Virus record (IMG/VR): IMGVR_UViG_3300046522_000252
Coordinates: 2,984 to 66,983 of that record
Reading direction: 5' to 3' (one strand)
Length of the DNA stretch: 64,000 bases
From: a virus
Shown here: one piece after another, positions 1 through 64,000 of the stretch
Layout: each line of letters begins with the position of its first letter
Position numbering within the stretch: the first letter of the stretch is position 1
Notes under the pieces: model-generated
Database searches by the model: none
What the model saw: the letters and a program-made list of their open reading frames with translations, nothing else
Told to the model about the DNA's origin: nothing
Program-made: the position numbers and the translations under genes

Positions 1-243
1 CGTTACCCTGAACGTCATTTCGGGATGGTTGCGGGTAAACTTCAGAAACCTCACGACATAGGCTTCGATGAAATCCAGCGGCAGCGTGCGCAGGTTTTTG
101 TCCTTTGTAGGGATGGCGTAGCTTTTGCCCTGGAGCCCGTGCCCGTTGCCATAGATTGCGCCATGACGCTGCCGGGCATAGAGCGCGGCACCTTTCCCGT
201 GGCGCCCGGCAAGATTGCTGCCGAAAACGAAAATCTCGGTCAT
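1..243 (-). CDS. Macrodomain-like phage protein (A1S_2505-type), runs off the window edge
   Basis: Manual translation MTEIFVFGSNLAGRHGKGAALYARQRHGAIYGNGHGLQGKSYAIPTK; the FVFGSN..G.HG.GAA motif is typical of this family; not in the ORF track. Confidence 0.7.
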   Translation of the reverse strand, partial: MTEIFVFGSNLAGRHGKGAALYARQRHGAIYGNGHGLQGKSYAIPTKDKNLRTLPLDFIEAYVVRFLKFTRNHPEMTFRVT

Positions 244-422
244 TGCTCCGCCTCCGACAGCCGCGTCAGCGCCTCCCAAAAGCAGGTATCACACAGCGCC
301 TCTGTCTCGTCGGCTTTGTACGGTTTGCCGAATAATGCCTCGTATTCAGCCTTAGCCTCCTCGCCGGGCCAGATGGAGAGGAATTTCCCCTCGCACATGG
401 CGCACGTGTAGAAATCGCTCAT
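240..422 (-). CDS. Small Zn-finger protein (CxxC...CxxC); paralog of 5349-5546
   Basis: CAMC...CDTC; 4-nt overlaps with neighbours. Confidence 0.7.
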   Translation of the reverse strand: MSDFYTCAMCEGKFLSIWPGEEAKAEYEALFGKPYKADETEALCDTCFWEALTRLSEAEQ

Positions 423-634
423 AGCCAGACCTCCACTATCACCGGATCATCGTTGTGGCTCCGACTGAGGCAAACCAAGTCCATGCTTCTGAGTTGGACC
501 CGGATGGCGTGAAGGGTGTCGGCGCAAATCGTGTCGCCGGTTGCCGTCTCGCCAATCCACTTGCGGGCGATATAGCCGTCCGGCCAATCCTTCGGATGGT
601 CGTAAACCGTCCAAATTTCCAACTGCGCGCTCAT
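419..634 (-). CDS. Hypothetical phage protein
   Basis: 71 aa ORF, translationally coupled to neighbours. Confidence 0.65.
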   Translation of the reverse strand: MSAQLEIWTVYDHPKDWPDGYIARKWIGETATGDTICADTLHAIRVQLRSMDLVCLSRSHNDDPVIVEVWL

Positions 635-1008
635 CGTCGGCTAATCCTTGTCATCTTTCCGCAGTTTTGGCATTTCGTCCGGGTCCGCTCGTTCAATCGG
701 GCCATTTCGTCCTGATAGTGTTTGCGGGTTTCCTGCCAGTGGTTTTCCTCGATTGCGAGGATGCGCAAAACGAACATGGGGTCGATTCGCGCGTTGCACA
801 GACTGCATTCGACTTCGGTATCGCCTTCGCGGATCAGGTATTGCGCGTTGACCTTGCGGCTTCGGCCAATTTCAGTGCGGAAGGACCAGCGATGATTGCA
901 GCCGCCGGGATCGAACGAATGAACGACCTTGAGCATCGGCCCATCAGCCGAGGGCGGCTTCTTGAAACGAATAGGCAGCTTAGTGATTTTGTCGTCATCG
1001 TCGCTCAT
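631..1008 (-). CDS. Zn-ribbon protein
   Basis: CSLC and CQNC motifs; coupled ORF. Confidence 0.65.
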   Translation of the reverse strand: MSDDDDKITKLPIRFKKPPSADGPMLKVVHSFDPGGCNHRWSFRTEIGRSRKVNAQYLIREGDTEVECSLCNARIDPMFVLRILAIEENHWQETRKHYQDEMARLNERTRTKCQNCGKMTRISRR

Positions 1009-1315
1009 GTGCCTTGACCCTTTCCGGCGGGCCCGCTCGAAAGCGCTTGTTCATATCCACCCACGCCTTGCGCATCTTCCGCAAAAACGCCGTTTCGCCG
1101 ATGGTCACATATTCCGCGTCGGTGGGCTTCCGCAGGCCGCCAATCACCTTGGAGTCGAAGAACGCCCATTCGCCGCAGACGATGCACAGCGTTAAATCGC
1201 CATCCGTGGGCGTGTGCTGGGTTTTACCTCTTTCCGCGACGCCGGAGGCCATATCGTGCTTTTCCCCGCAAAAGGGACATTGGTTCGGGAATTCATTGTC
1301 GACCACCGGCATCAC
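995..1315 (-). CDS. Zn-finger hypothetical protein
   Basis: CPFC...CIVC. Confidence 0.6.
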   Translation of the reverse strand: MMPVVDNEFPNQCPFCGEKHDMASGVAERGKTQHTPTDGDLTLCIVCGEWAFFDSKVIGGLRKPTDAEYVTIGETAFLRKMRKAWVDMNKRFRAGPPERVKAHERR

Positions 1316-1830
1316 GTCACCAGAAGGTTAAACATGCGGCCTTCCACCTTGTATTCCATCATGGTCTCATCATCGCGCGGGCCAAGATAACTCAGGCCAT
1401 GTTTGCGGACGGTGACTAGGAAGCGAGTCCCGTCGAATTCGCCTTTCTGATCATAGGTGGAGATCAGCAGCACGTCGTCGCGCTTCTCTTTCTCGCTCGG
1501 CGGGACGGTGGTGTCGTCACCGTCAAAATAGCTGGCCATCCACGCCTCGGTGATGAACGAATAGGAGCGCGCGCCCATCGCCTTCATGGCTGCGCGAATG
1601 GCGGCGGTGGAGACGACTTTTTCGCGGTCGTCCTCCCACGGTGTTTCGATCCAGATTACATCGGGTCCGGTGCAGATGATCCACATACAAGGCGCCGCGC
1701 CCTTGCGCTCAAATTCGGCGACCGCGTAAGCGACCGCCATTTCGTGCAAGTCGTGGCGGGTGAGACCCGGCACAAAATCGGTTTTGTAGACTTTTGGGGC
1801 TGGCATGGGCGCACACTCATAGCCAGACAA
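1312..1830 (-). CDS. Hypothetical phage protein
   Basis: 172 aa ORF in a coupled operon. Confidence 0.6.
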   Translation of the reverse strand: MSGYECAPMPAPKVYKTDFVPGLTRHDLHEMAVAYAVAEFERKGAAPCMWIICTGPDVIWIETPWEDDREKVVSTAAIRAAMKAMGARSYSFITEAWMASYFDGDDTTVPPSEKEKRDDVLLISTYDQKGEFDGTRFLVTVRKHGLSYLGPRDDETMMEYKVEGRMFNLLVT

Positions 1831-2188
1831 TATGTTCGAACAGGACGGCGGGCCCGGCGATCCACGGCAACTCTTCTGGATTGGTATAACCCTGGTTCAG
1901 CAGCGCGTTGCGGCGATAGATTTTCGTCGCCGCCTCATTGCGCTGCATTGGCGGGTTTTCCAGATGGCCGTTTTCGTTCACGAACATGTCGGCGCGTTTG
2001 AAGTCGAAGCCGCCGGAGAAGTCGGCGAGCACGGTGACGTGCTCCAGCGGACGGCCGATGATCGGTTCCACGATTTGCTTGAGCGCCTGATAGGTCTTTT
2101 CGCTCCAGCGGTCGCCGTCTCCCGGCAATTCCACATCCCGCGTTTCGTGCGGTTGATCCGGGCGCATGATCAATATCCGTGTTTTCAT
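1817..2188 (-). CDS. DUF3846-like protein
   Basis: LKQIVEP..LEHV..MFVNENG..N..AT...IAGPAVL pattern; start MKTRIL after a GGAGG RBS. Confidence 0.6.
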   Translation of the reverse strand: MKTRILIMRPDQPHETRDVELPGDGDRWSEKTYQALKQIVEPIIGRPLEHVTVLADFSGGFDFKRADMFVNENGHLENPPMQRNEAATKIYRRNALLNQGYTNPEELPWIAGPAVLFEHIVWL

Positions 2189-2199
2189 GGCTTCCTCCC

Positions 2200-2730
2200 T
2201 TAACCGGCTCTGAGAACCGCCGCGATCTCGGCGGCGGTGTGTTGCTTCTCTTCGACGCCCGAGCCCTCCTCGTGCCATATCCCCTCGTCGGTGAGAGACG
2301 GCGGAAACAGCACGGTAGCCGTTGCGTTGTCATACCGGACAAGCGCGGCCATGCCACCGGAGCTTAGTGACTTTCGCTCGATGTAATCACGCAAGGCCGG
2401 ATCGCGGTGCGCGTCCGGGTATTTCGGATCGATCCAGATTTGCAGGACAGGCACCTGGCGCGGTGGCTTCCCATCGTGCTCGTCGATTTTGATAAAGTCC
2501 GGCATACAGTCGATCACATAGTGCGCCCGATCCGGGCGGCTGAGATCGGCGGTATCGTCACCATTCAGCCAACGGCACGACCAAGCCTTGCAACTGAGCG
2601 GATGATGGCCATAGATGGCGCATCCCTTATGCGAGCGCTGGTGGGCGCAACGCGCGCCCGCCAACTTGTCGAACTCCGGCACCGGCAGCAACTTGCAACA
2701 GAGCGTGCATTCGCCGCAACGCCGAGACAT
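2200..2730 (-). CDS. YkgJ-like cysteine-cluster (Zn/Fe-S) protein
   Basis: CGECTLCC...C...C.IY..HP..C..W.C. Confidence 0.65.
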   Translation of the reverse strand: MSRRCGECTLCCKLLPVPEFDKLAGARCAHQRSHKGCAIYGHHPLSCKAWSCRWLNGDDTADLSRPDRAHYVIDCMPDFIKIDEHDGKPPRQVPVLQIWIDPKYPDAHRDPALRDYIERKSLSSGGMAALVRYDNATATVLFPPSLTDEGIWHEEGSGVEEKQHTAAEIAAVLRAG

Positions 2731-3212
2731 CAGACTGCCGCCGCCAATTGCGGTTGCTGTTGATGGGCGAGACTGAAAAAGCGCTCTGTTCCGCGCTTCT
2801 CGCGGGTGATGAGCCCCGCCTGATGTAGCTCATACATCAGAGCATAGATCACTTGCTTGTCGGCCTGATCGGGGTTTTTCGGCCCAAACTGAGCGATCAG
2901 CTCTTTGGTCGACATTGCGTCACGCTGCCCAAGCAATTCAAGGACGCCCTCGCGCAGGCGCTTTTTTGCCTCGATATCGCGCAGGCGAGCCGTCCCGGTT
3001 TTTCGGTTGGCAGGAGTTTTCTTTGGCTGCTCGATCTGATGATGTTGCGGCTCTGCCACCTTGCGGATGGTGATCATGGGCGACGGTTTGGCGGCTTTGG
3101 CGGCTTTGCCGCCTCCGCCCATTTCCACGAACACCTGCAACGCCGATTCGAGCCGGAGGATTTCGGCGCGATGGTGGGCGATCTGATCTAGGATTTTCTC
3201 GGCGATATCCAT
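2730..3212 (-). CDS. Winged-helix DNA-binding protein
   Basis: C-terminal wHTH-like segment (MSTKELIAQ...YELHQAGLITREK). Confidence 0.55.
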   Translation of the reverse strand: MDIAEKILDQIAHHRAEILRLESALQVFVEMGGGGKAAKAAKPSPMITIRKVAEPQHHQIEQPKKTPANRKTGTARLRDIEAKKRLREGVLELLGQRDAMSTKELIAQFGPKNPDQADKQVIYALMYELHQAGLITREKRGTERFFSLAHQQQPQLAAAV

Positions 3213-3213
3213 G

Positions 3214-3492
3214 TCAGCCTCGGACGAAGACTTCGTAGCCGAGGGCTTTGAGAATGGACAGGACGGTTTGCGCGCGCGGCGATTTTGTCGTGCCGCTGGC
3301 TATATTCGAGACCGTCGCGGCGCAGACGCCGCTTTTATCGGCCAGCTTGGTATATTTCGTTTTCGAGGCGCGAATCTCTTTCGCCACGAATTCGCAAAGC
3401 TCATAGGCGTCGCGAAAACTGTACTCCTGGATTCCGATTTTCTCGCGTGCTGCCTTAAACCGCCGTGCTGATTCGAATTCAACGACCTGCAT
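3214..3492 (-). CDS. XRE-family HTH regulator
   Basis: TKLADKSGVCAATVSNIASG. Confidence 0.75.
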   Translation of the reverse strand: MQVVEFESARRFKAAREKIGIQEYSFRDAYELCEFVAKEIRASKTKYTKLADKSGVCAATVSNIASGTTKSPRAQTVLSILKALGYEVFVRG

Positions 3493-3644
3493 CTGCTTTT
3501 CCTCGCCTTAGTTGGGGGTTAACGCGGCTCGGAGCCCCGCTGTAGTTTCCTTTCATGACGCCACATTGGCGCGTCCCAAAGTTGCAGCCATATATCCGCC
3601 TGTCAATATTGAATTGCGCCAATTTGGCATTTACTATGCGTTGC

Positions 3645-3833
3645 ATGATGACAGTCAGCGAATACAAAGCGGCGCTCGCCGCCCTCGATTGGGATCACCG
3701 TAAAGCCGCCAAAGCGTTGGGGATCGGGCAAACTACGTCACGGCGCTACGCCGCCAAGGGCGCACCCAGGCATATCGCCCTGGCGCTGGAAGCGCTGATG
3801 AATCAAAAGCGCAAGAGGGAGAGAGCGGCATGA
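3645..3833 (+). CDS. Small HTH protein, divergent from the XRE gene
   Basis: HRKAAKALGIGQTTSRRY. Confidence 0.65.
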   Translation: MMTVSEYKAALAALDWDHRKAAKALGIGQTTSRRYAAKGAPRHIALALEALMNQKRKRERAA

Positions 3834-4087
3834 AAAGCCCACAAATCAACATACTGCCGAGGATCAACCAGGTCTGGATGGCCGTTTCCGTCGACGATGA
3901 CGGCAGTGAAGGGGTTTGCGCGATTCGGACAGACAACGGTTGGCTGCCTTTGGTGGCGGCCGATGAAAAACGCTTGGAATTCATCATTGAACAGGCCCGG
4001 TTTCTCGCTGAGGCCCAGCGCCGGATTATCCGCGTTGTGAAGATGTGCAGCCGCGAGGAGGTGGCCGTCATCGATGGCCGCAACTGA
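3830..4087 (+). CDS. Hypothetical protein
   Basis: 85 aa ORF with ATGA overlap. Confidence 0.6.
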   Translation: MKSPQINILPRINQVWMAVSVDDDGSEGVCAIRTDNGWLPLVAADEKRLEFIIEQARFLAEAQRRIIRVVKMCSREEVAVIDGRN

Positions 4088-4319
4088 AGTATATTTCAGT
4101 ATATCCTCCTAAACTAATGGAGACAGAGATGCTTACTCCTGGCGCCGGAATGAGCTATGTGATTAAGAAGTTACCGGGCGGCGGATCGCAGCCGAGCGTG
4201 GTGAAAACCTGCGAAGGAATGTCACGTGAGTTGGTTAAACGGCAGGGGAAATCCCACGTAGCCTGCCATCCCCGAAGGCGCGTTAGGGGACCAACTATGG
4301 TGCGCCCGGTAGCCACCTC

Positions 4320-4799
4320 ATGAGCAGTCTTGCTGTGAGTATTGAGAAAGCCGCCGAGCTTTCCGGCATCGGCCGGACCCGCCTTTATGACGCGATCAAG
4401 CGCGGCTCCCTTCGCGCCCGGAAAGATGGCCGCCGGACAATCATTCTGCTCGACGACCTGAACCTCTTTTTGGCGGCGTTGCCGGATGCCGGGGATAGTC
4501 CGTCAAGTGCGCCGGAGGATCAGCGAATCAAGTCACTGGAAAGCCAACTGGCGTTTCTGGCCGGTGCCGCGATGGCGGTTGTCCATGACAGCTACCGCAT
4601 CCACGACACCGAGCCGTGGCCGCTGAAATACCGGGCCCCGTTCGGACCGATTGCCAATCTCGCGCAAATCCTCGAATCACTGCCGTTTGTCAGGCAGCTC
4701 CCCACGGCCCGTCTATTCCTCGACGAATACGCCAAGGCCCGCCAGGAGGTGGACGACGAGAACGATGAGTTTCGGCGACGGCTGGGGCTGGAACCATGA
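4320..4799 (+). CDS. Excisionase-like HTH (HTH_17 type) protein with C-terminal extension
   Basis: SIEKAAELSGIGRTRLYDAIKRGSLRARKDGRRTII. Confidence 0.75.
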   Translation: MSSLAVSIEKAAELSGIGRTRLYDAIKRGSLRARKDGRRTIILLDDLNLFLAALPDAGDSPSSAPEDQRIKSLESQLAFLAGAAMAVVHDSYRIHDTEPWPLKYRAPFGPIANLAQILESLPFVRQLPTARLFLDEYAKARQEVDDENDEFRRRLGLEP

Positions 4800-4963
4800 G
4801 CGCCATGAAAGATCGTGTCGATCTAAGTGATGCAGACTTCCTGCGCGCACTCGCCCATCAGCTTGAGGTTCATCGCCGCTGCTCACCCTTCCCGCTCTGG
4901 ACCTCCGACACCGAGCGTCTTGAGCGGATTGCTGAGGCTATCAACGCGAAGGAAGTGACATGA
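4796..4963 (+). CDS. Small hypothetical protein (55 aa)
   Basis: Open frame checked by hand; ATGA overlaps at both ends. Confidence 0.5.
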   Translation: MSAMKDRVDLSDADFLRALAHQLEVHRRCSPFPLWTSDTERLERIAEAINAKEVT

Positions 4964-5352
4964 GCCTCCGCAATTTCCATTACATCCTCCTGCCAAATCA
5001 CCAGATTGCCGAGGCTGATCTGATGACGTGGGCGGAATGGTTTGAGACCGCCGACCGGCACGTCTCCGAGACCTTTACCCAGCTTTACTGGATCAGCACG
5101 GTTTTTCTCGGCATTAATCACCGCTTTGGAAGCGGCCCGCCGGTGCTGTTCGAAACGATGGTGTTTGAACGGGAAGGCTACGAGTCGTCGCTGATCAAAA
5201 GTTTCATCGTGCATGAGGACTTAGAATGTCACCGCTATTCGTCATGGGATGATGCCGAGGCCGGGCATGAGGCGACGGTGCGGCGCTACCTGAAAATGGA
5301 GGCTGACGCCACCGCTAGGATGATTGAGCGGGAGAAGGAAAAACATCGATGA
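4960..5352 (+). CDS. Conserved-looking phage hypothetical protein
   Basis: ISTVFLG.NH.F...PVLFETMVF...RYSSW..A..GH pattern. Confidence 0.65.
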   Translation: MSLRNFHYILLPNHQIAEADLMTWAEWFETADRHVSETFTQLYWISTVFLGINHRFGSGPPVLFETMVFEREGYESSLIKSFIVHEDLECHRYSSWDDAEAGHEATVRRYLKMEADATARMIEREKEKHR

Positions 5353-5546
5353 CGCACCCGGTCTATCGCTGCGCTAAGTGCGGCGAGGAATTCGAATCCG
5401 AATGGACACTTGAAGAAGCGTGCGCCGAATATGAGGCGATCTTCAACAGACCGTTCAACGCCGCCGAGGTCTCGGCGCTGTGCGACGATTGCTATGAGGA
5501 GGAGCTGGCGGCGATGGCAAAACCCGAAGGGGAACCCTTGCAATGA
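5349..5546 (+). CDS. Small Zn-finger protein; paralog of 240-422
   Basis: CAKC...EEACAEYEAIF...ALCDDC. Confidence 0.7.
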   Translation: MTHPVYRCAKCGEEFESEWTLEEACAEYEAIFNRPFNAAEVSALCDDCYEEELAAMAKPEGEPLQ

Positions 5547-5755
5547 ACGCACCATTCCGCCCGCCAGGGCCGGGCCGTGACCCGCGCCAGAGCCTTGAAA
5601 TGCTGATCGCCTATCAGGAGCAGCTCGCCTTGCGGATTAAGCGGGGCATCCGCACCATGCAATTGTGCATTGCCTTCAATCTGGTGCTGCTATCGATCAT
5701 CATCTTTTTGCAGATCGGGATGATCATTCGCGTCTGGAGCCTTTTTTTCCGATAA
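5543..5755 (+). CDS. Small membrane protein
   Basis: C-terminal hydrophobic helix. Confidence 0.55.
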   Translation: MNAPFRPPGPGRDPRQSLEMLIAYQEQLALRIKRGIRTMQLCIAFNLVLLSIIIFLQIGMIIRVWSLFFR

Positions 5756-5871
5756 GTGGCGGATTTCTCCCGGTTTTCCGGGGTTTGCGGGTTGCTTCTC
5801 AACCCATTATGACCTATATTTAGGACATAGACGGAAGGGCATAGGGCCCGCCGCGAACCGGGAGAGACCCG

Positions 5872-6114
5872 ATGTTTAAACTCCAAGCTACTCTTTCAGA
5901 CGGCTACACTGTTACGCTGGACGGGGAATTCCCGTCAGAAGCGGCGGCCAGCAGAGAGGCGGATAACTACATCCGCCACTATTCCGACCCATGCGGCCTG
6001 GGCGTTCACGTCTCTTACGTCTCCATCGTCGATATGCAGCTTGCGGAGGAGCAACGCCGCAAGGCGGAGGCCGACCAGCGCCGCGAGGTCGCCGCTATGC
6101 GGCGCCAGAAGTGA
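5872..6114 (+). CDS. Hypothetical protein
   Basis: ORF with GGAGA RBS after an AT-rich promoter-like gap. Confidence 0.6.
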   Translation: MFKLQATLSDGYTVTLDGEFPSEAAASREADNYIRHYSDPCGLGVHVSYVSIVDMQLAEEQRRKAEADQRREVAAMRRQK

Positions 6115-6125
6115 GGGCCGCCACG

Positions 6126-6368
6126 ATGACCAAGAAAACCCCTCACTCCGACGAACGCCACCTTGAAGCCCGCATGAACCGCCGCCTCGCCGCCGAAGAC
6201 CGCGCCCTGGCCCGGATCGAAAAACGGGAGGCCGCCGCAGAAGTCCAGATCGGCGAGCTGTGCCGCCAGGGCAAGCCGGTGTTCTACATCTGGCCGGTCG
6301 GCGGGAAGTACCGGGAGGGCACCCGCGCCGAGCTGATCGCCTTCCTGATCCGCAATAACTACGCCTGA
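6126..6368 (+). CDS. Hypothetical protein
   Basis: MTKKTPHS... with GAGG RBS. Confidence 0.6.
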   Translation: MTKKTPHSDERHLEARMNRRLAAEDRALARIEKREAAAEVQIGELCRQGKPVFYIWPVGGKYREGTRAELIAFLIRNNYA

Positions 6369-6413
6369 CCCACCGGCTGGGGATGAGCCCCGCCGCCAAC
6401 AAGGAGAAACGAC

Positions 6414-6689
6414 ATGGAATATCACTACATCGCTTTCGCCACGTATATCGTCCCGGCCGCGCGCCAGGATGCCAAGGAAGTGCTCAGGCAGATGCTTGTT
6501 TCCACCGGCGAGACAGAGGCGGAGGCGCGCGAATGCATCGTCGACCAGATAGAGACCCTGGCCCGGCCGGACCTGCCGGACGAGGACTATGACCCGGAAA
6601 ACTTCTACATCGTGATCCGCCGGTTGCACCTGCCTACGGGGCAAGCCGCCGACGTCGTTGCTGAGGGCGAGCGCGGCTGGTCTGATTGA
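6414..6689 (+). CDS. Hypothetical acidic protein
   Basis: AAGGAG RBS. Confidence 0.6.
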   Translation: MEYHYIAFATYIVPAARQDAKEVLRQMLVSTGETEAEARECIVDQIETLARPDLPDEDYDPENFYIVIRRLHLPTGQAADVVAEGERGWSD

Positions 6690-6775
6690 TTTCCGCATCC
6701 GCCCTCCGGGGCGGATTTGGAAAGTAATCACCGGCAGGGGATTGGCCCCGCCGGTCAACCGGGAAGGACCCGAAC

Positions 6776-7213
6776 ATGAACACCGACACACTCAAAATTC
6801 AGAACGGCATCGGCGACCTCTATGAGCGCGCACCAACCGGCGGCTGGTGTGATCACCGCCAGGCGGTCAAGCTGATCGACCATGAGCGCCTTGTGCTCCC
6901 GGTGCAGTCCCGCTTCGGCCACGGTCTGATTTACAACACGTACACAATCGGTTCCGTAGTCTCCGGCGCCCTGCGCGACGGCGATGATCCGGTGAAGGCG
7001 CTTGACCGGGCCCGGTCCTTCGGCCACGAATTGGTATTCATCTTCGCCAACGGCTCTTGCATCCACAACGGGCCGCGTTCGACCACGAAGCACGTGCTCA
7101 TCGAGATCGGGATGACGGTACGGTTTGAGGGCAATCTTTACACAATCGAAACGGCGCCGAATGACAATATCTGGCTCAAGCCCATTGTCGACGAAAGCGG
7201 AGCAACCGAATGA
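6776..7213 (+). CDS. Hypothetical protein
   Basis: AAGGA RBS, 145 aa. Confidence 0.6.
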   Translation: MNTDTLKIQNGIGDLYERAPTGGWCDHRQAVKLIDHERLVLPVQSRFGHGLIYNTYTIGSVVSGALRDGDDPVKALDRARSFGHELVFIFANGSCIHNGPRSTTKHVLIEIGMTVRFEGNLYTIETAPNDNIWLKPIVDESGATE

Positions 7214-7434
7214 CACCGAAACTGTTTCACGACGCCGGTGAGGCCCTTTATGGGCCTCGTTGGCAATCCGACATCGCCCGCGATCTCAACATGTCCGACC
7301 GGCACGTTCGCCGGTTGGCCTCCGGCGCCGCCGAGCTGTCACCGGGGATGGCGGCGGATTTGCAGCGCATCTGCGAGGAGCGCATGGCCTTGCTTGCCGA
7401 CGTGATCCGGCGGCTGAGCGCGGCGGCGGAATAG
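7210..7434 (+). CDS. Small HTH protein
   Basis: GEALYGPRWQSDIARDLNMSDRHVRRLASG. Confidence 0.7.
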   Translation: MTPKLFHDAGEALYGPRWQSDIARDLNMSDRHVRRLASGAAELSPGMAADLQRICEERMALLADVIRRLSAAAE

Positions 7435-7439
7435 CCGCC

Positions 7440-7619
7440 ATGCCGACGCCCAAAAAGACGCTGGCCGAAAGAATCGCCGAAGCGGACATGCGCGGCTCAC
7501 ACTGGCTTGCGGAAGCAAATGAGGCGGCTGAGCGCGGCGACCGTGAGCAGGCAGAAGTGCTTTACACCAAGAGCCAATTCTGGCTCGACCGTTCCAATAA
7601 GCTGAGAGGTGAAACATGA
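7440..7619 (+). CDS. Hypothetical protein
   Basis: Coupled small ORF. Confidence 0.5.
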   Translation: MPTPKKTLAERIAEADMRGSHWLAEANEAAERGDREQAEVLYTKSQFWLDRSNKLRGET

Positions 7620-7810
7620 ACGCCAATCACCGCAAGGACGCTGAGGTCCGAAACGATAGGTGCTTGATCGGGCGCGAAGCCTATGAGGCTTCCGTGGCCG
7701 CCGTGCCGCTCTATGACGATGGCACAAGACGCAAGCAATGGGCTGAGCTTGACGTATTCACTCAATGGACATGGACCCGGTTTTTCGATTATCGTCCAGA
7801 GGTGCGCTAG
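7616..7810 (+). CDS. Hypothetical protein
   Basis: GAGGT RBS, ATGA overlap. Confidence 0.55.
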   Translation: MNANHRKDAEVRNDRCLIGREAYEASVAAVPLYDDGTRRKQWAELDVFTQWTWTRFFDYRPEVR

Positions 7811-7871
7811 GATTCTGCGGGCCTTCGGGTCGTCGGCTCAGCCAACAGTCCGTGTAAGTCGGACCGCACAC

Positions 7872-7911
7872 GAAAAGCCCGCGCGGACCGGCTCCGTCAA
7901 GCGGGCTTTTC
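7872..7911. terminator. Bidirectional intrinsic terminator between convergent operons
   Basis: gaaaagcccgc...gcgggcttttc inverted repeat. Confidence 0.7.
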
Positions 7912-8404
7912 ACACTCCCCAAAACCCACTCGTAACGAGCGGATAAGCATCGGGGAAAAGCCCGTTGTCCCACAGCGACCGGAAGTCTGTGTCTGGGTTG
8001 ATCTCACGCGCCACTATCCCGTCGACGACCGCCTGTAGCCGCTCCTCGGCGGCGGCATTGCTGGCCGCCTTGAACTGGTAGGCGTAATTTGGCGGGGACA
8101 GGCGGTGAAGGGACTCCGTCGTCGGCACACTGCCCTTGGCAATCGGGTGCTCGGGATCGAGGGCATAGAGCATCATTTCATGGGTGGCGTCCTTCAAGTG
8201 CAGCTTCGGCGCCTCAACCGTCGGCGTGACAAGGTCGTAAAGGACCAGCACATATTGGTGCCAGAGCGGATGCGCCCACGGCGCGTTGATGAACCAGGTT
8301 AACGAGAATATCGGATGTGTCGGGTGCTCGACCTTCCAGGCATAGGTGGCCAGCGACGTTTTAGGTGTGGCGGCGGTGCTGTTGATTTTACGGGTCATGG
8401 TCAT
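7910..8404 (-). CDS. Hypothetical protein
   Basis: Start MTMTRK after a GAGGGA RBS. Confidence 0.6.
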   Translation of the reverse strand: MTMTRKINSTAATPKTSLATYAWKVEHPTHPIFSLTWFINAPWAHPLWHQYVLVLYDLVTPTVEAPKLHLKDATHEMMLYALDPEHPIAKGSVPTTESLHRLSPPNYAYQFKAASNAAAEERLQAVVDGIVAREINPDTDFRSLWDNGLFPDAYPLVTSGFWGV

Positions 8405-8747
8405 TCCCTCTCGTCTTGCGGAATCCCGCTCCCTTGATCTTAGCTTTTGACTTCGGCCATATGCCGAGGTGCTTCTTTCGGACCCTGTCAGCTTTGCCTT
8501 GCTCCGTCCGCTCAGCGGCCGACTTGTCTTTGTGAGGTTGGACCAGGACGGGCTGGAGGTTTGATTCGCGGTGCTCACCGCCCTTCCAGATAGCCTTGAT
8601 ATGGTCGAGCTGCCACGCCTCGCCGGGTCTGATCTTCCGTTTGGATAGTTGGCACGTTTCGTCAAACCGGGCGAACACGCGCAGCCTCACCCGGTCCGGG
8701 ATGGCTTGATCGTCGTGCGTCGCTATCCACTCGTCGACCTTCCTCAT
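8388..8747 (-). CDS. HNH endonuclease
   Basis: WQLDHIKAIWKGGEHRESNLQPVLVQPH. Confidence 0.85.
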   Translation of the reverse strand: MRKVDEWIATHDDQAIPDRVRLRVFARFDETCQLSKRKIRPGEAWQLDHIKAIWKGGEHRESNLQPVLVQPHKDKSAAERTEQGKADRVRKKHLGIWPKSKAKIKGAGFRKTRGNDHDP

Positions 8748-8755
8748 CGCTGTTG

Positions 8756-9046
8756 CTACCTTCCCGAGATCAGCCGTTTGTAGGCTTCCTGCCCATCAGG
8801 GCTGGCGGCCCATTCCTCGCTCTCCTCCATCGAGGCATCGAAATCACCGTTGTGGTGGCGGCTCCGCAAAACCGACGCCGCTTGGTTCCCCCTCGCCGCT
8901 GCCTTCTGCAGATCGGCGTCGAGCTGCAATTCGGGGAAGTCCAGGGGTGATAGAAAATCGTGATAGAACCCATCCCGCGCCTTGGCCGCCATTTCCGGCA
9001 GCCCGGCCCGTTCCAGTTCTTCGGCGAGTTTGTCTTTGGTGTGCAT
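8756..9046 (-). CDS. Hypothetical protein
   Basis: GGAGG RBS, 96 aa. Confidence 0.6.
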   Translation of the reverse strand: MHTKDKLAEELERAGLPEMAAKARDGFYHDFLSPLDFPELQLDADLQKAAARGNQAASVLRSRHHNGDFDASMEESEEWAASPDGQEAYKRLISGR

Positions 9047-9050
9047 CGGC

Positions 9051-9254
9051 TCAGTCCTCCATTGCAGCCTTTTCGGCGAGTGCTATGCACTCCCGGACTC
9101 CAGCAAGATATGCGGCGGCCTCTGATTCGGCTTTCCGCAATCCATCCAAAAACCTCTTATGGGCCGCCCGCGTCGAAAGCGGTGGGTCGTTGTTGATGAT
9201 CGCTTGTTTCACGAATTCAATTGTTTCGGCGAGTTCGAGGCGCGTCGTTGTCAT
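9051..9254 (-). CDS. Hypothetical protein
   Basis: Coupled ORF MTTTRL... Confidence 0.55.
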   Translation of the reverse strand: MTTTRLELAETIEFVKQAIINNDPPLSTRAAHKRFLDGLRKAESEAAAYLAGVRECIALAEKAAMED

Positions 9255-9655
9255 TTGGTTGGCCTTTCGGTTTTGTCGATAAAACAAAAATCCCACTCGT
9301 CGCATAGGTACTGCACCGCCGCCCGGCATCGTGCGTCCAGGGCAGACCAATCGCCACGAATCACGCCGTTCTGAAACTCGCCGATCCCATAGGCCCACAA
9401 CAGGTCGGTTGCGTCACGGTCATCCTCGAAAGACTGCGGCGGCCTTTCGAGATCGACTATCGTGTCGAAGATGCAGCTCAGGTCGGACAGCTTGATCTTG
9501 ACGTCGCTTCCTCCGATTTGCTTAACGGTGACAAATTCCGCACCCAGCGGCGCCTCCGCCAGGATGATGACGGCGAACGCGGCCATGGGCCGCAATGCGA
9601 TGAGCGCCCGCTCATGTTGGGTCCGCAAAGATTCCATGGCCGCACCCATCCTCAA
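9251..9655 (-). CDS. Hypothetical protein
   Basis: Coupled ORF. Confidence 0.55.
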   Translation of the reverse strand: MRMGAAMESLRTQHERALIALRPMAAFAVIILAEAPLGAEFVTVKQIGGSDVKIKLSDLSCIFDTIVDLERPPQSFEDDRDATDLLWAYGIGEFQNGVIRGDWSALDARCRAAVQYLCDEWDFCFIDKTERPTK

Positions 9656-9936
9656 GCCTCCCTTCGATCAGAACGCAGGCGGCGCTTTAGTTCACCGCAA
9701 ATGGCGATGATATCGAGCGCCAGGTTCTCCATGATGTTGACCCTGCGTAGATAGGTTTCCCGGACCTCCGCCGAGATCGGTGGCTTTCCGGGCGGCGGGT
9801 CTTCAACCGAAGCGAGGATGGCCAGGAGCGCATTAGGTATATTTTGCGGGTCCATGGCGGCCCCGCCTTTCTCGCGGCGGCTGACGATCTGGCGGAGAAG
9901 GTCCACCTCGCTCTTGCGCATGTTGGGCGTCTTCAT
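9652..9936 (-). CDS. Hypothetical protein
   Basis: Coupled ORF. Confidence 0.55.
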   Translation of the reverse strand: MKTPNMRKSEVDLLRQIVSRREKGGAAMDPQNIPNALLAILASVEDPPPGKPPISAEVRETYLRRVNIMENLALDIIAICGELKRRLRSDRREA

Positions 9937-10223
9937 CAGATCAGCCGCCGGATGTGGTCGATGAGCTGGCGCATGTTCGCGATTTCCGTCTCGATGTCGC
10001 GGGCCGTGGCATCGATCTGCGGAATCAAACCGTCCGGGCCCCTGACCGCCCTTTGTGTAGGCGCCTCCTGGTACTTATCGCCGGTCAGCGCGAGGGATAG
10101 CTCGCCGAGTGCCTTACTGAGCGACTGCGCCTCTCTCAGAGTTCGTTCCAACCGCGTCCGGGCCGGGCCTTGTTCCGTGATCAGCTTGAGGTGATGGCCG
10201 CTGTGTTGTCCTTCGATTGCCAT
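9936..10223 (-). CDS. Hypothetical coiled-coil protein
   Basis: AGGAG RBS. Confidence 0.55.
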   Translation of the reverse strand: MAIEGQHSGHHLKLITEQGPARTRLERTLREAQSLSKALGELSLALTGDKYQEAPTQRAVRGPDGLIPQIDATARDIETEIANMRQLIDHIRRLI

Positions 10224-10243
10224 GATGGTTTCTCCTGTTTCGG

Positions 10244-10516
10244 TTAGCGTTTTGGTGGGGCACGGTCGAAGCCCGCCATAGGGCTCGCGGCAGTGCCGTT
10301 GATGATCTCGACGAATGGCAACGTGTGATCAACCACAAGCCGCTGCTCGTCGATCCACTGGGAATCCTTCATGGCCCCGTCCGCTCCCACCTTCGGAGCC
10401 ACAAGCACCTGATTGCACCCAGTGATGTATTGGACAAAGCCAATCGCCACTCCTTGAAACCCGGTGATCCTGTCGGTGTAGGTTGCGCCGAGGACCGGCG
10501 GTGGATTGGTGCTCAT
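10244..10516 (-). CDS. Conserved-looking phage hypothetical protein
   Basis: DRITGFQGVA....YITGCNQ.LV.P...WIDEQRL. Confidence 0.7.
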   Translation of the reverse strand: MSTNPPPVLGATYTDRITGFQGVAIGFVQYITGCNQVLVAPKVGADGAMKDSQWIDEQRLVVDHTLPFVEIINGTAASPMAGFDRAPPKR

Positions 10517-10538
10517 GGTCTCCTTCTCCTGTTTCGGT

Positions 10539-11192
10539 TCAATGCGTGTATTTCCTGACGAGGGCTGAATTCACTAGCGCCTCGGACGGCTCGACAGGAT
10601 CATGGCTGTAATCAGGTGGATCATGGGTGGACGGCAGCGGCGTTGGCGCGCGCCTTCCAAGGGCGAGCGCGCCGATAGCCGCTAGGGCACTGCCGTTAAA
10701 AAATTGTTCTCCTATCCGCTGGGCTGATTGCCGTTCCTTTTCTTTTTCTTTTTCTTTTATTGGAGAAGGAGAAGGCGCGCGCGCGCGCGAGGATGTACCG
10801 GCCTTTGTTGATTTTGTTGCGTTTTTCGCTGCGTTTGGCTTCAACTTAGCGCCAACTTGAGCGCAACTTGAGCCCAACTTAGCGCCAACTTGAGCGCAAA
10901 CAGGCGAAATTTCCATTTGTTTATCGACGCGCGGGTTATGAAGGAATCCGTCAGTGTCGATATAAATTTTCTCCCGATCTATAAGTTTCTGGATTCGTTT
11001 TGCTACGTCCACTTTCCGGCATTCGAGCAGATGACGCAGCTTATCCGGGTTGAATTCGACGGTCCCGCCATTGTCGTACATGTGCGCCAGCAGCCGGATA
11101 TAGTCGCCGACTTCGGCGGCTGGCATGCCGCGCACACCGTCCAGAAAGTTGGTCGAATAGAAATCGAAGCGAGGATATTTCTTGCGCGGCAT
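10539..11192 (-). CDS. DUF1376/YdaU-type replication initiator
   Basis: FDFYSTNFLDGVRGM...GDYIRLLAHMY N-terminus; internal iteron-like repeats. Confidence 0.75.
   Translation of the reverse strand: MPRKKYPRFDFYSTNFLDGVRGMPAAEVGDYIRLLAHMYDNGGTVEFNPDKLRHLLECRKVDVAKRIQKLIDREKIYIDTDGFLHNPRVDKQMEISPVCAQVGAKLGSSCAQVGAKLKPNAAKNATKSTKAGTSSRARAPSPSPIKEKEKEKERQSAQRIGEQFFNGSALAAIGALALGRRAPTPLPSTHDPPDYSHDPVEPSEALVNSALVRKYTH
10842..10898. repeat. Five 11-bp tandem iteron-like repeats (putative replication origin)
   Basis: CAACTT at 10842, 10853, 10864, 10875, 10886; T-rich tract at about 10733-10761. Confidence 0.6.
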
Positions 11193-11253
11193 CAGTCGCC
11201 CTCCTCGTCGGTTGGCGGTTGCGCTGCTCTAATTCTGAGTTTCTTTCGGTTGG

Positions 11254-12078
11254 TCATACGCCGCACATCCCCTCACACTCATTGATGAAGAGGTTCAGTT
11301 GGCCGCGCTCCTCGGCAGTCGATAAATCAACCTCGTCAAGCGGCTTGAGCGATCTATGGATAAACACCTGGGAGCGTTTCACGCCGGGCATGTTGTCCCG
11401 AATAGCGTGGTCGACCGCGACGGCATCGGCGAACGAGGCGGCGTCATTGTCGCGAAGGTCGCGCCAACCGGCGTCGTTGCGATACGGGCAGAACGTACAG
11501 GCGGATTTTGCTGGCAGCGGGTAGTCGTGGGTTTCAAGCCACTTGAGGCAGTCCCGGCGCGTCATGCGCTTTTCGATCAGCGGCCAACGGTTCTCTATGT
11601 AGCGGTCGCGGGAGGGTTTCATGCGGGCGGCCTCGTCAAGGCTGATGCCTATCCACTGCTCAGCCGCGACCGTCTTTGGGCCGCGCTGGCCGGGCTCCAG
11701 GCCCAGCAACTCACGCATCTTCCTGCGGATTGGAGCGATCTTGAAATGCCGCGTGCATTGCCGATTGAGTGAACCAGGGGCGCCGTCATCGTTAACCGCG
11801 AAGAACGGCGGCCGACCATCGTTTCCGCTGACCCAGGCCGCGCGCCCCATAAGGACGTCGCGCAGGTTCCCGGCGGTGACAACATGCACCGGGAACGGCA
11901 GCACGTTTAAAGACATCATCCAAGCAAGGTGATCATAGACCGGCTGTGGCTCGGCGCCGGTGTCCGCGAAGATGGCGCAATCCGGCATGGGTCCGATTTC
12001 ACCATGCGCGGCCATGAGCGCCATTGTCGTCGACTGGACGCCAGCCCCCAAGGATATCACGCGCAGCTTGACGGTCAT
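11254..12078 (-). CDS. PAPS-reductase-like / adenine nucleotide alpha-hydrolase family protein
   Basis: ISLGAGVQST, FADTGAE, CT..FKI.PI, KSACTFCPY, ECEGMCGV. Confidence 0.75.
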   Translation of the reverse strand: MTVKLRVISLGAGVQSTTMALMAAHGEIGPMPDCAIFADTGAEPQPVYDHLAWMMSLNVLPFPVHVVTAGNLRDVLMGRAAWVSGNDGRPPFFAVNDDGAPGSLNRQCTRHFKIAPIRRKMRELLGLEPGQRGPKTVAAEQWIGISLDEAARMKPSRDRYIENRWPLIEKRMTRRDCLKWLETHDYPLPAKSACTFCPYRNDAGWRDLRDNDAASFADAVAVDHAIRDNMPGVKRSQVFIHRSLKPLDEVDLSTAEERGQLNLFINECEGMCGV

Positions 12079-12079
12079 C

Positions 12080-12373
12080 TCAATACCCCTTCGGAGGAGC
12101 AAAGAGGCAGAGCACGCGGCCACCGTCTTCACCTGCAACAGTGCAGAGATGAAACTTGCCGTCAGGGCTGTTTTTGACGCGCTTGTCCGTGAACGGAATC
12201 GTCTCGCTTTTGGTGACGTACCCGGCCGCCGTTTCCTTGAGGTCAGGCACCTCCCGGCAGTCCTGATCACTGCAACAGTTGAACGGATACGACCACCCGC
12301 TCGGGGCGTCATGCGCCATGGCGCCGGGGCTGAGAAGATGAAACGCGACTGCCGTGGCGACGAGCTTGATCAT
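12080..12373 (-). CDS. Small secreted cysteine-rich protein
   Basis: Signal peptide ending AMA, then HDAPSGWSYPFNCCSDQDC. Confidence 0.65.
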   Translation of the reverse strand: MIKLVATAVAFHLLSPGAMAHDAPSGWSYPFNCCSDQDCREVPDLKETAAGYVTKSETIPFTDKRVKNSPDGKFHLCTVAGEDGGRVLCLFAPPKGY

Positions 12374-12954
12374 TATGCCGCTCCCGCTAACCGAAGCCGG
12401 AATTGCTGCGAGCATGTCGCCGCCCACCGGGCGATACAGGCGGCCTCGGCTTCGTTCTCATTGTCGAAGCGAATGCCCAGCGTGTGGCAATATTCCTTCG
12501 CCCTGGCCTTCGCATCGAGGCGCGCTAGCTTGCCGCCACCACGGCCATAAAGCGCCGCCCGCCATGTGGCCGGTGACACCGATTCGAAGGGGATGCGATA
12601 GAGGATTGCCGACGCCCGGATCATGCCTTGTATCTCAGGGAGCAAGAGCTGGTCGGCGTTGACGGTCATGATAGCATCGCCGCTGAGCCCGAGCAGATCG
12701 GCGTTTGGTTTCTTTGGATAGGCAGAGATTTGGCGCTTGGCCTTTTCCCAGCAAATAAAATCCGGGCGGCTATCCTTCGGCCCGATCACCCGCTTGAGGT
12801 GGTAGCCGAAGAGATCGCATTTTGCCTCGGCGCCGTCGCCATCCGCGCAGGAGAACGAGCCGCATTTCATATGCCGCTCGTCACCAGGGTAGCAATAAAG
12901 CGCCCACCCGGTTTGCGTGATGGACTGATCGAGGCCGAGGATAAGCATCGTCAT
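12373..12954 (-). CDS. RuvC-like Holliday junction resolvase
   Basis: ILGLDQSITQTGWA, WE, PATWR, NENEAEAACIA. Confidence 0.8.
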   Translation of the reverse strand: MTMLILGLDQSITQTGWALYCYPGDERHMKCGSFSCADGDGAEAKCDLFGYHLKRVIGPKDSRPDFICWEKAKRQISAYPKKPNADLLGLSGDAIMTVNADQLLLPEIQGMIRASAILYRIPFESVSPATWRAALYGRGGGKLARLDAKARAKEYCHTLGIRFDNENEAEAACIARWAATCSQQFRLRLAGAA

Positions 12955-12963
12955 TTCCTCCGC

Positions 12964-13638
12964 CTACATCAACCTTGGCCGGTCGTCGGGTCGATCATCG
13001 CCGTCGCCTTCCGGGCGCGGGAGACGTTTCTTGTCCGACGCCACGAATTTTGCGACCTCACGCTGGATCGTGAGCAGGTCGGCATTGATCCGGTCAACGT
13101 GAAACTGGACCGTCGCCGAAAGGTCGTCGATGCTCCTGTCTAACAGGCTAATGCCCAGTTGCAGGCTCGGCGGGAGCGTCGTCGCGTCCGTCGACTTGCG
13201 CAGGTTTTTCAGGTTTTTCCGCTTGGTGTTGAGGAAGGAACCAACTTGGCTGGGCAGGATGGTTGCGTCATGTTCAAACGCCTCTCCGGTCGCCCGGACC
13301 AAATAATCTCGCCCTCTATTCCGCACCGCTATCTGAAACGCTGGCTTGTCCGACAAGGTCAGCCAGAGCGACCCGCGCGCAACTCGATTGATCTTCTGGC
13401 GCATCCCATAGCGCCGCGCGACGATAAGCGCCTGCTCACCCGCAAGGCTATATTCGTCATGATCTTCGGCAAATTTGTCGAGCGCGTGAACAGTGACCAA
13501 CGTTGGGTTTTCTGGATCACTGATCGGGAAGGCATCCGCAAAGGCTAGAGCCAGCTCGACCGCTTGCGTGGTTGATGAGAACATTGACATCGGTTCATCC
13601 TCCTTTTCAAAGCCTGATTTTTTCCTTGAGTTTGCCAA
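12964..13638 (-). CDS. Hypothetical protein downstream of the ParB-like gene
   Basis: 224 aa ORF. Confidence 0.6.
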   Translation of the reverse strand: MANSRKKSGFEKEDEPMSMFSSTTQAVELALAFADAFPISDPENPTLVTVHALDKFAEDHDEYSLAGEQALIVARRYGMRQKINRVARGSLWLTLSDKPAFQIAVRNRGRDYLVRATGEAFEHDATILPSQVGSFLNTKRKNLKNLRKSTDATTLPPSLQLGISLLDRSIDDLSATVQFHVDRINADLLTIQREVAKFVASDKKRLPRPEGDGDDRPDDRPRLM

Positions 13639-14833
13639 TCAGTTTTGCGGCGAGCGCCATGCGCTCGATTGCCGCCACATTCATCGGGAAGGGCTGGTCG
13701 TATTCCCACTTCGCCTCTTCTTCGGCGATCTGGCTGAGAAAGGTTTCGACCCGCGCAACAGTGGCGGCCAATTGCTTCCACTTGCCATTGACGCGCTCGA
13801 CGGCGCTCAGCGAGAGAAGGCGTTGTTTCTCCGCCGCATCGATTTCCTGTTGGGCGGTGATCGCCTGAGTTATGTGGTCGCCGACCATTTGCTTAATGGA
13901 GACGGAACCAAGATCGCGCCGCGTGCCGTGCTCGATTGCATCGATCTGCGCGCGGACATGCTGGGCGAGCGCCAAATGCTGTTCGAGGGCAATGAACCGG
14001 CGACCGTTCGGCGTGAGCACGGCTTCGCGGAATGCTGCCTCATGACTTGTGAGGCGGAAGACGTTGCCGCAGCGCATGTCATAGGTGGATTCCATTTCCT
14101 CCTGCGCCTTTATCGCTTCGCGTTCTTTGCGCCGCCGCTCGACCTCCACCTCTGTTTCCGCCTTGGCTAGTGCATCGACCGCCGCCGCCTTAGCTTTTGC
14201 GTCACGCTCGGCTCGGATTGTTTCGATTTCGGCATAAACCTTGGCGACGATCTTCCCCATGACGCCGCTGGCCTTGAGCGCAGCGAGTGTTTGGCTAATG
14301 GCGGTTTCGGTGATGATCTCGACGTCTTTCTTCTCGCCTCTCTCTTCGCGACCGAACCCGTTGATGGCCCGATAGAGCAAGGGCATTCCGGGACCGTCCT
14401 GGGCGACCTTGGCTTGGGTGCCTTCAAGGGCCCCGTTGCCAGCGGTCTCTAAAATCTTAGAGACCGTCCCCTCGCCGAGGAGCACCTGTTTCGTCACCAG
14501 CCGGGTATAGGCGGCAACGCTATCGAGGACCGCCGCCGCGTTTTTGCCGCGTTGCGTCAGGTTCTCCATCGACATGATCTGCACCATCTGCTGATCGTCG
14601 TAAGACTTAACGGTTGCCTCAATTTCCTTGAGCCCACTCCGGCGCGCCGCCTCGATGCGATGGTGGCCCGCCGCAAGCTCATAGCCGACGCCGTTCTTTC
14701 GTGCCGAAACACCAGCGAAAAAGCCCAGTTCATTGATTGACTGCGACAGGCGTTGAACCTGCTCGTCGTCGAGCGGGTATAGGTCGAAATCACGGAACGG
14801 ATTCGGCTTGAGCGTGGTGATGTCGATCTTCAT
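13607..14833 (-). CDS. ParB N-terminal domain protein with coiled-coil C-terminus
   Basis: LKPNPFR...LSQSINELGF...YELAAGHHRIEAA...MENL. Confidence 0.8.
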   Translation of the reverse strand: MKIDITTLKPNPFRDFDLYPLDDEQVQRLSQSINELGFFAGVSARKNGVGYELAAGHHRIEAARRSGLKEIEATVKSYDDQQMVQIMSMENLTQRGKNAAAVLDSVAAYTRLVTKQVLLGEGTVSKILETAGNGALEGTQAKVAQDGPGMPLLYRAINGFGREERGEKKDVEIITETAISQTLAALKASGVMGKIVAKVYAEIETIRAERDAKAKAAAVDALAKAETEVEVERRRKEREAIKAQEEMESTYDMRCGNVFRLTSHEAAFREAVLTPNGRRFIALEQHLALAQHVRAQIDAIEHGTRRDLGSVSIKQMVGDHITQAITAQQEIDAAEKQRLLSLSAVERVNGKWKQLAATVARVETFLSQIAEEEAKWEYDQPFPMNVAAIERMALAAKLIGKLKEKIRL

Positions 14834-15369
14834 TATTCTTCCTCCATTTGATTGTTTTCCACCCCCAGGGTGAGGCGGTTGTTGCGTGCAGCTTGCGGGA
14901 GTCGCATCGGCCTCAGCTCTGACTGAGGGACGAAATATGCGGCCGGGCGGCCACCATAGGCTTTCAGGAATTGCGGCAACTTCGCCGCGCCTCCCCATAT
15001 CCAGCCACGGAGCACGAGGGTTGGCGCGGAGCCTGTCACCAGGATAAATGCGTGGTCGTCGTGGTCGTCCTCACGCACAATCAAATCATAGTCGTGCCGG
15101 GACCGGGTTCGAACCTGAACGCGCTGGCCGATGTCCCCTGCCTTGAATGTGCAAGTGTCTCCGCCCCAGTATTGCCCGCTCCATTTGGCGACCGCTGCCT
15201 CGCCGCAGGCGCCTTCAATATGCAGGCAAAGACCGCTGACCTGATCCGGGGAGAGCCCGTGATTATCCTTTCGGCTATGCGTCACGCTTTCGTAGTAGCG
15301 CTTGGCTCCGATGAGGGCGGCGTGCTCCAGCTCTTGTTCGGTCAACGTCACGCGGACGAAGCTATCCAT
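14833..15369 (-). CDS. Hypothetical protein, possible PD-(D/E)xK-like fold
   Basis: GACGEAAVA...GDIG..VQVRT. Confidence 0.55.
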   Translation of the reverse strand: MDSFVRVTLTEQELEHAALIGAKRYYESVTHSRKDNHGLSPDQVSGLCLHIEGACGEAAVAKWSGQYWGGDTCTFKAGDIGQRVQVRTRSRHDYDLIVREDDHDDHAFILVTGSAPTLVLRGWIWGGAAKLPQFLKAYGGRPAAYFVPQSELRPMRLPQAARNNRLTLGVENNQMEEE

Positions 15370-15397
15370 CGCTTTTCATCCTCTTCGACCTTCGTGG

Positions 15398-15928
15398 TCA
15401 TGCCGCTACCCCCTGATTGCGCCCGACGAACACCGGCCCGCCGCTATGCTGCCAATCGAAGCGATACCAGGACGCATTGTCCTTGCCCGAGTGCTTGCTT
15501 CCGGGCATCCACTTGAGGCGGCCCACCGAGACGATCTTCGTGCAATGGTCGATCAGCGCTGACGCCTGTCTGGTGTGTGCCCAATCGGCGTCGAACAAGA
15601 GCCACGTCGGCCTGATGCCGGAAAAGCGCTCGATCATCGGGTGCAGCAATTGCCTTGTCCAAGGCGGGTTGGTGATGATCGCGTCGGCCTCGGCGAGCAG
15701 GTGCGGACTGCATGTCAGCGCGTCGAAGCCGTCCTTGAGATCGCGGGCGAAGCGACATTGCAGGCCGAAGCCGATCAGGTATTTGACCAGATAGCCGGTG
15801 CCGCAGCATGGTTCGACAAAGGTGAAAATCCGCTCAGCGAGCAGGTGCGGAATCACCGGCGGCACCGCCGGGAACGGCGTCGCGTAATCGTCCATAGCTC
15901 GGCGCGGAAAATCGCTGCGCTTTCCCAT
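15398..15928 (-). CDS. Amino-type (N6A/N4C) DNA methyltransferase-like protein
   Basis: DYATP, EPCCGTG (motif I), IITNPPW (motif IV). Confidence 0.8.
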   Translation of the reverse strand: MGKRSDFPRRAMDDYATPFPAVPPVIPHLLAERIFTFVEPCCGTGYLVKYLIGFGLQCRFARDLKDGFDALTCSPHLLAEADAIITNPPWTRQLLHPMIERFSGIRPTWLLFDADWAHTRQASALIDHCTKIVSVGRLKWMPGSKHSGKDNASWYRFDWQHSGGPVFVGRNQGVAA

Positions 15929-15929
15929 C

Positions 15930-16067
15930 TCATGCCGCCTTCCTGTCACCCGGCTTGACCTTCCTGACGTCGCCGCAGTCGTCGCAAAACTGTTCGACAT
16001 ACTCGGCGGCGCTCAGGTGCTTGCCGCAGCGTGGACACGTGATGCGCAGGGATTGGGGAAAGGTCAT
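15930..16067 (-). CDS. Small Zn-ribbon protein (45 aa)
   Basis: Manual translation MTFPQSLRITCPRCGKHLSAAEYVEQFCDDCGD. Confidence 0.5.
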   Translation of the reverse strand: MTFPQSLRITCPRCGKHLSAAEYVEQFCDDCGDVRKVKPGDRKAA

Positions 16068-16396
16068 TGGCTATCCTTTCCGCCGGGGAAGACGACTAGC
16101 TCGGCCTTGTGTTGCAACATGGGAAGCGGCGCGCTGCCGAGCGGCGGAAGAGGCCCGCCAAAGACCCACGCCTTAACCTGGGATTCGCGGACGAGGGCGT
16201 TTTGCGAACTGTAGTTCGTGCCGATGCGATGATAGCGGCGGCGTCCGTCGCCGCGTTCATACAGGTTCCAGTAACACGTCCTGTTTCCGCCGAGCGTGCG
16301 CCTGCCCGTCTCGTCGACGAGGTGTGTGGGCCCCTCGACGGTGCCGACCCAACGCCAGGTAAATCTGGCTTTCAATGCGGTGAGCCACTTCATCAT
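16064..16396 (-). CDS. Hypothetical protein
   Basis: Coupled ORF MMKWLT... Confidence 0.55.
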   Translation of the reverse strand: MMKWLTALKARFTWRWVGTVEGPTHLVDETGRRTLGGNRTCYWNLYERGDGRRRYHRIGTNYSSQNALVRESQVKAWVFGGPLPPLGSAPLPMLQHKAELVVFPGGKDSQ

Positions 16397-16842
16397 CGCG
16401 CGCCCGCCTTCACCCGAGAAGTGTGGCCAACATAGTTGTGATACGGACACCAGTTTTGATCGCGCGGTGTTTTGGCGCCGCAGAACAGATGGCCGCCCGG
16501 CGCGGTCCTATCCATCTCGATAGGCCAGTTGCATTCGTTCCGGTTCAAATCCATCAACGGCACCCGGCGCATATTCTCCGGCGGCGACGGCGGCGGGTCG
16601 TTGCGTGGTGCCGGTGGTGGCGAGGGCACGATCTTTAACCTTGGGGGTGTCGATGGCACGGATGTTCGCCTTTCCCTTGGTTTTGGTGGTGGTGGAGCGA
16701 TGGCCTTTAACTTTTTGTCGCGAAAAATCCGTCCGATGAAAGCATTCCGACCCATATGAAAAACGTCCGCGATCTGCCGCCTGGACAAACCGGCCTGGAT
16801 CATCCCGGTAATTCGTTCTCGCTCCTCGTCGGTGAACGGCAT
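16393..16842 (-). CDS. gcrA: GcrA-family cell-cycle regulator homolog
   Basis: N-terminal GLSRRQIA..MGRNAFIG HTH; C-terminal LMDL...CNWPI...FCG...WCPYH. Confidence 0.85.
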   Translation of the reverse strand: MPFTDEERERITGMIQAGLSRRQIADVFHMGRNAFIGRIFRDKKLKAIAPPPPKPRERRTSVPSTPPRLKIVPSPPPAPRNDPPPSPPENMRRVPLMDLNRNECNWPIEMDRTAPGGHLFCGAKTPRDQNWCPYHNYVGHTSRVKAGAR

Positions 16843-16854
16843 AGCCGTGTCCTC

Positions 16855-17418
16855 CTATGCGATCTCATCGTCATCGTCGGGATCATTGGCGCCGTCGTCA
16901 CCGGCGGCCGGGTCAGCGTCACTGGCGCGGGCAGCTTGTTTCTTTTCCATCGCCGCTTTCCAGTCGGCGAGCATTTGCGCCTGGGCCATCTGCCATTGAT
17001 CGAGCCATACCCGGCCCGGCTCGGAGCCTTCATCGTAGGGGCAAGCGTCGGCACTCTTCCCGGCAAACCCGGCCGCCTCGCCTTCACGGGCGGCCCGTTC
17101 GACAAGCGGCTCCCGGCTAAAGTCCAGCTCGGTCTGGGCGCCAATAGGCAGGGCGAAATAACGGCCGATCTCGGCCCGGCGCCGTTGTTCGTCGACGACG
17201 ATTTGCGGGTCTTCAATCGTTGCGCAGCGCAGGCCGAAATCGATGTCGGACAGGATCACGCCATCGGTCTTGGCAAGCTTTCGAAGGCGCAAGCGCTCGA
17301 CGTTCTCCATCTTGCAGATTTCCGTTTGCGCTTGGATCGCGCGGAAATGGTGCATGTAGAGCGCCTTGGCTTGGGCTGGTGTCAGATCGTGGGAATTGTC
17401 GCCGATGGTCGCGGGCAT
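16855..17418 (-). CDS. Hypothetical protein with C-terminal Rmf/CrpP-like motif
   Basis: EGEAAGFAGKSADACPY....WL..W. Confidence 0.55.
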   Translation of the reverse strand: MPATIGDNSHDLTPAQAKALYMHHFRAIQAQTEICKMENVERLRLRKLAKTDGVILSDIDFGLRCATIEDPQIVVDEQRRRAEIGRYFALPIGAQTELDFSREPLVERAAREGEAAGFAGKSADACPYDEGSEPGRVWLDQWQMAQAQMLADWKAAMEKKQAARASDADPAAGDDGANDPDDDDEIA

Positions 17419-17527
17419 GTGGTCTTCTCCTTTGGGGTTGGAGTGGCCACCGCGTTGCAGGTCCGATAAACGCGGTGGCCACTTTTCCCGCCGGTCTTTC
17501 GAGCCACGGGAAATCAGGCAGGCGACA

Positions 17528-17776
17528 TCATGCCGCCGCCTCTTTGCCGTCCGGCGCCGGGCCAAAGACATCCGGGCGGAGGCTGTAACGGGAAACGCCG
17601 CTCATCTTTTCGACCTCAAGGACGCGGGTCGCGGGGACGATCACCCATTGCATGACGGCCTGTCGCTTGATCCCAAGTCTGCTGGCCAGCGGCACCGGGC
17701 CGCCAGCCCGCGTCTTCGCAAGCTCACAAGCGATTGCGCGCGGGTCCGTCAGAAAGGTTTCTTTTCTCATATCCAT
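17528..17776 (-). CDS. cro: Cro-like (YdaS) regulator
   Basis: AGGPVPLASRLGIKRQAVMQW...VSRYSLRPDVFG; divergent from the repressor. Confidence 0.8.
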   Translation of the reverse strand: MDMRKETFLTDPRAIACELAKTRAGGPVPLASRLGIKRQAVMQWVIVPATRVLEVEKMSGVSRYSLRPDVFGPAPDGKEAAA

Positions 17777-17886
17777 GCCACAGTGTAAGCAAAGATTGCC
17801 CGGTTGCACAATGGGGGTTTACGAAAAATTATTGGCAAGGTTGTATTGCTTATGGCAAAGTTGTGAGAAGGTTAGGGAATAAACCA
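17777..17886. promoter_or_regulatory. Divergent cro/cI promoter-operator region
   Basis: AT-rich gap with several GCAA/TTGC half-sites. Confidence 0.5.
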
Positions 17887-18330
17887 ATGGCGAGAGGGAA
17901 ACCCTCGGACGCTGCGCCGGTGTTACGGCAAAAAAGAATGAGCACAGGGAAACACGAAAGGGATCAGCTCGCCGACCAGGAATTAGGTGAGCGCATCCAA
18001 TACCTTAGAACGGAAATCCTCGGTATCGGTCGCCAGGCCGACTTTGCCGAGCGTCTTGGTGTGACGCGCGGTGCTGTCGGTAACTGGGAGGTCGGGAAAG
18101 GGGTGAAGCGCGCGAACCTCGAACGGATCGCTCAAACATTCACTGTCTCCCTCGTGTGGCTGACCACTGGGGGCGGTGCACCAATTAGCAGGCAGAGCAT
18201 TGATGCGAGACTTGAGCTGCTGCCGCCTGAAGAATATGACCCGCTCTATGAACACTTCCAGGCAATGATAGATAATCGTATGCGATTCCTAGAGCGAAAA
18301 AAGGCGGAAGCGAAGAAGAAAAAGCCTTGA
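17887..18330 (+). CDS. cI: CI-like XRE repressor without an evident S24 peptidase domain
   Basis: QADFAERLGVTRGAVGNWEVG...WLTTG. Confidence 0.8.
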   Translation: MARGKPSDAAPVLRQKRMSTGKHERDQLADQELGERIQYLRTEILGIGRQADFAERLGVTRGAVGNWEVGKGVKRANLERIAQTFTVSLVWLTTGGGAPISRQSIDARLELLPPEEYDPLYEHFQAMIDNRMRFLERKKAEAKKKKP

Positions 18331-18349
18331 AACTATTGAGGAAACCACG

Positions 18350-18799
18350 ATGGGACGAAGTTTCTATGAACCGCTAGCGTCGATAGACAACTGTTCGAAC
18401 GTATCCCCGCTGGCGGACTTTCGCATTAACAGGATAGACAACCAGTCAATTATGTATGCGTCGACGGACGACGGGCAGCAACTCGCCGCTCACATCCGTT
18501 TCGTCGACGAAGCCGCCTGGGTGAACCACGAAGCCAGCGTCAACGCTGCCGCGATGGTTTTACAATTGAGGCTTTCGCCGGACTACGGCGCTGGCCAGAT
18601 CGCCCGGATGATGCGCCGGGGCGTCCGCCCCGACGTCGAACATAGCCACGTCAAGTATTATCCGGCGACGGATGAGTACGGCTATATTTTGCAGTTCTCC
18701 AATCACGGCCCCGTGCCGATCCTTTTGAAGCAATCCGACATTGACGCTTTCCGCGTCAAGGAATGGATCGCCCGCTCCGCCGCACGCGCCGGGCAGTGA
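18350..18799 (+). CDS. Hypothetical protein, likely co-transcribed with the repressor
   Basis: GAGG RBS; followed by hairpin gggaggcg...cgcctccc. Confidence 0.6.
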   Translation: MGRSFYEPLASIDNCSNVSPLADFRINRIDNQSIMYASTDDGQQLAAHIRFVDEAAWVNHEASVNAAAMVLQLRLSPDYGAGQIARMMRRGVRPDVEHSHVKYYPATDEYGYILQFSNHGPVPILLKQSDIDAFRVKEWIARSAARAGQ

Positions 18800-19076
18800 T
18801 CCATCCACGGGAGGCGTGACCGCCGCGCCTCCCGCCGGGAGTAAAAATTTTACCCGGCAAAACTCCCTCCTCAATCACATTTTGCAATTTTTTCTTACTA
18901 GCCACTTGTGCTCCTCAGCAATCTTTGCTTTCATGTGGGCCTCACCACCGCTTTTCGAAGTCCCGGACAGATCGACCAGGCATTCAAGCGGAAGTGGGTT
19001 TTCGGACGCCTGAACGCTGAACCGAAGGGCTGACCGGCGTGAATCGCCGGTCAGCTCAAGTAGGAGGCTATGGCAA

Positions 19077-19298
19077 ATGACTGGCTTTGTGTTCGCCATG
19101 GCGCCGTGCCTCGGCTGCAACCGGATTTTCAGTTTTAACCCGGCGTTGGTTCCTTCGCTGATGTTCGACGGGGAACGCAAGCCGCTATGCGAGAAGTGTT
19201 TCGCATACCTCAACCGGAGGCGCACAGCGCTTCACTTGCCGGTGTTTGTCGCCCCACCAGGCGCCTATCAGCCGATGCCAGAGGAGGAATTGCCGTGA
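19077..19298 (+). CDS. Small Zn-finger protein
   Basis: CLGC...CEKC; AGGAGG RBS. Confidence 0.65.
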   Translation: MTGFVFAMAPCLGCNRIFSFNPALVPSLMFDGERKPLCEKCFAYLNRRRTALHLPVFVAPPGAYQPMPEEELP

Positions 19299-19807
19299 GA
19301 CAGGAAACGGTGCTTGGCGTGAAGCTCGCTGAAAAAGGCTTTGTGCCGCGCAACATCAAATTCCAGATCGCGATTGCGCGATATCAGAATAGCGGCGGCG
19401 AGTACGGCGTGGCGCTTGCCATGTTGAACGCCGCTTTTGGACGGGGAAGCGAAGGCCAGAAGCCGGAAGCTGCCGACAAGGCCGGGAACCGTGAGCCCGA
19501 CGCTGCGGCACGCAAGATGCCAGGCCATGCCAGGCGCGGTGCCGCCGCAATCGGCGCGGTGCAGGGCACGATGCAAAAATCCTTGTTCGACTCCACGATC
19601 TTGCCCGATGGCCGCACGTTGCGCGAGGTCAAATGGAGCGAATGCCCGCGCCTTTCGCGTCGCTATCGCTACCTCTCCCGCGTGCTGATGGCGATCCACA
19701 ACGTCGGCATTCCCGCCGATCCCAACGACACAATCGACAACCTCGTCAATGAGGACGGGTTGAAGGAAATCATCTCAGCGGTGGAGCGGTTCAATGACAT
19801 TCACTGA
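19295..19807 (+). CDS. Hypothetical protein upstream of the Tas-like gene; contains a degenerate array unit and a spacer match
   Basis: GTG start after GAGGAGG; overlaps the Tas-like ORF start. Confidence 0.65.
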   Translation: MRQETVLGVKLAEKGFVPRNIKFQIAIARYQNSGGEYGVALAMLNAAFGRGSEGQKPEAADKAGNREPDAAARKMPGHARRGAAAIGAVQGTMQKSLFDSTILPDGRTLREVKWSECPRLSRRYRYLSRVLMAIHNVGIPADPNDTIDNLVNEDGLKEIISAVERFNDIH

Positions 19808-21392
19808 TCGAAAGAATGATGGCGAAACGGGCCACGACATCAACGCCGATAAGTCCAGTCTGGAATTGCCCGCCTCGCCATCGCCGAAAGACGGGAAGGG
19901 TCCGCTTGCTTTTGCCGACAAGGCCAATGGAGAAATGCCCAACCCGTCCCCCAATGGCGAAACGGTCCATCGAGTGAATGCCGCCGAAACGGCTGCAATC
20001 GGCTTGACTGTTTCGCCGCCGAAAGACGGAAAAGGTCGCCCCGCGCTTGCCGATAAGGCCAAGGTTTCGGTGCCTGATCCGTCCCCCAAAGATGACGCGG
20101 CGGGCCACCCCGACTCTGCCGCTGAGGCCGTTGCAAGTGTGCCCGCCGCGTCATCGCCGAAAGATGAGTTGGGCCATTCAGAGCGTGCCGAAGAGGCCGC
20201 AGACCCGATGCCCGACCCATCGCCGAATGATGGCGCGGCTGGCCGGAAAGCAAATGCAACATCCAGTGAAATGTTGCCCGCCGCGTCATCAGCTATGATC
20301 GACCATCTGGCCGAGCTTCAGGTCCGCCGAAAATTCTATATCGGCGTCGTCAATCGGCAGACGAATGCGGCCAAAGCCCTTGTCCGCCGCGCGCTGGGCT
20401 GGCGCTATGATGCCGAGGACGCCGGGCGGGAAAAGCTGAACGCCCGCGCCGCGCGGATCGTGGCCGCTGCTTTGGCCGGGAAAGAGCAAAAGGCCGAGGA
20501 TGCGGCAGCATTCGGCGCGCTGGCGTTCGATCTGGCGACCATCGCGGCGGCCATCGAGCCTTGCACGACCGCCCGGCATGAAATCGAACTGGAAATGAAG
20601 CGCACCGCCCGCAAGCTGCCGGTGTGGTTCGCGTGGGCGAAGGACGTTAAAGGGCTAGGGGAACTTGGCCTCGCGGCCATCATCGCCGAGGCTGGCGATC
20701 TTTCCGGCTACCCCAAGAAGGGCCACCTCTGGAAACGCCTCGGCCTCGCACCGCTCGACGGCAAAGCCTTTTCGACGTGGCGGATGAAAGGTGGGCTGAC
20801 CGCCGAACAATGGACAGACGCCGGTTATTCGCCGCGCCGCCGGGCTGAAATCTATGCGGTGATTTCGGAACCGCTATTCCGCGCGCAATCGGTCGCCAGT
20901 GGATCATACCGCGCGATCTATGATCGCCGCCGGGAGCATACCGCCGAGACGCACCCGGACTGGACCAAAGCGCACAGCCACATGGACGGGCTGCGGATCA
21001 TGACGAAATATTTAATTCGCGACCTTTGGGCCGCGTGGCGGGCCTTGCATGCCGTGCCTATTCAGGCCGCTTCACTCGTGCCCGCCAACCTATCCGAGAA
21101 TCGCCGGGAGGCCAAAATCTGTCACCCTGAAAGGGTCGGAGGACGCGTGCCGACCGGCGAACCGAACGAGCGGGAGGCCGGGCAGGTTCCGCCTGAAAAG
21201 GCCGGAGTTTTTGTGCCGACCGCTCACCCCAACCGCCGCCGGGAGGCTAACGGACGGATATCTGAAACGGCCGAAAAAAAATTGCCGACCGGCGGCGGCG
21301 CGGAGGCTATCCCAGTCATGCCCGAAAAAGGCCAAAAGACGGGTGCCTCCGCGCCATCATCCGCCACCCAAGATCAAAGAGGTGAACTATGA
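19794..21392 (+). CDS. TasA-like protein (coiled coil + IS110/Nop-type RNA-binding domain, no nuclease domain) with array-encoded low-complexity termini
   Basis: Core about 20295-21040: KGLGELGLAAIIAEAGDLSGYPKKGHLWKRLGLAP...YRAIYDRRR...AHSHMDGLRIMTKYLIRDLWAAWR; no DEDD RuvC or HNH seen; flanked by dual-spacer arrays. Confidence 0.8.
   Translation: MTFTDRKNDGETGHDINADKSSLELPASPSPKDGKGPLAFADKANGEMPNPSPNGETVHRVNAAETAAIGLTVSPPKDGKGRPALADKAKVSVPDPSPKDDAAGHPDSAAEAVASVPAASSPKDELGHSERAEEAADPMPDPSPNDGAAGRKANATSSEMLPAASSAMIDHLAELQVRRKFYIGVVNRQTNAAKALVRRALGWRYDAEDAGREKLNARAARIVAAALAGKEQKAEDAAAFGALAFDLATIAAAIEPCTTARHEIELEMKRTARKLPVWFAWAKDVKGLGELGLAAIIAEAGDLSGYPKKGHLWKRLGLAPLDGKAFSTWRMKGGLTAEQWTDAGYSPRRRAEIYAVISEPLFRAQSVASGSYRAIYDRRREHTAETHPDWTKAHSHMDGLRIMTKYLIRDLWAAWRALHAVPIQAASLVPANLSENRREAKICHPERVGGRVPTGEPNEREAGQVPPEKAGVFVPTAHPNRRREANGRISETAEKKLPTGGGAEAIPVMPEKGQKTGASAPSSATQDQRGEL
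19818..20290 (+). ncRNA. TIGR-like stem-loop guide-RNA array, 7 units
   Basis: Unit: stem-GGCC(A/G)-N9-TGCC..GGCC(A/G)-N9-TGCC-stem; spacer A starts at 19835, 19904, 19970, 20039, 20108, 20177, 20246. Confidence 0.85.
21036..21355 (+). ncRNA. TIGR-like stem-loop guide-RNA array, 5 units
   Basis: Same architecture; spacer A starts at 21046, 21115, 21181, 21250, 21310. Confidence 0.8.
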
Positions 21393-22393
21393 CCATCGTC
21401 GACCCTTGGGAAAACTGGCGGGCCGCATTGGAAAACCCGCGCAAGATTGGCAGCGGGAAACTCGTTGTTCATCCGGGCGGCACGCCGTGGACTGGATTTT
21501 TCCGGGTCCGCAAAAAGGATGGCGACTGGGAACCCGTGCAGTTCTGGCAGGACGATCTAGGCTTGTGGTACGCGACGCGCTCCGGCAAGCCGGTCGATCC
21601 TGACCGCATCCCTGATCTGTTTCTATGGGCGGTGCGCCAGCCGATCAGCGAATTGGCCTTCGACCGCGCCACGGCGGGCAACGGTTGGGCCGACGAACCG
21701 GAGCGGACGCCGGGCATCGGCGACAATTCCGGCGAGGCCGACCCCTTCGACGCTCTGAATATTGAGTGGCTGGGCGAGAAGGAGCTGGTCGAAGGCTTCC
21801 TCAAAATCCCGATCACCTCGAAGGACGAAGCTGACCGCGCAGCCATTTGGGCGACGCGCCTCAACGGCATTGCCAAGAGGGCGGACAAGCTCCACGGCGA
21901 CGAAAAGGCGCCGGTCCTCGTCGCAGGGCGGCGCGTCGACTCCAAGTGGCGGGAGCTGCGCGAGCAGCCGAGCGGAATGGCAATCCTTCTGAAACGGCAT
22001 CAGGACAAATGGTTGCGGGAGCAAGAGAGGCTGGAGCGTGAGCGCGTTGCCGCCGCCGCCGTGGAGGCTGAGCGCTTGCGGATCGAAGCCGAGGAGGCCG
22101 CCGCCAAGGCGCGGACGCCGGACGACGTGGCGGAGGCTGGCGCCAAGGTTGCCGCCGCCCAGGAAGCCGAGCGCGAAGCAACATATCAGCGCCCGCAAGC
22201 CGGGCGAACCGGCGCCAAGACATCGCTCCGCACGTTCCGAACCGGGAAGATTGTCGACTTCGATACTTTCCTGATGGCGGCCAAAGATCATGACGAGATC
22301 AGGGAGGCGGCACAGACCACCGCCAACCGCCTCGCGCGGGCCAAGGTCACGCTGGCGGGGATGGAAATCGTCGAGGAACAACGGACGGTTTGA
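21389..22393 (+). CDS. Coiled-coil phage protein preceding the recombinase
   Basis: 334 aa, AGAGGT RBS, ATGA overlap. Confidence 0.65.
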   Translation: MTIVDPWENWRAALENPRKIGSGKLVVHPGGTPWTGFFRVRKKDGDWEPVQFWQDDLGLWYATRSGKPVDPDRIPDLFLWAVRQPISELAFDRATAGNGWADEPERTPGIGDNSGEADPFDALNIEWLGEKELVEGFLKIPITSKDEADRAAIWATRLNGIAKRADKLHGDEKAPVLVAGRRVDSKWRELREQPSGMAILLKRHQDKWLREQERLERERVAAAAVEAERLRIEAEEAAAKARTPDDVAEAGAKVAAAQEAEREATYQRPQAGRTGAKTSLRTFRTGKIVDFDTFLMAAKDHDEIREAAQTTANRLARAKVTLAGMEIVEEQRTV

Positions 22394-22404
22394 AAGGCAC
22401 GGAT

Positions 22405-23352
22405 ATGAACCAGGCAGTCGCAAGAACCGTAACCCAGGAACAGCCGCCGCGTTCGGTCCTCCACGACATGGCAAGTCGCTTCGGCATGGAGCCAGGCCCG
22501 TTCGAGCTGACCGTTCGCGCGCAGTGCTCTCCGGCACCGAAGAAAGGTGAGAGTTTTCGACCTCTCAGCAAAGAGGAATTCGCCGCCTTCCTACTGGTGG
22601 CGCGTCAGTATGATCTCAATCCGATCACCCGCGAGATTTTCGCCTATCCGAAGCGCGGCGGCGGCGTTGTTCCCATCGTCTCGATTGACGGCTGGGTTAA
22701 CCTCGTCAACTCACACCCGGCCTGCGATGGCTTCGAATTCGATTGGGTCGAGGATGAAAAAGGTCGGCCGATCTCTTGCACCTGCATTATGCACCGCAAG
22801 GATCGCAGCCACCCGACATCCGTCACCGAGTATCTTTCCGAATGCTGGCGCGACACGGACCCGTGGAAAATGCCCCACCGGATGCTCCGTCACAAGGCGC
22901 TGATCCAGTGCGCCCGCTATGCGTTCGGCTTCGCCGGTATCTTTGATGAGGATGAAGGCCAGCGGATTATCGCCGCTACCGCTCTGGAGGCCGCCCCGGC
23001 GCCGAGACCTCCCCGGCCGGGACCGGCGCCCGTCTTCGATCAGGAAGACGCTGAGAGGCCACAGGAAGGCCAGGGAATGGTCATCGATCACGAAGCGGAG
23101 CCGGTTAGCGGCGACGAGGCGGATGATGCCGCGAGCGGCGGCGGTGGCGTTGACGCTCTTGATCTCGACGCCCTGGCCTACTTCGACGAGCTGCGCGACC
23201 GTCTGGCCGAAGCGCCGGACCTGGAAACCGTCGAAGAGGTCTGGACGAACCTTGACCCGATGGCGCGCTTCGAAGGCGACGATGGCGGCCAAGACCTTTG
23301 CCTGAACATCAAAGACCGGCGCGTCAAACAGCTTGAGGAGAAAAGCAAATGA
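22405..23352 (+). CDS. bet: Bet/RecT-family single-strand annealing protein
   Basis: FAAFLLVARQYDLNPITREIFAYP...IVSIDGW...HRMLRHKALIQCARYAFGFAGI. Confidence 0.9.
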   Translation: MNQAVARTVTQEQPPRSVLHDMASRFGMEPGPFELTVRAQCSPAPKKGESFRPLSKEEFAAFLLVARQYDLNPITREIFAYPKRGGGVVPIVSIDGWVNLVNSHPACDGFEFDWVEDEKGRPISCTCIMHRKDRSHPTSVTEYLSECWRDTDPWKMPHRMLRHKALIQCARYAFGFAGIFDEDEGQRIIAATALEAAPAPRPPRPGPAPVFDQEDAERPQEGQGMVIDHEAEPVSGDEADDAASGGGGVDALDLDALAYFDELRDRLAEAPDLETVEEVWTNLDPMARFEGDDGGQDLCLNIKDRRVKQLEEKSK

Positions 23353-23621
23353 AAAACCCGGCGGTTGTTCGATTAGAGCGGCGATTGGGATCGCTGCTAG
23401 AGGAGGAGCTGAGTCTATGCGCGACCGCGCTTGAGCAGCAAGTGCTTATCGAATTGGCGATCAAGATGTCCATTGGCGCCTGGACTATCCGCTATCGTCA
23501 GGAGTCGCCGGAGCTGAAAGAGAAGTGCCTCACGGCTCTTGAGGGCTTTACCGGCTTTGTCGTGGACACATACCGCACGGCGCTGTTTCACCCTGAAAAC
23601 ACGAAAGGATCACGCCAATGA
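23349..23621 (+). CDS. Hypothetical protein
   Basis: Coupled ORF. Confidence 0.55.
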   Translation: MKNPAVVRLERRLGSLLEEELSLCATALEQQVLIELAIKMSIGAWTIRYRQESPELKEKCLTALEGFTGFVVDTYRTALFHPENTKGSRQ

Positions 23622-23947
23622 AACCGATTTTCGACAACTCCAGCCTGATCGATTGGTTGTCCGGGAAGCACCGTGACGAGCGCTATGACTACCTCGACGG
23701 TCACGTCTGCCTGCTAGCGCAATATCTGAACTATCGCGGATTCAAGGGCGCCGTCGTCGATGCTGAAGTGGCAATCCTACCGGATCGAATGGCACCCTAT
23801 GCCCTGCCGCGCACTTGGAATGAGATTGCACGGGCGAGGCCGTGGACGTTCGGCGCCGCGCTTGATCGCGCTCGGGAGGCGTTGACGCCAGCAAAGCTGA
23901 CGGGCCGTAACGCCGTGCTGGTGTTGACCGATGGAGTCGACCGATGA
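23618..23947 (+). CDS. Hypothetical protein
   Basis: Coupled ORF. Confidence 0.6.
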   Translation: MKPIFDNSSLIDWLSGKHRDERYDYLDGHVCLLAQYLNYRGFKGAVVDAEVAILPDRMAPYALPRTWNEIARARPWTFGAALDRAREALTPAKLTGRNAVLVLTDGVDR

Positions 23948-24588
23948 GTAACCGCCCTCTCAACAACATGACCGCGCGCATTGATCGCCTTCCGCGAGAT
24001 GCGCGCGGCTACCCGGTTCCCAAGTTTGTTCACTGGAAAGACGGTGTGCCGGATTTCCGCATTATCGATCCGTACCACATGGACAAGTGCATCAAGCGCG
24101 ATGCCTGCTGGATTTGCGGCGATACGATGGGAACGCACAAGGCTTTCGTCATCGGTCCGATGTGCTGCATTAACCGGATATCGGCGGAGCCGCCAAGCCA
24201 CCGCGACTGCGCAATCTTCGCGGCGACGAACTGCCCTTTCCTGACGACGCCAGCGGCCAAGCGCAACGAACGCGACTTGCCGGACACCAGGTTTGTTGCC
24301 GGGAAGATGATCGAACGAAACCCCGGCGTCACGGCGCTCTGGATGACGCGCTCGTATCAGCTCATGCACGTCAAGCGCGGTGTCCTTTTTATCATCGGCG
24401 ACCCGGACTCGGTTGATTTCTATGCACGGGGTAGGACGGCCACGCGCGCTGAGATCGAAACGTCGGTGACATCCGGCTATCCGCTCCTGATGGAAGAGGC
24501 AAAGCGCGAAGGCCGGGATGCAATCGACGAACTGGCGCGGTTGCGGCGGCGCTTTGACAATCTTCTCGATGAGGCGGTGCCATCATGA
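23944..24588 (+). CDS. Cys/His-rich phage protein
   Basis: RGYPVP...CWICG...EPPSHRDC...CPFL. Confidence 0.7.
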   Translation: MSNRPLNNMTARIDRLPRDARGYPVPKFVHWKDGVPDFRIIDPYHMDKCIKRDACWICGDTMGTHKAFVIGPMCCINRISAEPPSHRDCAIFAATNCPFLTTPAAKRNERDLPDTRFVAGKMIERNPGVTALWMTRSYQLMHVKRGVLFIIGDPDSVDFYARGRTATRAEIETSVTSGYPLLMEEAKREGRDAIDELARLRRRFDNLLDEAVPS

Positions 24589-25406
24589 AGCATGAACTCC
24601 CTCCATTCCATATGACCGTTGGCACGGGCAAGCTCACGCCCGCCGATCCCTACACGGCGGAACGGCTGGACAGCTACCGCAATGGAACCGTCATGCTGTT
24701 TCAGCCGGTGGTCGACTCGCAAAGTTGGAAGCGCAAAAAATACTGGGCGATCTTGAACCGCGTCGTCGCCGATTGCCGAACCCCGTGGAAAAATTCGGCG
24801 GAGGCCAGCCAAGCGCTGAAACTCGCCCTCGGCATCGTCGACCAGGGCCTTACGATCAGCGGCGCCGTGGTGCGTTATCCGAAAAGCCTCAACGATCTCC
24901 AGGAACCGGATTTCGAGACGTTCTTCGAAGGCGCGATGTTACTGCTTTACCGCGTGACCGGCGTCGATCCCGAAACGCTCTGGAAAGAATCAGCCGGATC
25001 AGGCAAGGATCAAAAATCGTCGACCTCTTCCCCACGCTCAGAGGTCGACGAAGGCAGCGGTGACGAACTCCCCCGTACTGTCGCCGCTGCCGCCCCCAAT
25101 GAGACGGTGCCCGTCGCGTCAGCCGCTCAGCAGATTGCCGATAGGCCCGGCGGGTCCAATCCTCCGCCCGGACACCTCAACGACCTGAAAGCCGAGGCGA
25201 TCACCAAAATCCTGCAATATGCGACCGACCCGAACGTGTCGGCGGAGGCGTTGCTCGACAATCTTCTCGGCGTGCAAACCGGTTGGCTTGTCCACATGCC
25301 GAATAATTCGGCCTTCATCAAAACATGCTGCGAGACCGCCGCGAAGGTGATCCGGGGCGAGATCACACCCGACGCGGCGAGGAAATACCTGCTTTCGCTC
25401 AGTTAA
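24585..25406 (+). CDS. Hypothetical protein
   Basis: 273 aa coupled ORF. Confidence 0.6.
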   Translation: MKHELPPFHMTVGTGKLTPADPYTAERLDSYRNGTVMLFQPVVDSQSWKRKKYWAILNRVVADCRTPWKNSAEASQALKLALGIVDQGLTISGAVVRYPKSLNDLQEPDFETFFEGAMLLLYRVTGVDPETLWKESAGSGKDQKSSTSSPRSEVDEGSGDELPRTVAAAAPNETVPVASAAQQIADRPGGSNPPPGHLNDLKAEAITKILQYATDPNVSAEALLDNLLGVQTGWLVHMPNNSAFIKTCCETAAKVIRGEITPDAARKYLLSLS

Positions 25407-25417
25407 TGGAAGGGAGA

Positions 25418-25666
25418 ATGGTGATGACACAAGGTGCAGTAGAAGACCTATGGGAAAGCTACGTCGCCAAGGTCTATGAGGGCCCGCTTGAGGGCAGACA
25501 ATTGCTTGAGGTCCGGCGCGCATTTTATGCGGGCTGTTTCGGTCTCAAGGCGCTCCTGGACCGGCTTGCTTTGGCGTCCGACGCGGACAAGGCGGAGGTC
25601 CTGACAATCATGCTCGATAACGAATTGTTGGACTTTGCCGATGAAGTATTGGCGGGCCGGAAGTAA
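25418..25666 (+). CDS. Hypothetical protein
   Basis: RRAFYAG motif; purine-rich RBS. Confidence 0.6.
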   Translation: MVMTQGAVEDLWESYVAKVYEGPLEGRQLLEVRRAFYAGCFGLKALLDRLALASDADKAEVLTIMLDNELLDFADEVLAGRK

Positions 25667-25684
25667 ACAAAGGATGGGGAAGAA

Positions 25685-26149
25685 ATGACGAAGCGTGAGA
25701 AAACATCAGCCGAGGTGCTTGAGGCGGTCAGCGCCATTATCGATCAAATCAAACCGCACCTGTCCGGTCAGCACCCGGAAATTCAGGGCGCCGTGCTCGC
25801 CGATCTGATGGCAACGTGGCTGGCCGGGCACCCGCCGTTCATCCGTGAGTCCTTGCTCATGATGCACATGAACATGGTGCGCGAGCTGACCGTCGCCAAC
25901 GAAAATATTATGTTCGGCAAGGATGGCCATCCGCAGCAAGAGCAACCGGACTTCGATTATTTTGAGTGCCCGGAATGCGGTTTCGATTGCATCCAGCCCG
26001 CCGCGTTTGATGGTGACGAAACCTGCCCGCTTTGCGCCGGAGATAGCGGCCATGATGTGCAGATGCACCGGCGGACGGCGATAACCACTGACAAGCCCGA
26101 GGGCATCGACGCCCGCAAGATGAAGGCGGCCCCGCCGGACGTCCAATGA
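25685..26149 (+). CDS. Hypothetical protein with C-terminal Zn ribbon
   Basis: CPEC...CPLC. Confidence 0.6.
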   Translation: MTKREKTSAEVLEAVSAIIDQIKPHLSGQHPEIQGAVLADLMATWLAGHPPFIRESLLMMHMNMVRELTVANENIMFGKDGHPQQEQPDFDYFECPECGFDCIQPAAFDGDETCPLCAGDSGHDVQMHRRTAITTDKPEGIDARKMKAAPPDVQ

Positions 26150-26367
26150 CGGATACGGTCCCCAACATCCCGACCGACCGCCTTGAGGCGGTATGCAAGA
26201 TGGGAGGCGGCGCCGAATGTTGCCGCTTCATTGTCGCCGGGCGCGAAGGCATCGGCTGCGCCAAGCACGAGCCCGAGCTGGCGTCTCAAATCAACTGGCG
26301 CGTCGCCTTCGGAGCGTTCGTCGCCGTGGGTGATAATTGCGAGGGGCTGCGACATGACGAAGCATAG
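26146..26367 (+). CDS. Small Cys-rich protein
   Basis: Coupled ORF. Confidence 0.55.
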   Translation: MTDTVPNIPTDRLEAVCKMGGGAECCRFIVAGREGIGCAKHEPELASQINWRVAFGAFVAVGDNCEGLRHDEA

Positions 26368-26620
26368 CCACCCCCTCGGCCTGACGGCCTACGAATGGAG
26401 CGTCATCGTTGATTGCCTCAACGCTTACAAGCGCGTCCCGAATGGCCATTTCCTGCCAGCCTTCGCGAAATTCGCGGCGGCCCGGCGGATGGCCGAGCAA
26501 GGCTATCTGACCCTCGTCGACGAGTTGCAGCCCGGCGGGTGGCCCGTCGTCAAGATCACGGAAAAGAACATCGAGTTTTATAATTCCCAACTGCAGAAGG
26601 TCATGGAGGTGGCGAGATGA
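26354..26620 (+). CDS. Hypothetical protein
   Basis: GAGG RBS, MTKHSHP... Confidence 0.55.
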   Translation: MTKHSHPLGLTAYEWSVIVDCLNAYKRVPNGHFLPAFAKFAAARRMAEQGYLTLVDELQPGGWPVVKITEKNIEFYNSQLQKVMEVAR

Positions 26621-26748
26621 CGCTTAGACCCGATCCCCTCTCCTATCCGCCGCGTGGCCTCAGCCGCGACGATGCCGCGCGCTACGTCGGTGCAGGGCGG
26701 CACTTATTCGATGAGATGGTGGCAGAGCCAGAGGAGACGCTCAAATGA
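26617..26748 (+). pseudogene. Truncated excisionase/AlpA-like paralog (43 aa)
   Basis: PPRGLSRDDAARYVGAGRHLFDEMV then early stop; homologous to the next gene. Confidence 0.6.
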
Positions 26749-26990
26749 AATCCATCTTAGATTTTGGCTGGCCTCGCGGCTTATCCCGCGAGCAAGCCGC
26801 GTCCTATATCGGCGTCGGCACCACCAAGTTTGACGACATGGTCGCCGCGCATGAAATGCCAGATGCGCGGGTCATGGGCGGCCGGGTCGTTTGGGACCGG
26901 GCCGAACTGGATAGCGCCTTTTGCAATCTGCCGCACCGCGCCGAAAAGACGAAAGCGCAAATAGCCCTTGAAAAGTTTGAGCGCAGTTAG
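26745..26990 (+). CDS. AlpA/excisionase-like HTH protein
   Basis: PRGLSREQAASYIGVGTTKFDDMV...RVVWDRAELD; upstream of the integrase. Confidence 0.8.
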   Translation: MKSILDFGWPRGLSREQAASYIGVGTTKFDDMVAAHEMPDARVMGGRVVWDRAELDSAFCNLPHRAEKTKAQIALEKFERS

Positions 26991-27057
26991 TGCGCATATT
27001 GCGGCCTGCGCATTTTGCGTCTATAAACCATCCTGCACTGAAAAAGGAGTTTTACAG

Positions 27058-27300
27058 ATGCAGGAAAAAACGGACTTGGCCACATTCCTCAAGGAGTGGC
27101 GAAAAGAACACGGATTGACACAGGCCGTCGCAGCCAAAGAACTTGGTATCGTGCTCCCGACCTATCGCGGGTTGGAGCAAGGCCGCCTCACCCCATATGC
27201 GCAAGTGGTTAGGATGGCGACCAAGGGTTGGGAAGCCGATGGCGGCCCCTTGCGCATGTTGCTTGAAGCAAGCGGGAGGGCCGATCATGGCCAAGCTTGA
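27058..27300 (+). CDS. XRE-family HTH protein
   Basis: LKEWRKEHGLTQAVAAKELGI..TYRGLEQG. Confidence 0.75.
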   Translation: MQEKTDLATFLKEWRKEHGLTQAVAAKELGIVLPTYRGLEQGRLTPYAQVVRMATKGWEADGGPLRMLLEASGRADHGQA

Positions 27301-28495
27301 GGGTTACAACAACGTCACTTCGTTTATCAAGAGCGGCAAAATGCGCTGGCGCTGGCGGGAAGAAGGCCGGGGCGGAAGGCAAGTCAATCTTCCGGGCAAG
27401 CCGGGCGAACCGGCGTTCGAAAAAGCCTACCGCGAATGCACGAAGGGTGAGACCCCCGAGCAAAAGGCGCGAGTCACCAGCATCTTCGATGCCAAGACCG
27501 TCAACGCCTGCTATCGCCGCCTGTTGCGCACCGCCGAATGGGACGAACTGGACCCACAGACGCAGGACAAGAACAACCGGATGCTGAAAGCCTTCATGAA
27601 GCTCACGGTCGCAGACGATATGGATGTGACATGGGCCGACATGCCGATGGCAGACATCAAGACCAAACATCTGCGCAAGCTGCTTGACGGCATCCGACTC
27701 AATGCTCCGACCGCCGCCAAACACATGCTGGTCGCCATCCGCAAGCTGACCAGGATTGCCATCGAGCAGGAGTGGATTGAGTATGATCCGACCTTCACCC
27801 TTGAAGCCCCGGTGCCGAAGACATTGGGCCATCGCAAGTGGCCGGACGAAATGATAGCCAAGTACCGCGAACGTCATGCGGTCGGTAGTGCCGCCCGGAC
27901 CTGCTTCGAACTGGCCATCTGGCTTGGCAACCGGCGCAGCGACATCGCCCGGCTGACATGGGGCAATCTCATCACCGAAGCGGTCGAGGTCGAGGGTGTC
28001 GACCGCGAAATGACCGCCTTTGCCTTCCGCCAGAAGAAAAATAGCAAGCGCACCGGCGGTAAGGAAATGTTCCTGCCGGTGCGCAAGCAACTGGCCGTGG
28101 CGCTGGAGCCGCTAGACCATGACAGCGAATACGTCCTGCTCACCGGGTACGGCAAGCCGTTCTCTGAAAAGAGCCTGACCGGCATGATGGCCCATTGGTG
28201 CAGGCAGGCGGGGATTCCGGTCAGCAATAAAAAGGAGGGCACGGTCGGCTACACCATCCACGGGCTGCGCAGGAATTTTGGCACCAAGCTCGCCCTCGAC
28301 GGCGCGACGGGTCCGCAAATCATGACCTCGATGGGCCATTCATCGGTTCGCGAAGCCGATCCGTACTTGCAGGAAGCGAATCGCAAGCGTCTCGTTTCCG
28401 ATGCCTTCCTCGAAGGCGAACGGCGCGATGCCGAACGGCTGGCAGCAAAACACCGGGCCGGTTTCAAGGTGGTGAATGGGACGGGCCCAACATGA
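27287..28495 (+). CDS. int: Tyrosine integrase
   Basis: GNRRSD (R), HGLR, MGH, Y catalytic set. Confidence 0.92.
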   Translation: MAKLEGYNNVTSFIKSGKMRWRWREEGRGGRQVNLPGKPGEPAFEKAYRECTKGETPEQKARVTSIFDAKTVNACYRRLLRTAEWDELDPQTQDKNNRMLKAFMKLTVADDMDVTWADMPMADIKTKHLRKLLDGIRLNAPTAAKHMLVAIRKLTRIAIEQEWIEYDPTFTLEAPVPKTLGHRKWPDEMIAKYRERHAVGSAARTCFELAIWLGNRRSDIARLTWGNLITEAVEVEGVDREMTAFAFRQKKNSKRTGGKEMFLPVRKQLAVALEPLDHDSEYVLLTGYGKPFSEKSLTGMMAHWCRQAGIPVSNKKEGTVGYTIHGLRRNFGTKLALDGATGPQIMTSMGHSSVREADPYLQEANRKRLVSDAFLEGERRDAERLAAKHRAGFKVVNGTGPT

Positions 28496-28666
28496 TGTTG
28501 GGCCCATGTTGGGCCAAAGCCGGATTATTCAATAAAATCAAATAGATTGGTAGGCCCGGAGGGCCCGCCATCCTCCCATGTTTTTATTGAGTTTTTGTTG
28601 GGCCTTTTTGGCCAATGTTCCCGCCCCGTTCCTGAATGGGCCCAACCGCAACAAACGGTTGGGCCC
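28482..28666. other. attP: tRNA 3'-end core at 28548-28563 flanked by arm-type repeats
   Basis: Reverse complement CCCTCCGGGCCTACCA; multiple GTTGGGCC(C)/GGGCCCAAC copies on both sides; directly after int. Confidence 0.7.
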
Positions 28667-28777
28667 TCTTCCCTGCCCCTCCAGTTCCGCCCACAACGCG
28701 CGATGTCGGGGCGCCGCGCGTAAGCGTACCGGCGGACACGAAACGCGCGTCAGCGGCCTCCTATGGCCACAAAACGC

Positions 28778-28812
28778 AAAAAGCCCCGCCGAGGCCGAAG
28801 CCAAGGCGGGGC
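28778..28812 (-). terminator. Intrinsic terminator at the end of the late/lysis operon
   Basis: gccccgcc...ggcggggc hairpin with A-tract on its left (U-tract on the minus strand). Confidence 0.65.
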
Positions 28813-28858
28813 AGTTTTACAACGCGGGCCCAGGAGAAACGGAAGCCCGCGAGGAAAT

Positions 28859-29185
28859 TCAAAGGCTGCTCGGCGGAATGGTGATACCGGCCCTTGCCAG
28901 TCTCTCTTCCAAGATTGAAATCTGGCGACGCATTCGGCGGATGAGCGCCTCTTGTTTATGGCTCAGCTTCTCGGCGTCATTGAGATCGCCGCGCTGCCGC
29001 TTGATGATGTCGCTTAGTTGGTTGCGCTCCTCCTGGAGCTGATCGGTCAACTCGCGAAAGCCGGTCGTGATCGAAGCGCCGATGTCGGCCCTCGTCCTGG
29101 AGCGGGCGACATAGATGGTGCCGATAACGGTGATGATCGCCGTCAAGACGGCCCCGCCAAAGGTGAGCAATGGCGCGAGGTCCAC
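28859..29185 (-). CDS. Single-TM coiled-coil protein (lysis region)
   Basis: N-terminal TM helix plus coiled coil. Confidence 0.65.
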   Translation of the reverse strand: MDLAPLLTFGGAVLTAIITVIGTIYVARSRTRADIGASITTGFRELTDQLQEERNQLSDIIKRQRGDLNDAEKLSHKQEALIRRMRRQISILEERLARAGITIPPSSL

Positions 29186-29188
29186 AGT

Positions 29189-29380
29189 TCATTCCTTGCT
29201 TTCCGATTTCACCGCCTGGACGAATTCCTTGTGGTCGACATGCATCTGCTGGATATGTGCTTCGAAGGCTTCGGCGATTTCCTTCTTGGCCTGCCGAATT
29301 GATATCCGATAAGTGGCCATGCCGCAGCCGATGGCCACGGCAACCGTGGCGGCGACGGTCACGTAAGCCTCGATATCCAT
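29189..29380 (-). CDS. Small single-TM protein
   Basis: MDIEAYVTVAATVAVAIGCGM... Confidence 0.6.
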   Translation of the reverse strand: MDIEAYVTVAATVAVAIGCGMATYRISIRQAKKEIAEAFEAHIQQMHVDHKEFVQAVKSESKE

Positions 29381-29381
29381 C

Positions 29382-29762
29382 TCACCCGGTCCTCCGCTCC
29401 CGGCGCCCGGCGGCATAGTCGGAGACAACCGCGATGGCGGTGACAACCGAGACGGCGGCCATGGCGGCACGCACAAGAATGTCGAGGCGATAGACGCCGG
29501 AGAACAATGTAATGACCGAGGTCAGGTGTGACAGGCCGCACAGAAAAATGAACGCCCCGAACAGTAGCCGCATGGTCGGCCTGACCCGCCCCGGCGGCAC
29601 CTGGCCGATAAACAGCAAGGCGAGGCCGATGGCGAAATAGGCGGCGAAGGTGGAAAGATCGGCGAGCACGTAAAGGAAGATCATCACCGGATCATTCGTC
29701 AGGCAAATCGAATGCTGGCTGTAGCGCTCGGCACCGAAGAAATTCAGGATATCAGTCCACAT
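29382..29762 (-). CDS. Stand-alone ethylene-receptor-like 3-TM domain
   Basis: ADLSTFAAYFAI...LFGAFIFLCGLSHL compared with ETR1 SDFFIAIAYFSI...QFGAFIVLCGATHL. Confidence 0.75.
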   Translation of the reverse strand: MWTDILNFFGAERYSQHSICLTNDPVMIFLYVLADLSTFAAYFAIGLALLFIGQVPPGRVRPTMRLLFGAFIFLCGLSHLTSVITLFSGVYRLDILVRAAMAAVSVVTAIAVVSDYAAGRRERRTG

Positions 29763-30216
29763 TGGCCGTCACCTCGAACGGGAACTGCGCCGTCACGTCC
29801 TGCTGGGATCGCGTCGGGCACGTGCTGTCGATCACCGAGCGATACAGCCACCGGCCCGGATAGACGTTTTCAGGAAGCTGCAAATAGACGGTGGCGTCGT
29901 CTGTCCTCTTGATCTCGGTCGACATGATCGGGCGGCTGAGCAGGACACTGACCGGCGGGCCACCGCCTTGCGAAATGAAGGTGGCAATCACCGTGCCGGG
30001 ACAAGAGGCGTTGCGCTTGGTCGATATGCGATAGGAGAGCGTGCCCTTGTAAGGCACCGTCGTCGAGATATTGCTCGGCCCCTCGGTCGTCTCGACCACC
30101 GGCCCATCGACTGAAAACATATGCAGGACGCCGTAGGAGATCGACCCGGCAATGAGCAGGACGCCCGCAACCTGGGAGAAGCCAAACCAGATCGAGGCGA
30201 TGATGGCGCGGGTCAT
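29752..30216 (-). CDS. Membrane-anchored periplasmic protein
   Basis: N-terminal TM helix, beta-rich C-terminal domain with two Cys. Confidence 0.6.
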   Translation of the reverse strand: MTRAIIASIWFGFSQVAGVLLIAGSISYGVLHMFSVDGPVVETTEGPSNISTTVPYKGTLSYRISTKRNASCPGTVIATFISQGGGPPVSVLLSRPIMSTEIKRTDDATVYLQLPENVYPGRWLYRSVIDSTCPTRSQQDVTAQFPFEVTANVD

Positions 30217-30431
30217 TTCCAGCATTTCTGCGCCCGCCCGAAAGCATTGTGCCCGGCGACGCCTTGGCCGGTCGGGTTAAGATCGGGATCGCTGGCGAGC
30301 TTAACGGCTGCGCCCGGTGCGACGGCGATCTTCTTCCACCCCGCGCAATTGGTCGCATTCTGGGTGTTGCACCCCGCCGCCGAGAAGCTCATTGCAAAGA
30401 GCAATGCCATCGAGGCCCATGATACGTTCAT
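30213..30431 (-). CDS. Putative o-spanin (Rz1-like lipoprotein)
   Basis: Lipobox-like SAAGC; overlaps the upstream TM gene after the endolysin. Confidence 0.65.
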   Translation of the reverse strand: MNVSWASMALLFAMSFSAAGCNTQNATNCAGWKKIAVAPGAAVKLASDPDLNPTGQGVAGHNAFGRAQKCWK

Positions 30432-30591
30432 CGATTTTCTCCCGCTTTTCGATTGCGGCGATAGTGTCTTTCAGTTGATCGGCCCGGCTATCCGCCCGGC
30501 CTTTCCAATAGCCGGAGCCAAACAGGGCGACGACGATCAACACTCCGCCGATCCATTTGCCGAGCGGCCCGGTCAGGAGCGCAATTATCAT
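30301..30591 (-). CDS. Putative i-spanin (Rz-like)
   Basis: N-terminal TM plus helical domain, overlapping the lipoprotein gene. Confidence 0.6.
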   Translation of the reverse strand: MIIALLTGPLGKWIGGVLIVVALFGSGYWKGRADSRADQLKDTIAAIEKREKIDERIMGLDGIALCNELLGGGVQHPECDQLRGVEEDRRRTGRSR

Positions 30592-31448
30592 ACCGGCACC
30601 TCGTCGAGCGCGTCAGCAATCCGTGCCTGCTGGCGGTTGGCGTACCAGCGATAGCCGATACCGCCCACGGCGAGCACGGCGCCGCCCACGGCCAAGCCGA
30701 CGACAAGATTGCCGATCCAGTCGCCCGCCGCGCTAAATGGCGTCAATTGCTCCTGCAAGCCCTGCAACGTGGCCGAGATGCCGCCCGCGCCGATGCCGCC
30801 GCCGGTCGCAGCATCGGCGGGTGCCTTGGACGGTGCTTTGCGCGCGTCCTCGATAGGTGCCTTAGCCTCGGAGCCCGGCACGGCGACGACCTCGACCACC
30901 TCGGCGTCCATCTTGCTATCGGCCATGGCCTGGCCGACCGCCCGGACGCCAGCGACGCGCGCCGTCCAGCCGCGCCCGAAATCCCGCCACGTATCCAGCG
31001 CCCGCAGATAGATCATGCGCCGGGCGCAAATCCGGTCGATCAGCGCATCAAGGTTTTCCGTCTCCTCAAGCGCGGCAAAGGTGGCAAGGCCGATCACGCC
31101 GTCAATGGTGCCGCGATAGGCCGCGCCGAGCGAGCGCTGTAGCCACTTGATCGATTGCTTCGGGCCGGAATGTACCGCGCCGTCGAACAGCACATAATCG
31201 ACGCCCTCGGGCAGCTTGTCGCCTTGCACTGCGTCCCAATACTGGTGGCGATAGATCGCGTCGCGTTCCGGTGCCACCAGTGAGCGGACATTCCGGGTGC
31301 GCAGTTTCTTGCCGCGCCGATAGGCGTCATAGGTCCGCTGGGTTATGCCCTGATTGGTCGCGCCGCCTTTGTCTCTCGGGTGGTCCGAAAAGCCGCCCTC
31401 ATGTACGAGCACTCGGGCGAGTGCCGCCTTGAAACTGCTGGCCACCAT
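30588..31448 (-). CDS. Endolysin, glycoside hydrolase family 108, with PG-binding domain and C-terminal TM segment
   Basis: HEGGFSDHPRDKGGATNQGIT...FDGAVHSG...FGRGWTAR. Confidence 0.9.
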   Translation of the reverse strand: MVASSFKAALARVLVHEGGFSDHPRDKGGATNQGITQRTYDAYRRGKKLRTRNVRSLVAPERDAIYRHQYWDAVQGDKLPEGVDYVLFDGAVHSGPKQSIKWLQRSLGAAYRGTIDGVIGLATFAALEETENLDALIDRICARRMIYLRALDTWRDFGRGWTARVAGVRAVGQAMADSKMDAEVVEVVAVPGSEAKAPIEDARKAPSKAPADAATGGGIGAGGISATLQGLQEQLTPFSAAGDWIGNLVVGLAVGGAVLAVGGIGYRWYANRQQARIADALDEVPV

Positions 31449-31463
31449 GACTGGCGCTCCTGA

Positions 31464-32402
31464 TTAATGATAGTTGACGTTCTGGACGCGGCGCGGGCGT
31501 CCGGTATCCGGCACGCCCTGAAGGATGTCGTAGCGGGAAAACTTCGTGACCGAGACCGTGCCGACAGCCATGAGCACGTCATAACGGGAAAGTTTCGTGG
31601 CGCTGATCGCCGCATCGTTCGACTGCATGACGTCGTATCGCGACAGCTTCGACGCCTGAAGGGCCGAGCCTGCCGAATATACGCTTTTGAAAGATGCCAC
31701 GATCATAACGTGGCGAGAATTTACGTTGGCCGTTGCCCGCAACTCTCCCGTCGCCGACGCCGCCGTCTTGGTCGCGTCTGCTACCGCGATAGATGTATCC
31801 GCACCTGTGACCGTGAAACTGTCGTGTCGCTCGGTCCAAACTTGTTCATTGCCGCTATCAAGCGTATCTGTAGCACCACTTCCGCTTGTTGGGTCAGTCA
31901 CCGCACGGAAGTCCGACACGGTCATGGCATCAGAGCCAGCGACCATCGCGACAAGTAGTTCTTCTTCCGTGGTGGTGGTTATTGTGCCCGTTGCGGCTGT
32001 AACAGAATTAGAGCCCGCAGTGGCCGAACTGTGCACGTTCAACGCGCCGGAGCTTTTTTGCCCCTTGTAGACCATGAGAACGCCGCGCGCGACGTCACCC
32101 GCTGTTCGGGTGAATACAAGGCTCGGCGCTGACGCTGGCCATGATTCACAAACCATCATCACGCCGGACGCAATAGATGTCGTCGGGTCGGTGTTTGTGT
32201 TTCCGCTAGTCTGCTGCTCGACTATCGACCAGCTAGCATCCGGCGCAGCGAACGCCGCGTTGCCGCGCGCAGCGATACACGCGATAACCAAATCACCCGT
32301 TTGGATCGTGACGCCGGTCGTGACGAGCGTCAGGTTTCCGCTGGCAACTTCGGCTGCGTTCGATACGCCGACAAACGTGAAAGGTGACGGATATGTCGCC
32401 AT
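31464..32402 (-). CDS. Putative tail fiber-associated/virion protein
   Basis: Thr/Ala/Ser-rich, beta-rich; C-terminal repeated SKLSRYD motif; in the tail block. Confidence 0.55.
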   Translation of the reverse strand: MATYPSPFTFVGVSNAAEVASGNLTLVTTGVTIQTGDLVIACIAARGNAAFAAPDASWSIVEQQTSGNTNTDPTTSIASGVMMVCESWPASAPSLVFTRTAGDVARGVLMVYKGQKSSGALNVHSSATAGSNSVTAATGTITTTTEEELLVAMVAGSDAMTVSDFRAVTDPTSGSGATDTLDSGNEQVWTERHDSFTVTGADTSIAVADATKTAASATGELRATANVNSRHVMIVASFKSVYSAGSALQASKLSRYDVMQSNDAAISATKLSRYDVLMAVGTVSVTKFSRYDILQGVPDTGRPRRVQNVNYH

Positions 32403-32403
32403 A

Positions 32404-33393
32404 CTAAGCCACCGACTTTGCGCCGTATTCAGCCGCGTTGATTTCGGCTATCGACCACGCCGCGCTTGTCGCCGGGTTTGTATTCATTACCGCTTGCCGG
32501 GTGCCATAGGCGGTATTGATGCCCGCGATGTTGCTTGTGGTGAAATCCGAACCGCTCTGCCGGACGACGCCCTGCATATTTTGCGGGCCGGTTGCGCCGC
32601 GCCTAGTGCGGGTCGAAAGAATGACCGCGCGCGGGACATAAGCCGCAAGATCGGTGTGCACGTCATCCATGACGTATGTTTCAAGTTGCGCCGCCGCGCC
32701 GGACTCGATGAAGGTGTTGTCGTTTCGATCTAGCTTCGTGACGTCGGCATAAGCCCCGGTCCACGCCGTGTTCGCGCCGTTAGCGGTTGCTTGACCTTGA
32801 TGGAATACCATTGACCGGGTGTCTTCGTCGGCAATGATGAGCGCGGAATAATTAAGTTCCCCGTTGCCAAGGCCGCTGGGGTTTGGGGTCATAAGCTCAA
32901 TCGTGTCGAGTGTTGTCGCGGCGGTAAAGATAGTGTCGCCTGTCATCTCATGAATAAGGGCATCATTCACATAGACGCGCACATAGCCCGCTGAATTATC
33001 CATTTTGAATTGGACGTCGACCTTAAAGCGGGCAGCGCTGAACGTGGTAGCTTCGCTGACTTCGACAAAAGCGCTACCGTTCCAGTATTCAAGGGCTTGC
33101 CCCGCGACGCCGTCGAATTCAATTTGGAACAACACTTGACCAGTTTCTCCACTTTTGAGGCGGAGCATTTTTTCGGCTGAACTGCCCCCGACGGAGGTAT
33201 TGAAATTAACATGGAATTGTATCCATCCTTCGGACATAGCGCTGGGAAACAGGAAACGCGCATAACTCGTATCGCCGGTAATGGTAATGCCCTCTTTGGC
33301 ATAAGGCGCGATTTTGGCCGCCGTCGTTATGGCTGCGGTTGTGCCGACTGTATAGAAATCGGCGCGGGATGTTGCTGCCGCAAGGATACTCAT
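32404..33393 (-). CDS. Putative tail/receptor-binding protein
   Basis: Beta-rich virion-like composition; position in the tail block. Confidence 0.55.
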   Translation of the reverse strand: MSILAAATSRADFYTVGTTAAITTAAKIAPYAKEGITITGDTSYARFLFPSAMSEGWIQFHVNFNTSVGGSSAEKMLRLKSGETGQVLFQIEFDGVAGQALEYWNGSAFVEVSEATTFSAARFKVDVQFKMDNSAGYVRVYVNDALIHEMTGDTIFTAATTLDTIELMTPNPSGLGNGELNYSALIIADEDTRSMVFHQGQATANGANTAWTGAYADVTKLDRNDNTFIESGAAAQLETYVMDDVHTDLAAYVPRAVILSTRTRRGATGPQNMQGVVRQSGSDFTTSNIAGINTAYGTRQAVMNTNPATSAAWSIAEINAAEYGAKSVA

Positions 33394-34211
33394 GTCAAAT
33401 CTCCGAGCATGGTAATGGATACATCGGCGAGGGTGGCGTCGGGCGAAGCGGGCGCGACGACGGTCAGGATATCGCCTGCGGTCATAGCCGTAGGTGATGC
33501 CATCGCCAGCGTCGCCGTGGTGCCCGCCGCCGACCATGTGGCCGACCCGACCGAGCTACCGTTTTTCTTGATCGATAGCGCCGGTGTGCCGGTCGCCGCC
33601 CCGCCGGATGATCCGCGTGAGCCGGTCATGCCTGCCGGGATGGTGAAATCTTCGGTCGCCTCATAGCGAAAGATGACCTCACTTGCATCGAGCGTGCCGC
33701 CCGCGAAAAACGAAAGGGCGATTTTCGTGATGCCCGGCACAGCCTCCCACGCGGCGTCTTTGCGGCCATAGATGGTCCCGTCACTCGGCGCATCGGCTAT
33801 CCCGGCATCAGGCACAGCCTCCCACGCAGCATCCTTCCGGCCATAGATTGTACCGTCACTAGGCGCATCGGCTATACCGGCTGTAAGCCCCACCCAATCG
33901 GTACCGTTGAATTGGACGTTTTCATTGGCGTCGGCGACATAGGCGGTAAAGCCCTCGGCGGGGACGATATAGACCCACGCGCCATTGTCGCGGATGGCGA
34001 TCTCGTTGGGATTACTCCCGGCGTCGGACGGGACAATGTAAATATCGCCGTCCGTCGGTGAACCAGGTAGCGCCGTCGTCCGGCTGATCACGCGCGGCTG
34101 GACGAGCGCGGACAGGAGCCGCAGGTTGATGTCATTGGCAGTATTCCAGCCGTTGTATCCCAGGTCCCAAAAGCCGGTGAGGCCAAGGCCGGGAAGTGTT
34201 CTTTCAGCCAT
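33390..34211 (-). CDS. DUF2793-domain tail fiber protein
   Basis: PGSPTDGDIYIVP...NEIA...W.YIVPAEG; duplicated IADAPSDGTIYGRKDAAWEAVP. Confidence 0.75.
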   Translation of the reverse strand: MAERTLPGLGLTGFWDLGYNGWNTANDINLRLLSALVQPRVISRTTALPGSPTDGDIYIVPSDAGSNPNEIAIRDNGAWVYIVPAEGFTAYVADANENVQFNGTDWVGLTAGIADAPSDGTIYGRKDAAWEAVPDAGIADAPSDGTIYGRKDAAWEAVPGITKIALSFFAGGTLDASEVIFRYEATEDFTIPAGMTGSRGSSGGAATGTPALSIKKNGSSVGSATWSAAGTTATLAMASPTAMTAGDILTVVAPASPDATLADVSITMLGDLT

Positions 34212-37200
34212 CAGCTTCCTCCATAATCCAAGCCGTAGCCGTAGCCGTAGCCGGTCGTCACAACGACTTGAATTTGATGCGCTTGCAGAGAAATCAGCCC
34301 GTCGCGCTTTGAGCTAACCCGGATATAACCGCCCGTCTCTCCGGCAAACGATGCGACCGGCACGTCATAGCTGGTGCCCGGCAAATCATCGTGGGTGGTC
34401 AGCACGGCTTCGGCGAGGTCGAGGACTTCAATCCGGGTCGTCTGATCGTCCTCCGGCGTTACGTCCGCCGAGTTCCAGGCCAGGATGACCGCGTCTTCAG
34501 TGAGCCGGTTGCGGTTGGCCCATGTGACCGGGATCGGGTCAACGCCATCACAATCAACCACGCCGCTAAAACCGTCGTCGCCGTTGACTTTCACGTCGGC
34601 GGGGCGGAGCGGCAAATGCGGGCGCGCCGTGAGGGTCTCGGTGACAGTGGGTGCGGCACCGAAGGCCAGCAGACCGAGCGACGTGCGTGTCAGCACTTTA
34701 TATTCGACGACTTCGGCTTCCGATCTCACGGTGTCGTCGCTGTTTTCCAGATTGCCGTCGAGGAACCATACCGGCGTCCCGGACGGCCAGGCGCGCGGCA
34801 CGGTATCGAGCACGCCGCGCTTGACCGTATAGCCGAGACTGTCGGCCGCCGTGATCTCGCACAACTCAACATCGGTTTCGTCGGTGCCCTCAATCAGGAT
34901 CAAACCGCCAAGCACGGGCGCGTTGCCTTGCGTCCGGTCGGGGAAGGTCGGCAGCTCGGTTTCGATCTCAGCATCGATCCCGGCGGCCAGCTCGGCGCGG
35001 CTAACAATGGTCTTGGTGCCAAGGTCGCTGCCGCCGGAATTGTAAAGCTCGAATTCCGCCGTGTCCTGGCCGCCCTCGGCCGCGAGCACCCCGGCGAAGA
35101 CCTCGGGGTATTCGACGCCCAGCGCCAGCACGGTAGGATCGACTTCGTTTACGACCATGTAGTACGGGAGGGTGAAAACGAGGGTATCGTCGGCGGGCGA
35201 CGGCTCCTCCGATACCGGCACCCATTCGGTGTCAGGCGGAATATCGTAGTCGGCCAGCGGCAGCGAGAAGATATCCTCGACGAGTTGGACTTTTACCGTG
35301 GGGTCGCCGGGCTTGCCGTAGTCGACCGGGCCCACGCGCATGACGATACTGTCTATGCCGTCCTCCGGTGAATTGAGAACGATCACGTCACCGGGCAATA
35401 GATTCCATGCTTCGCGGTTGACCTCCATATCGCCGGATGCAAGCGGGGTGGAAGCGGCGCGCAGATCGCGCTGGGCGAGCTTCATGGCCAAGCCACGGAC
35501 CCGCACGCCGTAGTAATTCCGGCCATCCGATACAATGCCGCCTTGCGCTTCGATGTTGGCGTTGTCCTGCGCAATGACGGTTTGTTCTTCCTCGTTCCTC
35601 GGATTGGTCCACGTCACGACGATTTCGTTGATCGTCTCGCCCCATAGCTTGCGCCCGAATTTGGTGACGACGGAATTGTCCGGCGTGAATACCGGCAAGT
35701 CATCGACCTCATAATCATCGCGGATCAGCTTGAGGGTCAGCAGGCCGTCCATCGGATTGACGAATAGCACCGCCTCGATGTGGTCGAGCACTTCGCTGAT
35801 GAAACTTTCGATGGTCGATTGTTTCGTCCAGATCATCGACAGGCCGAAATCCTCGTCATAGAGCACCGCCGCCGCGCTTTCGAAACTGGCGATATTGATT
35901 GCCGTGCCCGGCGCGCCCATGCCCCAGTCGGTGTTGGTCAGGCAGTCGTAAATGATATGCGACGGGTTGCTGTCGAATTCACCCGGCAAGAGCAACACAT
36001 GCGCGCCGGTCGTGCCCGGCGAAACCGAATCGAAGATGACGAAGGCCCGCTCCTGTTCGGAAAAGGCGGCCTCACCCTGCCATGAGTCTTCGATCTCCCA
36101 TTCGGTCAGGTAGAGGCGTTGTGATTCATTGCCGGATGAAACGTCGTAAAACCAGACGGATTGCGTGTCGACGTTGCCGGTATACTGGAAAAACGCGGCG
36201 GTGCCCGGCCCGTCGAGCAGTCGGCGCGATTGAACCGCATAGCGGGGCGACAAGCCACCCCAATCGCCGGTTTCGTCCGACGAGACGACGGCGGTCAGAT
36301 CGGAATTCAGCGCGGCGAAATGACCGTTGGGGCCAACAAAAATCCACTGATCGGTGCCCTCGTCATAGGTCACGCTATTCAGTGGGTCCGACGATGTGAC
36401 GGCCCATCCGAGCAGCCCGGCGAAATCAACCGCGACGGCATCCGTGCCAAGGGCGGTAGGCGTCCAGCTAACCCGATAGACTGCACCCGACGCGAATTTG
36501 ATCGTTAGATATGTCGGCCCGGCGGCAATCACTATCGACGACGTGCCAAGGACGCCCCAATCCCAGCCGGTCCAAAGATACTCCCAGCCGCCGCCGTCAT
36601 TGGACATGCAAACGATCTGATACCAGAGCGAGAAAAACAGATACGTCGTGCCGCCGACTACAAATTCGGTCGGCGATCCACTCAAGGCCAAATAGCTGTC
36701 GTCGCCACCGCCTAGCCTCGGGTCGCCCCAACCTGATACGCTCCCTTTGAATGTGCCGTGCAGCAGATCATAGGTGTGCAAAACGCCGAGGTTATCGGCG
36801 ACGAGCAACTCGCTTTGCGACGGCGAAATGTAGAGCCAGAACGGCGTATAGGAGATCGGGATTGTCGCCCGCACATCGCCCGTGCGCAAATCCTCGATGA
36901 TGATCTCAGAGAAGTCCTCGGAGAAATGCGCGATGGTCGAATTATAAGCATCAAACAGCTTCCAGCCGCCGGTGTTCGCCGGATCGAGGCCGACGTCTTC
37001 AACGTCGCGGGACTCGCGCAATTTGCCGGAGCGATAGATGCGGGCATAGTCCTCACCCAAGTGCGTCGAGGCGCGCGCCGCCTTGATCCAGACTCCCGGC
37101 AGGTATGGCGAATTGGCGGACCAGTAGAAACCCTCCTGACCCTGGCCGTCGTGGAAGAAGGCGGTGGCAATGCCGCGATAGGCGGGCATGGTCGCCGTCG

Positions 37201-37483
37201 TCCTGCCGTGCTTGGCGGCGATGTCTTCCGGGATGGTCTGCGTCGCGCCGCCGGGCAAATAGTAGGCAACACCAACGGCGCCTCCCTCTTTCTTCACGCC
37301 GCCAAAAAGCTCCGGCTTGTTGATGCTGATTCCGCCCTGGATGGTCTTCGTGCCCTCCCACGCGGTCTTTTCGTTGATGATAATCTCCGAAATATAATCG
37401 AGTGGGCCGTGGCAAATGCCGAAGTGCTCGGACATGTAATAGAGGTTCACCTCTTGCTTCGGCTTGTCGCTCTTACCGCCCAC
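34211..37483 (-). CDS. Tail tip / central fiber (host specificity) protein
   Basis: HFGICHGP, NPSHIIYDCLTN..WGMG, LKLIR motifs; GTG start. Confidence 0.8.
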   Translation of the reverse strand: MGGKSDKPKQEVNLYYMSEHFGICHGPLDYISEIIINEKTAWEGTKTIQGGISINKPELFGGVKKEGGAVGVAYYLPGGATQTIPEDIAAKHGRTTATMPAYRGIATAFFHDGQGQEGFYWSANSPYLPGVWIKAARASTHLGEDYARIYRSGKLRESRDVEDVGLDPANTGGWKLFDAYNSTIAHFSEDFSEIIIEDLRTGDVRATIPISYTPFWLYISPSQSELLVADNLGVLHTYDLLHGTFKGSVSGWGDPRLGGGDDSYLALSGSPTEFVVGGTTYLFFSLWYQIVCMSNDGGGWEYLWTGWDWGVLGTSSIVIAAGPTYLTIKFASGAVYRVSWTPTALGTDAVAVDFAGLLGWAVTSSDPLNSVTYDEGTDQWIFVGPNGHFAALNSDLTAVVSSDETGDWGGLSPRYAVQSRRLLDGPGTAAFFQYTGNVDTQSVWFYDVSSGNESQRLYLTEWEIEDSWQGEAAFSEQERAFVIFDSVSPGTTGAHVLLLPGEFDSNPSHIIYDCLTNTDWGMGAPGTAINIASFESAAAVLYDEDFGLSMIWTKQSTIESFISEVLDHIEAVLFVNPMDGLLTLKLIRDDYEVDDLPVFTPDNSVVTKFGRKLWGETINEIVVTWTNPRNEEEQTVIAQDNANIEAQGGIVSDGRNYYGVRVRGLAMKLAQRDLRAASTPLASGDMEVNREAWNLLPGDVIVLNSPEDGIDSIVMRVGPVDYGKPGDPTVKVQLVEDIFSLPLADYDIPPDTEWVPVSEEPSPADDTLVFTLPYYMVVNEVDPTVLALGVEYPEVFAGVLAAEGGQDTAEFELYNSGGSDLGTKTIVSRAELAAGIDAEIETELPTFPDRTQGNAPVLGGLILIEGTDETDVELCEITAADSLGYTVKRGVLDTVPRAWPSGTPVWFLDGNLENSDDTVRSEAEVVEYKVLTRTSLGLLAFGAAPTVTETLTARPHLPLRPADVKVNGDDGFSGVVDCDGVDPIPVTWANRNRLTEDAVILAWNSADVTPEDDQTTRIEVLDLAEAVLTTHDDLPGTSYDVPVASFAGETGGYIRVSSKRDGLISLQAHQIQVVVTTGYGYGYGLDYGGS

Positions 37484-37679
37484 GGGCGCGATTCCTTTCA
37501 CGCTTGTGCTCGATGACCTGGACGGCAAGGGCGTCGCCGGTCGCGAGTAATTCCTCTTCGGAGATGCCGTCTTTCAGGAAGGCGCGAAAATCGAACCCAT
37601 GCCGTTCGAACCACGTGCGGGCGCCGCGCGCGCAGTGGCCCGCCGCGCGGATGTCGGTGATCGTGATGCGGAGGCTCAC
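37473..37679 (-). CDS. Small tail assembly protein
   Basis: ITDIRAAGHCARGARTWF...FLKDGI. Confidence 0.65.
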   Translation of the reverse strand: MSLRITITDIRAAGHCARGARTWFERHGFDFRAFLKDGISEEELLATGDALAVQVIEHKRERNRARGR

Positions 37680-37903
37680 GCCGAGACCTTCTTGGTCTCT
37701 TTCAGCTTGTCGCCGTACCAAAGGACATTCAGCCCCTTGATCGTGATCGTGCCAAACACGACCGGGATCGGCCGCCCGGCGTCCGCCGATGGATTGTCTA
37801 GGTCTTTCGCTTCCGGTGGTTTTTGCTTCTTCGGCTTCGGCGCCAGCAGATAGGCGATGACATTGAAGATGATCGCCAGCAGGAGTGGAATGAACCAGGC
37901 CAT
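37676..37903 (-). CDS. Small tail assembly protein
   Basis: LLAPKPK...GRPIPVVFGT...NVLWYGD. Confidence 0.7.
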   Translation of the reverse strand: MAWFIPLLLAIIFNVIAYLLAPKPKKQKPPEAKDLDNPSADAGRPIPVVFGTITIKGLNVLWYGDKLKETKKVSA

Positions 37904-37915
37904 AGGTCTGAACCC

Positions 37916-38752
37916 TCAATAATAATTGTTGTGAATGCCGATGGGGTTTTTCGTCGGAATCCAGGGGCACCCGCCGAAGTTTTGGATGTTGTCGAAAAGG
38001 TCCTGGCAGTCGGTCATTTGGTGGTTGCAGCCAAGGCTGGCGGTCACGGTCTCTCCGGCCGTGAGGTCGCGGAGCAAGCCGCCAACGCGAAGCGCGTTGG
38101 TCGCCACCCGAAGGATTTTTCGCCGCTCGGTGCCGCCTGCGTCGTTGGTCCACTCGATCATGCCTTCGCGAAACTTCGTGGTGTCAAAGGCGCCGTTCCA
38201 CCCGTCGACCATTATGACTTGCGTGCCGGAAATGCTGGCGACTTCCGCCGTGACCGAGTGCGTTGCCTTGACCGCCTTGCAATGCGGGCCATAGAGCTGG
38301 TGCGGGCAACCGAGCTGATAGTGTCTGCGCAGGCCGGGGCGCCGGAGCGAGGACGAAATAGGTTCGCAGGAGACGACGCACTCTTCGCCCTCGCGGCCGA
38401 CCGAAAGGACACGCCCGGACCAGACGACAAGAAACTGAGGCGTCGGGGTGGTATCGGTTAGGTGGCCCTGGCGGATGATCAGCGCGACGACCTGCGCGGG
38501 CGGATAGACCCGGAACAATTCGGACAGCTCGACATCGCGCGGCATTCGGACCGCGAGCGCGGACTTGTCCAGGGTGCCCGATGCCGTCACAGCGTCACGC
38601 ATGATCGGTATAGGTTCGTAAGTGATACCGGCGTGGGTGATTTCTTGCTCGGCGTCGGTGTACGCGAAGTTGGCTGTTTCGCTGTAACGGAAGCGATAGA
38701 GCGTGACCGGCTCACCCTTCTGGCGGCTAGTTTCAAATGCTTGAAAGGTCAT
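37916..38752 (-). CDS. BR0599-type tail protein
   Basis: CPHQLYGPHC...GCNHQMTDC..F.NI.NFGG.PWIP. Confidence 0.8.
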   Translation of the reverse strand: MTFQAFETSRQKGEPVTLYRFRYSETANFAYTDAEQEITHAGITYEPIPIMRDAVTASGTLDKSALAVRMPRDVELSELFRVYPPAQVVALIIRQGHLTDTTPTPQFLVVWSGRVLSVGREGEECVVSCEPISSSLRRPGLRRHYQLGCPHQLYGPHCKAVKATHSVTAEVASISGTQVIMVDGWNGAFDTTKFREGMIEWTNDAGGTERRKILRVATNALRVGGLLRDLTAGETVTASLGCNHQMTDCQDLFDNIQNFGGCPWIPTKNPIGIHNNYY

Positions 38753-38806
38753 GATTAATCCCGTAAAGCCCACTTCGTTTCGGGCCGTTAACTGGAGGGC
38801 AGACAG

Positions 38807-39013
38807 ATGATTGAGCGTGACGCTGAGCTGTTGCGGATCACCCGCGAGTTCCTGAAAGGCTGCTCATGCGCGCCGCCGGGGCGGCCTTACGAGTGCTCGG
38901 ATTGCACCGAGGCTTTCGTGAAATATGCGATTGAGTCCGAGGTCCGGCACGGCGCCAAGGTCGGAAGTGGCGGCGGTGAGATTGACCACCTTTGCCTGCC
39001 GTTCATGCGTTAA
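38807..39013 (+). CDS. Small Cys-rich moron-like gene opposite the tail operon
   Basis: GGAGG RBS; CSC...CSDC. Confidence 0.55.
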   Translation: MIERDAELLRITREFLKGCSCAPPGRPYECSDCTEAFVKYAIESEVRHGAKVGSGGGEIDHLCLPFMR

Positions 39014-39193
39014 ACCACTGTTTCCCCACGCATTTTTGCGTTCGGCGCCGGTGCGAAAAAGTGGTGTGCCGCGCATTTGCCCGTGGAAGGCCGTGGACGC
39101 GCGTTCGCCTCTTCCCGGTATTTCCGGGCGGCTGAAGGCGCCGACGCATTTGTTCTCTTTCCGTTGCTATGAACAATCTGGCGGGACTGTTTA

Positions 39194-40384
39194 CTATTCC
39201 GCCGTAAGGTTCTCGATCATCTGGAGAGCCAGGCGCATTTCGGCGACGTCCTCGCGCGCCCAACTCGTGCTCAGGATGTCGGAGGAGAACCGCCAAACCG
39301 GCAGCCAGGACACCATGTCGATGTCGGCGACCGCGACGTTTTCACCCCATGCGGCGCTGATCGTGAGGGCGCTGTTGGTGCCGCCGGAAGGCGCGATGCT
39401 CGACACGGTGCGCAACAGCCAGGAGCCGTTTTTCTTCCTCACGCCGATAGCCTTGAACACGGTGTCGCCGCTGTAGGCTTGGGCGCCGGTGCCCTCGACG
39501 GTGATCGTCGTTCCGGCCGATGTCAGTGCAGCGAGCGGCACCAAATCCCGTTGCCACGTCGGCATGTAGAACTCACCGCGCCTGCCTTGCATCCGGTCGA
39601 AGAATTGCCGGATGGTGTCGGCGTGGTCGAAATCACAGCCGGTATAGTCGGCCTCCCACAACCGTGTTGCGAACTCGATGGGGAAGAACCGGCGGACCCG
39701 GCCGAAGCCAAAATCGACATCGGCGGCGGCGTCTTGCTTCCGGTTGAGAGAGATTTGGCGCCAGCGGTTGGGCCGGGTTAGGAACGCCTCGCGGGAGGCG
39801 AACGTCACCGGCGCCGTTCCGATGTCCTCCGGCGGTTCCTCGCCGGGATCGACTTCAAAGACGACGGACACATTGACGACACCACGCGGCGAGACCAGCG
39901 GCGCCGTGATGTTGGCATTGAGAAAACCATGGAGGGAGGGATGAAGGCGGGTGCCAGCGGGCCATGATGCCGCTTCGGTTTCGACAAACGTCACCGTCGT
40001 TCCGACGACGCTTTCGACGGTCCGGGCGGCAACGCGGGAGCCGGACACCAGGAGCAATTCAGCGTCGGCGACGATCCAGGACGGAACCGGGCTGATGACG
40101 ACCGTATCGACGGAGCCGCCGAGGCCGGAGGCCAGTCTGACGAATCGTACCCTATCCGGGATGGCGAGCTGTTCGCGCTGGGCCGTCTTCATGGACAGGT
40201 CAAAGTCGCGCAGGCAGTCGCCACCAACGCCGGTCAGATACTCGATGCGCTTGCGTGGCGTCTGACGCAGGGCGCGCCGTTGCTCTTTCCCGGACCGGGA
40301 CACGATGATGTCGGTTCGATACTCCCGCGCGACGACAAAAGCCTCACGACGGATGTTCGGCAGAAACGGCCAGACGGTTGCCAC
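39194..40384 (-). CDS. Distal tail-like protein
   Basis: SGKEQRRALR..P, FFDRMQGRRGEFYMPTW; follows the tape measure gene. Confidence 0.7.
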   Translation of the reverse strand: MATVWPFLPNIRREAFVVAREYRTDIIVSRSGKEQRRALRQTPRKRIEYLTGVGGDCLRDFDLSMKTAQREQLAIPDRVRFVRLASGLGGSVDTVVISPVPSWIVADAELLLVSGSRVAARTVESVVGTTVTFVETEAASWPAGTRLHPSLHGFLNANITAPLVSPRGVVNVSVVFEVDPGEEPPEDIGTAPVTFASREAFLTRPNRWRQISLNRKQDAAADVDFGFGRVRRFFPIEFATRLWEADYTGCDFDHADTIRQFFDRMQGRRGEFYMPTWQRDLVPLAALTSAGTTITVEGTGAQAYSGDTVFKAIGVRKKNGSWLLRTVSSIAPSGGTNSALTISAAWGENVAVADIDMVSWLPVWRFSSDILSTSWAREDVAEMRLALQMIENLTAE

Positions 40385-40387
40385 GGT

Positions 40388-43300
40388 TCACCCTTGCATG
40401 GCCGCCCGGAAGGCGGCGGGCTGTGATTTGATTGCGTTGAGGATGACCTTGGCGCCCGCTGGCTGGGCCATCGCTTCCGATAGGAACGAGGCGGCGTCAA
40501 AGCGGTTGATGACGGTCGTTCGCGCATCGACGTTCGGCGTGGCGGACTGCGCTTGCGGCCTGACGGCGATGCCGTTGATCCGAGGCAGCACAAAGCCGCC
40601 CTGCGCATAACCGCGCTTAGCTGCCGCGTGCATGGCGTCGAGGTGGCGGCGGCCGATCCGGCTTGTCGCCTTTTTCGAGAAGACATATTCCCCGCCGTGG
40701 ACGGTGCCCTTCGGCTCATTCGTGCCGCCGTCTCCGGTATAGCCGCCACCAGCGAAGCCGAGCCCGCTAAACAGCGCACCAAACAAGCCGCCTCCGGCCC
40801 CGGCGCCGGTCGTCGACGGAGTGAACAGGGATTTGAAAATCTGATCGAGGGCAATATCGAGCAGCCGGTCGGCAAGCTGAGACACGGCATTGTAGAGCGC
40901 TTCCGTCGCCGTCTTGCCATGCACCATGTCGGAAATGAACGACTTCATCGCGCCCTGGAAGGCGTAAGACGTGTCCTGCTGGAGCTGCTGGAGGTCTTCC
41001 TGCTTTTGCTTCAGCCGTTCGGCGGCCTGTTCGGCGGCATCATAGGCCGCCACCGTGCTATAGCGCGCGTTGGCTTCCGCCTCGATGGCGGCGCGCATTT
41101 CGTCAGTGACTGTGATGCCCGCCTTCTGCAATTCGAGGATTTTTTCGCGGACAATTCGCTCGCGCTCGCGCTGTGCATTCGTTGCGCCCAGCATCGTAGT
41201 TTCGGCGGCAATGGCTGCTGTTTCCTCACGGATGGAGGCGAGCACATCGTCATAGACCTTTTTCTGTTCGCGTTTCAGGGTGATGTCCTCGCGGACGCCT
41301 TCCGGCGCCCCGGACAGAAATTGCTCGGCCTCGCTGTTGCGGCGGGTGCGATTGACGCCACTGTTGTCGCTGCCAAGGCCGCGAATGGCGTTGTAAACGT
41401 CCTCGGTCGTGCCTTCCTTGACCGCTTTGATAATCCGATCCGGTAGCGAGCCGTAATTGTAGGCGATGCTGGTCAACACCGCCTGTTGATCAGCATTGAA
41501 TGAGGCAAATCGTTCCGCGCCGATGTCTCTCTTTACCCCCGGCATGAATTCCGTTTCGATACGGTGTTCCAGGTTGCTGGTAGCATTCGCAAGCGTGGTC
41601 GATATGCCTTCGGTGACTTTCTGAATGCTGCCGTCGTCAAGCGTAACGGTGCCCGATCCGAAGCCGACGCGATAGCCGCTGTTGACCCGCTCACCATTGC
41701 GCATTGTCCAATCTTTATAGGCGTTCGGCCTGAATTTCTCATAGCCCGCGATCAGATCGAATGCCTTCTTGGTGCTGGCCGACCGCGTTTCCGCCGTCTC
41801 GCGATTTTCCAACTGCCGCCGCGCCGATGCTGCGGCCTCGGCTTCGGTGATCGCCTTGCCCGCTTCCTTGGCGTCTTTCATGATCTTTTCAGTAAGCTCG
41901 GCGAGTTCCTTTTCTTTCGCCGTGCGCAATTCCAGCAGTTCGCGCTCGGTCAGGTATGCGGAGGCGGAACGCCTGCGCGTCTCCTCCTGCGCGCCCTCGC
42001 GCATAAAGCCGGGAGGCGTGTTTGCGCCCGGCATAGTAAAGCCCGCCGCCTTCGTCTGGAATTCGTCCATGGCGGTGATTGCCTTGGCGAACATATCCAG
42101 CACCGGCTGGAAAGCGCTGGCGATGGCCTGGAATTGGTAGTTCTCGCTCGCCAGCCTTTGCAGCGCCGCCTTGGCCTCGTCGGCGCCGGTTGTGCCCTCG
42201 GCCAATCCGTCCCGCAGGTCTTCAAGTTGCTGCAACTGTTCTGGCGAAACGGTCTTGCGATCTATCGAGCGCAGGGCGTGATCGAACAGCGCAACAACCT
42301 CGTCGCGCGCCTTTTTGACGGCGGCGCGGTAGCGGTCCAATTCGGCTGTATCCCCCAGCGCGGTAGAGGCGATTTGCGTAGCGCGAAATGTCTTGATGGT
42401 TTCGGCAAGCTCCTTATTCAGTTTAAGGACCGGCTCGCTGATTTCCGTTTTCGCCATTTCCTCAAGCGTGGCGAGCGCCGCTTCTGCCGATATATTGCTG
42501 TCGCGGAAGCCGTCAGCAAGATTGGCAATGGTCTCGCGCGCCGCCTTGTCGATATCCGATGTCGAAAATATGCCGACAAGGCCGCGCATTCCCTGCCGCG
42601 CCTTTTCGGCAATGGAGCCGAGTTCGTCCCCAAGGCTCCCGCCAGTGCCGCCGCCGCGCAAGCGTTCCAGTTCATCATTAAATTCTTTCAGTTGCCGCGC
42701 CTTGGCACCCTTAGAAAGTTTGTCGACGGACGCGGCAGCCTCGTCGACACCATCCGCCGCCTTCGGGGCAAGGAGGCCCATTTTTTCCAATTCGGCGTTA
42801 ACGCGCGCGGCTTGGGCGGCGGCCTTGTCCGCTTGCTGCTGGAAGGTGATCAGGGCTGCGGTTACAGCAAGCGCACCGAGGCCCGCCAATGCCCCAAGCG
42901 GCCCGGCGGCGGCGCCAAGGCTCGCCAACGCGCCGCCGGTGGACGCGGCGGCTATTTGCACCCCGCGCATCGCCCGGACAAAGTTATTCAGCGCGCCGAT
43001 CCCCAAGCCAATATTCTTGAGCATTATCCCAATCGAGCGACCAAGAAGCCCGGCAGCAAGGATGCTGGCGAAAGCAATGGCGATATCAGCGGTCGCGTCG
43101 AAATTATTTGCCAGCGCTTCCAGCCCGGCAATCAACCGCCGCGATGCGCCGAGGCTTTCGTCGGTCTGGCCGATGTATTTGGTGAAGGCGTTTTCGATCT
43201 TCTGGAACGCCTGCCCGAATGTCGTCGATGCCTGCGCTGCCTGCGATGCGAGCCCCTTCGATCCTTTCAAAAATCCCTCGAAAAAGGCTTTCGAGGTCAG

Positions 43301-43957
43301 TTCACCTGCAAGGACCATCTTGCGCAGCTTCGAGATGGAGCCGCCCGTCGAGTCAATACCAGCAGCGACCGCTTGCAGGATTGGCCGGGCGCCCTCCATG
43401 ATCGAATTGAATTCTTCCGCCCGGACGATGTCGCCACCGAGCGCTTGGCTCAATTGCAGCAACGCGCCGCTGGCCGACGCAGCGTCGGTCCCGGCGACCT
43501 TCAGGGCATCGCCGACGCCTTTGGTGAATTGAAAAAGCTGCTCCTGATTGGCGCCAAGCTCGTTTGCGGATTGGGAAAGGCGGGAAAACAGGGTGACTGT
43601 CGCGCCGAGATCGGCGCCCGCGCCCTGCGCGATATCGAACAGCCGGTCAAGCGTGCCCGCGAGCTGGTCCGCCGGAACGCCAGAGACTTTGAGGGCGTTA
43701 CCAGCCTGTTTCCAGGCATCGGCATATTTGATGACCTCCGCAACGCTGAACGCCGCCGCCACACCCGCCAACGGTGCAGCCAGGCCGCGCCCGAACCCGC
43801 TGCCGATGTTGTTGAGGCTCTGGTTCATCGTCTTGGCGCGTCGCTCGATGGCGGTAAATTCGCGGTTCGTCACGCCGCGTGCGCGGCCTATCGCCCGCTC
43901 ATAGGTCTTCACGTCCGCGCTAAGCTGGACGACCAGGCGCTCAAGATCGGTTGCCAT
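40388..43957 (-). CDS. Tape measure protein with internal lysozyme-like domain
   Basis: LLQLSQALGGDIVRAEEFNSI tape-measure motif; LIAGYEKF..AY.D..GFG..AYNYG..RRNSEAEQF. Confidence 0.9.
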   Translation of the reverse strand: MATDLERLVVQLSADVKTYERAIGRARGVTNREFTAIERRAKTMNQSLNNIGSGFGRGLAAPLAGVAAAFSVAEVIKYADAWKQAGNALKVSGVPADQLAGTLDRLFDIAQGAGADLGATVTLFSRLSQSANELGANQEQLFQFTKGVGDALKVAGTDAASASGALLQLSQALGGDIVRAEEFNSIMEGARPILQAVAAGIDSTGGSISKLRKMVLAGELTSKAFFEGFLKGSKGLASQAAQASTTFGQAFQKIENAFTKYIGQTDESLGASRRLIAGLEALANNFDATADIAIAFASILAAGLLGRSIGIMLKNIGLGIGALNNFVRAMRGVQIAAASTGGALASLGAAAGPLGALAGLGALAVTAALITFQQQADKAAAQAARVNAELEKMGLLAPKAADGVDEAAASVDKLSKGAKARQLKEFNDELERLRGGGTGGSLGDELGSIAEKARQGMRGLVGIFSTSDIDKAARETIANLADGFRDSNISAEAALATLEEMAKTEISEPVLKLNKELAETIKTFRATQIASTALGDTAELDRYRAAVKKARDEVVALFDHALRSIDRKTVSPEQLQQLEDLRDGLAEGTTGADEAKAALQRLASENYQFQAIASAFQPVLDMFAKAITAMDEFQTKAAGFTMPGANTPPGFMREGAQEETRRRSASAYLTERELLELRTAKEKELAELTEKIMKDAKEAGKAITEAEAAASARRQLENRETAETRSASTKKAFDLIAGYEKFRPNAYKDWTMRNGERVNSGYRVGFGSGTVTLDDGSIQKVTEGISTTLANATSNLEHRIETEFMPGVKRDIGAERFASFNADQQAVLTSIAYNYGSLPDRIIKAVKEGTTEDVYNAIRGLGSDNSGVNRTRRNSEAEQFLSGAPEGVREDITLKREQKKVYDDVLASIREETAAIAAETTMLGATNAQRERERIVREKILELQKAGITVTDEMRAAIEAEANARYSTVAAYDAAEQAAERLKQKQEDLQQLQQDTSYAFQGAMKSFISDMVHGKTATEALYNAVSQLADRLLDIALDQIFKSLFTPSTTGAGAGGGLFGALFSGLGFAGGGYTGDGGTNEPKGTVHGGEYVFSKKATSRIGRRHLDAMHAAAKRGYAQGGFVLPRINGIAVRPQAQSATPNVDARTTVINRFDAASFLSEAMAQPAGAKVILNAIKSQPAAFRAAMQG

Positions 43958-43972
43958 TCGGTGGGGAAATCC

Positions 43973-44129
43973 TCAGTGTTTGGTTTGCATCCAGTTCCAG
44001 AGGTCATCGGCCTCTGCTGGCGATAGTTCCTTGGCGGCGTCGGGATCATGCGCCTTGGCAAAACCGTCGCAGGCTTGGACGAATTGCCAGACGCTCATGC
44101 GGTCGATCTCGGAGGGCGTGAAGCCCATC
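43973..44129 (-). CDS. Tail chaperone C-terminal (T-like) segment reached by -1 frameshift
   Basis: MGFTPSEIDRMSVWQF...; frame is open back to the A9 run at 44209-44217. Confidence 0.7.
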
Positions 44130-44541
44130 ACTGCGCCCGTTCCGTAGACGGCTCCAAATCGAAATTTTCCATTTGGGAGGTCATCGAGCCGGTCGCCGTC
44201 GTCTCGTCTTTTTTTTTAACGTCGTCCTCATCCGGCGCGCCCATCAGGCCGACGTGCAGAATGGCAATCGCGGTTAGGAGGTTTTCAATCGGTGGGCGGC
44301 TTTCGACATAACCCCGCGTCAACTTCAAAGCCTTGGCGGGCTCAAGCCCGCCGCCGATCAAACCGAGGCGGATAACCGAAGAAATATCCTCGATCCGCCA
44401 CGTGTTGTTTTGCAGCCGGTCCAGGACGACGTAAGGCCCGGCGTCCGTGGCCTCCTGCAATTTGGCGAGTTCCCCCCAGGCCAGACGGAAAGTGTAATCC
44501 CCGTCTGCCCAGGTGAGGGTGATCGAAGCGTCGCGGCTCAC
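44128..44541 (-). CDS. Tail assembly chaperone (GTA gp10-like)
   Basis: TWADGDYTFRL..GEL..LQE...IRLGLIGGG. Confidence 0.8.
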   Translation of the reverse strand: MSRDASITLTWADGDYTFRLAWGELAKLQEATDAGPYVVLDRLQNNTWRIEDISSVIRLGLIGGGLEPAKALKLTRGYVESRPPIENLLTAIAILHVGLMGAPDEDDVKKKDETTATGSMTSQMENFDLEPSTERAQ

Positions 44542-44981
44542 GTGGTTTCCATGCTCCGAACGAGTTCACCGTCGCTCTGCATTTCGACGTTGTTGGTGAC
44601 TCGGCCACCTTGCTCGGCGCCGAGCGTCATCGAAGCGATGTGCATTTTGCCGGTGTAGACGTAAGTCACGAGCGGAAACTCGATTTCAACCTTGACGCTG
44701 ATCGAATCGACACTCTCATAAGCGGCCATCCAGTCAGGAGCGGATTCCGCCGCCATGACACCTTCGCCGGTGATTGAAGCCGTCAGACTTTCAACATCGC
44801 GGCCGACCCATGCCGGAGCATCCGGGTCGTCGCAATCCGGGAGGTTCACGTCGGTCAGGTTCTTGGACAGGACGAGTGACTTCGAAGTGAAGCCGCAAGG
44901 TGCGGTGAATTCTTCCGGGGAATCGCCGTCGCCGAGGAGAACCCGGAATTTCCCAAAGCGGGCAGTGGTAGGAGCGGCCAT
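44538..44981 (-). CDS. Major tail tube protein
   Basis: GDGDSPEEFTAPCGFTSKS...PDCDDPD. Confidence 0.85.
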   Translation of the reverse strand: MAAPTTARFGKFRVLLGDGDSPEEFTAPCGFTSKSLVLSKNLTDVNLPDCDDPDAPAWVGRDVESLTASITGEGVMAAESAPDWMAAYESVDSISVKVEIEFPLVTYVYTGKMHIASMTLGAEQGGRVTNNVEMQSDGELVRSMETT

Positions 44982-45067
44982 TGGTGGTTTTCCTTTCGTG
45001 GCAGCGGGAAGCACCCCGTCATTGCTGGCGGGGATCGGTGGATTTCTGGATCGGGGTTTGCGGTGGT

Positions 45068-45472
45068 TTACGGCGCTTCGACGAAGGCCGAGAAGGTCAT
45101 CGCGGCGTGCGATGTCAGCCCGTCAGGATCGCGGAAGAACCGCGTCTGACGGTGCTCGAAAGAAACAAGGGCATTGGTGGTCAGTTCGAAATCGTAGCCG
45201 TGGATCGACTCGCGAACCGCGTCGGCCAATTGCCGGACCTGTGGAAAGCCGACCGTGCGCGAAAAGCAGTCAATCTGAAACGCGATCTCGAAAGCCGTGA
45301 TGCAGTCGGCGTCGTCACTCGTCTCGTCGCTTGGGCCCAGCGCGGTATAGGGAAAGGTCGCGCCTTGCGGCACGCTGTCATAGACGCGGGCGCCGACGAT
45401 TGCGGCGGTCGCGTTGTCGGCTTTGAGGCGCTGGATGATGCGCGCCTGCAATTCGAGCGTCGGCGATGTCAT
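45068..45472 (-). CDS. DUF3168 tail terminator
   Basis: LQARI..RL...RVYDSVP...FPY...RDPDGLTSHA. Confidence 0.85.
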   Translation of the reverse strand: MTSPTLELQARIIQRLKADNATAAIVGARVYDSVPQGATFPYTALGPSDETSDDADCITAFEIAFQIDCFSRTVGFPQVRQLADAVRESIHGYDFELTTNALVSFEHRQTRFFRDPDGLTSHAAMTFSAFVEAP

Positions 45473-45888
45473 TGAGCGGCAACCTTTTGCGCGGCCTTAC
45501 GGGTGGCGGAGCTGATACGGCGCTTGGCCGATTTCTTGTGAGCGCGGTAGGAAACGAAGAAATATGGTTGCGCCGTTTGGTTGGCCGTGCCGAATTCCTG
45601 CCAGCGGGCATAAAACGCCTTGGCGTTGCCCGCATAGATCGTCAACGTCAATTCACCGCCGAGCCGGGCCTTGGCTTGAGCGACTATCCCGGCGCCTTTC
45701 GGCGCCTTGCCCCAGGTCCAGCCGATGCTATCGCGCAGGGCGCCGCTATCGACTGGAACAAGGTTTTTCATGGTCGCCACCATGTCGTTCGCGGCGGCTT
45801 CCATGGCCGTTTTGATTTCGACTTTCACCGCATGAGGCAGGAGGCTCAGCTTCCTATTGAGCTTTGCCAGGCCGAGGATTTTTGCCAT
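45469..45888 (-). CDS. HK97 gp10-family protein
   Basis: VPVDSGALRDSI...YARWQEFGT...AQPYF. Confidence 0.85.
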   Translation of the reverse strand: MAKILGLAKLNRKLSLLPHAVKVEIKTAMEAAANDMVATMKNLVPVDSGALRDSIGWTWGKAPKGAGIVAQAKARLGGELTLTIYAGNAKAFYARWQEFGTANQTAQPYFFVSYRAHKKSAKRRISSATRKAAQKVAAQ

Positions 45889-46079
45889 TACTCTTCGATG
45901 GGAAGCTCGACCGGCTCGGAATTTTTGCCCGTCTTTTTCACTCGGACAGCCGCACCAGCACTGACGGCGCGGTCAGCGCAGGCCGACTTGACGTTGAGGG
46001 TGCTACCCGCCTTGTAGGCGATAGTTACCTGCCTCGTCGGCTTCCAGTCAAAATTGCGTTTGAACCGTACCCAAGCCAT
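45888..46079 (-). CDS. Small virion-associated protein
   Basis: WVRFKRNFDWKP...AYKAG. Confidence 0.6.
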   Translation of the reverse strand: MAWVRFKRNFDWKPTRQVTIAYKAGSTLNVKSACADRAVSAGAAVRVKKTGKNSEPVELPIEE

Positions 46080-46091
46080 GCGCCTTCCCCT

Positions 46092-46472
46092 TTATGCCGC
46101 GACGCCGCGCTCGACCAGGACGTCGATCCACGCGCGATCCGGCGTTTCGGCAGTTGAACGAACCGCATAAATTGGGCCGCTCCAGACCGTCTCGTCGCTG
46201 TCGGTCCATGCCCCGTTCTGCAAATCGCGCATCCGCCATTCCGGCTCGATTTGCCGCGTCTCGGTCGTCGCGCGGACCCGCACAACAATCGGCTGCTTGC
46301 CCTCTAGCCGGGAGGCAATCACCGCCTCGGAGCCGCGCAGATAGGTGAACCCGGCGCGGCAGGCGAGCACCTGCGCGAATCCGCCCTCGACATTGCCGTA
46401 GCCATCGCTGGCCGCTTGGCGCTCGTCGAAGGCGACATATTCGTAAAGCTGGCCCGCGCTCCGCTTCGCCAT
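46092..46472 (-). CDS. Head-tail adaptor / head closure protein
   Basis: AGQL...F...DGYGN..G..LRGSEAV.A.RL. Confidence 0.8.
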   Translation of the reverse strand: MAKRSAGQLYEYVAFDERQAASDGYGNVEGGFAQVLACRAGFTYLRGSEAVIASRLEGKQPIVVRVRATTETRQIEPEWRMRDLQNGAWTDSDETVWSGPIYAVRSTAETPDRAWIDVLVERGVAA

Positions 46473-47035
46473 CAGAGCCTCGCAAACCAGGTAAAGTTGG
46501 CGTCGGTCTCGATGGCGCGGCCGGTCGCTTCCGCCCATTCATCAACGGCCCTGGCGACCTCGAACTTGAAGGCCGGGTCCGGGTTGTTGTAGTCGTGGCC
46601 GCCAATCCAGCCGCCCGGCTTGATCTTCGGGCGCCATGCTCTGAGGTCCGCCTTGACGCCGAGATAGCTGTGATCTGCATCGACAAAAACGAGATCGAGG
46701 GAAGCGTGGGGAAACAGTTCCGCCGCCTCAACCGATGTCATCGCCATGACGCGGGCGCGGCCGGGGAAGTGCCTGGCGCGGTTTTCCGCCTCGGCGCGGT
46801 GAGCGCGGACGCGGGCCGGATCAAAATGATTGGCATGGGTGTCGCCGGTGGCGCGATAGTGCTCGGGCTGTTTGTCCGCCGTCTGCCAGCTATCGACCAT
46901 GTAAAGGGTGAGGTCTTTCCGGCGACGGAGGAGATATTCCGACATAACGCCGGTCAGAACGCCCACCTCGACGACCTTCGCCTTCGGCGGCAACCGCCGG
47001 ATAATCGCTTTCCCGCGCTGCTCGAACGGCTTCAT
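46472..47035 (-). CDS. Class I SAM methyltransferase (Methyltransf_24-like)
   Basis: VEVGVLTG, DLVFVDADHSY, KPGGWIGGHDY. Confidence 0.85.
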   Translation of the reverse strand: MKPFEQRGKAIIRRLPPKAKVVEVGVLTGVMSEYLLRRRKDLTLYMVDSWQTADKQPEHYRATGDTHANHFDPARVRAHRAEAENRARHFPGRARVMAMTSVEAAELFPHASLDLVFVDADHSYLGVKADLRAWRPKIKPGGWIGGHDYNNPDPAFKFEVARAVDEWAEATGRAIETDANFTWFARL

Positions 47036-47223
47036 TCGATGATCTCCGACAGGACGTCGAGCGAAATGCCGTCGTCGAGGATCAGCACCGGCACGCCCGG
47101 CGCAAAACCCGCCATGGTGGCTTTGATGCGCTCACACGCTTCCATCGAAATGCGCCCGGCAACGCGCAGAACCAGCCGGTCGCCCGGCCTGAATTCAATG
47201 CGCCGGATATCTTCGATGTTCAT
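47032..47223 (-). CDS. Small hypothetical protein
   Basis: ATGA-coupled ORF MNIEDIRR... Confidence 0.55.
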   Translation of the reverse strand: MNIEDIRRIEFRPGDRLVLRVAGRISMEACERIKATMAGFAPGVPVLILDDGISLDVLSEIIE

Positions 47224-47741
47224 GCAATCCACCATGCCTTTCTTCCCGCCGTATCCGGGGCGCGCCCGATCCCGGCGGCGAAGTCGTTGATGGCTCCGGC
47301 CGCCAGCCAATCACGGCCCTCAAACCAATCGTCGCAACAGACAATCCCGCCCGGAATCATCCGGCCCCATATCCATTGCAGTGCAGCAAGGGTCGGGCCG
47401 TATTGATCCATATCCAGGTGCGCGAAGCCGAACCCGGACTCGGTGATCGCCGGAAGAATGTCCGGCACAAACCCTTTCAACAGCCGCGCTTGGGGCGCCG
47501 CCCGTTGCGCGTCACGCATCGGCGCGGATAGGCGGCCCAGCGGATAGGGCGTCCATCCATCCTTGGTGTCCCGCCGCCCCGGTGCGGCCATCCCGGCAAA
47601 GCTGTCGACGCCTATCGTGAGGCCGGGATGCTTTGCGATTAGGCGCAATGTGGCGCCGCGAAAGACGCCAAATTCGATCCGTGGGCCAATGGGGCATTTC
47701 CCCAGCAATCCGACGAAGGCCGCGTGCTCTTGCGGCGTCAT
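47220..47741 (-). CDS. TylF/MycF-like sugar O-methyltransferase
   Basis: EFGVFRG, DSFAG, FAHLDMDQY, PGGIVCCDDW. Confidence 0.8.
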   Translation of the reverse strand: MTPQEHAAFVGLLGKCPIGPRIEFGVFRGATLRLIAKHPGLTIGVDSFAGMAAPGRRDTKDGWTPYPLGRLSAPMRDAQRAAPQARLLKGFVPDILPAITESGFGFAHLDMDQYGPTLAALQWIWGRMIPGGIVCCDDWFEGRDWLAAGAINDFAAGIGRAPDTAGRKAWWIA

Positions 47742-48340
47742 CACCAGCCCACGTCCCATGGACGGGGTTTACCGTGAAACACCACTACGGACGTTCCGGC
47801 CGGGGCTTTGCCGGTGCGCCGGACATCGGCCTTGAACGAACACAACTGACCGGGGCAAACGTCCTGCCACAACCGCCAACCGGCGCCCCTGCCGTGCGCC
47901 TCAAGGAACGCCTGGTCGCCGCCCCGCGCGAATTCCCTCATGTGTTTTGCGGGCGATGCCGTGAAGGCGTTCCAGATGGGCGCCTTCATCGCCTGTGGGA
48001 TGGCCATGACGCTGCTTTGCCAGCCGGAGGGCCGGTATACGTCTCGCATGATCATCGGCGCCCTGACCGCCTCCAGGACCGCAAGACTGCCGATAATTGC
48101 ACTATCCAAATCAAAATAGAGCCAGTCGACGGCGAGCACCGGGTTGAATAGCTCCATCTTCGCCCACCAGCCCGGCCAGCTATATTGAAGCGGGATGATG
48201 TTGACGCCGGGCACGGCTAGATCAGTCAGGCACCAAAACCCGGCGCCGGGCAGATGCTTGGCCACCTGATCGCGCAGGCGGGTCACATGCGCTGGCTTGT
48301 ATTCGCCGCCGGATCGCAGGACGCAGGCCACCGCTTTCAT
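47741..48340 (-). CDS. GT-A fold glycosyltransferase
   Basis: CLTD, WWAKMELF, YFDLD, GDQAFL, VVFHGKPRPW. Confidence 0.8.
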   Translation of the reverse strand: MKAVACVLRSGGEYKPAHVTRLRDQVAKHLPGAGFWCLTDLAVPGVNIIPLQYSWPGWWAKMELFNPVLAVDWLYFDLDSAIIGSLAVLEAVRAPMIMRDVYRPSGWQSSVMAIPQAMKAPIWNAFTASPAKHMREFARGGDQAFLEAHGRGAGWRLWQDVCPGQLCSFKADVRRTGKAPAGTSVVVFHGKPRPWDVGW

Positions 48341-48963
48341 ACCGCTAGCGCATCCTCAAACGACATCTTCGGATAGTTTTCCAGCCTCGAAACGGGCGAG
48401 CAGTTAATGACCCGGATACCCATCGGCTCGATAACCTTTGCCGCCGCGTCCACTGCCCGGCGCCAGCGGTCGACGTTGCCCTGTTTCGGGTTGTTCATGT
48501 TTGACGGATGGGCGCCGTGCCAATGAAGGCCGTTCGCCACGGTCATATCGTAGCCGATCAGGATGATTTTCCGGGCACCGAACTGCACCGCAAGATTAAG
48601 GCAATGAAACCCGCTATTGCCGCCCCAGCCGACCGTGCCGAGCGGTTTCAAAACAATCCGGTCATCGGCCTTCCGGCACTCGACGAGGTGGATGTCCTCG
48701 TATTTCCTGGAGGCGTTCCGGTCGATGGTGATCTTCATACCTTCGAAGTCAGGGCAACCGTGCGCGTGGTTCCACCATGCCACGTCGCAGGCGAAGAGGA
48801 TGTCCGCCCACGGGCAAAGCTGCCACGAGGTGTTGATCGCGATAAACTTTGCCCGGCCGAGCGCCATCTCAAGCGGCGCATCCTTCGCGGTCGGCCCCGA
48901 TGCAACGATCACGCACGTCTCACCTGACCAGTCAGGGAACCACTCTGGCCGGTCCCTCCTCAT
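48337..48963 (-). CDS. MAF/MptE-like (glycosyltransferase-related) protein
   Basis: IVASGPT, IAIN, NSG..LNLA...GA.KIILIGYD, VINCS. Confidence 0.7.
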   Translation of the reverse strand: MRRDRPEWFPDWSGETCVIVASGPTAKDAPLEMALGRAKFIAINTSWQLCPWADILFACDVAWWNHAHGCPDFEGMKITIDRNASRKYEDIHLVECRKADDRIVLKPLGTVGWGGNSGFHCLNLAVQFGARKIILIGYDMTVANGLHWHGAHPSNMNNPKQGNVDRWRRAVDAAAKVIEPMGIRVINCSPVSRLENYPKMSFEDALAV

Positions 48964-49295
48964 GCAAGCGCGGGATCACGCAACGGATAGAGCAAGGCTG
49001 TGACCGGGCGAGGCAGATAGCCTTGCTCAAAGGCGCGGTCGGTGTCGCCGTCCGGCTCCCGGTAAAAATGCCCGACGAGGATGATCGTGGCGATTTCTAT
49101 TGCCGGAGGAACCTCGGTGCCGGACGGCATGTCGCCGCCGGTGTCGAGATCGAGCAGCGCATCGGCCTGGCCCTTGAGATAGGCGACGACCGCCGCCGAC
49201 GCGGCGTGGATGTAAGCGGTCAGGAGCGCATCGTCCATGTCGGTATCGATGCGCAGCGCGCTCTTGACGCGCTCAAGCGTGACAAGCGCGATCAT
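48960..49295 (-). CDS. Head-tail connector (gp6-like)
   Basis: TLERVKSALRID..DDALL..YI.AA...LVGHFY. Confidence 0.85.
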   Translation of the reverse strand: MIALVTLERVKSALRIDTDMDDALLTAYIHAASAAVVAYLKGQADALLDLDTGGDMPSGTEVPPAIEIATIILVGHFYREPDGDTDRAFEQGYLPRPVTALLYPLRDPALA

Positions 49296-50602
49296 CAGTC
49301 GCCTTCCTTCGACGGCACGCCGACGCGGATGGGCACGTTCGGCCTTTCGGCCTTCATGACTCCGTCCTTGCCGTCTCGGCCGCGTTTCACGGCCAGGCGC
49401 CAGCCCTTGCCGCCCTCTGGCTTTTCATCCGTCGTCGCCTGGGCAATCCAGAACGAACCGCCGTAAGAAACCCCGTCGCCGGTCTGATAAGCGCAACCGC
49501 TTTTGTAGACGCCCCGGTCAAGCACCACGGCAAGCGCGTGTCGGAATTCCTTCACCCGCTCGCCCTTTATGTACCGGGTGATGATCGTCCGGCCATCGTC
49601 GGCCAGCTCCTCGGTTAGATCGTCGAAGCCGAAACCGTCAGCGCCCGGCTTGCCCGGTTCGCCATCCTTGCCACAGACCATGCCTAGATCGCGCACGGTG
49701 CCATCGGTCAGCGTGAAATTCAGATGGCCGTCGCGGTCGATGATGCCACCGGCCAGCCCGACGCCATCCTTGCCCGGTGCCCCATCTTTGCCCGGTTCGC
49801 CATCCTTGCCCGGCGCGCCGTCTTTGCCGTCCTTGCCGTCTTTCGGCACGGGGATGGCGGCTAGGCCCTTAGCGATCTGTTCCTCGATCATCGGGCTTAC
49901 GTCATCGACGGTCACGTCTTTTGGTAGTTCGATGATCTCGGCGACCATTGCGGCCCACTCGCGGATTTGCTCCGGTGACGGCGTGTAGTTGATTTCCATC
50001 GGCTCCGGCGCGGGCTGCGCTTCGATCACCTCGGCGATGAGCACCTTCATCCCGTCCGGGCTGATCGGGTCCGGGATCGCCGCCACGGCCATTTCGATCA
50101 TACCGGAGACGTCAGGCATTTCCGGCGCGGGCGGCAGCACGATAATCGCGCCGTCAATCATCCCCTTGATTTTGTCCTCGCTGATCGGTGCCGGGATCGC
50201 GTCCACGGCGAGCTTGATCATGCCCGCTACGTCCGGCAGCTCCGGCGCGGGAGGCAGCGCGGCAATCGCACCGTCGACTATGCCTTTGATCCCATCTTCG
50301 CTGAGAGGCGCCGGAATGGCGGCCACGGCTTCCTCGATCATGCCTGCGATGTTAGGCAGCTCCGGCGCGGGTTGGATGGCGTCCAAGGCGGTCTGCATTT
50401 TGGCGAGGTCCGCCTTTATCTCTCCCGCCACCATAGAGGCGACGAGGCGCGGGTCGGCGTCCTCGCCGTCCTTCGGTGTCGGCATTTCCGCCAAACGCTT
50501 CTCCAACGCTTCGACGCGGGCAAGCACGGGCGAAAGTTGATTCTCAAGGTAGCTTTTGACGACGCCGACGATCTCGACGCCGAATGCCTTCCCGTCGAAC
50601 AT
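49295..50602 (-). CDS. Repeat- and collagen-containing protein downstream of the portal
   Basis: GKDG(A/E)P Gly-X-Y repeats; PAPELP.(V/I)AGMI repeats; WRLAVKRGRDGKD. Confidence 0.7.
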   Translation of the reverse strand: MFDGKAFGVEIVGVVKSYLENQLSPVLARVEALEKRLAEMPTPKDGEDADPRLVASMVAGEIKADLAKMQTALDAIQPAPELPNIAGMIEEAVAAIPAPLSEDGIKGIVDGAIAALPPAPELPDVAGMIKLAVDAIPAPISEDKIKGMIDGAIIVLPPAPEMPDVSGMIEMAVAAIPDPISPDGMKVLIAEVIEAQPAPEPMEINYTPSPEQIREWAAMVAEIIELPKDVTVDDVSPMIEEQIAKGLAAIPVPKDGKDGKDGAPGKDGEPGKDGAPGKDGVGLAGGIIDRDGHLNFTLTDGTVRDLGMVCGKDGEPGKPGADGFGFDDLTEELADDGRTIITRYIKGERVKEFRHALAVVLDRGVYKSGCAYQTGDGVSYGGSFWIAQATTDEKPEGGKGWRLAVKRGRDGKDGVMKAERPNVPIRVGVPSKEGD

Positions 50603-51948
50603 CAGCGGAGTCCCTTCAAGATTTCGATGAGGGCGGCGCTTGCCTCCGCCTCAACTTCATTATCGTTGGCAGGCGGCGGCGCCGGTTCCGGCTTGGCCGT
50701 GCCGAACGGGTCGGCCTGCGCGTCGCGCTTTGCCAGCGCCTCCAGGCTGAAGTTTTGCTGTTGAAGCATGGGGCTGTCGCCGCCGGTCTTCGGCCGCAGG
50801 TCAAGTTTCTTGCGCTGCTCGTTCGGGGACATGATCCCCTTGGATTTGTCGAGGACGTCCATCTGCGTCACGCTGTCCATGCGCAGGAGATTTTCGGTAT
50901 CGAATTCGGTGCCACGCCCTTCTCCGGTGCCGAGCCCTTCGTCAAGGCACAGCTCAGCGTCCTCGATCAGCTTTTGCAAGCACTGCGAATAGTATTCGAC
51001 GTTCAAGCTCTGGATGTTGTTATAGGTGGGCATCGGGCCGACGCCGATCTTGTAAGGTGGGACGTGAAACGTCGAGCACACGACTTCGGCCGTCCACCGC
51101 AACTGCTCAATCAACTGGCTATCGTGGGCGGAGATCGCCAGCGGCTTGTAATCCAGGCCGTCACCGACGACGGCGATCTTGCCCGCGTTCTGTCCGGTAT
51201 AGCCAGCCTCCCACGCGGTCTTGAGGCGCGCGGCGGTTTCGTCGGAGATCGCACCCGGCGCCACCAGGATACCGCCCGGCTGGCTTTGGTTGCCGAAGAA
51301 CTGCGCCGAATTGTTCTGAATGCGGATACCCTGCGTCGCCGCGACACCGGCCGCCAGGATCGGCGATGTTCCCACGAGTGGGTGATAAAGGCAGTTCATC
51401 CGGTCGTGGATGATCTCACGCGCCGGGACGACAATATCGCTTTCGATGGCCGCCATGTTGTCGGTCATCAGTTGATAGAACACCTCGCCGGTATCAGCCA
51501 CGAGCGGCGTGACGCGGGTCGGGTCCAGGACAAACATTTGGACGACGACGCCCCGGTTATCGCGCGCCTTGAGAACATAGGTGTTACCGCGAATCAGCTT
51601 CGACAAAATCCAGCTTTCCATGAACTGGATGCGGTTCTGGTACGGATTGGGTTTGCGCAGGACCGGCGAAAAGGCCGCGTTCTTGATCTCGCTCCAAATC
51701 CCGTCCACGTCTTGCTCGACGAGCTTAATGCGCAGCTTCGAAATGTCGGCGGCGATCAGCGTCATGCAGGCATAGACGGCGTGGTAGGACAGAACCAGGT
51801 CACGGTCGACCGTGATGTTGCGCTGCCATGCGCCCGCGAAACTCTCAAAAAGCCGAAACCATCCGCTCCGGTTTTCGGTAACGGATGAAAGCGCCTTCTC
51901 TTGCTCGCGCACGGCGGTAAACGGGACCTGGAAACCTAGAAGGCGCAC
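50602..51948 (-). CDS. HK97-family portal protein
   Basis: VYACMTLIAADISKL, KPNPYQ, GNTY, FHVPPYKIG, MSPNEQR. Confidence 0.92.
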   Translation of the reverse strand: MRLLGFQVPFTAVREQEKALSSVTENRSGWFRLFESFAGAWQRNITVDRDLVLSYHAVYACMTLIAADISKLRIKLVEQDVDGIWSEIKNAAFSPVLRKPNPYQNRIQFMESWILSKLIRGNTYVLKARDNRGVVVQMFVLDPTRVTPLVADTGEVFYQLMTDNMAAIESDIVVPAREIIHDRMNCLYHPLVGTSPILAAGVAATQGIRIQNNSAQFFGNQSQPGGILVAPGAISDETAARLKTAWEAGYTGQNAGKIAVVGDGLDYKPLAISAHDSQLIEQLRWTAEVVCSTFHVPPYKIGVGPMPTYNNIQSLNVEYYSQCLQKLIEDAELCLDEGLGTGEGRGTEFDTENLLRMDSVTQMDVLDKSKGIMSPNEQRKKLDLRPKTGGDSPMLQQQNFSLEALAKRDAQADPFGTAKPEPAPPPANDNEVEAEASAALIEILKGLR

Positions 51949-51954
51949 AGCGGG

Positions 51955-52290
51955 TCAGTCCTTGTTGGCTTTTTTGAAGTCGGCGATGCGCTTGTGAATT
52001 TCGGCGACATCCCAGCCGTTGAAGGGCCTTTTGCCCGTCACCCGCTCGTATTCCTCACGGGCCGCTTTCAATTGCTGGCCGAGATTATCCGGCGGGCCAT
52101 CGTCCTCGTCGTCGATTGGCGGGGCGACGACGACAGGCGGCTCCACGACGGGCGGCGGGTCAGGCAGCGGCGCTGGAATGACCGGCGGCGCGGCTGGCGT
52201 GTCACCGTAGCCGCCCAGCTTGATTAGGATTTGGAGGTAGCGCGGGTCGGACGACCGCAGTGCGCGGGTCATGTAACTTTGGGATCGCAT
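51955..52290 (-). CDS. Proline-rich small virion-associated protein
   Basis: MRSQSYMTRALRSSDPRY...; C-terminal YERVTGKRPFNGW. Confidence 0.6.
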   Translation of the reverse strand: MRSQSYMTRALRSSDPRYLQILIKLGGYGDTPAAPPVIPAPLPDPPPVVEPPVVVAPPIDDEDDGPPDNLGQQLKAAREEYERVTGKRPFNGWDVAEIHKRIADFKKANKD

Positions 52291-52328
52291 AATGATGAAC
52301 CTTTTTGGGAGGGGACAGCGGCCCCCAC

Positions 52329-52952
52329 TTATTCGACCAGCCCACTGCCTATCAGAAGGAAAGTGCCTGCCACGAATGTGTTCGACGAGGGCACGTCGAA
52401 GAATGTGTAGGGCGCAATGCGCAGTAGATTTTGCCGCCCTGTGGCGGCCAAGAGCCACACATAGCCACGGCATGCATGCTTTCCGTTCTCGGGATGCCAT
52501 GACATTACAGATGCATCCATGGAGGGGCCGTTATCGTCGCCGCCAGGATAAATATTCATGGTCGCCCTTTGTACGCGGAGGACGCTGTCCGGACCGATAC
52601 CGCCACTATTGTTGGTGCCGGAGTCTACGGTGGGACCGTTATTGTTGCGCCAATACTCGTTGTCGTAAGCGGCATAGGTGCCGTTGCCGGAGCCTAGCGC
52701 ACCGTCGCTGTCACTGTGCCACGTCGTTCCGCCATCGGGGGAGAAGTCGAGGGCCAAGAATTCTGGGGCGTTTAGTTCCAACGCGAGGATGACAACACGG
52801 AAATCAAGGTAGTTCTCTGGCAACACCAGATCGACATACTCGACCGGCGTGGTGATCACCGTCTTCTGTAAAATCGTTTGTCCAGCCAGATTGGAAAAGG
52901 CGGCTTGCAGGTCTGCGCTGTTTGATCCGGGGTTTTCGAGGTCAATGCCCAT
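52329..52952 (-). CDS. Hypothetical beta-rich protein, possible head decoration
   Basis: 207 aa ORF between the capsid and portal genes. Confidence 0.55.
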   Translation of the reverse strand: MGIDLENPGSNSADLQAAFSNLAGQTILQKTVITTPVEYVDLVLPENYLDFRVVILALELNAPEFLALDFSPDGGTTWHSDSDGALGSGNGTYAAYDNEYWRNNNGPTVDSGTNNSGGIGPDSVLRVQRATMNIYPGGDDNGPSMDASVMSWHPENGKHACRGYVWLLAATGRQNLLRIAPYTFFDVPSSNTFVAGTFLLIGSGLVE

Positions 52953-52953
52953 G

Positions 52954-53133
52954 TCAGGCTCCTAATGTGAGGTAGTCGCCATTCAACGTGAGCGGTTGCC
53001 CATTCAGCGTCAGGGCGTTGGAGGGCACCGCGACGCCGGATGGCGGCATCGGCCAGCCGAGACTTGTCAGGATGAAAGCAAAACGCGGGTCCGCTGATCG
53101 CAGCGCGCGGATCATGTAGCTCACGGACTTCAT
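52954..53133 (-). CDS. Small protein sharing an N-terminal motif with 51955-52290
   Basis: MKSVSYMIRALRSADPRF...LTLNGQPLTLNGDYLTL. Confidence 0.55.
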   Translation of the reverse strand: MKSVSYMIRALRSADPRFAFILTSLGWPMPPSGVAVPSNALTLNGQPLTLNGDYLTLGA

Positions 53134-53157
53134 GACGGTAGGCCCTTTCAAACGACG

Positions 53158-53190
53158 AAAAGGCCCGGCCGCGAAACCGCGACCGGGCTA
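53158..53190 (-). terminator. Intrinsic terminator after the major capsid gene
   Basis: gcccggccgcg-aaac-cgcgaccgggc hairpin with U-tract on the minus strand. Confidence 0.7.
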
Positions 53191-53199
53191 AAGCTGAGA

Positions 53200-55176
53200 T
53201 CAGGAACCGGGAACGCCCCAGTTAACCTCGTCCAGCAGGGCGACCGCCGTGGCACGGCGCTTCGCCCAGTTGATCGTGCGTTCCGCCAGGAAGCCCACGG
53301 TGTTGGTCTGCCAGAGCGAGACCAGCGACGCGCCGGTGCCCGCTGTCGCATCCTGCGTCAGGCCGCTATCCTTCATTTCGAGCGAAGCCTCGCGGCTCAT
53401 GTCGACCCGAATGCCGCCGTCGTCGGCGAGATAGATGTCCTGAGCATTGACCAGTGCCACGAACCCGCCCGCCGAGACCGGCGCGAAGTATTCGGACACA
53501 ATCACCGGCAGCCCTTCGAAGTCACCACCCAGCATAGTGATGCCAGGGAATTCCTTCTGGCCGAGCGGATTGCGCATTTGGGACAGCGCAAGCGCGGTCG
53601 TTGCGGACATGATCCACACGCCGGAGGTCGGGGCATTGTTCGCCGCAATGAATACGCCGAACAGGAGGCGGATATCTTCGCGGATCGCGTCGGCGTCATT
53701 GCCGGTGGATGCGATGGCGGAGACGCCATTAGTGACCGACGCAGGAGAAATCCCTGCCGATGCGGCCTTGGCCGGATCGATAAAGTCGGTGTCGAGACGT
53801 TCGCGCAGGGCCGCAGCCAGGCTGTCGCGGACGATCATTTCGGCGGACGGGCTGGAATCGCGCAGCACCTCGTCGGTGACGACCGCGATATTCGCGACCT
53901 TCAACGGCTCAAGCGTCGTGCGATTGAAGTCGAACGCGGTCAGGGGCTTGGGCTTGCCTTCCCCGACCCAGTAGGCGTTGCCGCCGGAGGTCTGGCCGAT
54001 CAGCGCAGCCCGGAACGGCACCTGCCGAAGCGACGGCACGCCATTGTTGCCGAACTTGCCGAGGATGGTCTGCGGACGCAGAAATTCCACGAAATCCGCA
54101 AAGGCCGTGGTTTCCTCGCCGACCAGGGCACCGGCCCAAGTCGCATCACTGACCGTACCGGCAGCGACCGCCGCCTTCAGGGCGTTGATGACGCTATCGT
54201 CGTTCGGATAGCGCTGTTGCGCCATTTCCAGCGCTTCGCGCCGGTTGCCCTGGGCCATACCGAGGCACTTGACGACGCGGGCGAAGCCAATGCCGGGCTT
54301 GGTGTCGGTCCGGGTTTTGACGACAACGCCAGCGCGGGCCTGCGTTCCGTCGTTTTCACGCTCAGTAATAACCGGCACCGGCTTTGCCGAGACGGCCTTA
54401 GCGCGCTCCAGCGACCGCAGCCGCTTGAGGTCATGGTCGATTGCCTCGACCTCGCTTTCGAGCGTGTCGAATTCTTCCTGCTCGGCCTCATCGGACGAGC
54501 GGCCCTCTTCGATGCTCTTTTGCATAACCTCTTCCATGCGGGAGGTGTTCGCCGCCCGCTTGGCTTCAAGCGCGGCGATCTGTTCTGCAAGCGTCTTCAT
54601 TTTCTTAGCGTCCTTGGGGCGCGTAGTTACGGGTTGAGATTTTCCCGTGACGCCGGGTGCAACAGGCCGATCAGACGCCTTTGGCTCTTTGCCGGACGCG
54701 GCGAGCAAAGGACGGTCTATCGACTTGATTTCGGAAATGGTGGCCTCGGCCTGTGCCGGGATCGTAACCAGCGACAGCTCCATGACTTCGGTTTCGAGGA
54801 AGTGGATGCCGTTGGTCTTGTCGATCCATGCATATTCGATGGCGTTGAAACCAATCGAGACGGCAGCGACGAGGCCCGCCTTGACCGATTGCCAAGCCTC
54901 GTCGATCCGCTCTTTCAGCGTGCCAGGCTCGTCGATCTTCGGCAGCTTCGCCTCAAAGGTGATGCCGTCTTTGGTGGGCTTGTCGAACGTCACCGTGCCG
55001 ACCGGCTTGTCGGTCTTGTGCTGCCAGAGAAGCGGCATCGGGTTTTTGAATTTGACGCCCAACGGTTCGACGATATCGCCGAGGCGATCCGGCGTCGGCG
55101 TGGTGGCCGTGCCCCGGATAATGCGCTGCTCGTCCTCGACCGCCTTCACGGTCAGGATTGAATATGCCCTGTTCAT
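53200..55176 (-). CDS. Fused prohead protease / HK97-fold major capsid protein
   Basis: PLLWQH, VSIGF, ELSLVTIPA protease motifs followed by capsid motifs (AYWVGEG, LWQTN...AER). Confidence 0.9.
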   Translation of the reverse strand: MNRAYSILTVKAVEDEQRIIRGTATTPTPDRLGDIVEPLGVKFKNPMPLLWQHKTDKPVGTVTFDKPTKDGITFEAKLPKIDEPGTLKERIDEAWQSVKAGLVAAVSIGFNAIEYAWIDKTNGIHFLETEVMELSLVTIPAQAEATISEIKSIDRPLLAASGKEPKASDRPVAPGVTGKSQPVTTRPKDAKKMKTLAEQIAALEAKRAANTSRMEEVMQKSIEEGRSSDEAEQEEFDTLESEVEAIDHDLKRLRSLERAKAVSAKPVPVITERENDGTQARAGVVVKTRTDTKPGIGFARVVKCLGMAQGNRREALEMAQQRYPNDDSVINALKAAVAAGTVSDATWAGALVGEETTAFADFVEFLRPQTILGKFGNNGVPSLRQVPFRAALIGQTSGGNAYWVGEGKPKPLTAFDFNRTTLEPLKVANIAVVTDEVLRDSSPSAEMIVRDSLAAALRERLDTDFIDPAKAASAGISPASVTNGVSAIASTGNDADAIREDIRLLFGVFIAANNAPTSGVWIMSATTALALSQMRNPLGQKEFPGITMLGGDFEGLPVIVSEYFAPVSAGGFVALVNAQDIYLADDGGIRVDMSREASLEMKDSGLTQDATAGTGASLVSLWQTNTVGFLAERTINWAKRRATAVALLDEVNWGVPGS

Positions 55177-55200
55177 TTTCGTGATCCTTGTGGACGGTGG

Positions 55201-56895
55201 TCAGGCGGCCCCGACGAACAACATTTGATAGGTCGGTTCCCGGCGCCGCTGAGGGTCGCGGCTCATCAGCATGGCCGCGTCAAACGCCGCCACGAGCGGA
55301 TCAATCTTGGCTTTGCCTGCCGCCTGCTTGGTGATCAGCACGGCGTTGCCGCGTTGCTCGACCTTGGCGTTACCGACGCACCACGCCATCAGCGGCGAGC
55401 CGTCGTGCCAGAGGGTGCCGTCTTTCAGCTTGCGCTCCATACCCCACACGGCGCCGGAGAGCCGGTAGCCTTGAGCGACGGCAACAACCTGATCGCCGGT
55501 GATGTCGCGCGCGGCCAGCTCGTCGACCATGGCGGCAACTCCAACCGGGTCCAGGCCGACACCGGCCTTTTCCGGGAGGAGCCCGGCGTCGCGGACCCGC
55601 TCAATGATGTCGGCGACATCGCGGATATCCTGCGTCGGTGTTTGGCAAATGGTCAGGTCGCCGTCCGCTTCGAAATCGCGGAGCCGGTCGGCAATCTCCA
55701 GACGGTTCGTGAGAACGTCCGGGTGCGCCCAGGCGTGGGTCCAGAGCCGCCAGTCGCGGGTGATCTTGTCGCGGCCGATGGCGGCAAGGCCGAAGAGGTC
55801 GTCGAGGCCGCCGCCGTCGATCCCCATAACTATCACATCGGAATCGGCGATCAGGCTGTCCAGCGTGATCGTCTTGTCGGCGGCGGAAAGCCAATAGTCA
55901 GCGCCAAGCCAGCGGTCGCTATGTAGCGCCAGGCCGATCTCGACGTTAAGGTGTTGGCTGGCCCACCGGCGTTCTTCCTCGTCGCCCTTGGCCCGCGCCG
56001 AGGCATAATCAGCAACCAGCCGGTTGAGGGTGATCGACCGGCCAAGATTGGGAAGCACCAGCGGCCAATTGCCCGGCTCCCGCCAGGAGGCGTTCGCCTG
56101 CATGGCCTTCGGGAATTCATAGAGGATCGGCAGGACTTCGCCTTTGATGGTCCCGTCCCGGATGCCCCGCGCATAATTCAGCTCAGCCTTGAACACCCCG
56201 GCTGGCGGTTCGTCGCTTTGCGTCGTGATCATGATCAGCACGGCTTCGGGGTTCGGCAGAAGCCCGCCCCGTATCTGGCCGATGATGCGCGCGGCGCCGC
56301 TGATCGTCGCCATAAGGTGCAGCTCGTCGAGCAAGACAAACGCCGGTTTCGAGCCGGTGATGACTTTCATGTCGAAGGTTTTGACCTTGAGCCGCGCCTT
56401 GTTCCGCCGGTCCGTGATCGTTTTCGTGTGGTGCGCGATGTGGAAGCGCTGAACCAGGTAGTCGTCGGCCTCGATCATGCCGACGGTTTGCTGAAAGGCG
56501 AGGTCCGCAACTTCGTGCGTCGGGCCGATGTAAATGAACTCGGCGCGCGGCCGGACATTCATCAATAGCCCGGTCAGCGTGATCGCCGCGCCCATTGTCG
56601 TTTTCGACGATTTCTTCGGCACCATGCAGAACACACCCGGCACCATGCGGGCGCCGTCGACGAGTGAGCCGAAGATTGTTCGCACGATATCCCGCTGCCA
56701 GGGCCCGGCCGCCTCTTTCATGGCGGGCTGGCCCGGAACGTCCGGGAGGCGCAACTTGTCGAAGATGGCGACCGCGCGCCCCGCTTCCGCCTCATCCAGC
56801 GGCAAGTCTGGAATCAGCGATCTCCCGTCCAGGAGCCGTTGCTCCCAGTCCGGGCAAGCGAAGTCCCACGGGATCACTGCAGGAGCGTGCTCCAC
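55201..56895 (-). CDS. terL: Terminase large subunit
   Basis: VPKKSSKTT (Walker A), LLDELH (Walker B), ITT, GIDGGGLDDL, KIDPLVA. Confidence 0.93.
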   Translation of the reverse strand: MEHAPAVIPWDFACPDWEQRLLDGRSLIPDLPLDEAEAGRAVAIFDKLRLPDVPGQPAMKEAAGPWQRDIVRTIFGSLVDGARMVPGVFCMVPKKSSKTTMGAAITLTGLLMNVRPRAEFIYIGPTHEVADLAFQQTVGMIEADDYLVQRFHIAHHTKTITDRRNKARLKVKTFDMKVITGSKPAFVLLDELHLMATISGAARIIGQIRGGLLPNPEAVLIMITTQSDEPPAGVFKAELNYARGIRDGTIKGEVLPILYEFPKAMQANASWREPGNWPLVLPNLGRSITLNRLVADYASARAKGDEEERRWASQHLNVEIGLALHSDRWLGADYWLSAADKTITLDSLIADSDVIVMGIDGGGLDDLFGLAAIGRDKITRDWRLWTHAWAHPDVLTNRLEIADRLRDFEADGDLTICQTPTQDIRDVADIIERVRDAGLLPEKAGVGLDPVGVAAMVDELAARDITGDQVVAVAQGYRLSGAVWGMERKLKDGTLWHDGSPLMAWCVGNAKVEQRGNAVLITKQAAGKAKIDPLVAAFDAAMLMSRDPQRRREPTYQMLFVGAA

Positions 56896-57275
56896 TCGGT
56901 GCGCTCGTGGCCGGTCTCAGCCGCAATTTGCTGCATTTCCTTTTTGCCCAGCGGACGCTCTCGCTCGGTCTGATGCGGTGCCGGACGCGGCACATACTGA
57001 GACCAGCCGAAACGACAAGCCAAGACGAATTGGATCGCCTTCAAGGCGGTGGCGTCTTTGCGATCCGCAATGGTCAACAGGTTGCTGACGAGCTTGGCTT
57101 CGACCATGGCGCCGCCCCGGTCCAGCTCGCGCCGGTAGTGTTTCCGCAGCGTCGCTTTCGTGATGTCCAGGACGTCGGCGATCTTTTCACTTGGGATTGC
57201 CATCCCGGCGAGGACTTCGACCATGCGACGGTTAGGGGCGGTCGGGTTGTGTGGTGGTCGACCGTTCTTTGACAT
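56874..57275 (-). CDS. terS: Terminase small subunit (HTH)
   Basis: GRPPH...IADVLDITKATLRKHY; directly upstream of terL. Confidence 0.75.
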   Translation of the reverse strand: MSKNGRPPHNPTAPNRRMVEVLAGMAIPSEKIADVLDITKATLRKHYRRELDRGGAMVEAKLVSNLLTIADRKDATALKAIQFVLACRFGWSQYVPRPAPHQTERERPLGKKEMQQIAAETGHERTEWSTLLQ

Positions 57276-57521
57276 GCAACTTCCTCTTGCACACGTAACG
57301 CACTTGCGTTACTGTATTTTTGCGGGGAGAGATAAAGTCACCTGTCCCCTCAATGGGTTACGGATATTTTGCATTTTCAACGATCACTTTCATCTTTCGG
57401 GGAACCAGCATGACACTTCAGTTTCTTCCACTTGGAATCACCTTTCTTGCCTTCTGCCTCGCCTACTACTTCCGCGACATTTACCTCGACTGAAAGCAAC
57501 CAAAAACAGGAGAAAAACCCC

Positions 57522-57911
57522 ATGACGAAGCACAAAACGATCACCGGCTTCCTAGTGAACGCCGCCGCCCGGACAATCCGCCCGGTGACGCTGCCGTTTG
57601 CGTGCAGCGCGCAGATGCAAAAAATGTATGAGCTTATCGAATGCGACACATTCGATGTTGTCCGGCTCCCGGATGAAAACACAGCCTGGGTCGATGACAA
57701 CGGCCTTGTGAATGACCCTCAGCATTTCGTCTTCATCAATGGCGGGCATCCTGACCCGCTCGCCGGGAACGTGCTTTTCCTCGGCCCGGCTGATCGGGAT
57801 GGCAATTCGCTTTCCTGCACCGCAACCGGCGAATTCCTCATGGCGCGGGTTTACTGCGGAACCATCGGCCAACCCGGCTGGCATCACATAAGCGCGGTCG
57901 AGGAGGTCTGA
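57522..57911 (+). CDS. DUF3846-like protein
   Basis: MYELIEC..FDVV...WVDDNGL...LAGN.LF.G. Confidence 0.65.
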   Translation: MTKHKTITGFLVNAAARTIRPVTLPFACSAQMQKMYELIECDTFDVVRLPDENTAWVDDNGLVNDPQHFVFINGGHPDPLAGNVLFLGPADRDGNSLSCTATGEFLMARVYCGTIGQPGWHHISAVEEV

Positions 57912-57914
57912 CCC

Positions 57915-58430
57915 ATGGCAAAGCATTATTTCACCAGCACCGGCGACGCTTACGACGCTTGCCAGACTGACGAAGGCATCAAAAACGGTGATTTGCTGAT
58001 CGTCACCGAAACCGCCGACGACGGCACCGAGCAAATCGTGATCGGCCTTGCCGGTGCATGGCCGGTCGCCGTTGGCTGCGCCTCCGGCAATTTCCATCAA
58101 GTCACGGCGGGCGCCGACATCCGCAGGCTCGCCGCCGATTTTGAGTGGACGGACGAGCAGATCAACGCGGCAATCGCTGAGGCGAAAACGCGCGGCCTGC
58201 CCATTTGCCCGGCCTTCGCCCGCTGGGCGCCCACCGCCCCGGCTCCGGCCATGGTAACGGTCATGGCCGACTACCTGACGAAGCTGGAGGCGGCCATCTT
58301 GGACGCCGAATGGTGGTTGGCCGATCCGCAAGTTGCCCAGCGCAAGGATATGCGCGGAGAACGGAAGCGGGTGATTTTTGCCGCCGCCGATCTCGTCCGT
58401 CAGCGCCAGTTGGAGGCGCATGACCGATGA
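57915..58430 (+). CDS. Hypothetical protein
   Basis: GGAGG RBS. Confidence 0.6.
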   Translation: MAKHYFTSTGDAYDACQTDEGIKNGDLLIVTETADDGTEQIVIGLAGAWPVAVGCASGNFHQVTAGADIRRLAADFEWTDEQINAAIAEAKTRGLPICPAFARWAPTAPAPAMVTVMADYLTKLEAAILDAEWWLADPQVAQRKDMRGERKRVIFAAADLVRQRQLEAHDR

Positions 58431-58684
58431 GCGGCAATGGCTATCGCTTTGCCGTCTGGCTCGACACCTTCGTCGAGGAGAAGGGTTTTGACACCGAACG
58501 GCTTTTCGAGGTCGAAGGGCCGTCCGGTCTGAACATCATCCCGCTCGGCGTCGTCCTCGCCGCCATCAAAACAACCTCAAGCCGCGAACAAGAGGCCATT
58601 CAAAAGACGCTCGTCCAGATCGATTTCCTGAACGGTGACTGCAACCACTTCTTCGCGCATCTAGCAAAGGCTTTGGCAATATGA
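58427..58684 (+). CDS. Hypothetical protein
   Basis: Coupled ORF. Confidence 0.6.
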   Translation: MSGNGYRFAVWLDTFVEEKGFDTERLFEVEGPSGLNIIPLGVVLAAIKTTSSREQEAIQKTLVQIDFLNGDCNHFFAHLAKALAI

Positions 58685-58847
58685 CCCACTTCACAATCTG
58701 CTTTTGCGCCGTGATCGTCACGGCCATCGCGGTTTATTTTTTCTGGCAGGATCGATCCGACAGAGCGCTTTACACCATGAGCAAAACCGAGAAACGGGTG
58801 GAAAGCGTGAACCGCGCCCTTGAAGAAATGGGGCTTTGGAAACGTCC

Positions 58848-59063
58848 ATGACCGGCGCCGAATTCAAGATCATCCGCCAGCAGCTCGGGCTCACGCAAGG
58901 CGAGCTGGCCGCCGTCCTCGACTACGCCTCGGCGGTGCGCGTCTCGGAATTCGAGCGCTCCGCCAACCCCCGCGATATCCCGTCGCACGTCGCCCGGATC
59001 ATGCGGGCATACGCCGCCGGTTATCGTCCCAACGACTGGCCCAAAAAAGGAGACAAGCTATGA
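58848..59063 (+). CDS. XRE-family HTH protein
   Basis: FKIIRQQLGLTQGELAAVL...VSEFE. Confidence 0.75.
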   Translation: MTGAEFKIIRQQLGLTQGELAAVLDYASAVRVSEFERSANPRDIPSHVARIMRAYAAGYRPNDWPKKGDKL

Positions 59064-59242
59064 ACGTGCGCCCATGCCCGTGTGGTTCCGGCAAGGATAG
59101 CCGGTGGCAATACGACGCCAGAGGCATTGAACTATGCCGGACCTGTTCCGCCTGCCATAAAACGAAGATGGCCCAGTATCGGCCGGAGGTTCTCGCCAAC
59201 CCCGGCTATGAGGCCGACGAGGCGATAGAGGAGGACGAATGA
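59060..59242 (+). CDS. Small Zn-finger (SEC-C-like) protein
   Basis: PCPCGSGK...CSAC. Confidence 0.6.
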   Translation: MNVRPCPCGSGKDSRWQYDARGIELCRTCSACHKTKMAQYRPEVLANPGYEADEAIEEDE

Positions 59243-59625
59243 TGCCGAAGTTCACGATACAGGTTCGCGCCATCCGCCACCTGACCGCCGAGCTTTCAGT
59301 CGAGGCGGAAACCGAAGAAGCGGCGAGGAAAGCGGCGCAAAGCCGTATCGGCTCAATCGATATGATGTGGGACGAGAGCGACCCCGAAGACGAGCAAATC
59401 GAGACGATAGAGGAGGACGAATGATGGTTGACCCTCGCAAGGAAAAGCGGTTCTTCCGCAAAAACGGCATGGATCATCCGGTGTATGTGGCTTGGCTTGA
59501 GGGCGGGGCCGCCGCCGACGACCGCAAGTCGAAGTGCAATCCGTATCCCGCCGGGCGACGCCACGATGAATGGGAGCGCGGCTATCAAGTCGCCACTGAG
59601 GACCGACGAAACGATAGAGGAGGAC
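59223..59625 (+). repeat. Three copies of CGATAGAGGAGGAC(GAATGATG) at gene junctions
   Basis: Copies at 59223, 59405 and 59612. Confidence 0.75.
59239..59424 (+). CDS. Small acidic protein
   Basis: Coupled ORF. Confidence 0.6.
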   Translation: MMPKFTIQVRAIRHLTAELSVEAETEEAARKAAQSRIGSIDMMWDESDPEDEQIETIEEDE

Positions 59626-59636
59626 TGACCCGATGA
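59421..59636 (+). CDS. Rmf/CrpP-like small protein
   Basis: AWLEG..A....CNPY....WERGY. Confidence 0.55.
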   Translation: MMVDPRKEKRFFRKNGMDHPVYVAWLEGGAAADDRKSKCNPYPAGRRHDEWERGYQVATEDRRNDRGGLTR

Positions 59637-59875
59637 ATTGGGATGATCCAGCAGCCCGCGCCCACCTGATCGACCGGGTAGGCCCACAAGAATATAACCG
59701 GCAATTAGAGGCGCACCTTGCCGCCTCGGTTGTCTCCACTGTCAACGGCCATAAAATCCGCCCGGTCGGATCACGATTCGGGCGGCTTTTTATGGTCGGC
59801 AAAACCGGCAACGCTTTTCACACACTCGCCGAGGCTGAGACATTCGCAGCAAAAGAGCCACCCGCTGACAGTTAG
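59633..59875 (+). CDS. Hypothetical protein
   Basis: Coupled ORF. Confidence 0.6.
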   Translation: MNWDDPAARAHLIDRVGPQEYNRQLEAHLAASVVSTVNGHKIRPVGSRFGRLFMVGKTGNAFHTLAEAETFAAKEPPADS

Positions 59876-59877
59876 GT

Positions 59878-60417
59878 TTACTTGGCCGCTACTACCGTCG
59901 GGGCGCCATCGAGGATGTGGGCGCCCTTGACGTATTCAAGCAACCGCTTGAGCGTGCTTGCCGGGTTTAGCATGATGTTGTGATCGATTGACGCGGTGAC
60001 ATTCCATGCCCCGGTGTTGTCCTTGTGGAATACCTGGTGAGGCGAATGGGTGTCGAGGATGTAGAACGTGCCGCGTCTCAGCATGGTCTCCTCGCGGTCG
60101 AAGCCGCGCACATAGATTCCGGTGTCGACGCGAACCTTGAGCTGGTGCGAAAAGCGCGGGTAGCGCGGGTCGACATGCAGCGGCGTTCCGCCGCGCACCG
60201 CCAGCCAGTGCGGATCATTCAGCACCCTTTTCTTGCCGTCGCTGTCGGCGCTCCGGTTCCAGGTTTGCAGCCGGTAGCCAGCGCCGCGAAAAATCTGCTC
60301 AAGCTCCGCATCGGTCGGCACAGCAACGCCATGCTCGTCGAGGTCCACCAGCTCGATATGCATAACCGGGTTGCTCCGCTGATCCGGCTTGAGCGGCTTG
60401 TCCCAACTCCAGTCCAT
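59878..60417 (-). CDS. Putative cupin / Fe(II)-2OG oxygenase-like protein
   Basis: PLHVD (HxD) ... DTHSPHQV (distal H). Confidence 0.55.
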   Translation of the reverse strand: MDWSWDKPLKPDQRSNPVMHIELVDLDEHGVAVPTDAELEQIFRGAGYRLQTWNRSADSDGKKRVLNDPHWLAVRGGTPLHVDPRYPRFSHQLKVRVDTGIYVRGFDREETMLRRGTFYILDTHSPHQVFHKDNTGAWNVTASIDHNIMLNPASTLKRLLEYVKGAHILDGAPTVVAAK

Positions 60418-61079
60418 CAGGCCGCCGCGCCGTTGCTGTTGAATTTGCGGCGGATTTGCATCTGGCGCCGCGTCATCCAAGCCCGCTTGTATTCCACATC
60501 CTTGAACAGCTTCGAAAAGCCGGTGATGTGCTTGAGCCGCAAAACTTCCTCCGGTTCCATCCCCAACTCGTTGCAGATGGCCGCCTCGTCCCACCCGTTG
60601 TCGAGCATCTGGAAAACCATGTTCGCCATGCCGTCGACTGAGTGTTTGCCGCGCGCCCGGTTATGCCGGATGGTCGAGGCCATGCGGTCGTTGATTGACT
60701 TATCGATCACGACAACCGGGAGGAGGCCCTTGCTCCTGGCGAAAATGTCCGGGTTATTCTTGCACACGAAATAGCGGTGGAAGCCGTCGACGATCACATA
60801 TTGATCGTTCTCTTCATCATAGATCGTCACGACCGGCTGGGTGTAGCCGTCGTGGGCGATAGACGTGTACAGGAGCTTCATTTCGATCTTGGCAACGGAA
60901 TTCGGATTGTAGTCGTTCGGCGTCACCTTCTCCAAGGGAACCCACTGTACGTTGTCGACCGGCTGACCGGCCAGCGGGGAAAACCCATGCAGAAAATCGC
61001 GCAGCTCATTGATGACGGCCTGGGGATCATCCGCCGCCTCGACGGCGGCGCGGATCGCGTCTTTAGTTGCGCAGTCCAT
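60417..61079 (-). CDS. ibrB: IbrB-like ParB-domain protein
   Basis: PNDYNPNSVA..EM.LL..SI..DGYTQPVV, VDGFHR, RMASTIRHNRARGKH. Confidence 0.85.
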   Translation of the reverse strand: MDCATKDAIRAAVEAADDPQAVINELRDFLHGFSPLAGQPVDNVQWVPLEKVTPNDYNPNSVAKIEMKLLYTSIAHDGYTQPVVTIYDEENDQYVIVDGFHRYFVCKNNPDIFARSKGLLPVVVIDKSINDRMASTIRHNRARGKHSVDGMANMVFQMLDNGWDEAAICNELGMEPEEVLRLKHITGFSKLFKDVEYKRAWMTRRQMQIRRKFNSNGAAA

Positions 61080-62190
61080 CGACGAACCTCCCGCCCTTTG
61101 TCCCGGCGTTTTTGCTGAACCTCCCGTGAGAGGCGGCAAAGACCGTCAATTTTGTGCCCTCATAGTCGTTCGCCAGGATCGCGCCGATTTGCGTCCTGAC
61201 GAGTTGCGGCTGGATTTCTTCCACATAGCGCGCATCCCAGGCGGCGAAGGATCGCCGCATTTGTTCGCGGTGCTCGTCAGGCACGAGGTTTTCCAGCAGA
61301 TGGTCGCGATATTCGTACCAGTCCGCGAACATGGGCGGCAGGTCTTTTGGCTTGAAGAATTTGTCCTGGAGCTGCCCGGCGGTGTTAATGCCGGAGATGC
61401 GCGAGGTGATCCGGTTCCAGGTATCGCCCTCGATCTCCTGGAGAAAAAAGAGCTGGCGGACGGCGGTCTCATGGTGGACGTTGGAAACGCGCATGTTCGG
61501 AACCGGGACGCCATACTGGTACATGTAGTCATAGAGCTTGCAATAGGGCCAACGGTTGTCGTGAATGGCCTTCCAGACATCCGTGTAGGACCAATCATAG
61601 ATCGGGTACATGGTGAAGTGCTGGCGCCGCTTGTCTTCGACCTTGCCCCACGTCTCGCCCTTGTACGTCTCGTAAGATGTCAGGCCCTTCATTCTCGCTG
61701 GGCTTTCCTCCGCCCGGACACCGGCGATGTGGATCGCCGGAGAATCCGGGAAGTAGTAGCGGAACACCGCCCCGAACATTTCGTGGAAGCGATCCGTTCC
61801 GAACGGGTTTTCCCGGATGCTGATCGGCTCTTTGTCGCGGACCCATTCCCGGCCGGGCTCCCAGCAGTACAGCCACGGCTCTCTTGTCGAGGTGGCGTTG
61901 AAAATCTTGAACGGCACTTGCAGCCACATCGGCTTAATGCGCGGGTCGGTCATCACGACGCGGATATAGTCAATCACGTTTTGCCACTCGGCCTCCTGAT
62001 CGAGAAACAGGACCGGAAGCGGCAGGCGGCCTTTTTCCTCGGCGACGGCCAGCGCTAGGTTCAGGCAAACCGTGCTGTCCTTGCCGCCGGAGAAGTTGAC
62101 GACGATGTTTTCGAATTCGTCGAACAGCCAGCGAAAGCGGGTCATGGCCGCGTCGAAAACATTCTCTTCCCGGTAAAATTTCAGAGACAT
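61063..62190 (-). CDS. ibrA: IbrA-like PAPS-reductase family protein
   Basis: NFSGGKDS, FLDQEAE, GVRAEES..R, YPIYDW...DVW. Confidence 0.85.
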   Translation of the reverse strand: MSLKFYREENVFDAAMTRFRWLFDEFENIVVNFSGGKDSTVCLNLALAVAEEKGRLPLPVLFLDQEAEWQNVIDYIRVVMTDPRIKPMWLQVPFKIFNATSTREPWLYCWEPGREWVRDKEPISIRENPFGTDRFHEMFGAVFRYYFPDSPAIHIAGVRAEESPARMKGLTSYETYKGETWGKVEDKRRQHFTMYPIYDWSYTDVWKAIHDNRWPYCKLYDYMYQYGVPVPNMRVSNVHHETAVRQLFFLQEIEGDTWNRITSRISGINTAGQLQDKFFKPKDLPPMFADWYEYRDHLLENLVPDEHREQMRRSFAAWDARYVEEIQPQLVRTQIGAILANDYEGTKLTVFAASHGRFSKNAGTKGGRFVDGLRN

Positions 62191-62741
62191 CAGGCGCCGC
62201 CTTGGAACGTCTTGCTGACGCGCCGGGAGCTGCGCCGAGGATTGATCAGGCTCGGGCCCACCCGGTGGTCGACGAGGTTTGGGACGTTTACCCAATACGG
62301 CTCCCGTCGCAGCCGGAGCCAGTCGCCTATCATGATGTCAAAGCCGGTCGGGTGCTCATGCCGGGCTGGCCAGTCCGGGTGATAGGCGCGCAACGCTGCC
62401 GAATAACCGGCGGGCAGATAGAAGCATTGGGTCATCATAAAATTGCGGTCCAGGCGACTGCCGATGTCTAAATCCGCCTTCCGCATGGAGAAAAACTGGA
62501 TGACGGTGTTCGGCCGCTGCATGACGGCCCACGCCGCGCGGGCAAGAAAATGCTCGCACAGCACCACGTCATCTTCCATGTGCAGGGCCGGACCGTCGCC
62601 CGCCATATCGAGCGCCCGAAGAAAAGTGTCCATCGCGTCGCGCTTCTCGTCGAAGCACCATTCCGCCGTTGGCAATGCCCTGGTGAGATAGTCTATGAAT
62701 TCCCGGCGGTCACGGACCGCGCGGATGATTGGACGGATCAC
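62190..62741 (-). CDS. GT-A fold glycosyltransferase-like protein
   Basis: LHMEDD, VPNLVDHR..SL. Confidence 0.65.
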   Translation of the reverse strand: MIRPIIRAVRDRREFIDYLTRALPTAEWCFDEKRDAMDTFLRALDMAGDGPALHMEDDVVLCEHFLARAAWAVMQRPNTVIQFFSMRKADLDIGSRLDRNFMMTQCFYLPAGYSAALRAYHPDWPARHEHPTGFDIMIGDWLRLRREPYWVNVPNLVDHRVGPSLINPRRSSRRVSKTFQGGA

Positions 62742-63553
62742 GACCGCAGCACCATGAAATTGCCGAGCTTGCTCACCCGTGCGTCAGGCAGGTAGTTGGC
62801 GGCGTTGCGCCAATTATGGAAAGGGATGTCCTGACCGAGGTGCTCCTCCGGCCTGTAATCCTGCCCGTAGAACATCAGGAAATATCGGCCGCCCGGCGCC
62901 AGGAGAGACGGCAGGCGGGCAAGCGCGTTGGGCTCGATGTAGCTCGGTGAGCCGAACAGCCCCACGATGATATCGAACCGCCGACGCCCCGCGTAAAAGG
63001 CTTCAAATTTAGCGTGAATGGTTTCCGCCAGCGGATGTTTCCGTTTGAGCGTGTCGAGCATCCCTTGGCTGGGATCGATCCCTAAATATTCGTCCGGCGC
63101 GATCAGGTCGAGCAGAAGGCCGGTGCCACAGCCGATGTCCAGGACGCTGCCGCCGGAATAGTTGAGCGCGTCCGCCACCGCCCGCGTTTCCGACGCTGCC
63201 ACCGGCGTATCCCGCAACGCCTCATAGACCGGCGCGATTGCATCGTAAGGTTCCGGCCGGTCGATCTCGGCGCGGTTGATCAGGATAATCGGAGGCGCCA
63301 TTGTCCAATACTTGAAATTGTTGACATCCAACCGGGTGAACCACGTCCGCCCGAACTTCTCCCGGTAGCCGTTATCCCGGATGTATTGAACCAGAGGTTC
63401 CCAGGGGACGGGAGACGCCCACTCTTTCCGCAGCGTGTAAAAGTGCGGACACTCGGGCATGGTTTTCGCGTAAATCCACCGGCTCTGTTCGAGCGCTTCC
63501 GCCACGTCTTCAAAATTCAAACTCGCGGCGATTTCCTTAACGGTGAGGGTCAC
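62738..63553 (-). CDS. Class I SAM methyltransferase with extra N-terminal domain
   Basis: VLDIGCGTG, GIDPSQGML, LAPGG. Confidence 0.8.
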   Translation of the reverse strand: MTLTVKEIAASLNFEDVAEALEQSRWIYAKTMPECPHFYTLRKEWASPVPWEPLVQYIRDNGYREKFGRTWFTRLDVNNFKYWTMAPPIILINRAEIDRPEPYDAIAPVYEALRDTPVAASETRAVADALNYSGGSVLDIGCGTGLLLDLIAPDEYLGIDPSQGMLDTLKRKHPLAETIHAKFEAFYAGRRRFDIIVGLFGSPSYIEPNALARLPSLLAPGGRYFLMFYGQDYRPEEHLGQDIPFHNWRNAANYLPDARVSKLGNFMVLRS

Positions 63554-64000
63554 AGTGTATCCCTGTTGAGCCCGAACGTTTCACCGCAATGCGGACAAGC
63601 AACGGGGATGATATTTTGCTTCCCCTTCTCGGTGAAATTGTTCTCAAGGCCATCCTTGGTCTTTGCGACATCCTCCGCCGTAACAGTCCCGGCGGCAGAA
63701 TCCGGCGTTAGGTTCGGGGCAAAGATACCGCCCAAATCCATTTCCGGGAAGCCCAAAAGGTCGATGTCGAATCCAGCCAGGTTAAGCTCACCGAGCTGCA
63801 CCGCCAGCAGGTTTTCGTCCCATTCGCTGTTGGCGCTGATTTGATTGTCCGCCAGCAGGTAGGCTTGCTTCTGCGCTTTCGTCCACCCGGCCGCGACGAT
63901 CACCGGCACCTCGACGACGCCGAGGAGCTGCGCCGCCTGCAATCGACCGTGCCCAGCAAGCACGCCGCCCTTCGGATCGATCAGGATCGGTTGCGTCCAG
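63550..64000 (-). CDS. ParB N-terminal domain protein (5' end outside the window)
   Basis: LAGHGRLQAA, YLLADNQI...WD; C-terminal CPHCG. Confidence 0.8.
   Translation of the reverse strand, partial: WTQPILIDPKGGVLAGHGRLQAAQLLGVVEVPVIVAAGWTKAQKQAYLLADNQISANSEWDENLLAVQLGELNLAGFDIDLLGFPEMDLGGIFAPNLTPDSAAGTVTAEDVAKTKDGLENNFTEKGKQNIIPVACPHCGETFGLNRDTL

What the first reader, a model, noticed from the sequence alone, without database searches (positions are those of the whole stretch)
19794..21392. Both guide arrays are embedded in frame within the Tas ORF (dual-coding DNA)
Seen: spacer-A spacings are 69, 66, 69, 69, 69, 69 nt (5' array) and 69, 66, 69, 60 nt (3' array). All are multiples of 3 even though stem and loop lengths vary, and the 532-codon ORF has no internal stop. 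Its ATG (19794) has a GGAG RBS and overlaps the upstream gene end, its stop overlaps the next ATG (21389), and the internal Met at 20295 has no obvious RBS. Inference: the arrays are under selection to stay translatable, producing repetitive tails (SPKDG..., ADKA...). Guide maturation would then cut the protein's own mRNA and the polycistron that includes bet, a possible feedback loop. I do not know of this arrangement being described.
Basis: partly seen in the sequence, partly recalled or inferred. Interest (0 to 1): 0.85.

Follow-up and report, generated by a model that had tools for sequence, protein, structure and literature searches.

The report
Guide-RNA arrays inside a phage tasA gene
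A phage gene for a nuclease-less RNA-guided DNA-binding protein (TasA) carries its own twelve guide-RNA hairpin units in frame inside its disordered head and tail, an arrangement that is real and conserved in relatives but was already described in general terms in a 2026 preprint.

Summary
ORF 19794-21392 (532 aa) is open. It carries 7 stem-loop units in its 5' part and 5 in its 3' part, with spacer-A spacings of 69, 66, 69, 69, 69, 69 and 69, 66, 69, 60 nt.

The middle (residues ~161-420) is a Tas-type Nop domain: the best sequence and fold matches in the PDB are TasR and TasH. Both tails are predicted to be disordered. The stems covary. A model built from the 12 units finds only them in the window, and finds similar units beside the tasA core in all 17 related loci fetched.

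Relatives largely support selection for an open frame:
- the start codon is coupled to the upstream gene, with or without an array;
- four loci have no alternative start near the core;
- unit spacings are enriched for multiples of 3;
- spacers avoid stops in the read phase.

In relatives a third array lies between two conserved domains of the upstream gene, so it must be translated there. The rule is not absolute: in some loci units lie outside the ORF.

The novelty claim fails. Xu et al. (bioRxiv, September 2026) already report stem-loop TIGR arrays inside tas coding sequences without breaking the frame. Expression, processing and the proposed feedback loop remain untested.

The parts
19783..19786 (+). 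GGAG ribosome-binding site, 7 nt before the tasA ATG
   Evidence: Read from the sequence. The same GGAG-N7-ATG junction aligns in L009, L014, L002 and L004.
19794..21392 (+). tasA ORF, 532 codons. Its ATG overlaps the end of the upstream gene and its stop overlaps the next ATG.
   Evidence: Pfam Transposase_20 is weak (E 0.005) and PHROG 4285 gives 1.2e-14.
19818..20290 (+). 5' TIGR stem-loop array, units U1-U7. Model coordinates are 19821-19879, 19890-19948, 19956-20017, 20025-20083, 20094-20152, 20163-20221 and 20232-20287. It encodes residues ~9-166.
   Evidence: AlphaFold pLDDT is below 50 for residues 1-154 apart from short gaps.
20274..21053 (+). Nop-type Tas core, residues 161-420 (coiled coil plus RNA-binding C-terminal domain). 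No nuclease domain, so TasA type.
   Evidence: pLDDT is 90 or more. phmmer against the PDB finds only 9mty_A TasR, E 2.3e-5. The Foldseek top 8 are TasR and TasH, followed by IS110-family recombinases. The family has 2969 representatives at E <= 1e-3.
21032..21356 (+). 3' TIGR stem-loop array, units V1-V5 (21032-21091, 21101-21160, 21167-21226, 21236-21295, 21296-21356). The 5' stem of V1 is encoded by the last conserved core helix (residues ~413-420, including the nearly invariant W415).
   Evidence: There is no stop between the core and 21390, so a ribosome that translates the core must cross this array.
19187..19807 (+). Upstream partner gene; its start codon is uncertain. It has a conserved N motif (IAIARYQNSGG) and a conserved C domain (KSLFD..LPDGR..). 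In relatives the linker holds 3-4 array units. Here only a degenerate remnant remains at 19446-19506.
   Evidence: The remnant scores 12.7 bits, E 2.4. No Pfam or PHROG hit.
21389..22393 (+). Downstream exonuclease-like gene; its start overlaps the tasA stop (ATGA)
   Evidence: PHROG 10477 exonuclease, 7e-14. An ATGA junction is also seen in L002, L003, L005, L006, L009, L014, L017 and L018.
22390..23352 (+). RecT/Bet-like single-strand annealing protein of the same operon
   Evidence: Pfam RecT 2.5e-22 and PHROG 252 8.4e-60.

Best explanation
This is a TIGR-TasA system of the stem-loop class, in the early (recombination) operon of a complete 67-kb phage genome.

The 12 hairpin units are guide-RNA (tigRNA) units. 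Each has two 9-nt spacers bounded by box C/D-like motifs and closed by a covarying stem. They were inserted and multiplied inside the tasA reading frame. Seven sit between the translationally coupled start codon and the Nop core. Five sit between the core and the stop that overlaps the next gene.

The primary selection is on the RNA: stems, boxes and exchangeable spacers. A second, weaker selection keeps the frame open, with indels in threes and no stops in spacers. This is needed so that ribosomes starting at the coupled ATG can reach the core and, after it, the coupled downstream gene. The encoded tails are disordered by-products such as SPKDG, ADKA and [LMV]P.

Shown here: the anatomy, RNA covariation, Tas homology, spacer hypervariability in relatives, and frame conservation in relatives.

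Inferred, not shown: the operon transcript is processed into tigRNAs, TasA binds them, and the complex binds DNA without cutting, acting as a repressor as published for other TasA proteins. It would follow that a given transcript is either translated or cut.
For: Tas identity:
- The only PDB sequence hit is TasR 9mty (identified as TasR in Faure 2025).
- The top fold matches are TasR and TasH, TMt 0.51-0.65.

Arrays are real:
- Unit anatomy.
- 10 of 11 stem pairs are compensatory.
- The covariance model finds the 12 units at 40-59 bits, against 18 bits for the next + strand hit.
- In all 17 of 17 related loci it finds units flanking the core, and all 120 hits at E <= 1 are on the tasA strand.

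Guide behaviour: in four close relatives aligned without a single gap over 686 columns, 87 of 90 spacer columns vary, against 82 of 596 others. Spacer identity is 0.18-0.38, against 0.90-0.95 elsewhere.

Frame maintenance:
- The region between the first proximal unit and the core is stop-free in the core frame in 10 of 11 distinct loci, against 5 of 11 and 0 of 11 for the other two frames.
- The junction ATG is conserved, including in array-less loci.
- L003, L009, L010 and L012 have no other in-frame start near the core.
- 42 of 65 end-anchored spacings are multiples of 3, with lengths of 63-75.
- Spacers avoid stops: 4 against 10 and 13, and 9 of 1000 shuffles do as well.
- A relative in run X2 has 303 nt instead of 504 nt from ATG to core, both multiples of 3.
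- In 13 of 15 loci the upstream gene has a conserved N motif and a conserved C domain in one frame, with 3-4 units between them.

Other:
- The tails are disordered, pLDDT below 50.
- Published precedent: intragenic stem-loop arrays that do not disrupt the frame and map to disordered regions; BlTasA intragenic tigRNAs seen by small-RNA sequencing; TasA acting as a repressor.
Against: - GC3 in the arrays (0.60 and 0.63) is far below the core (0.745), so codon usage gives no sign of translation.
- Other frames are also stop-free: 2 of 6 over each array. The +1 phase is stop-free in 47 of 62 well-anchored units in relatives.
- 23 of 65 spacings are not multiples of 3. Some of these may be anchoring errors of the model.
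- L005 and L015 have an SD plus ATG at the core, with units outside the ORF. L008 breaks the junction frame in unit 1. For L017 the junction ATG is not in frame.
- 5 of 28 3' units lie beyond the tasA stop.
- In the window itself, in-frame ATGs exist at 20208 (with GAGG upstream), 20271 and 20295, so a shorter product cannot be excluded.
- Only 2 of the 12 units match the strict TIGRFinder box set in both halves; the rest are one-letter variants (against the motif list read).
- There is no CUU in the linkers.
- There are no expression or processing data.
Confidence: 0.72

Rival explanations
1. The 5' array is an untranslated leader. TasA starts at an internal codon (20295, or 20208 or 20271), and the open frame from 19794 is a passive consequence of G+C-rich, repeat-derived sequence. 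Only the 3' array is translated, and only because no stop happens to follow the core.
For: - There is no GC3 bias in the array.
- A second stop-free frame runs over the same 501 nt.
- The equal spacings are partly inherited from duplication of a 135-138-nt block.
- In-frame ATGs exist at 20208 (GAGG upstream), 20271 and 20295.
- L005 and L015 show that relatives can start at the core with units upstream of the start.
Against: - The GGAG-N7-ATG junction is conserved and is the only start in loci without an array.
- L003, L009, L010 and L012 have no in-frame start within -90..+45 nt of the core.
- The core frame is open over the proximal array in 10 of 11 loci, against 5 and 0 of 11 for the other frames.
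- The ATG-to-core length stays a multiple of 3 in the X2 relative.
- 20295 has no SD-like motif.
Confidence: 0.2
2. The repeats are a protein feature: a disordered 22-23-residue tandem repeat with its own function, for example binding the partner protein or nucleic acid. On this reading the hairpins are secondary or regulatory mRNA structure, not guides.
For: - The units are read in one conserved phase (NTG|CCN, giving [LMV]P, and the loop giving A-D/E-K-A) in tasA and in the upstream gene of relatives.
- No tigRNA has been observed for this locus.
Against: - The residues encoded by spacers are replaced wholesale between loci that are 90-95% identical elsewhere, while the nucleotides that form stems and boxes stay fixed.
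- Stems change by compensatory pairs, which protein selection does not produce.
- Units also occur outside any long ORF: 6 units.
- The anatomy matches published stem-loop tigRNAs next to a Tas homologue.
Confidence: 0.04
3. The arrays are transcribed on their own, from promoters inside the gene. Guide production and tasA translation are then independent, and there is no feedback through mRNA cleavage.
For: Xu et al. state that sequence alone cannot distinguish processing of a long transcript from internal promoters (Discussion).
Against: - No sigma-70-like promoter or intrinsic terminator pattern lies on the + strand between 19000 and 21700. Over the scanned 16500-24000 there were 3 promoter-like sites against 2.0 expected, all at 18249-18874. 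The scan is crude and covers only one promoter type.
- The overlapping stop/start junctions at both ends indicate one operon.
Confidence: 0.15

Closest known systems
Stem-loop TIGR-TasA systems with intragenic arrays (Bifidobacterium longum BlTasA and the TIGRFinder survey; Xu et al., bioRxiv 10.64898/2026.09.09.750476; sections 5, 11, 13 and passages of the methods read)
   Same: - A nuclease-less Nop-domain protein.
- Stem-loop units with two 9-nt spacers, box C (CNA type) and box D (TG/CG), and variable palindromic stems.
- Arrays at the 5' and 3' ends of the tas coding sequence that do not break the frame.
- Embedded segments that correspond to disordered protein regions.
- The same speculation that guide maturation and Tas translation are linked.
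   Different: - In BlTasA the embedded unit maps to the internal wedge loop. Here both arrays are terminal tails, and V1 overlaps the last core helix.
- No CUU motif appears in the linkers here; they read GCCGAAA or CCCCAAW.
- Most box C triplets here are one-letter variants of the published set.
- In relatives of this locus a further array lies inside a different, conserved neighbouring gene. The terms neighbor, adjacent gene, upstream gene and flanking gene do not occur in the text I searched. The supplements were closed, so I cannot say whether this clade is in their tables.
Peromyscus leucopus gut TasA stem-loop locus (Faure et al., Science 2025, PMC12045711; section 9 passages and the Fig. 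7 legend read)
   Same: A TasA without a nuclease. Stem-loop units are split into several sub-arrays around the gene, and units are processed at the linkers.
   Different: As far as the passages I read show, that array is described as three sub-arrays separated by a ~450-nt intergenic region, not as part of the reading frame.
Dual-repeat TIGR-TasR and TasH (PDB 9MTY, 9W03)
   Same: The same Nop / IS110-C-terminal fold and the same dual-spacer guide logic.
   Different: Those proteins carry RuvC or HNH nucleases. They use fixed 36-nt guides with conserved edge and loop repeats in separate non-coding arrays, and have a Y/H processing loop.
IS110-family recombinases with bridge RNA (IS621 8WT6, ISCro4 9T56)
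   Same: A more distant fold relative (Foldseek ranks 9-13). Pfam Transposase_20 is weak, at E 0.005 and below its cut-off.
   Different: This protein has no RuvC-like DEDD domain and no catalytic serine domain, and its arrays are multi-unit.

Membership tests
TIGR-Tas (stem-loop class, TasA) | Protein with a Nop-type (IS110 C-terminal-like) RNA-binding domain | tested here: met
   phmmer against the PDB gives only 9mty_A TasR, E 2.3e-5, query 260-420. The Foldseek top 8 are TasR and TasH chains, probability 1.00, TMt 0.51-0.65. The model core has pLDDT of 90 or more.
TIGR-Tas (stem-loop class, TasA) | TasA subtype: no RuvC or HNH nuclease domain | tested here: met
   Residues 1-154 and 446-532 have pLDDT below 50 with no secondary structure. 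No Pfam family other than a weak Transposase_20 hit on the core.
TIGR-Tas (stem-loop class, TasA) | [quoted passage not shown] | tested here: met
   All 12 of 12 units have the 3+9+2 / loop / 3+9+2 layout. Only 2 of 12 (U1, V5) match the strict TIGRFinder set (CCA/CGA/CTA/CAA with TG/CG) in both halves. The rest are one-letter variants, which the published pipeline accepts with longer stems.
TIGR-Tas (stem-loop class, TasA) | Variable but palindromic stems closing each spacer pair | tested here: met
   10 of 11 stem pairs have changes on both sides. 85.9% of cells pair, against 61% in shuffles (0 of 500 reach the observed value) and 30-44% when slid.
TIGR-Tas (stem-loop class, TasA) | Spacers vary between related loci while the scaffold is kept | tested here: met
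   87 of 90 spacer columns are variable, against 82 of 596 other columns, in L002, L003, L010 and L012, with no gaps.
TIGR-Tas (stem-loop class, TasA) | Array transcribed and processed into unit-sized tigRNAs that bind the Tas protein | not testable with these tools
   No RNA run is listed as holding the stretch. All runs laid were DNA contigs.
TIGR-Tas (stem-loop class, TasA) | CUU motif at the stem base or linker, proposed as the processing mark for stem-loop tigRNAs | tested here: not met
   Linkers read are GCCGAAA, CCCCAAT, GCCGAAA, CCCCAAA, GCCGAAA and GCCGAAT in the 5' array, and ACC...-type in the 3' array. None contains CTT. The preprint itself reports that the motif's frequency differs between clades (Extended Data Fig. 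6f legend).
Intragenic (dual-coding) TIGR arrays as described by Xu et al. 2026 | Units lie inside the tas coding sequence without disrupting the frame, in disordered regions | tested here: met
   The ORF is open across all 12 units and the tails are disordered. The frame is conserved in most relatives.
IS110-family transposase | N-terminal RuvC-like DEDD domain plus a C-terminal Transposase_20 domain above the family threshold | tested here: not met
   Transposase_20 scores 17.7 bits, below the 21.3 cut-off, on residues 284-321 only. There is no DEDD domain hit and the N-terminal 154 residues are disordered.

The most novel reading that the evidence does not exclude
In this phage lineage, tigRNA units behave as in-frame, exchangeable cassettes in two adjacent genes: tasA and a conserved partner gene, where they form the linker between two conserved domains. 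They are read in one conserved phase. Each change of guide therefore also rewrites a peptide segment, and every transcript is either translated or cut into guides. This would make guide output, TasA and partner dosage, and expression of the downstream exonuclease/RecT genes mutually dependent. An array inside a non-tas gene, and any function of the conserved reading phase, are not in the papers I could read.
Probability: 0.3. Interest if true: 0.7.

Novelty: new member of a known kind. Interest (0 to 1): 0.45.

Why it matters
TIGR-Tas is a young field, and how stem-loop guides are made is an open question. The published survey notes intragenic arrays only briefly.

This locus and its relatives form a compact natural series for testing whether guide maturation competes with translation. 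Within one operon type the series includes:
- loci with no proximal array;
- arrays in the untranslated gap;
- arrays fused in frame;
- arrays inside a second gene.

The series also shows that guides can diversify by length-preserving spacer replacement under the extra constraint of avoiding stop codons. Anyone annotating phage genomes should know that the low-complexity tails of such proteins can be guide arrays.

The locus itself, though, is an instance of an arrangement already reported.

Tried and rejected
- My strict TIGRFinder-like motif scan of the window, with a one-mismatch stem rule, found only V5 within the arrays, plus 31 scattered chance hits on both strands. It was too strict on stems and too loose on boxes, so I replaced it with a covariance model.
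- Tandem Repeats Finder saw no array, because the copies are too diverged.
- Start-anchored spacings from the model looked non-periodic: 13 of 30, 6 of 21 and 10 of 14 were multiples of 3. I judged the start anchor unreliable because stem lengths differ, and used the box D2 end anchor instead. This is a choice made after seeing both.
- My first spacer stop-codon test was circular, because the units had been chosen for lying in ORFs. I discarded it in favour of the anchor-defined phase test.
- Target search in the 64-kb window: the one match with 2 or fewer mismatches (U1 at 19351) is not significant on its own, at 0.18 expected.
- Rfam: no family matches in 19000-22000 at E <= 1.
- The promoter/terminator scan showed nothing above chance.
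- No RNA holder is listed for the stretch, so nothing can be said about expression. Runs X3-X5 held only small shares and short pieces, and were not used.
- The search for related loci with P0007, P0019 and P0003 on viral contigs found nothing.
- The order-level genome search found matches in only 2 of 301 genomes searched and added no new lineage that I analysed. L019 and L020 were not analysed.
- L011 and L013 were dropped from all counts as duplicates of L002 and L003.
- Supplements of the two TIGR papers were closed, so I cannot tell whether this clade or its partner gene is listed there.
Full report
**What is there.** The window lies in a virus record of 66,983 bases that CheckV rates as complete. 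The ORF 19794-21392 on the + strand is open for 532 codons. GGAG at 19783-19786 precedes the ATG by 7 nt. The upstream ORF ends at 19805-19807, inside the first codons of this gene. The stop at 21390-21392 overlaps the ATG of the next gene at 21389. The neighbours are an HTH repressor-like gene (17734-18330), two genes without family hits, then after tasA an exonuclease-like gene and a RecT/Bet-like annealing protein. This is the early recombination operon of a temperate-type phage.

**The protein.**
- Pfam gives only a sub-threshold Transposase_20 hit on residues 284-321. PHROGs gives a 'transposase' family at 1.2e-14 on residues 249-420.
- Against PDB sequences, the single hit is 9mty_A (E 2.3e-5, residues 260-420). 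Faure et al. 2025 name this entry as their TasR-tigRNA-DNA structure.
- An AlphaFold model built on a 75-sequence alignment has pLDDT of 90 or more for residues ~161-420. It is below 50 for residues 1-154 (with short gaps) and 446-532.
- The eight best Foldseek matches in the PDB are TasR and TasH chains (TMt 0.51-0.65), followed by IS110-family recombinases.
- The core belongs to a large family: 2969 representatives at E <= 1e-3. In these the core sits at very different offsets in proteins of about 250-650 residues. The extensions of the 18 that I read are low-complexity and periodic, like those here.
- With no nuclease domain, the protein is a TasA.

**The arrays.**
- Reading the sequence unit by unit gives 7 units in 19818-20290 and 5 in 21032-21356.
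- Each unit consists of a stem, box C (CCA or a one-letter variant), 9 nt, box D (mostly TG), a loop of 6-12 nt, a second box C, 9 nt, TG, and the closing stem.
- The 5' region folds into seven regular hairpins (z -6.6). The 3' region is less striking (z -2.35).
- Ten of eleven stem pairs change on both sides between units. 85.9% of cells pair, against 61% in shuffles and 30-44% when the partners are slid.
- A covariance model of the units finds only these 12 in the window at 39.6-59 bits. The next + strand hit scores 18 bits.
- The layout is that of published stem-loop tigRNAs. Only U1 and V5 meet the strict published box set in both halves, and the linkers lack the CUU motif.
- Rfam has no match.

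**Relatives.**
- Seventeen loci were fetched, 15 of them distinct. They come from Pannonibacter (two prophages), Bauldia, Zhengella, Aminobacter and Mesorhizobium genomes and from eleven IMG/VR contigs. Core identity ranges from 81% to 30%.
- In all 17 the model finds units on the tasA strand on both sides of the core. All 120 hits at E <= 1 are on that strand.
- The units form three groups: a distal group of 3-4 units, a proximal group of 0-5 units directly before the core, and a 3' group of 1-5 units.
- Four close relatives align over 686 columns without a gap. They differ in 87 of 90 spacer columns but in only 82 of 596 other columns. This is what exchangeable guides should look like.

**Is the frame kept?**
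- Several independent lines say yes, mostly.
- (a) The junction GGAG-N7-ATG, overlapping the upstream gene's stop, is conserved. In the loci without a proximal array (L006, L007, L016, L018) it is the start that leads straight into the core. The array therefore looks inserted behind an existing start codon.
- (b) In L003, L009, L010 and L012 there is no ATG, GTG or TTG in frame from 90 nt before to 45 nt after the core start.
- (c) The stretch from the first proximal unit to the core is stop-free in the core frame in 10 of 11 distinct loci, against 5 of 11 and 0 of 11 for the other two frames.
- (d) Anchored on the second box D, unit spacings of 63-75 nt are multiples of 3 in 42 of 65 neighbouring pairs. 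Most well-anchored units are read in one phase, NTG|CCN.
- (e) With the phase defined by that anchor, so not by ORF membership, 4 stops touch spacers, against 10 and 13 in the other phases. Only 9 of 1000 spacer shuffles give 4 or fewer (24 of 1000 after dropping three close relatives).
- (f) A contig in run X2 carries a relative with 303 nt instead of 504 nt between ATG and core, both multiples of 3, and no indel across the 3' array.
- (g) An ATGA stop/start overlap with the next gene follows the 3' array in the window and in L002, L003, L005, L006, L009, L014, L017 and L018.
- (h) The distal array lies inside the upstream gene, between a conserved N-terminal motif (IAIAxYQNNGG-like; 13 of 15 loci and the window) and a conserved C-terminal domain, all in one frame. 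A ribosome making that protein has to read through the units.

**Against an absolute rule.**
- GC3 in the window's arrays is 0.60 and 0.63, against 0.745 in the core.
- Two of six frames are stop-free over each array. The +1 phase is stop-free in 47 of 62 anchored units.
- 23 of 65 spacings are not multiples of 3.
- L005 and L015 have an SD and ATG directly at the core, with units upstream of it. L008 leaves the junction ATG's frame inside its first, degenerate unit. In L017 the junction differs.
- Five of 28 3' units lie past the tasA stop.
- In the window, ATGs at 20208, 20271 and 20295 remain possible starts.
- My reading: the 3' array is almost certainly translated, because no stop intervenes. 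I estimate translation of the 5' array at about 0.7.

**Mechanism.**
- Shown: the anatomy, RNA-level selection, homology to Tas, guide-like spacer turnover, and a second layer of selection for an open frame.
- Inferred from published TasA work: the operon transcript yields unit-sized tigRNAs, and TasA dimers loaded with them bind both strands of an 18-bp target and repress it.
- If units are cut from the same transcript that is translated, guide production would destroy the tasA, exonuclease and RecT message.
- No promoter-like or terminator-like pattern lies inside the gene, and no RNA run holds the locus.

**Novelty.**
- The searches for TIGR-Tas / tigRNA and for tigRNA + intragenic lead to Xu et al., bioRxiv 2026-09-11. 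[quoted passage not shown] They also say that these segments map to disordered regions, and that this may link maturation and translation. So the arrangement is described, and this locus is a new member.
- Three things were not found in the text I could search (supplements closed). One is an array inside a conserved neighbouring gene. The second is a conserved reading phase. The third is statistics on indels in threes and stop avoidance in spacers.

Noticed in passing
window 19187-19807; L002-L018 about 2100-2650: The gene upstream of tasA is conserved across the family, with an N-terminal IAIAxYQNNGG-like motif and a C-terminal KSLFD/VLDSF...DGR domain. In 15 of 15 distinct relatives it carries 1-4 tigRNA-like units in the linker between these two parts, in its own reading frame. 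In the window the linker holds only a degenerate remnant (19446-19506, 12.7 bits). It has no Pfam or PHROG family.
   Followed up: partly
window 19351-19368: Spacer A of unit U1 followed by the reverse complement of its spacer B matches this site in the upstream gene at 16 of 18 positions. A control with mismatched A/B pairs expects 0.18 such hits for 12 units, so the match is suggestive only.
   Followed up: partly
L005 2755-2980: Here the upstream gene and tasA are in the same frame, separated by a single TGA. Three units lie between that stop and an SD plus ATG 18 nt before the core. This is an intergenic version of the proximal array.
   Followed up: partly
L008 2601-2681: In the closest viral relative after L009, the conserved junction ATG is out of frame with the core. 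The shift lies inside the first, degenerate unit (about 2 nt missing in its loop). It could be a real frameshift or an assembly error.
   Followed up: partly
L002 and L003 (two contigs of one Pannonibacter genome): One genome carries two copies of the locus that are about 91% identical outside the spacers but have unrelated spacers (identity 0.38).
   Followed up: partly
window 19836-20298, run X2: A root-metagenome run holds a relative, about 88-90% identical in the flanks, whose 5' array is about three units shorter (261 nt in place of 462 nt).
   Followed up: partly
window 21032-21056: The 5' stem and first spacer of unit V1 are encoded by the end of the last conserved helix of the Nop core (D410, L411, W412 and W415 are nearly invariant). 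This stretch is therefore under protein and RNA constraint at once. The first 3' unit overlaps the core end in relatives as well.
   Followed up: partly

Follow-up and report, generated by a model that had tools for sequence, protein, structure and literature searches.

A probable stem-loop TIGR-TasA system with its guide array inside coding sequence in a temperate phage of alphaproteobacterial lineage

The window analyzed here is a stretch of 64,000 nucleotides from a phage whose genome was estimated by CheckV to be complete (100%). The tasA gene is located on the + strand, and 12 putative guide (tigRNA) units were found inside its open reading frame, seven at the 5' end and five at the 3' end (Table 1). 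An earlier note on this DNA had placed the arrays on both sides of a core domain; that layout was retained, but the note had left implicit that both arrays lie inside the ORF and not beside it, and the residues N-terminal to the TasA core are array-coded. The ATG of tasA is preceded by GGAG, 7 nt upstream, its stop codon overlaps the ATG of the next gene (ATGA), and the gene is present as a single copy in the phage genome. The operon of a temperate phage, proposed earlier as the setting, was corroborated by the location downstream of a CI-like repressor gene and by the presence of exonuclease, RecT and integrase genes, the first two directly downstream of tasA. No reverse transcriptase was detected among the 65 ORFs of the window using Pfam. 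The host lineage was judged from sequence to be alphaproteobacterial, given a GcrA-like gene and relatives in Pannonibacter, Mesorhizobium and Aminobacter, and the closest cultured phages showed only 60–80% identity, over parts of structural genes.

Table 1. Coordinates of the features found in the window and the analyses by which they were detected.
Feature	Position	Strand	Details	Evidence
Partner gene	19295..19807	+	170 aa, GTG start; overlaps tasA start by 14 nt	
Possible relic unit in partner gene	19446..19506	+	peptide GQKPEAADKAGNREP	12.4 bits, E 0.16, filters off
tasA ORF	19794..21392	+	532 codons	
tigRNA unit 1	19818..19882	+	spacer A 19835-19843, spacer B 19858-19866	inverted repeat, parse, covariance model, fold
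tigRNA unit 2	19890..19948	+	spacer A 19904-19912, spacer B 19927-19935	inverted repeat, parse, covariance model, fold
tigRNA unit 3	19956..20017	+	spacer A 19970-19978, spacer B 19996-20004; 12-nt loop	inverted repeat, parse, covariance model, fold
tigRNA unit 4	20025..20083	+	spacer A 20039-20047, spacer B 20062-20070	inverted repeat, parse, covariance model, fold
tigRNA unit 5	20091..20155	+	spacer A 20108-20116, spacer B 20131-20139; perfect 15-bp stem	inverted repeat, parse, covariance model 61.3 bits, fold z -7.0
tigRNA unit 6	20163..20221	+	spacer A 20177-20185, spacer B 20200-20208	parse, covariance model 53.6 bits, fold
tigRNA unit 7	20228..20291	+	spacer A 20246-20254, spacer B 20266-20274; short 6-nt loop	inverted repeat, parse, covariance model, fold
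TasA core: coiled coil and Nop domain, without nuclease domain	20286..21038	+		AlphaFold2, Foldseek, VIA-align, family profile
tigRNA unit 8	21036..21087	+	spacer A 21046-21054, spacer B 21070-21078; shortest stem, 8 bp	inverted repeat, parse, covariance model, fold z -1.1 (weakest)
tigRNA unit 9	21101..21160	+	spacer A 21115-21123, spacer B 21139-21147; GAAA loop in inner hairpin	inverted repeat, parse, covariance model, fold
tigRNA unit 10	21168..21225	+	spacer A 21181-21189, spacer B 21205-21213	inverted repeat, parse, covariance model 59.4 bits, fold
tigRNA unit 11	21233..21298	+	spacer A 21250-21258, spacer B 21274-21282; degenerate first boxes (CTA, TA)	inverted repeat, parse, fold
tigRNA unit 12	21297..21355	+	spacer A 21310-21318, spacer B 21335-21343	inverted repeat, parse, covariance model, fold

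Each unit consists of a stem, a box C (CCA-like), 9 nt, a box D (TG-like), a short hairpin loop, a second CCA-like box, another 9 nt, TG, and the other arm of the stem. When an inverted-repeat search was performed, 11 of the 12 units were recovered at the positions proposed earlier, with arms of 8–16 nt that were 82–100% complementary and separated by 32–38 nt; the perfect stem already noticed in unit 5 was among them. The arms of unit 6 (20163-20174 and 20210-20221) contain one mismatch and one G-U pair and are absent from the inverted-repeat list, and this unit was found by parsing and folding. All 12 spacer A/B pairs of the earlier note were returned by the parse at the expected offsets. 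Box D2 was TG in 12/12 units and box D1 in 8/12; box C1 was CCA in about 4–5 of the 12, the remainder being CCG, CCT, TCC, TCG or CTA, and the TCC of unit 2 results in a G-U closing pair.

The units fit the stem-loop tigRNA architecture as set out in the available text of the original report (PMC12045711), namely box C CCA, box D UG, two 9-nt spacers and variable palindromic stems, with several boxes of the window off consensus. The stem-loop class, in the published text available, is characterized by spacers of 8–12 nt, palindromic variable sequences in place of edge repeats, and conserved box-adjacent pairs. A CUU motif at the stem bases is described in a recent preprint as frequent and not defining (Xu et al., 10.64898/2026.09.09.750476): CTT was found in 0/10 inter-unit linkers of the window, which in this differs from the BlTasA and MbTasA systems of that preprint with their CUU processing motif, and CUU was weakly enriched in the clade (26/116 units against a background of 13%).

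RNA folding and covariance modeling, both suggested in the earlier note, argued for the units: the stems vary between units yet remain complementary, they covary above controls, and the outer stem formed in the folds of 12/12 units (z -1.1 to -7.0), 0/200 shuffles folding as well for 9/12 units. In the alignment of the 12 units, 82.6% of cells paired, as compared with 62.3% in 500 shuffles (none of which reached the observed value) and 29–44% with slid partners. Twelve of the 14 outer-stem pairs changed on both sides, and the pairs of alignment columns 12–14 with 53–55 were invariant or nearly so, in these units as well as in a set of 117 distinct units, taken from the window together with 18 loci. 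For the latter set, whose alignment was model-fitted, 89.4% of cells paired, against 66.2% when shuffled and 25–48% when slid, and changes on both sides were observed in 418 cells where 139 were expected.

The covariance model was built from the 12 window units. With filters off, these scored 36–61 bits on the + strand, where the best other match in 18300-22500 had 12.4 bits, and the − strand of that interval reached at most 27.7 bits; the + strand outscores the − strand because the CCA and TG boxes are asymmetric. Across the 64-kb window at E ≤ 1, 11 units were detected on the + strand together with one match on the − strand (unit 5, a palindrome), and unit 11, missed by the filtered search, scored 36.2 bits once the filters were off. 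In the 18 related loci (180,898 bases), 128 of 129 matches at E ≤ 1 were on the gene strand, and all of the matches lay immediately upstream or downstream of the core in 18/18 loci, including those with 30–36% protein identity. No family was matched in the Rfam search, and promoter and terminator scans near the arrays gave nothing above chance. No RNA data set was among the 6 runs listed for the system.

Since the arrays are embedded in an ORF, the repeats might be protein-level tandem repeats, that is, disordered Pro/Ser/Ala/Lys-rich tails of a DNA-binding protein whose repeated codons produce the hairpins as a by-product. All 12 units do lie in the ORF with spacings that are multiples of three (9/9), homologues show recurring G[QH]xxxADKAxxx[LV]P peptides, and 110 of 115 clade units lie within long open frames. 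The stem covariation, however, is far above controls, the model scores are strand-specific, and the core folds (see below) as a Nop domain of the kind that binds guide RNA. The variable tract measures exactly 9 nt, lies between CCA and TG, and falls off codon boundaries. Moreover, one RNA layout occurs in two codon phases, giving different peptides: of the 110 in-frame units, phase 2 accounts for 77, phase 1 for 31 and phase 0 for 2. Tandem protein repeats were therefore regarded as a very improbable origin of the units.

Rather, the RNA and not the peptide is what is conserved, judging from the two codon phases and from a drop in sequence identity confined to the spacers. Both spacers are 9 nt in the clade units, and the 115 spacers A are all distinct, as are the 115 spacers B; the loop is 9 nt in 71/115 units, CCA occurs as box C1 in 72 and as box C2 in 74, and TG as box D1 in 83 and as box D2 in 91. 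In four near-identical loci, the cores were 94% and the stems 96% identical and the 9-nt spacers 29%; hypervariability of these segments in homologous loci was the outcome that the earlier note had set down as favorable to its reading. The per-position identity in these loci dropped from 1.00 to 0.17–0.44 exactly over the 9 spacer bases, and in the same profile the third codon positions of the core had an identity of 0.874. The array-coded tails appear to be translated: their frame is open, a ribosome-binding site precedes tasA, its stop codon overlaps the next start codon, and the units are spaced at multiples of three. The GC content at third codon positions was 0.74 in the core and weaker in the array parts (0.60 and 0.63), so the true tasA start could be further downstream.

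The TasA core was modeled by AlphaFold2 with a pLDDT of 89.8. The closest solved fold was TasH 9W03 (Z 16.1, rmsd 2.7 Å, 202 aligned residues), followed by TasR 9MTY with Z 15.6 over chain residues 112–299, outside its RuvC domain; ISCro4 and IS621 gave Z 13.0–13.5, and Nop5 and Nop56/58 (6.8–8.1) were well below both the Tas and the IS110 proteins. In the Foldseek search TasR came first (E 1.5e-5), and TasR and TasH filled places 1–10. A family sequence profile likewise detected TasR (9mty_A, E 3.5e-11) and TasH (E 1e-3) and no IS110 recombinase. The comparison with Tas, Nop5 and IS110 structures that the earlier note had recommended thus ranked Tas above IS110 and IS110 above Nop5, in agreement with the coiled coil and Nop-like core described there. 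The absence of DEDD-RuvC and HNH domains was upheld as well: Pfam gave only a weak PF02371 match, and the structural alignments begin at TasR residue 112 and TasH residue 64, past their nuclease domains, and are limited in IS621 and ISCro4 to residues 121–314. Without a nuclease domain, the protein belongs to class TasA rather than to TasR or TasH.

As for its annotation, it had been guessed that pipelines would label the gene an IS110 transposase. PHROGs did so in part (PHROG 4285 'transposase', E 1.2e-14), but the Pfam PF02371 match was below the cut-off (17.7 against 21.3 bits, E 0.0048) and public sources label the homologues 'hypothetical protein'. These two matches, together with IS621 and ISCro4 as structural neighbors, would also suit an IS110-family transposase in decay, with the DEDD domain gone, bridge-RNA-like remnants left and no function of its own. 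Tas proteins are nearer, however, by fold (Z 15.0–16.1) and by sequence profile, and the family is large and intact, with 2972 cluster representatives at E ≤ 0.001. Its gene holds a fixed position in phages beside a conserved partner, it occurs here as a single copy, and it carries 12 regular dual-spacer units in place of one two-loop bridge RNA. A decayed transposase is thus hardly probable at all. That the hairpins act as DNA, as cruciforms or single-strand hairpins at recombination, replication or packaging sites, was considered scarcely credible: DNA contains the inverted repeats just as RNA does, and the exonuclease and RecT genes are adjacent in the window, but the stems tolerate G-U (among 117 units, U-G is the closing pair in 13 and occurs 17 times in the inner helix), the scores differ between the strands as given above, and the exonuclease and RecT neighbors are not conserved, being found beside tas in only 1/16 other records.

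TIGR-Tas systems are compact, bind DNA under RNA guidance and do not require a PAM. The locus is very probably a TIGR-TasA system of the stem-loop class in a temperate phage of alphaproteobacterial lineage, with the guide array within coding sequence. Such systems with intragenic arrays have already been described (Faure et al. 2025, PMC12045711; Xu et al. preprint), TasA-mediated repression being reported in the accessible text of the preprint, whose survey comprises 20,096 tas loci; the window adds a new and well-supported example to them. PlTasA (Faure et al. 2025; Guan et al., 10.64898/2026.08.11.744272), BlTasA and MbTasA (Xu et al.) resemble it, according to the available parts of these papers, in being phage-borne proteins of solo coiled coil plus Nop. 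In contrast to them, the array of the present clade is almost wholly intragenic (110/115 units), some of its units are found in a second gene, the partner, an arrangement that goes unmentioned in the main texts of those papers, and the alphaproteobacterial lineage is not named in the main text of the preprint. What is added here is the conserved upstream partner with its units, the nucleotide-sharp spacer turnover, and one exact 18/18 candidate target in a relative. The window also contributes a complete temperate phage with guides entirely in coding sequence, where pipelines see a hypothetical protein or a 'transposase'.

Among the better-known relatives, the dual-repeat TIGR-TasR and TasH systems (9MTY; 9W03 and related) share the fold (Z 15.0–16.1), the box C/D logic and the tandem 9-nt spacers, whereas the window protein is without RuvC or HNH, and its units have variable stems in place of conserved edge repeats and are ~60–70 nt long instead of 36 nt. 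The IS110 bridge-RNA recombinases (IS621, 8WT6/8WT9; ISCro4, 9T56) have the coiled coil and RNA-binding domain in common with it, as reflected in the structural scores and the weak PF02371 match; the window protein differs in having no DEDD catalytic domain, the single bridge RNA with its target and donor loops contrasts with 12 regular units, and no element ends were found at the window locus. The box C/D snoRNPs are a much more distant relation to TasA: the Nop fold of Nop5 and Nop56/58 (1NT2, 3NVI, 3PLA) is common to both, and in both the guide RNA has its two guide segments set between boxes of the C/D type, but fibrillarin and L7Ae partners are a snoRNP feature, no K-turn motifs were seen in the window, and the target, going by the Tas papers, would be DNA and not rRNA.

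By analogy with PlTasA, BlTasA and MbTasA, the operon transcript, or internally started transcripts, would be cut between the units to give hairpin guides of ~60–70 nt. As in other TasA proteins, a TasA dimer would grip each guide via the box C/D pairs, spacer A would base-pair to one strand of the DNA and spacer B to the opposite strand over the 9 bp next to it, and the nuclease-free bound complex may block transcription or make the site inaccessible. Because the guides would be cut from the TasA-encoding mRNA, guide production and TasA production would compete.

The natural targets of TIGR-Tas and the mode of spacer gain are still open according to the available text of the preprint (Xu et al.). 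As spacers A and B are predicted to read opposite strands, the expected target reads as spacer A and then spacer B in reverse complement; this geometry and its mirror form were scanned with gaps of 0–2. The 18-mer search proposed in the earlier note yielded no targets of the 12 window guide pairs, whether in the phage or in 12 records of related phages. Over the phage's 66,983 bases no match exceeded 16/18 (unit 1 at window position 19351, and unit 10), a score that the controls equaled; in the 18 loci no match of at least 17 was found and the 16/18 counts equaled the controls. Nor did all 115 units give a match of at least 17 in 13 whole phage records (the window phage and 12 related) plus 4 loci (629 kb). 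Exact scans of viral_contigs with units 5 and 6 only returned 0 and 1 match, respectively, the latter in an unrelated contig of 54% GC.

In contigs C1 and C3 of the Pannonibacter genome, which make up the 2.19 Mb scanned out of 4.6 Mb, a guide from a resident prophage matched the host tRNA-Ser(GGA) gene at 18/18 positions, in the predicted geometry with gap 0 (G003 C3:689524-689541). This single match had a chance expectation of 0.0002–0.0014, and 18/18 was reached in 0/132 control pairings; matches of 17/18 were at control level (4 against ~7 per replicate, 115 units). The site adjoins an integrated phage-like element of 11.3 kb with capsid and packaging genes (C3:689557-700892). The tRNA-Ser(GGA) gene is accordingly a candidate natural target of this relative's guide, and it hints, indirectly, at the two-strand binding geometry of spacers A and B. 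A second 18/18 match in Pannonibacter, upstream of an ORF, was discounted; it has gap 2, belongs to a unit of a foreign phage (L019), and has an expectation of ~0.04.

Variation was also visible between whole arrays. One cultured Pannonibacter strain carries two near-identical prophage copies (L001 and L002) in which every spacer differs and one of whose guides gives the tRNA-Ser match, and a contig from another metagenome has the same flanks, core and C-terminal array and a different N-terminal array. These twin prophages and the tRNA-Ser match may make natural targets and spacer gain testable. TasA cores were found in 2/401 genomes sampled from the order of genome G001, both of them already known loci. 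A wider reading, a two-gene module of TasA and its upstream partner with all guides inside both genes, aimed at attachment-site tRNA genes or rival integrative elements, and with spacers rewritten by a dedicated nucleotide-precise mechanism, was held to be rather unlikely; the exact Pannonibacter match beside the 11.3-kb element would exemplify such targeting, and such a mechanism is proposed because the scaffolds are 96–100% identical while the spacers are randomized.

The conserved partner may encode an accessory factor. Its homologues lie directly upstream of tas in 12/16 other records, and the family numbers 50 members and has no Pfam domain. For the window protein no match was found among Pfam and PHROG families, PDB sequences or the Atlas, and its AlphaFold2 model was poor (pLDDT 61), with nothing found by Foldseek at E ≤ 0.001. 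The N- and C-terminal domains are conserved and the middle is variable, holding 0–4 unit-encoded repeats in relatives. The possible relic unit in the window partner gene is probably degenerate, given its 12-nt first spacer and weak stems, and its position corresponds to that of unit 1 in the Pannonibacter prophage L001.

The tasA gene is one open reading frame, its ATG preceded by GGAG at 7 nt; it overlaps the stop of the preceding gene at its start and the ATG of the following gene at its stop. An inverted-repeat search detected 11 inverted repeats within the ORF, with arms of 8–16 nt and a constant 32–38 nt between them, and unit 6 was the twelfth, with one mismatch and one G-U pair. Each unit consisted of an outer stem, a CCA-like triplet, 9 nt (spacer A), a TG-like doublet and a small hairpin, followed by a CCA-like triplet, 9 nt (spacer B), TG and the outer stem. 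Units of the first array had the hairpin GCC-GAUAA-GGC, and those of the second had CCU-GAAA-AGG. The two arrays were recovered where the earlier note had placed them, and parsing of the units found all 12 of its spacer pairs at the expected offsets. Tandem Repeats Finder detected nothing in the arrays, because stems and spacers differ between units.

Features of the window considered in this analysis
Feature	Position	Strand	Remark
Two PAPS-reductase-like genes and ParB N-terminal-domain protein	11254-12312, 13607-14998, 61063-62295	-	
GcrA-like gene and ribosome-modulation-factor-domain protein	16393-16842 and 16855-17571	-	leftward operon beginning at Cro-like gene
Cro/YdaS-like gene	17528-17809	-	
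CI-like repressor	17734-18330	+	faces Cro/YdaS-like gene
Partner gene	19295-19807	+	170 aa; upstream of tasA
Weak relic unit	19446-19506		in partner gene
tasA	19794-21392	+	one ORF, 532 codons
First array	19818-20291		7 units
Second array	21036-21355		5 units
Integrase	27143-28495		
Small protein (PF25487 match)	29382-29762	-	

In the alignment of the 12 units, 82.6% of the cells were paired, against 62.3% after shuffling (0 of 500 as high) and 29–44% with slid partners, and 12 of the 14 outer-stem pairs were altered on both sides. The outer stem formed in the folds of all 12 units (Z-scores of -1.1 to -7.0), and for nine of them none of 200 shuffles folded equally well. When a covariance model built from the units was used to score the window with filters off, the units reached 36–61 bits on the + strand but did not exceed 27.7 bits on the - strand; the remaining + strand of 18300–22500 reached at most 12.4 bits.

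The product of tasA gave only a sub-threshold Pfam match (PF02371), and its family is labeled ‘transposase’ in PHROGs. When the family profile was searched against the PDB, the best support was for 9mty_A (E 3.5e-11), a chain of the TasR complex that Faure et al. described; TasH chains followed at ~1e-3, and no IS110 recombinase was matched. The AlphaFold2 model of the core (coiled coil and Nop part) was confident (pLDDT 89.8, pTM 0.85) and all-helical with two long helices. Foldseek placed TasR and TasH in positions 1–10, followed by IS621. As shown by VIA-align, the core model aligned with TasH at Z 16.1 (rmsd 2.7 Å, 202 residues) and with TasR at Z 15.6 (TasR chain 112–299), with ISCro4 and IS621 at Z 13.0–13.5, and with Nop5, Nop56/58 and Prp31 at Z 6.8–8.1. 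In both TasR and TasH the aligned part starts only past the nuclease domain, in keeping with the nuclease-less protein first suspected from the sequence; the protein is therefore a TasA, with a coiled coil and a Nop domain and without a nuclease.

With residues 165–415 as the query, 274 of the candidates scored were core homologues at E ≤ 0.001, with lengths of 295–563 residues and variable N- and C-terminal tails; an exhaustive search returned 2972 cluster representatives at E ≤ 0.001, including 259 at E ≤ 1e-30. Related loci were fetched from genomes (6) and viral contigs (12), two of the viral loci being duplicates of two genome loci. In these 18 loci and the window, the covariance model gave 129 matches at E ≤ 1, of which 128 lay on the strand of the gene. 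All matches were directly 5' or 3' of the core in 18 of 18 loci, even in those with just 30–36% protein identity. Among 115 non-redundant units, the first box C was CCA in 72 and the second in 74, the first box D was TG in 83 and the second in 91, and the loop was 9 nt long in 71; the A spacers were all unique, as were the B spacers. For 117 distinct units, 89.4% of cells were paired vs 66.2% after shuffling, in an alignment that was fitted to the model and thus favors structure.

In 110 of 115 cases, the units lay inside + strand frames open for 150 codons or more, which belong to tas or to its upstream neighbor; this clade therefore writes nearly the whole array within coding sequence. The units were read in two codon phases (77 and 31 units), yielding different peptides, and to judge from the sequences the conserved entity is the RNA and not the peptide. 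In the window, the spacings of neighboring units were multiples of three in 9 of 9 cases, and GC3 was 0.60 and 0.63 in the array-coded tails vs 0.74 in the core. The spacings fit with translated tails, though the GC3 signal is weaker there than in the core.

Four near-identical loci (L001:2300–3830, and L002, L010 and L012 at the same coordinates, ±3), two of which are prophages in one Pannonibacter genome, were 94% identical in their cores and 96% in their stems, vs only 29% in their spacers, every 9-nt spacer being replaced. This hypervariability had been named beforehand as the outcome supporting a guide array. The boundaries of the replacement were nucleotide-sharp: per-position identity fell from 1.00 at the second C of box C to 0.72 at the third base of that box and 0.17–0.44 over the nine spacer bases; it was 0.47–0.58 at the opening base of box D and returned to 1.00 at the G. 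Neutral drift does not account for this pattern, because third codon positions of the core had an identity of 0.874 (87%) among the same loci. A contig from a root metagenome other than that of the window carried the same flanks and core with a different N-terminal array: window 19836–19866 and 19902–20298 were replaced by other sequence (101 and 122 letters), and the C-terminal array was kept with 16 differences. The two arrays therefore turn over independently.

A homologue of the partner gene was located directly 5' of tas in 12 of 16 other records, and in a Sinorhizobium meliloti record the two have adjacent locus tags. The family comprises 50 ‘hypothetical’ proteins without a Pfam domain, and sequence and structure searches found no fold or family for the partner protein. 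Its N- and C-terminal domains are conserved, and its variable middle consists of 0–4 unit-encoded repeats; the model was disordered there (pLDDT < 50 at residues 49–90). The partner gene of the window retains only the relic unit.

Stem-loop TIGR arrays have been described with variable palindromic stems, two 8–12-nt spacers, CCA as box C and UG as box D, and TasA as an RNA-guided transcriptional repressor (PMC12045711; Xu et al., 10.64898/2026.09.09.750476; Guan et al., 10.64898/2026.08.11.744272). As far as these sources describe the class, the window agrees with it in every sequence-level feature tested except the CUU motif, reported as frequent at stem bases and present in 0 of 10 window linkers. 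Together with TasR and TasH as the closest folds, this bears out the original TIGR-Tas-like reading and supports the system being a stem-loop TIGR-TasA with intragenic arrays, a type already described. By analogy with studied relatives, the guides would mature from the operon RNA, the target would be recognized on both strands by 9 + 9 nt, and the bound complex would repress sterically. The main text of Xu et al. (10.64898/2026.09.09.750476) is silent on Alphaproteobacteria, Rhizobiales, prophages and neighboring genes, although its authors may have tabulated the present loci; none of the papers listed links TIGR-Tas with these terms.

Given the reports on TIGR-Tas of 3' overhangs of 8 nt and of a ‘C - 5’ rule (PMC12045711), the target is predicted to consist of spacer A and, 3' of it, the reverse complement of spacer B. 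This geometry and its mirror were searched with gaps of 0–2, and spacers paired across different units served as controls. For the window guides, no target was found in their own phage genome, the related loci or 629 kb of related phage records, and exact scans of the viral collection with units 5 and 6 gave no match and one unrelated match, respectively. In the Pannonibacter genome with the two related prophages (G003; 2.19 of 4.6 Mb searched), one of the 12 Pannonibacter guides matched at 18 of 18 positions in the predicted geometry without a gap (contig C3:689524–689541), vs 0 of 132 control pairings and a base-composition expectation of 0.0002–0.0014. The site corresponds to positions 42–59, in the variable arm, of a tRNA-Ser(GGA) gene, which is directly followed by an integrase gene and whose last 16 nt recur 11.3 kb downstream. 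This 16-nt repeat bounds an integrated element of ~11.3 kb (C3:689483–700892; L151:9483 to L152:892 in the contig pieces) encoding head-decoration, capsid/protease, portal, TerL, TerS and primase-helicase proteins; none of the 8 ORFs scanned was recognized as a tail gene. Such an element is reminiscent of phage satellites that form capsids or of a defective prophage. The tRNA site is a candidate natural target, as a single sequence match and for a guide of the relative rather than the window. Another match at 18 of 18 positions, with a 2-nt gap, came from a unit (L019:2334) of a viral contig that is unrelated. It lies at C3:237440–237459 (L128:17440–17459), shortly 5' of the start of an ORF whose GAGGA ribosome-binding site it overlaps; this may be due to chance, since the expectation is ~0.04.

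The window comes from an IMG/VR virus record of 66,983 bases, for which the CheckV estimate is 100%, and the phage carries tail, portal, capsid and terminase genes as well as the integrase. In its + strand operon, tasA is preceded by the CI-like gene and followed by exonuclease and RecT genes; the latter two are not conserved as neighbors in relatives. The PAPS-reductase-like and ParB genes were rejected as the tasParB arrangement of Faure et al., because they are distant from tasA and on the other strand. The GcrA-like cell-cycle regulator gene (PF07750, E 5.6e-14) adjoins that of the ribosome-modulation-factor-domain protein (PF04957, E 9e-7). A small protein matched the N-terminal domain of ethylene receptor 1 (PF25487, E 2.3e-18), and the phage was present in rhizosphere and root metagenomes.

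Follow-up and report, generated by a model that had tools for sequence, protein, structure and literature searches.

The phage contig analysed here carries 12 tandem guide units that make up a genuine stem-loop TIGR array, distributed over the two ends of the coding sequence of a TasA-type protein, and the guide of the first unit nearly matches 18 bp within the gene that precedes this coding sequence. Sequence comparison suggests that the match may be a self-repression site, or that it may be a coincidence. Our tentative preference, held with somewhat less than even confidence, is that 19351-19368 would be a cis target at which a non-cutting TasA complex acts as a roadblock; a coincidental near-match is nearly as likely. 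The functional claim rests on one match, which is unremarkable genome-wide (about 0.09 such matches per 12 guides) and is without comparative support. The same match is placed and mismatched exactly as a working autoregulatory site would be (0.0015 for its location and 0.014 for its intact centre). Coordinates refer to the window, that is, the whole 64-kb stretch of DNA that was analysed, which forms part of a contig of 66,983 bp with a GC content of 0.60. The features on which the argument depends are the following:

19077..19298, plus strand: first gene of the operon, a cysteine-rich ORF of 73 aa
19295..19807, plus strand: p170, an ORF of 170 aa with a GTG start, hosting the candidate target at codons 19-25
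19351..19368, no strand: candidate 18-bp target of the unit-1 guide, with 16/18 identity, the sole such match in the contig; its left 9 bp would be read by spacer A via the bottom strand and its right 9 bp by spacer B via the top strand
19471..19484, plus strand: loop-repeat motif of a decayed unit within p170, read from the sequence
19794..21392, plus strand: TasA-like ORF of 532 aa, both ends of which are encoded by arrays
19818..20290, plus strand: upstream (N-side) stem-loop array of 7 units with a period of 66-69 nt, in frame
19818..19882, plus strand: unit 1 (44.9 bits, E 4.5e-6 with covariance model R2), in the order 5′ stem arm, CCA, spacer A, loop, spacer B, TG, 3′ stem arm
About 20295 to 21050, plus strand: folded core of the TasA-like protein, a coiled coil and a Nop-type domain
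21032..21356, plus strand: downstream (C-side) stem-loop array of 5 units, in frame

The units of the array are 56-62 nt in length and all 12 follow one plan. The 5′ stem arm ends in CCA or a near variant and is followed by nine variable letters and a conserved loop, which starts with YG and ends with CCA or CCG; nine further variable letters come next, and TG then opens the 3′ arm. The TG after spacer B is invariant among the 12 units, and the letters before spacer A are CCA, CCG, TCC or CTA. In an alignment of the 12 units 86.7% of the stem cells are paired, against 26-44% after shifting the partners by 1-3 columns, compensatory changes on both sides are seen in 10 of the 12 stem pairs, and the covariation score was matched by none of 500 shuffles; an alignment of 7 units gave the same picture of stem pairing. 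A covariance model built from the 12 units (R2, E up to 0.1) recovers, on the plus strand of the 64-kb window, these units alone, and its one further match lies on the reverse strand of unit 5, which is perfectly palindromic. RNA folding yielded z-scores of -3.07 for unit 1 (with the outer stem formed), -7.30 for unit 5 and -6.11 for the last unit. A search of 17000-24000 against Rfam with E up to 1 returned no family. The 12-unit tandem array of dual-spacer guides that had been proposed from the letters is borne out by the covarying stems, the CCA/UG boxes and the covariance-model matches. In TIGR arrays of the stem-loop type, variable palindromes take the place of edge repeats (Faure et al. 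2025, PMC12045711). A CUU motif at the stem bases has been reported for such systems as frequent, though not strictly required (Xu et al., bioRxiv 10.64898/2026.09.09.750476), whereas the linkers between the window units are without CUU, no CTT being found there at the stem bases.

The protein encoded between and within the arrays was compared with several collections. Pfam gave a sub-threshold match of the 532-aa ORF to Transposase_20 (PF02371) and no other match, PHROGs gave phrog_4285 (“transposase”, 1.2e-14), and phmmer against the PDB gave a single match, to the TasR chain 9mty_A (E 2.3e-5), which belongs to a structure of TasR with tigRNA and DNA (Faure et al. 2025, PMC12045711). The core was modelled with AlphaFold from an alignment of 10 sequences, with a mean pLDDT of 73.8; when this model was compared with the PDB by Foldseek, the top 10 matches were all TasR or TasH chains (probability 1.00, TM about 0.5), followed by the IS621 bridge-RNA recombinase, Nop5 and Prp31. 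The 532-aa ORF shows no nuclease domain and is encoded, outside the core, by the arrays. Because the ORF has the TasR/TasH fold without a nuclease domain it is assigned as a TasA-type effector, and 19794-21392 thus encodes a nuclease-less TIGR-associated protein of the TasA type. Xu et al. report that TasA is a reversible, guide-dependent transcriptional repressor that acts also at sites within coding sequences (bioRxiv 10.64898/2026.09.09.750476). The same preprint describes intragenic stem-loop arrays at the 5′ end, at the 3′ end or in the interior of tas coding sequences, where they leave the frame unbroken, and for one TasA such units were detected among sequenced small RNAs (Xu et al., bioRxiv 10.64898/2026.09.09.750476). 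Since in-frame intragenic arrays are reported there, the architecture of the window belongs to a described kind and is already known.

A search with the TasA core found 11 viral contigs, 7 genome loci and 14 metagenome loci. The genome loci are prophages in Pannonibacter (two), Bauldia, Zhengella, Aminobacter and Mesorhizobium, together with one Acidobacteriota MAG. Model R2 found units in 31 of the 32 related loci searched, all but L018, and its matches in the relatives numbered 74 + 29 + 74 (some loci counted twice), all on the plus strand and without exception located within or next to tas and the upstream gene p170. Syntenic units of close relatives keep their stems and loops and have wholly different spacers. 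Spacer turnover is fast, no spacer being common to distinct loci. Left out of the counts were L004 and L006, duplicates of L012 and L013, L040, which is a fragment of the L039 sequence, a gapped-spacer unit at 3625-3681 of L001, and the reverse-strand match in unit 5.

The gene that hosts the candidate target has a purine-rich ribosome-binding stretch just before its GTG start. Homologues of p170 were found by tblastn upstream of tas in 9 of the 11 viral loci, and p170 is a conserved partner gene of tasA. The family has no match in Pfam, PHROGs or the Atlas, its profile matches in the PDB are at chance level only, and IMG/VR yielded no close relatives. The middle of p170 contains 2-4 intact units in relatives and one decayed unit in the window copy, the latter being missed by both RNA models (E up to 1 and E up to 0.1). 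From 19077 onwards each gene shares a few bases with the next, a series that includes an exonuclease-like gene and RecT and continues beyond them, and 19351-19368 lies in the second gene of this operon, 5′ of tasA and of all 12 units. Because the genes are joined in this way, a roadblock at 19351 would lower expression of the whole early operon, tasA and the 12 guides included. A promoter scan of the plus strand at 18850-19076 found no promoter-like site.

When spacer A of unit 1 (19835-19843) is joined to the reverse complement of spacer B (19858-19866), 16 of the 18 letters are those found at 19351-19368, and the 15 central letters are the same in guide and site. Two mismatches remain, one at the second letter of spacer A and one at the first letter of spacer B, both at the outer ends of the site. 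At each, a G of the guide is opposite a T of the strand to be paired, and because G faces T in both they are rG:dT mismatches; once rG:dT is scored as a pair, the match becomes 18/18. Near-complementarity to the 5′ region of TasA’s own operon is therefore present upstream of tasA, 450-467 nt 5′ of unit 1. The earlier note had claimed a 16/18 letter match, two rG:dT mismatches and a distance from the array of less than 500 bp, and a re-reading of spacers and site agreed with it on all three. In the exhaustive mismatch search that it had proposed as a check, unit 1 has the sole match of at least 16/18 when the 12 guides are searched in both opposite-strand geometries over the whole contig, and no own-locus match of that quality was found in the relatives. 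With wobble-aware scoring none of the other window guides rose above 16/18 in the contig, and no match of at least 16/18 was found there for the 12 guides in the geometry revcomp(B) + A. When a gap of 1-2 bp between half-sites was allowed, the window contributed a single 16/18 match, that of guide C2 at about 61106 on the minus strand with a 2-bp gap; the remaining real matches with a gap or in the second geometry are all in relatives, and two of these overlap their own unit. Against mispaired controls the gapped and second-geometry matches were judged to be at chance level.

The order A + revcomp(B), which the match assumes, is borne out by published oligonucleotides, as the wild-type target in Table S3 consists of the letters of tigRNA1 spacer A with the reverse complement of spacer B immediately adjoining (Faure et al. 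2025, PMC12045711). The reverse order, revcomp(B) + A, is ruled out by the oligonucleotides of the same table (Faure et al. 2025, PMC12045711). Published mismatch work indicates that mismatches at spacer edges are tolerated better than central ones, that gaps of 1-2 bp are tolerated too, that spacer A readily accepts a mismatch at position 1, and that the centre of each half acts as the seed; in another published study positions 2 and 8 are the tolerant ones. TaTasR also acted on a site in E. coli that pairs with spacer A at only 6 of 9 positions (Faure et al. 2025, PMC12045711). Both unit-1 mismatches are at spacer positions reported as tolerated and both half-site centres are intact, and binding of 19351-19368 by a complex of TasA with the unit-1 guide is plausible.

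How often such a match would arise by chance depends on the control and on what is counted. With shuffled spacers 12 of 400 sets (3%) had any match of at least 16/18 in the contig. When the window’s own spacers were mispaired, 0 of 132 composites reached this level in geometry 1 and 2 of 132 did so in geometry 2, while the same-strand controls gave 1 of 12 for A+B and 0 of 12 for B+A. Random pairings of real family spacers produced 79 matches in 10,712 (0.088 per 12 guides) when 104 spacers were used and 173 in 23,870 (0.087 per 12 guides) when 155 were used, contig-wide and at a threshold of at least 16/18. Because random pairings, shuffled sets and control geometries all produce such matches, that of unit 1 is not rare genome-wide. 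The figures change when position is taken into account. Only 3 of the 23,870 pairings (0.0015 per 12 guides) matched inside 18850-19817, the 968-nt 5′ part of the operon, and an exact central 14-mer occurred anywhere in the contig for 28 of 23,870 (0.014 per 12 guides). The unit-1 match is thus rare only when its place and the positions of its mismatches are counted. These criteria of location and intact seed were picked after the match was known, and both agree with what would be expected from a roadblock and from the published seed data. Weaker matches are not locally enriched in 18850-19817.

Own-locus comparisons across the family were made against mispaired controls. In 26 loci with 155 guides and 299,001 bases there were 8 real matches of at least 15/18 against 8.15 expected from 1,008 mispaired composites, and at least 16/18 was reached once, by window unit 1, against 0.31 expected; none of the 143 guides in the 25 related loci had an own-locus match of at least 16/18. 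The 29 guides of six prophages, searched in 31-60 kb of context, had no match at that threshold against 0.25 expected, and at 15/18 had 3 against 3.82. Wobble-aware scoring of 104 guides in their own loci found 18/18 for unit 1 only, against 0.3 expected from mispairing, and 5 matches of at least 17/18 against 5.08. Cross-targeting between the window and L001-L011 in geometry 1 amounted to 3 matches against 0.82 expected, none of them in a p170/tas context. The relatives’ own guides agree with the site homologous to 19351-19368 at only 9-12 of 18 positions, and guide-target pairing at this site was not found to be kept or to co-vary in the related loci. Self-targeting is thus not a family-wide feature, and the match in the window, if functional, would be specific to its lineage.

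The mechanism that we tentatively propose would operate as follows. The operon transcript would be processed into tigRNAs, and a TasA dimer carrying the unit-1 tigRNA would unwind the 18 bp of the site, with one spacer pairing to each strand. Having no nuclease, TasA would stay on the DNA as a roadblock and would reduce transcription of p170, tasA, the arrays and the downstream exonuclease and RecT genes. The outcome would be negative feedback on the early operon of the phage, softened by the two terminal G:T wobbles, which would set the strength of the loop, and this feedback would be a feature particular to the lineage of the window rather than one common to the family. On this proposal, for which we would give slightly less than an even chance, a temperate phage would place a roadblock in its own early operon by means of a guide that is embedded in the tasA coding sequence. 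The feedback loop would be self-limiting because the guide is excised from the very transcript that it limits.

Autoregulation by a non-cutting roadblock, as suggested in the earlier note, thus gains from the reality of the array, from the nuclease-less Tas fold and from published TasA repressors, and it finds no counterpart in the form of a related locus whose guide matches its own operon or the homologous site. Almost as probable is that the array and TasA are real and that the unit-1 guide was not selected for 19351-19368, the near-match having arisen by chance and the true unit-1 target, if there is one, being elsewhere. Some 8-9% of realistic sets of 12 guides, and 3% of shuffled ones, match the contig at 16/18 or better, so the “few percent” that had been estimated for the whole window was somewhat low. 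Control geometries of no biological meaning also gave matches at this level, and family guides match their own loci no more than mispaired guides do (8 against 8.15 and 1 against 0.31, with 0 against 0.25 in the six prophages at the higher threshold). The authors of the TasA preprint themselves warn that short spacers lead to many false target matches (Xu et al., bioRxiv 10.64898/2026.09.09.750476). Against a chance origin stands the fact that the match falls within the 1.4% of the genome between the start of the operon and the array, where the local expectation is 0.0015. Both mismatches are moreover G:T and at the tolerated outer ends; by simple arithmetic, 6 of the 153 possible placements of two mismatches have both in the outer two positions.

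The local position of the match and its correct two-strand geometry would equally be expected had the unit-1 spacer pair been copied from the phage’s own DNA and undergone two transitions since, in which case a function would be optional. We regard such an origin as unlikely. The origin of TIGR spacers is unexplained and no adaptation genes are reported for them in the available part of the preprint (Xu et al., bioRxiv 10.64898/2026.09.09.750476), which leaves room for copying; no copying mechanism is reported either, and no other guide matches its own surroundings in this phage, in the 25 loci or in the six prophages. A guide obtained in this way would still bind the site, so that this explanation overlaps with the roadblock. 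Less probable again is that the intended target of unit 1 is a perfect site in the p170 of a related phage, from which the window’s own copy has diverged. Competition between elements is one of the roles proposed for TasA (Xu et al., bioRxiv 10.64898/2026.09.09.750476), and the homologous site in L007 resembles that of the window, a likeness that exists because the p170 protein is conserved; the homologous sites of other relatives differ widely, and terminal G:T mismatches would not protect the phage’s own copy. Searches for the target elsewhere went against this suggestion, which had also been made in the earlier note, since all matches in IMG/VR and in host genomes are in unrelated DNA. In IMG/VR the degenerate 18-mer matches 15 stretches, all on unrelated contigs (GC 0.27-0.56) and none of them beside a p170 or tas homologue. 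Five host genomes searched with one mismatch allowed gave two one-mismatch matches, and a single exact match (GC 0.39) came from 401 genomes of the order of one host, all three in unrelated DNA with no p170 or tas homologue beside them. No perfect target was found in related phages, and blastn of 18800-21500 against the INPHARED phages returned no match. The least probable reading, to which we give very little credence, is that there is no guide array at all and that the repeats encode a protein rich in proline, serine and lysine, the palindromes being a by-product. All 12 units are indeed in frame, their periods are multiples of 3, and they form part of one 532-aa ORF whose start and stop overlap neighbouring genes. 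A protein repeat would not account for compensatory changes that keep stems paired while the sequence differs, nor for a conserved CCA/loop/UG scaffold around 9-nt spacers that are wholly different between syntenic units; the adjacent core has a Tas fold, and in-frame intragenic tigRNAs have been described and sequenced in another TasA (Xu et al., bioRxiv 10.64898/2026.09.09.750476).

Guide RNAs that restrain their own effector are known from CRISPR-Cas systems. CreR-type RNAs act as near-cognate guides in a non-cutting negative feedback on their own CRISPR-Cas operon. In the case of tracr-L, which Workman and colleagues are said to have described in 2021, a guide from the same locus reportedly brings the effector to a site of partial complementarity at the 5′ end of the effector operon, where no cutting occurs. 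The sites of tracr-L and CreR are located in promoters and are conserved across relatives, whereas the candidate site in the window occupies part of a coding sequence and has no conserved counterpart in relatives; the effector family and the architecture of the guide are different as well. The IS110/IS621 bridge RNA recombinases share with the window a related Nop-type RNA-binding domain and split guides that read both DNA strands. The window differs from them in that its protein is without a DEDD/RuvC-like catalytic domain, and in that it has an array of many units where IS110/IS621 have one two-loop RNA.

Closer likenesses exist with the TIGR systems themselves. In TIGR-TasR and TIGR-TasH, as in the window, a target consists of A and then revcomp(B) with the halves adjoining, CCA and UG boxes surround each spacer, and the fold of the protein is common to both (Faure et al. 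2025, PMC12045711). Mismatches at the edges are tolerated in these systems, and an imperfect site in wcaD of E. coli was bound and cut on one strand. In TasR and TasH systems the units are fixed at 36 nt, the edge repeats are conserved and the protein has a nuclease domain (Faure et al. 2025, PMC12045711); the window, in contrast, has variable stems, longer units of 56-62 nt and no nuclease. The stem-loop TIGR-TasA systems have, as in the window, a nuclease-less Nop-domain protein (Xu et al., bioRxiv 10.64898/2026.09.09.750476). The part of the preprint that is available reports no natural target for them and holds most to be indeterminable, whereas the window offers a candidate in cis. Compared with the systems of that preprint, as far as it is available, the window is also distinguished by its upstream partner family p170, which hosts units too.

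The biological role of TIGR-Tas, and of nuclease-less TasA in particular, has been called open (Xu et al., bioRxiv 10.64898/2026.09.09.750476). Genuine TIGR targets are hard to find because most loci are on short metagenomic contigs and false 18-nt matches are many. The window provides a complete array in a 67-kb phage contig, with one near-cognate site that has the published geometry and is positioned so that a roadblock there would act back on the system. Searches of full-text papers outside the subscription-only literature turned up no report of a TIGR system with a natural target in cis. Within full texts that mention tigRNA, “self-target” was found, in the portions available, only in the sense of avoiding self-targeting, and “autoregulat” only within a reference list. 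If the proposed function is true, 19351-19368 would be the first identified case of a natural TIGR-TasA target and would show the use that a phage makes of TasA; autoregulation by guide RNAs, known for CRISPR-Cas, would then occur in a second and unrelated RNA-guided family as well. Should binding or repression prove negative, the locus would exemplify how strong a cis match can be by chance alone.

Contigs of sequencing runs X2-X5 were compared with the window over 19000-21500. Run X2 contains a relative that is about 88% identical to the window and in which the interior of unit 1 is not collinear with that of the window, a point against the proposed cis target; among the differences listed, 101 letters replace 29 inside unit 1 and 122 replace 395 further on. 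Runs X3 and X4 each yielded one contig piece at low depth that is identical to the window.

Closely related phages carry units at the same positions whose guides have nothing in common. In four of the viral contigs with tas loci related to that of the window, these syntenic units are as follows, in each contig's own numbering:

L003, L004, L005 and L006, 3340-3398, 3407-3464, 3479-3536 and 3929-3987: syntenic units

Their stems and loops are kept while the 9-nt spacers are wholly unlike, and the units concerned lie within coding sequence. A comparison across loci found no spacers common to distinct loci. Something replaces the spacers far more quickly than the DNA around them diverges.

A relative of the window phage, approximately 88% identical to it and represented by contigs of the public run X2 from another root metagenome, differs in the array itself. 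Inside unit 1 (window 19836-19866) 101 letters replace 29, and in the upstream array (19902-20298) 122 letters replace 395. Array content has turned over between these near relatives. The relative also has about 190 additional letters in the gene directly upstream of tasA, the gene for the TasA-like protein:

19295-19807: p170, upstream of tasA, without known family

This gene is kept next to tas in relatives L001-L007, L009 and L011, at about 3000-3850, where its middle holds two to four intact stem-loop guide units; in the window p170 a single decayed unit is left, with its loop motif at 19471-19484. p170 may be an unrecognised component of the TIGR-TasA subfamily to which this locus belongs.

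Further features of the window lie upstream of the operon and downstream of tasA:

17528-17809, minus strand: Cro/YdaS-like ORF
17734-18330, plus strand: HTH_3 cI-like ORF, the real start probably further on
18809-18816 paired with 18826-18833: GC-rich hairpin of 8 bp with an A/T run some bases downstream, within 18809-18851
21389-23352: exonuclease-like gene and then RecT gene, downstream of tasA, with 4-nt overlaps

The hairpin lies just past a 149-aa ORF and ahead of the operon that contains the candidate unit-1 target (19351-19368); on visual inspection it could be a terminator at the operon boundary, but a terminator scan did not call it. Further upstream, the Cro/YdaS-like and HTH_3 cI-like ORFs are arranged back to back; this stretch (17528-18330) resembles a phage immunity region and lies approximately 1 kb before the operon. 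With regard to the recombination genes downstream of tasA, a passage in Faure et al. (PMC12045711) speculates that DNA bending induced by TasA could help phage recombination.

The 24 spacers of the window (19835-21343) have a GC content of 0.51, compared with 0.60 for the contig. One spacer, at 21274-21282, consists of eight A followed by T.
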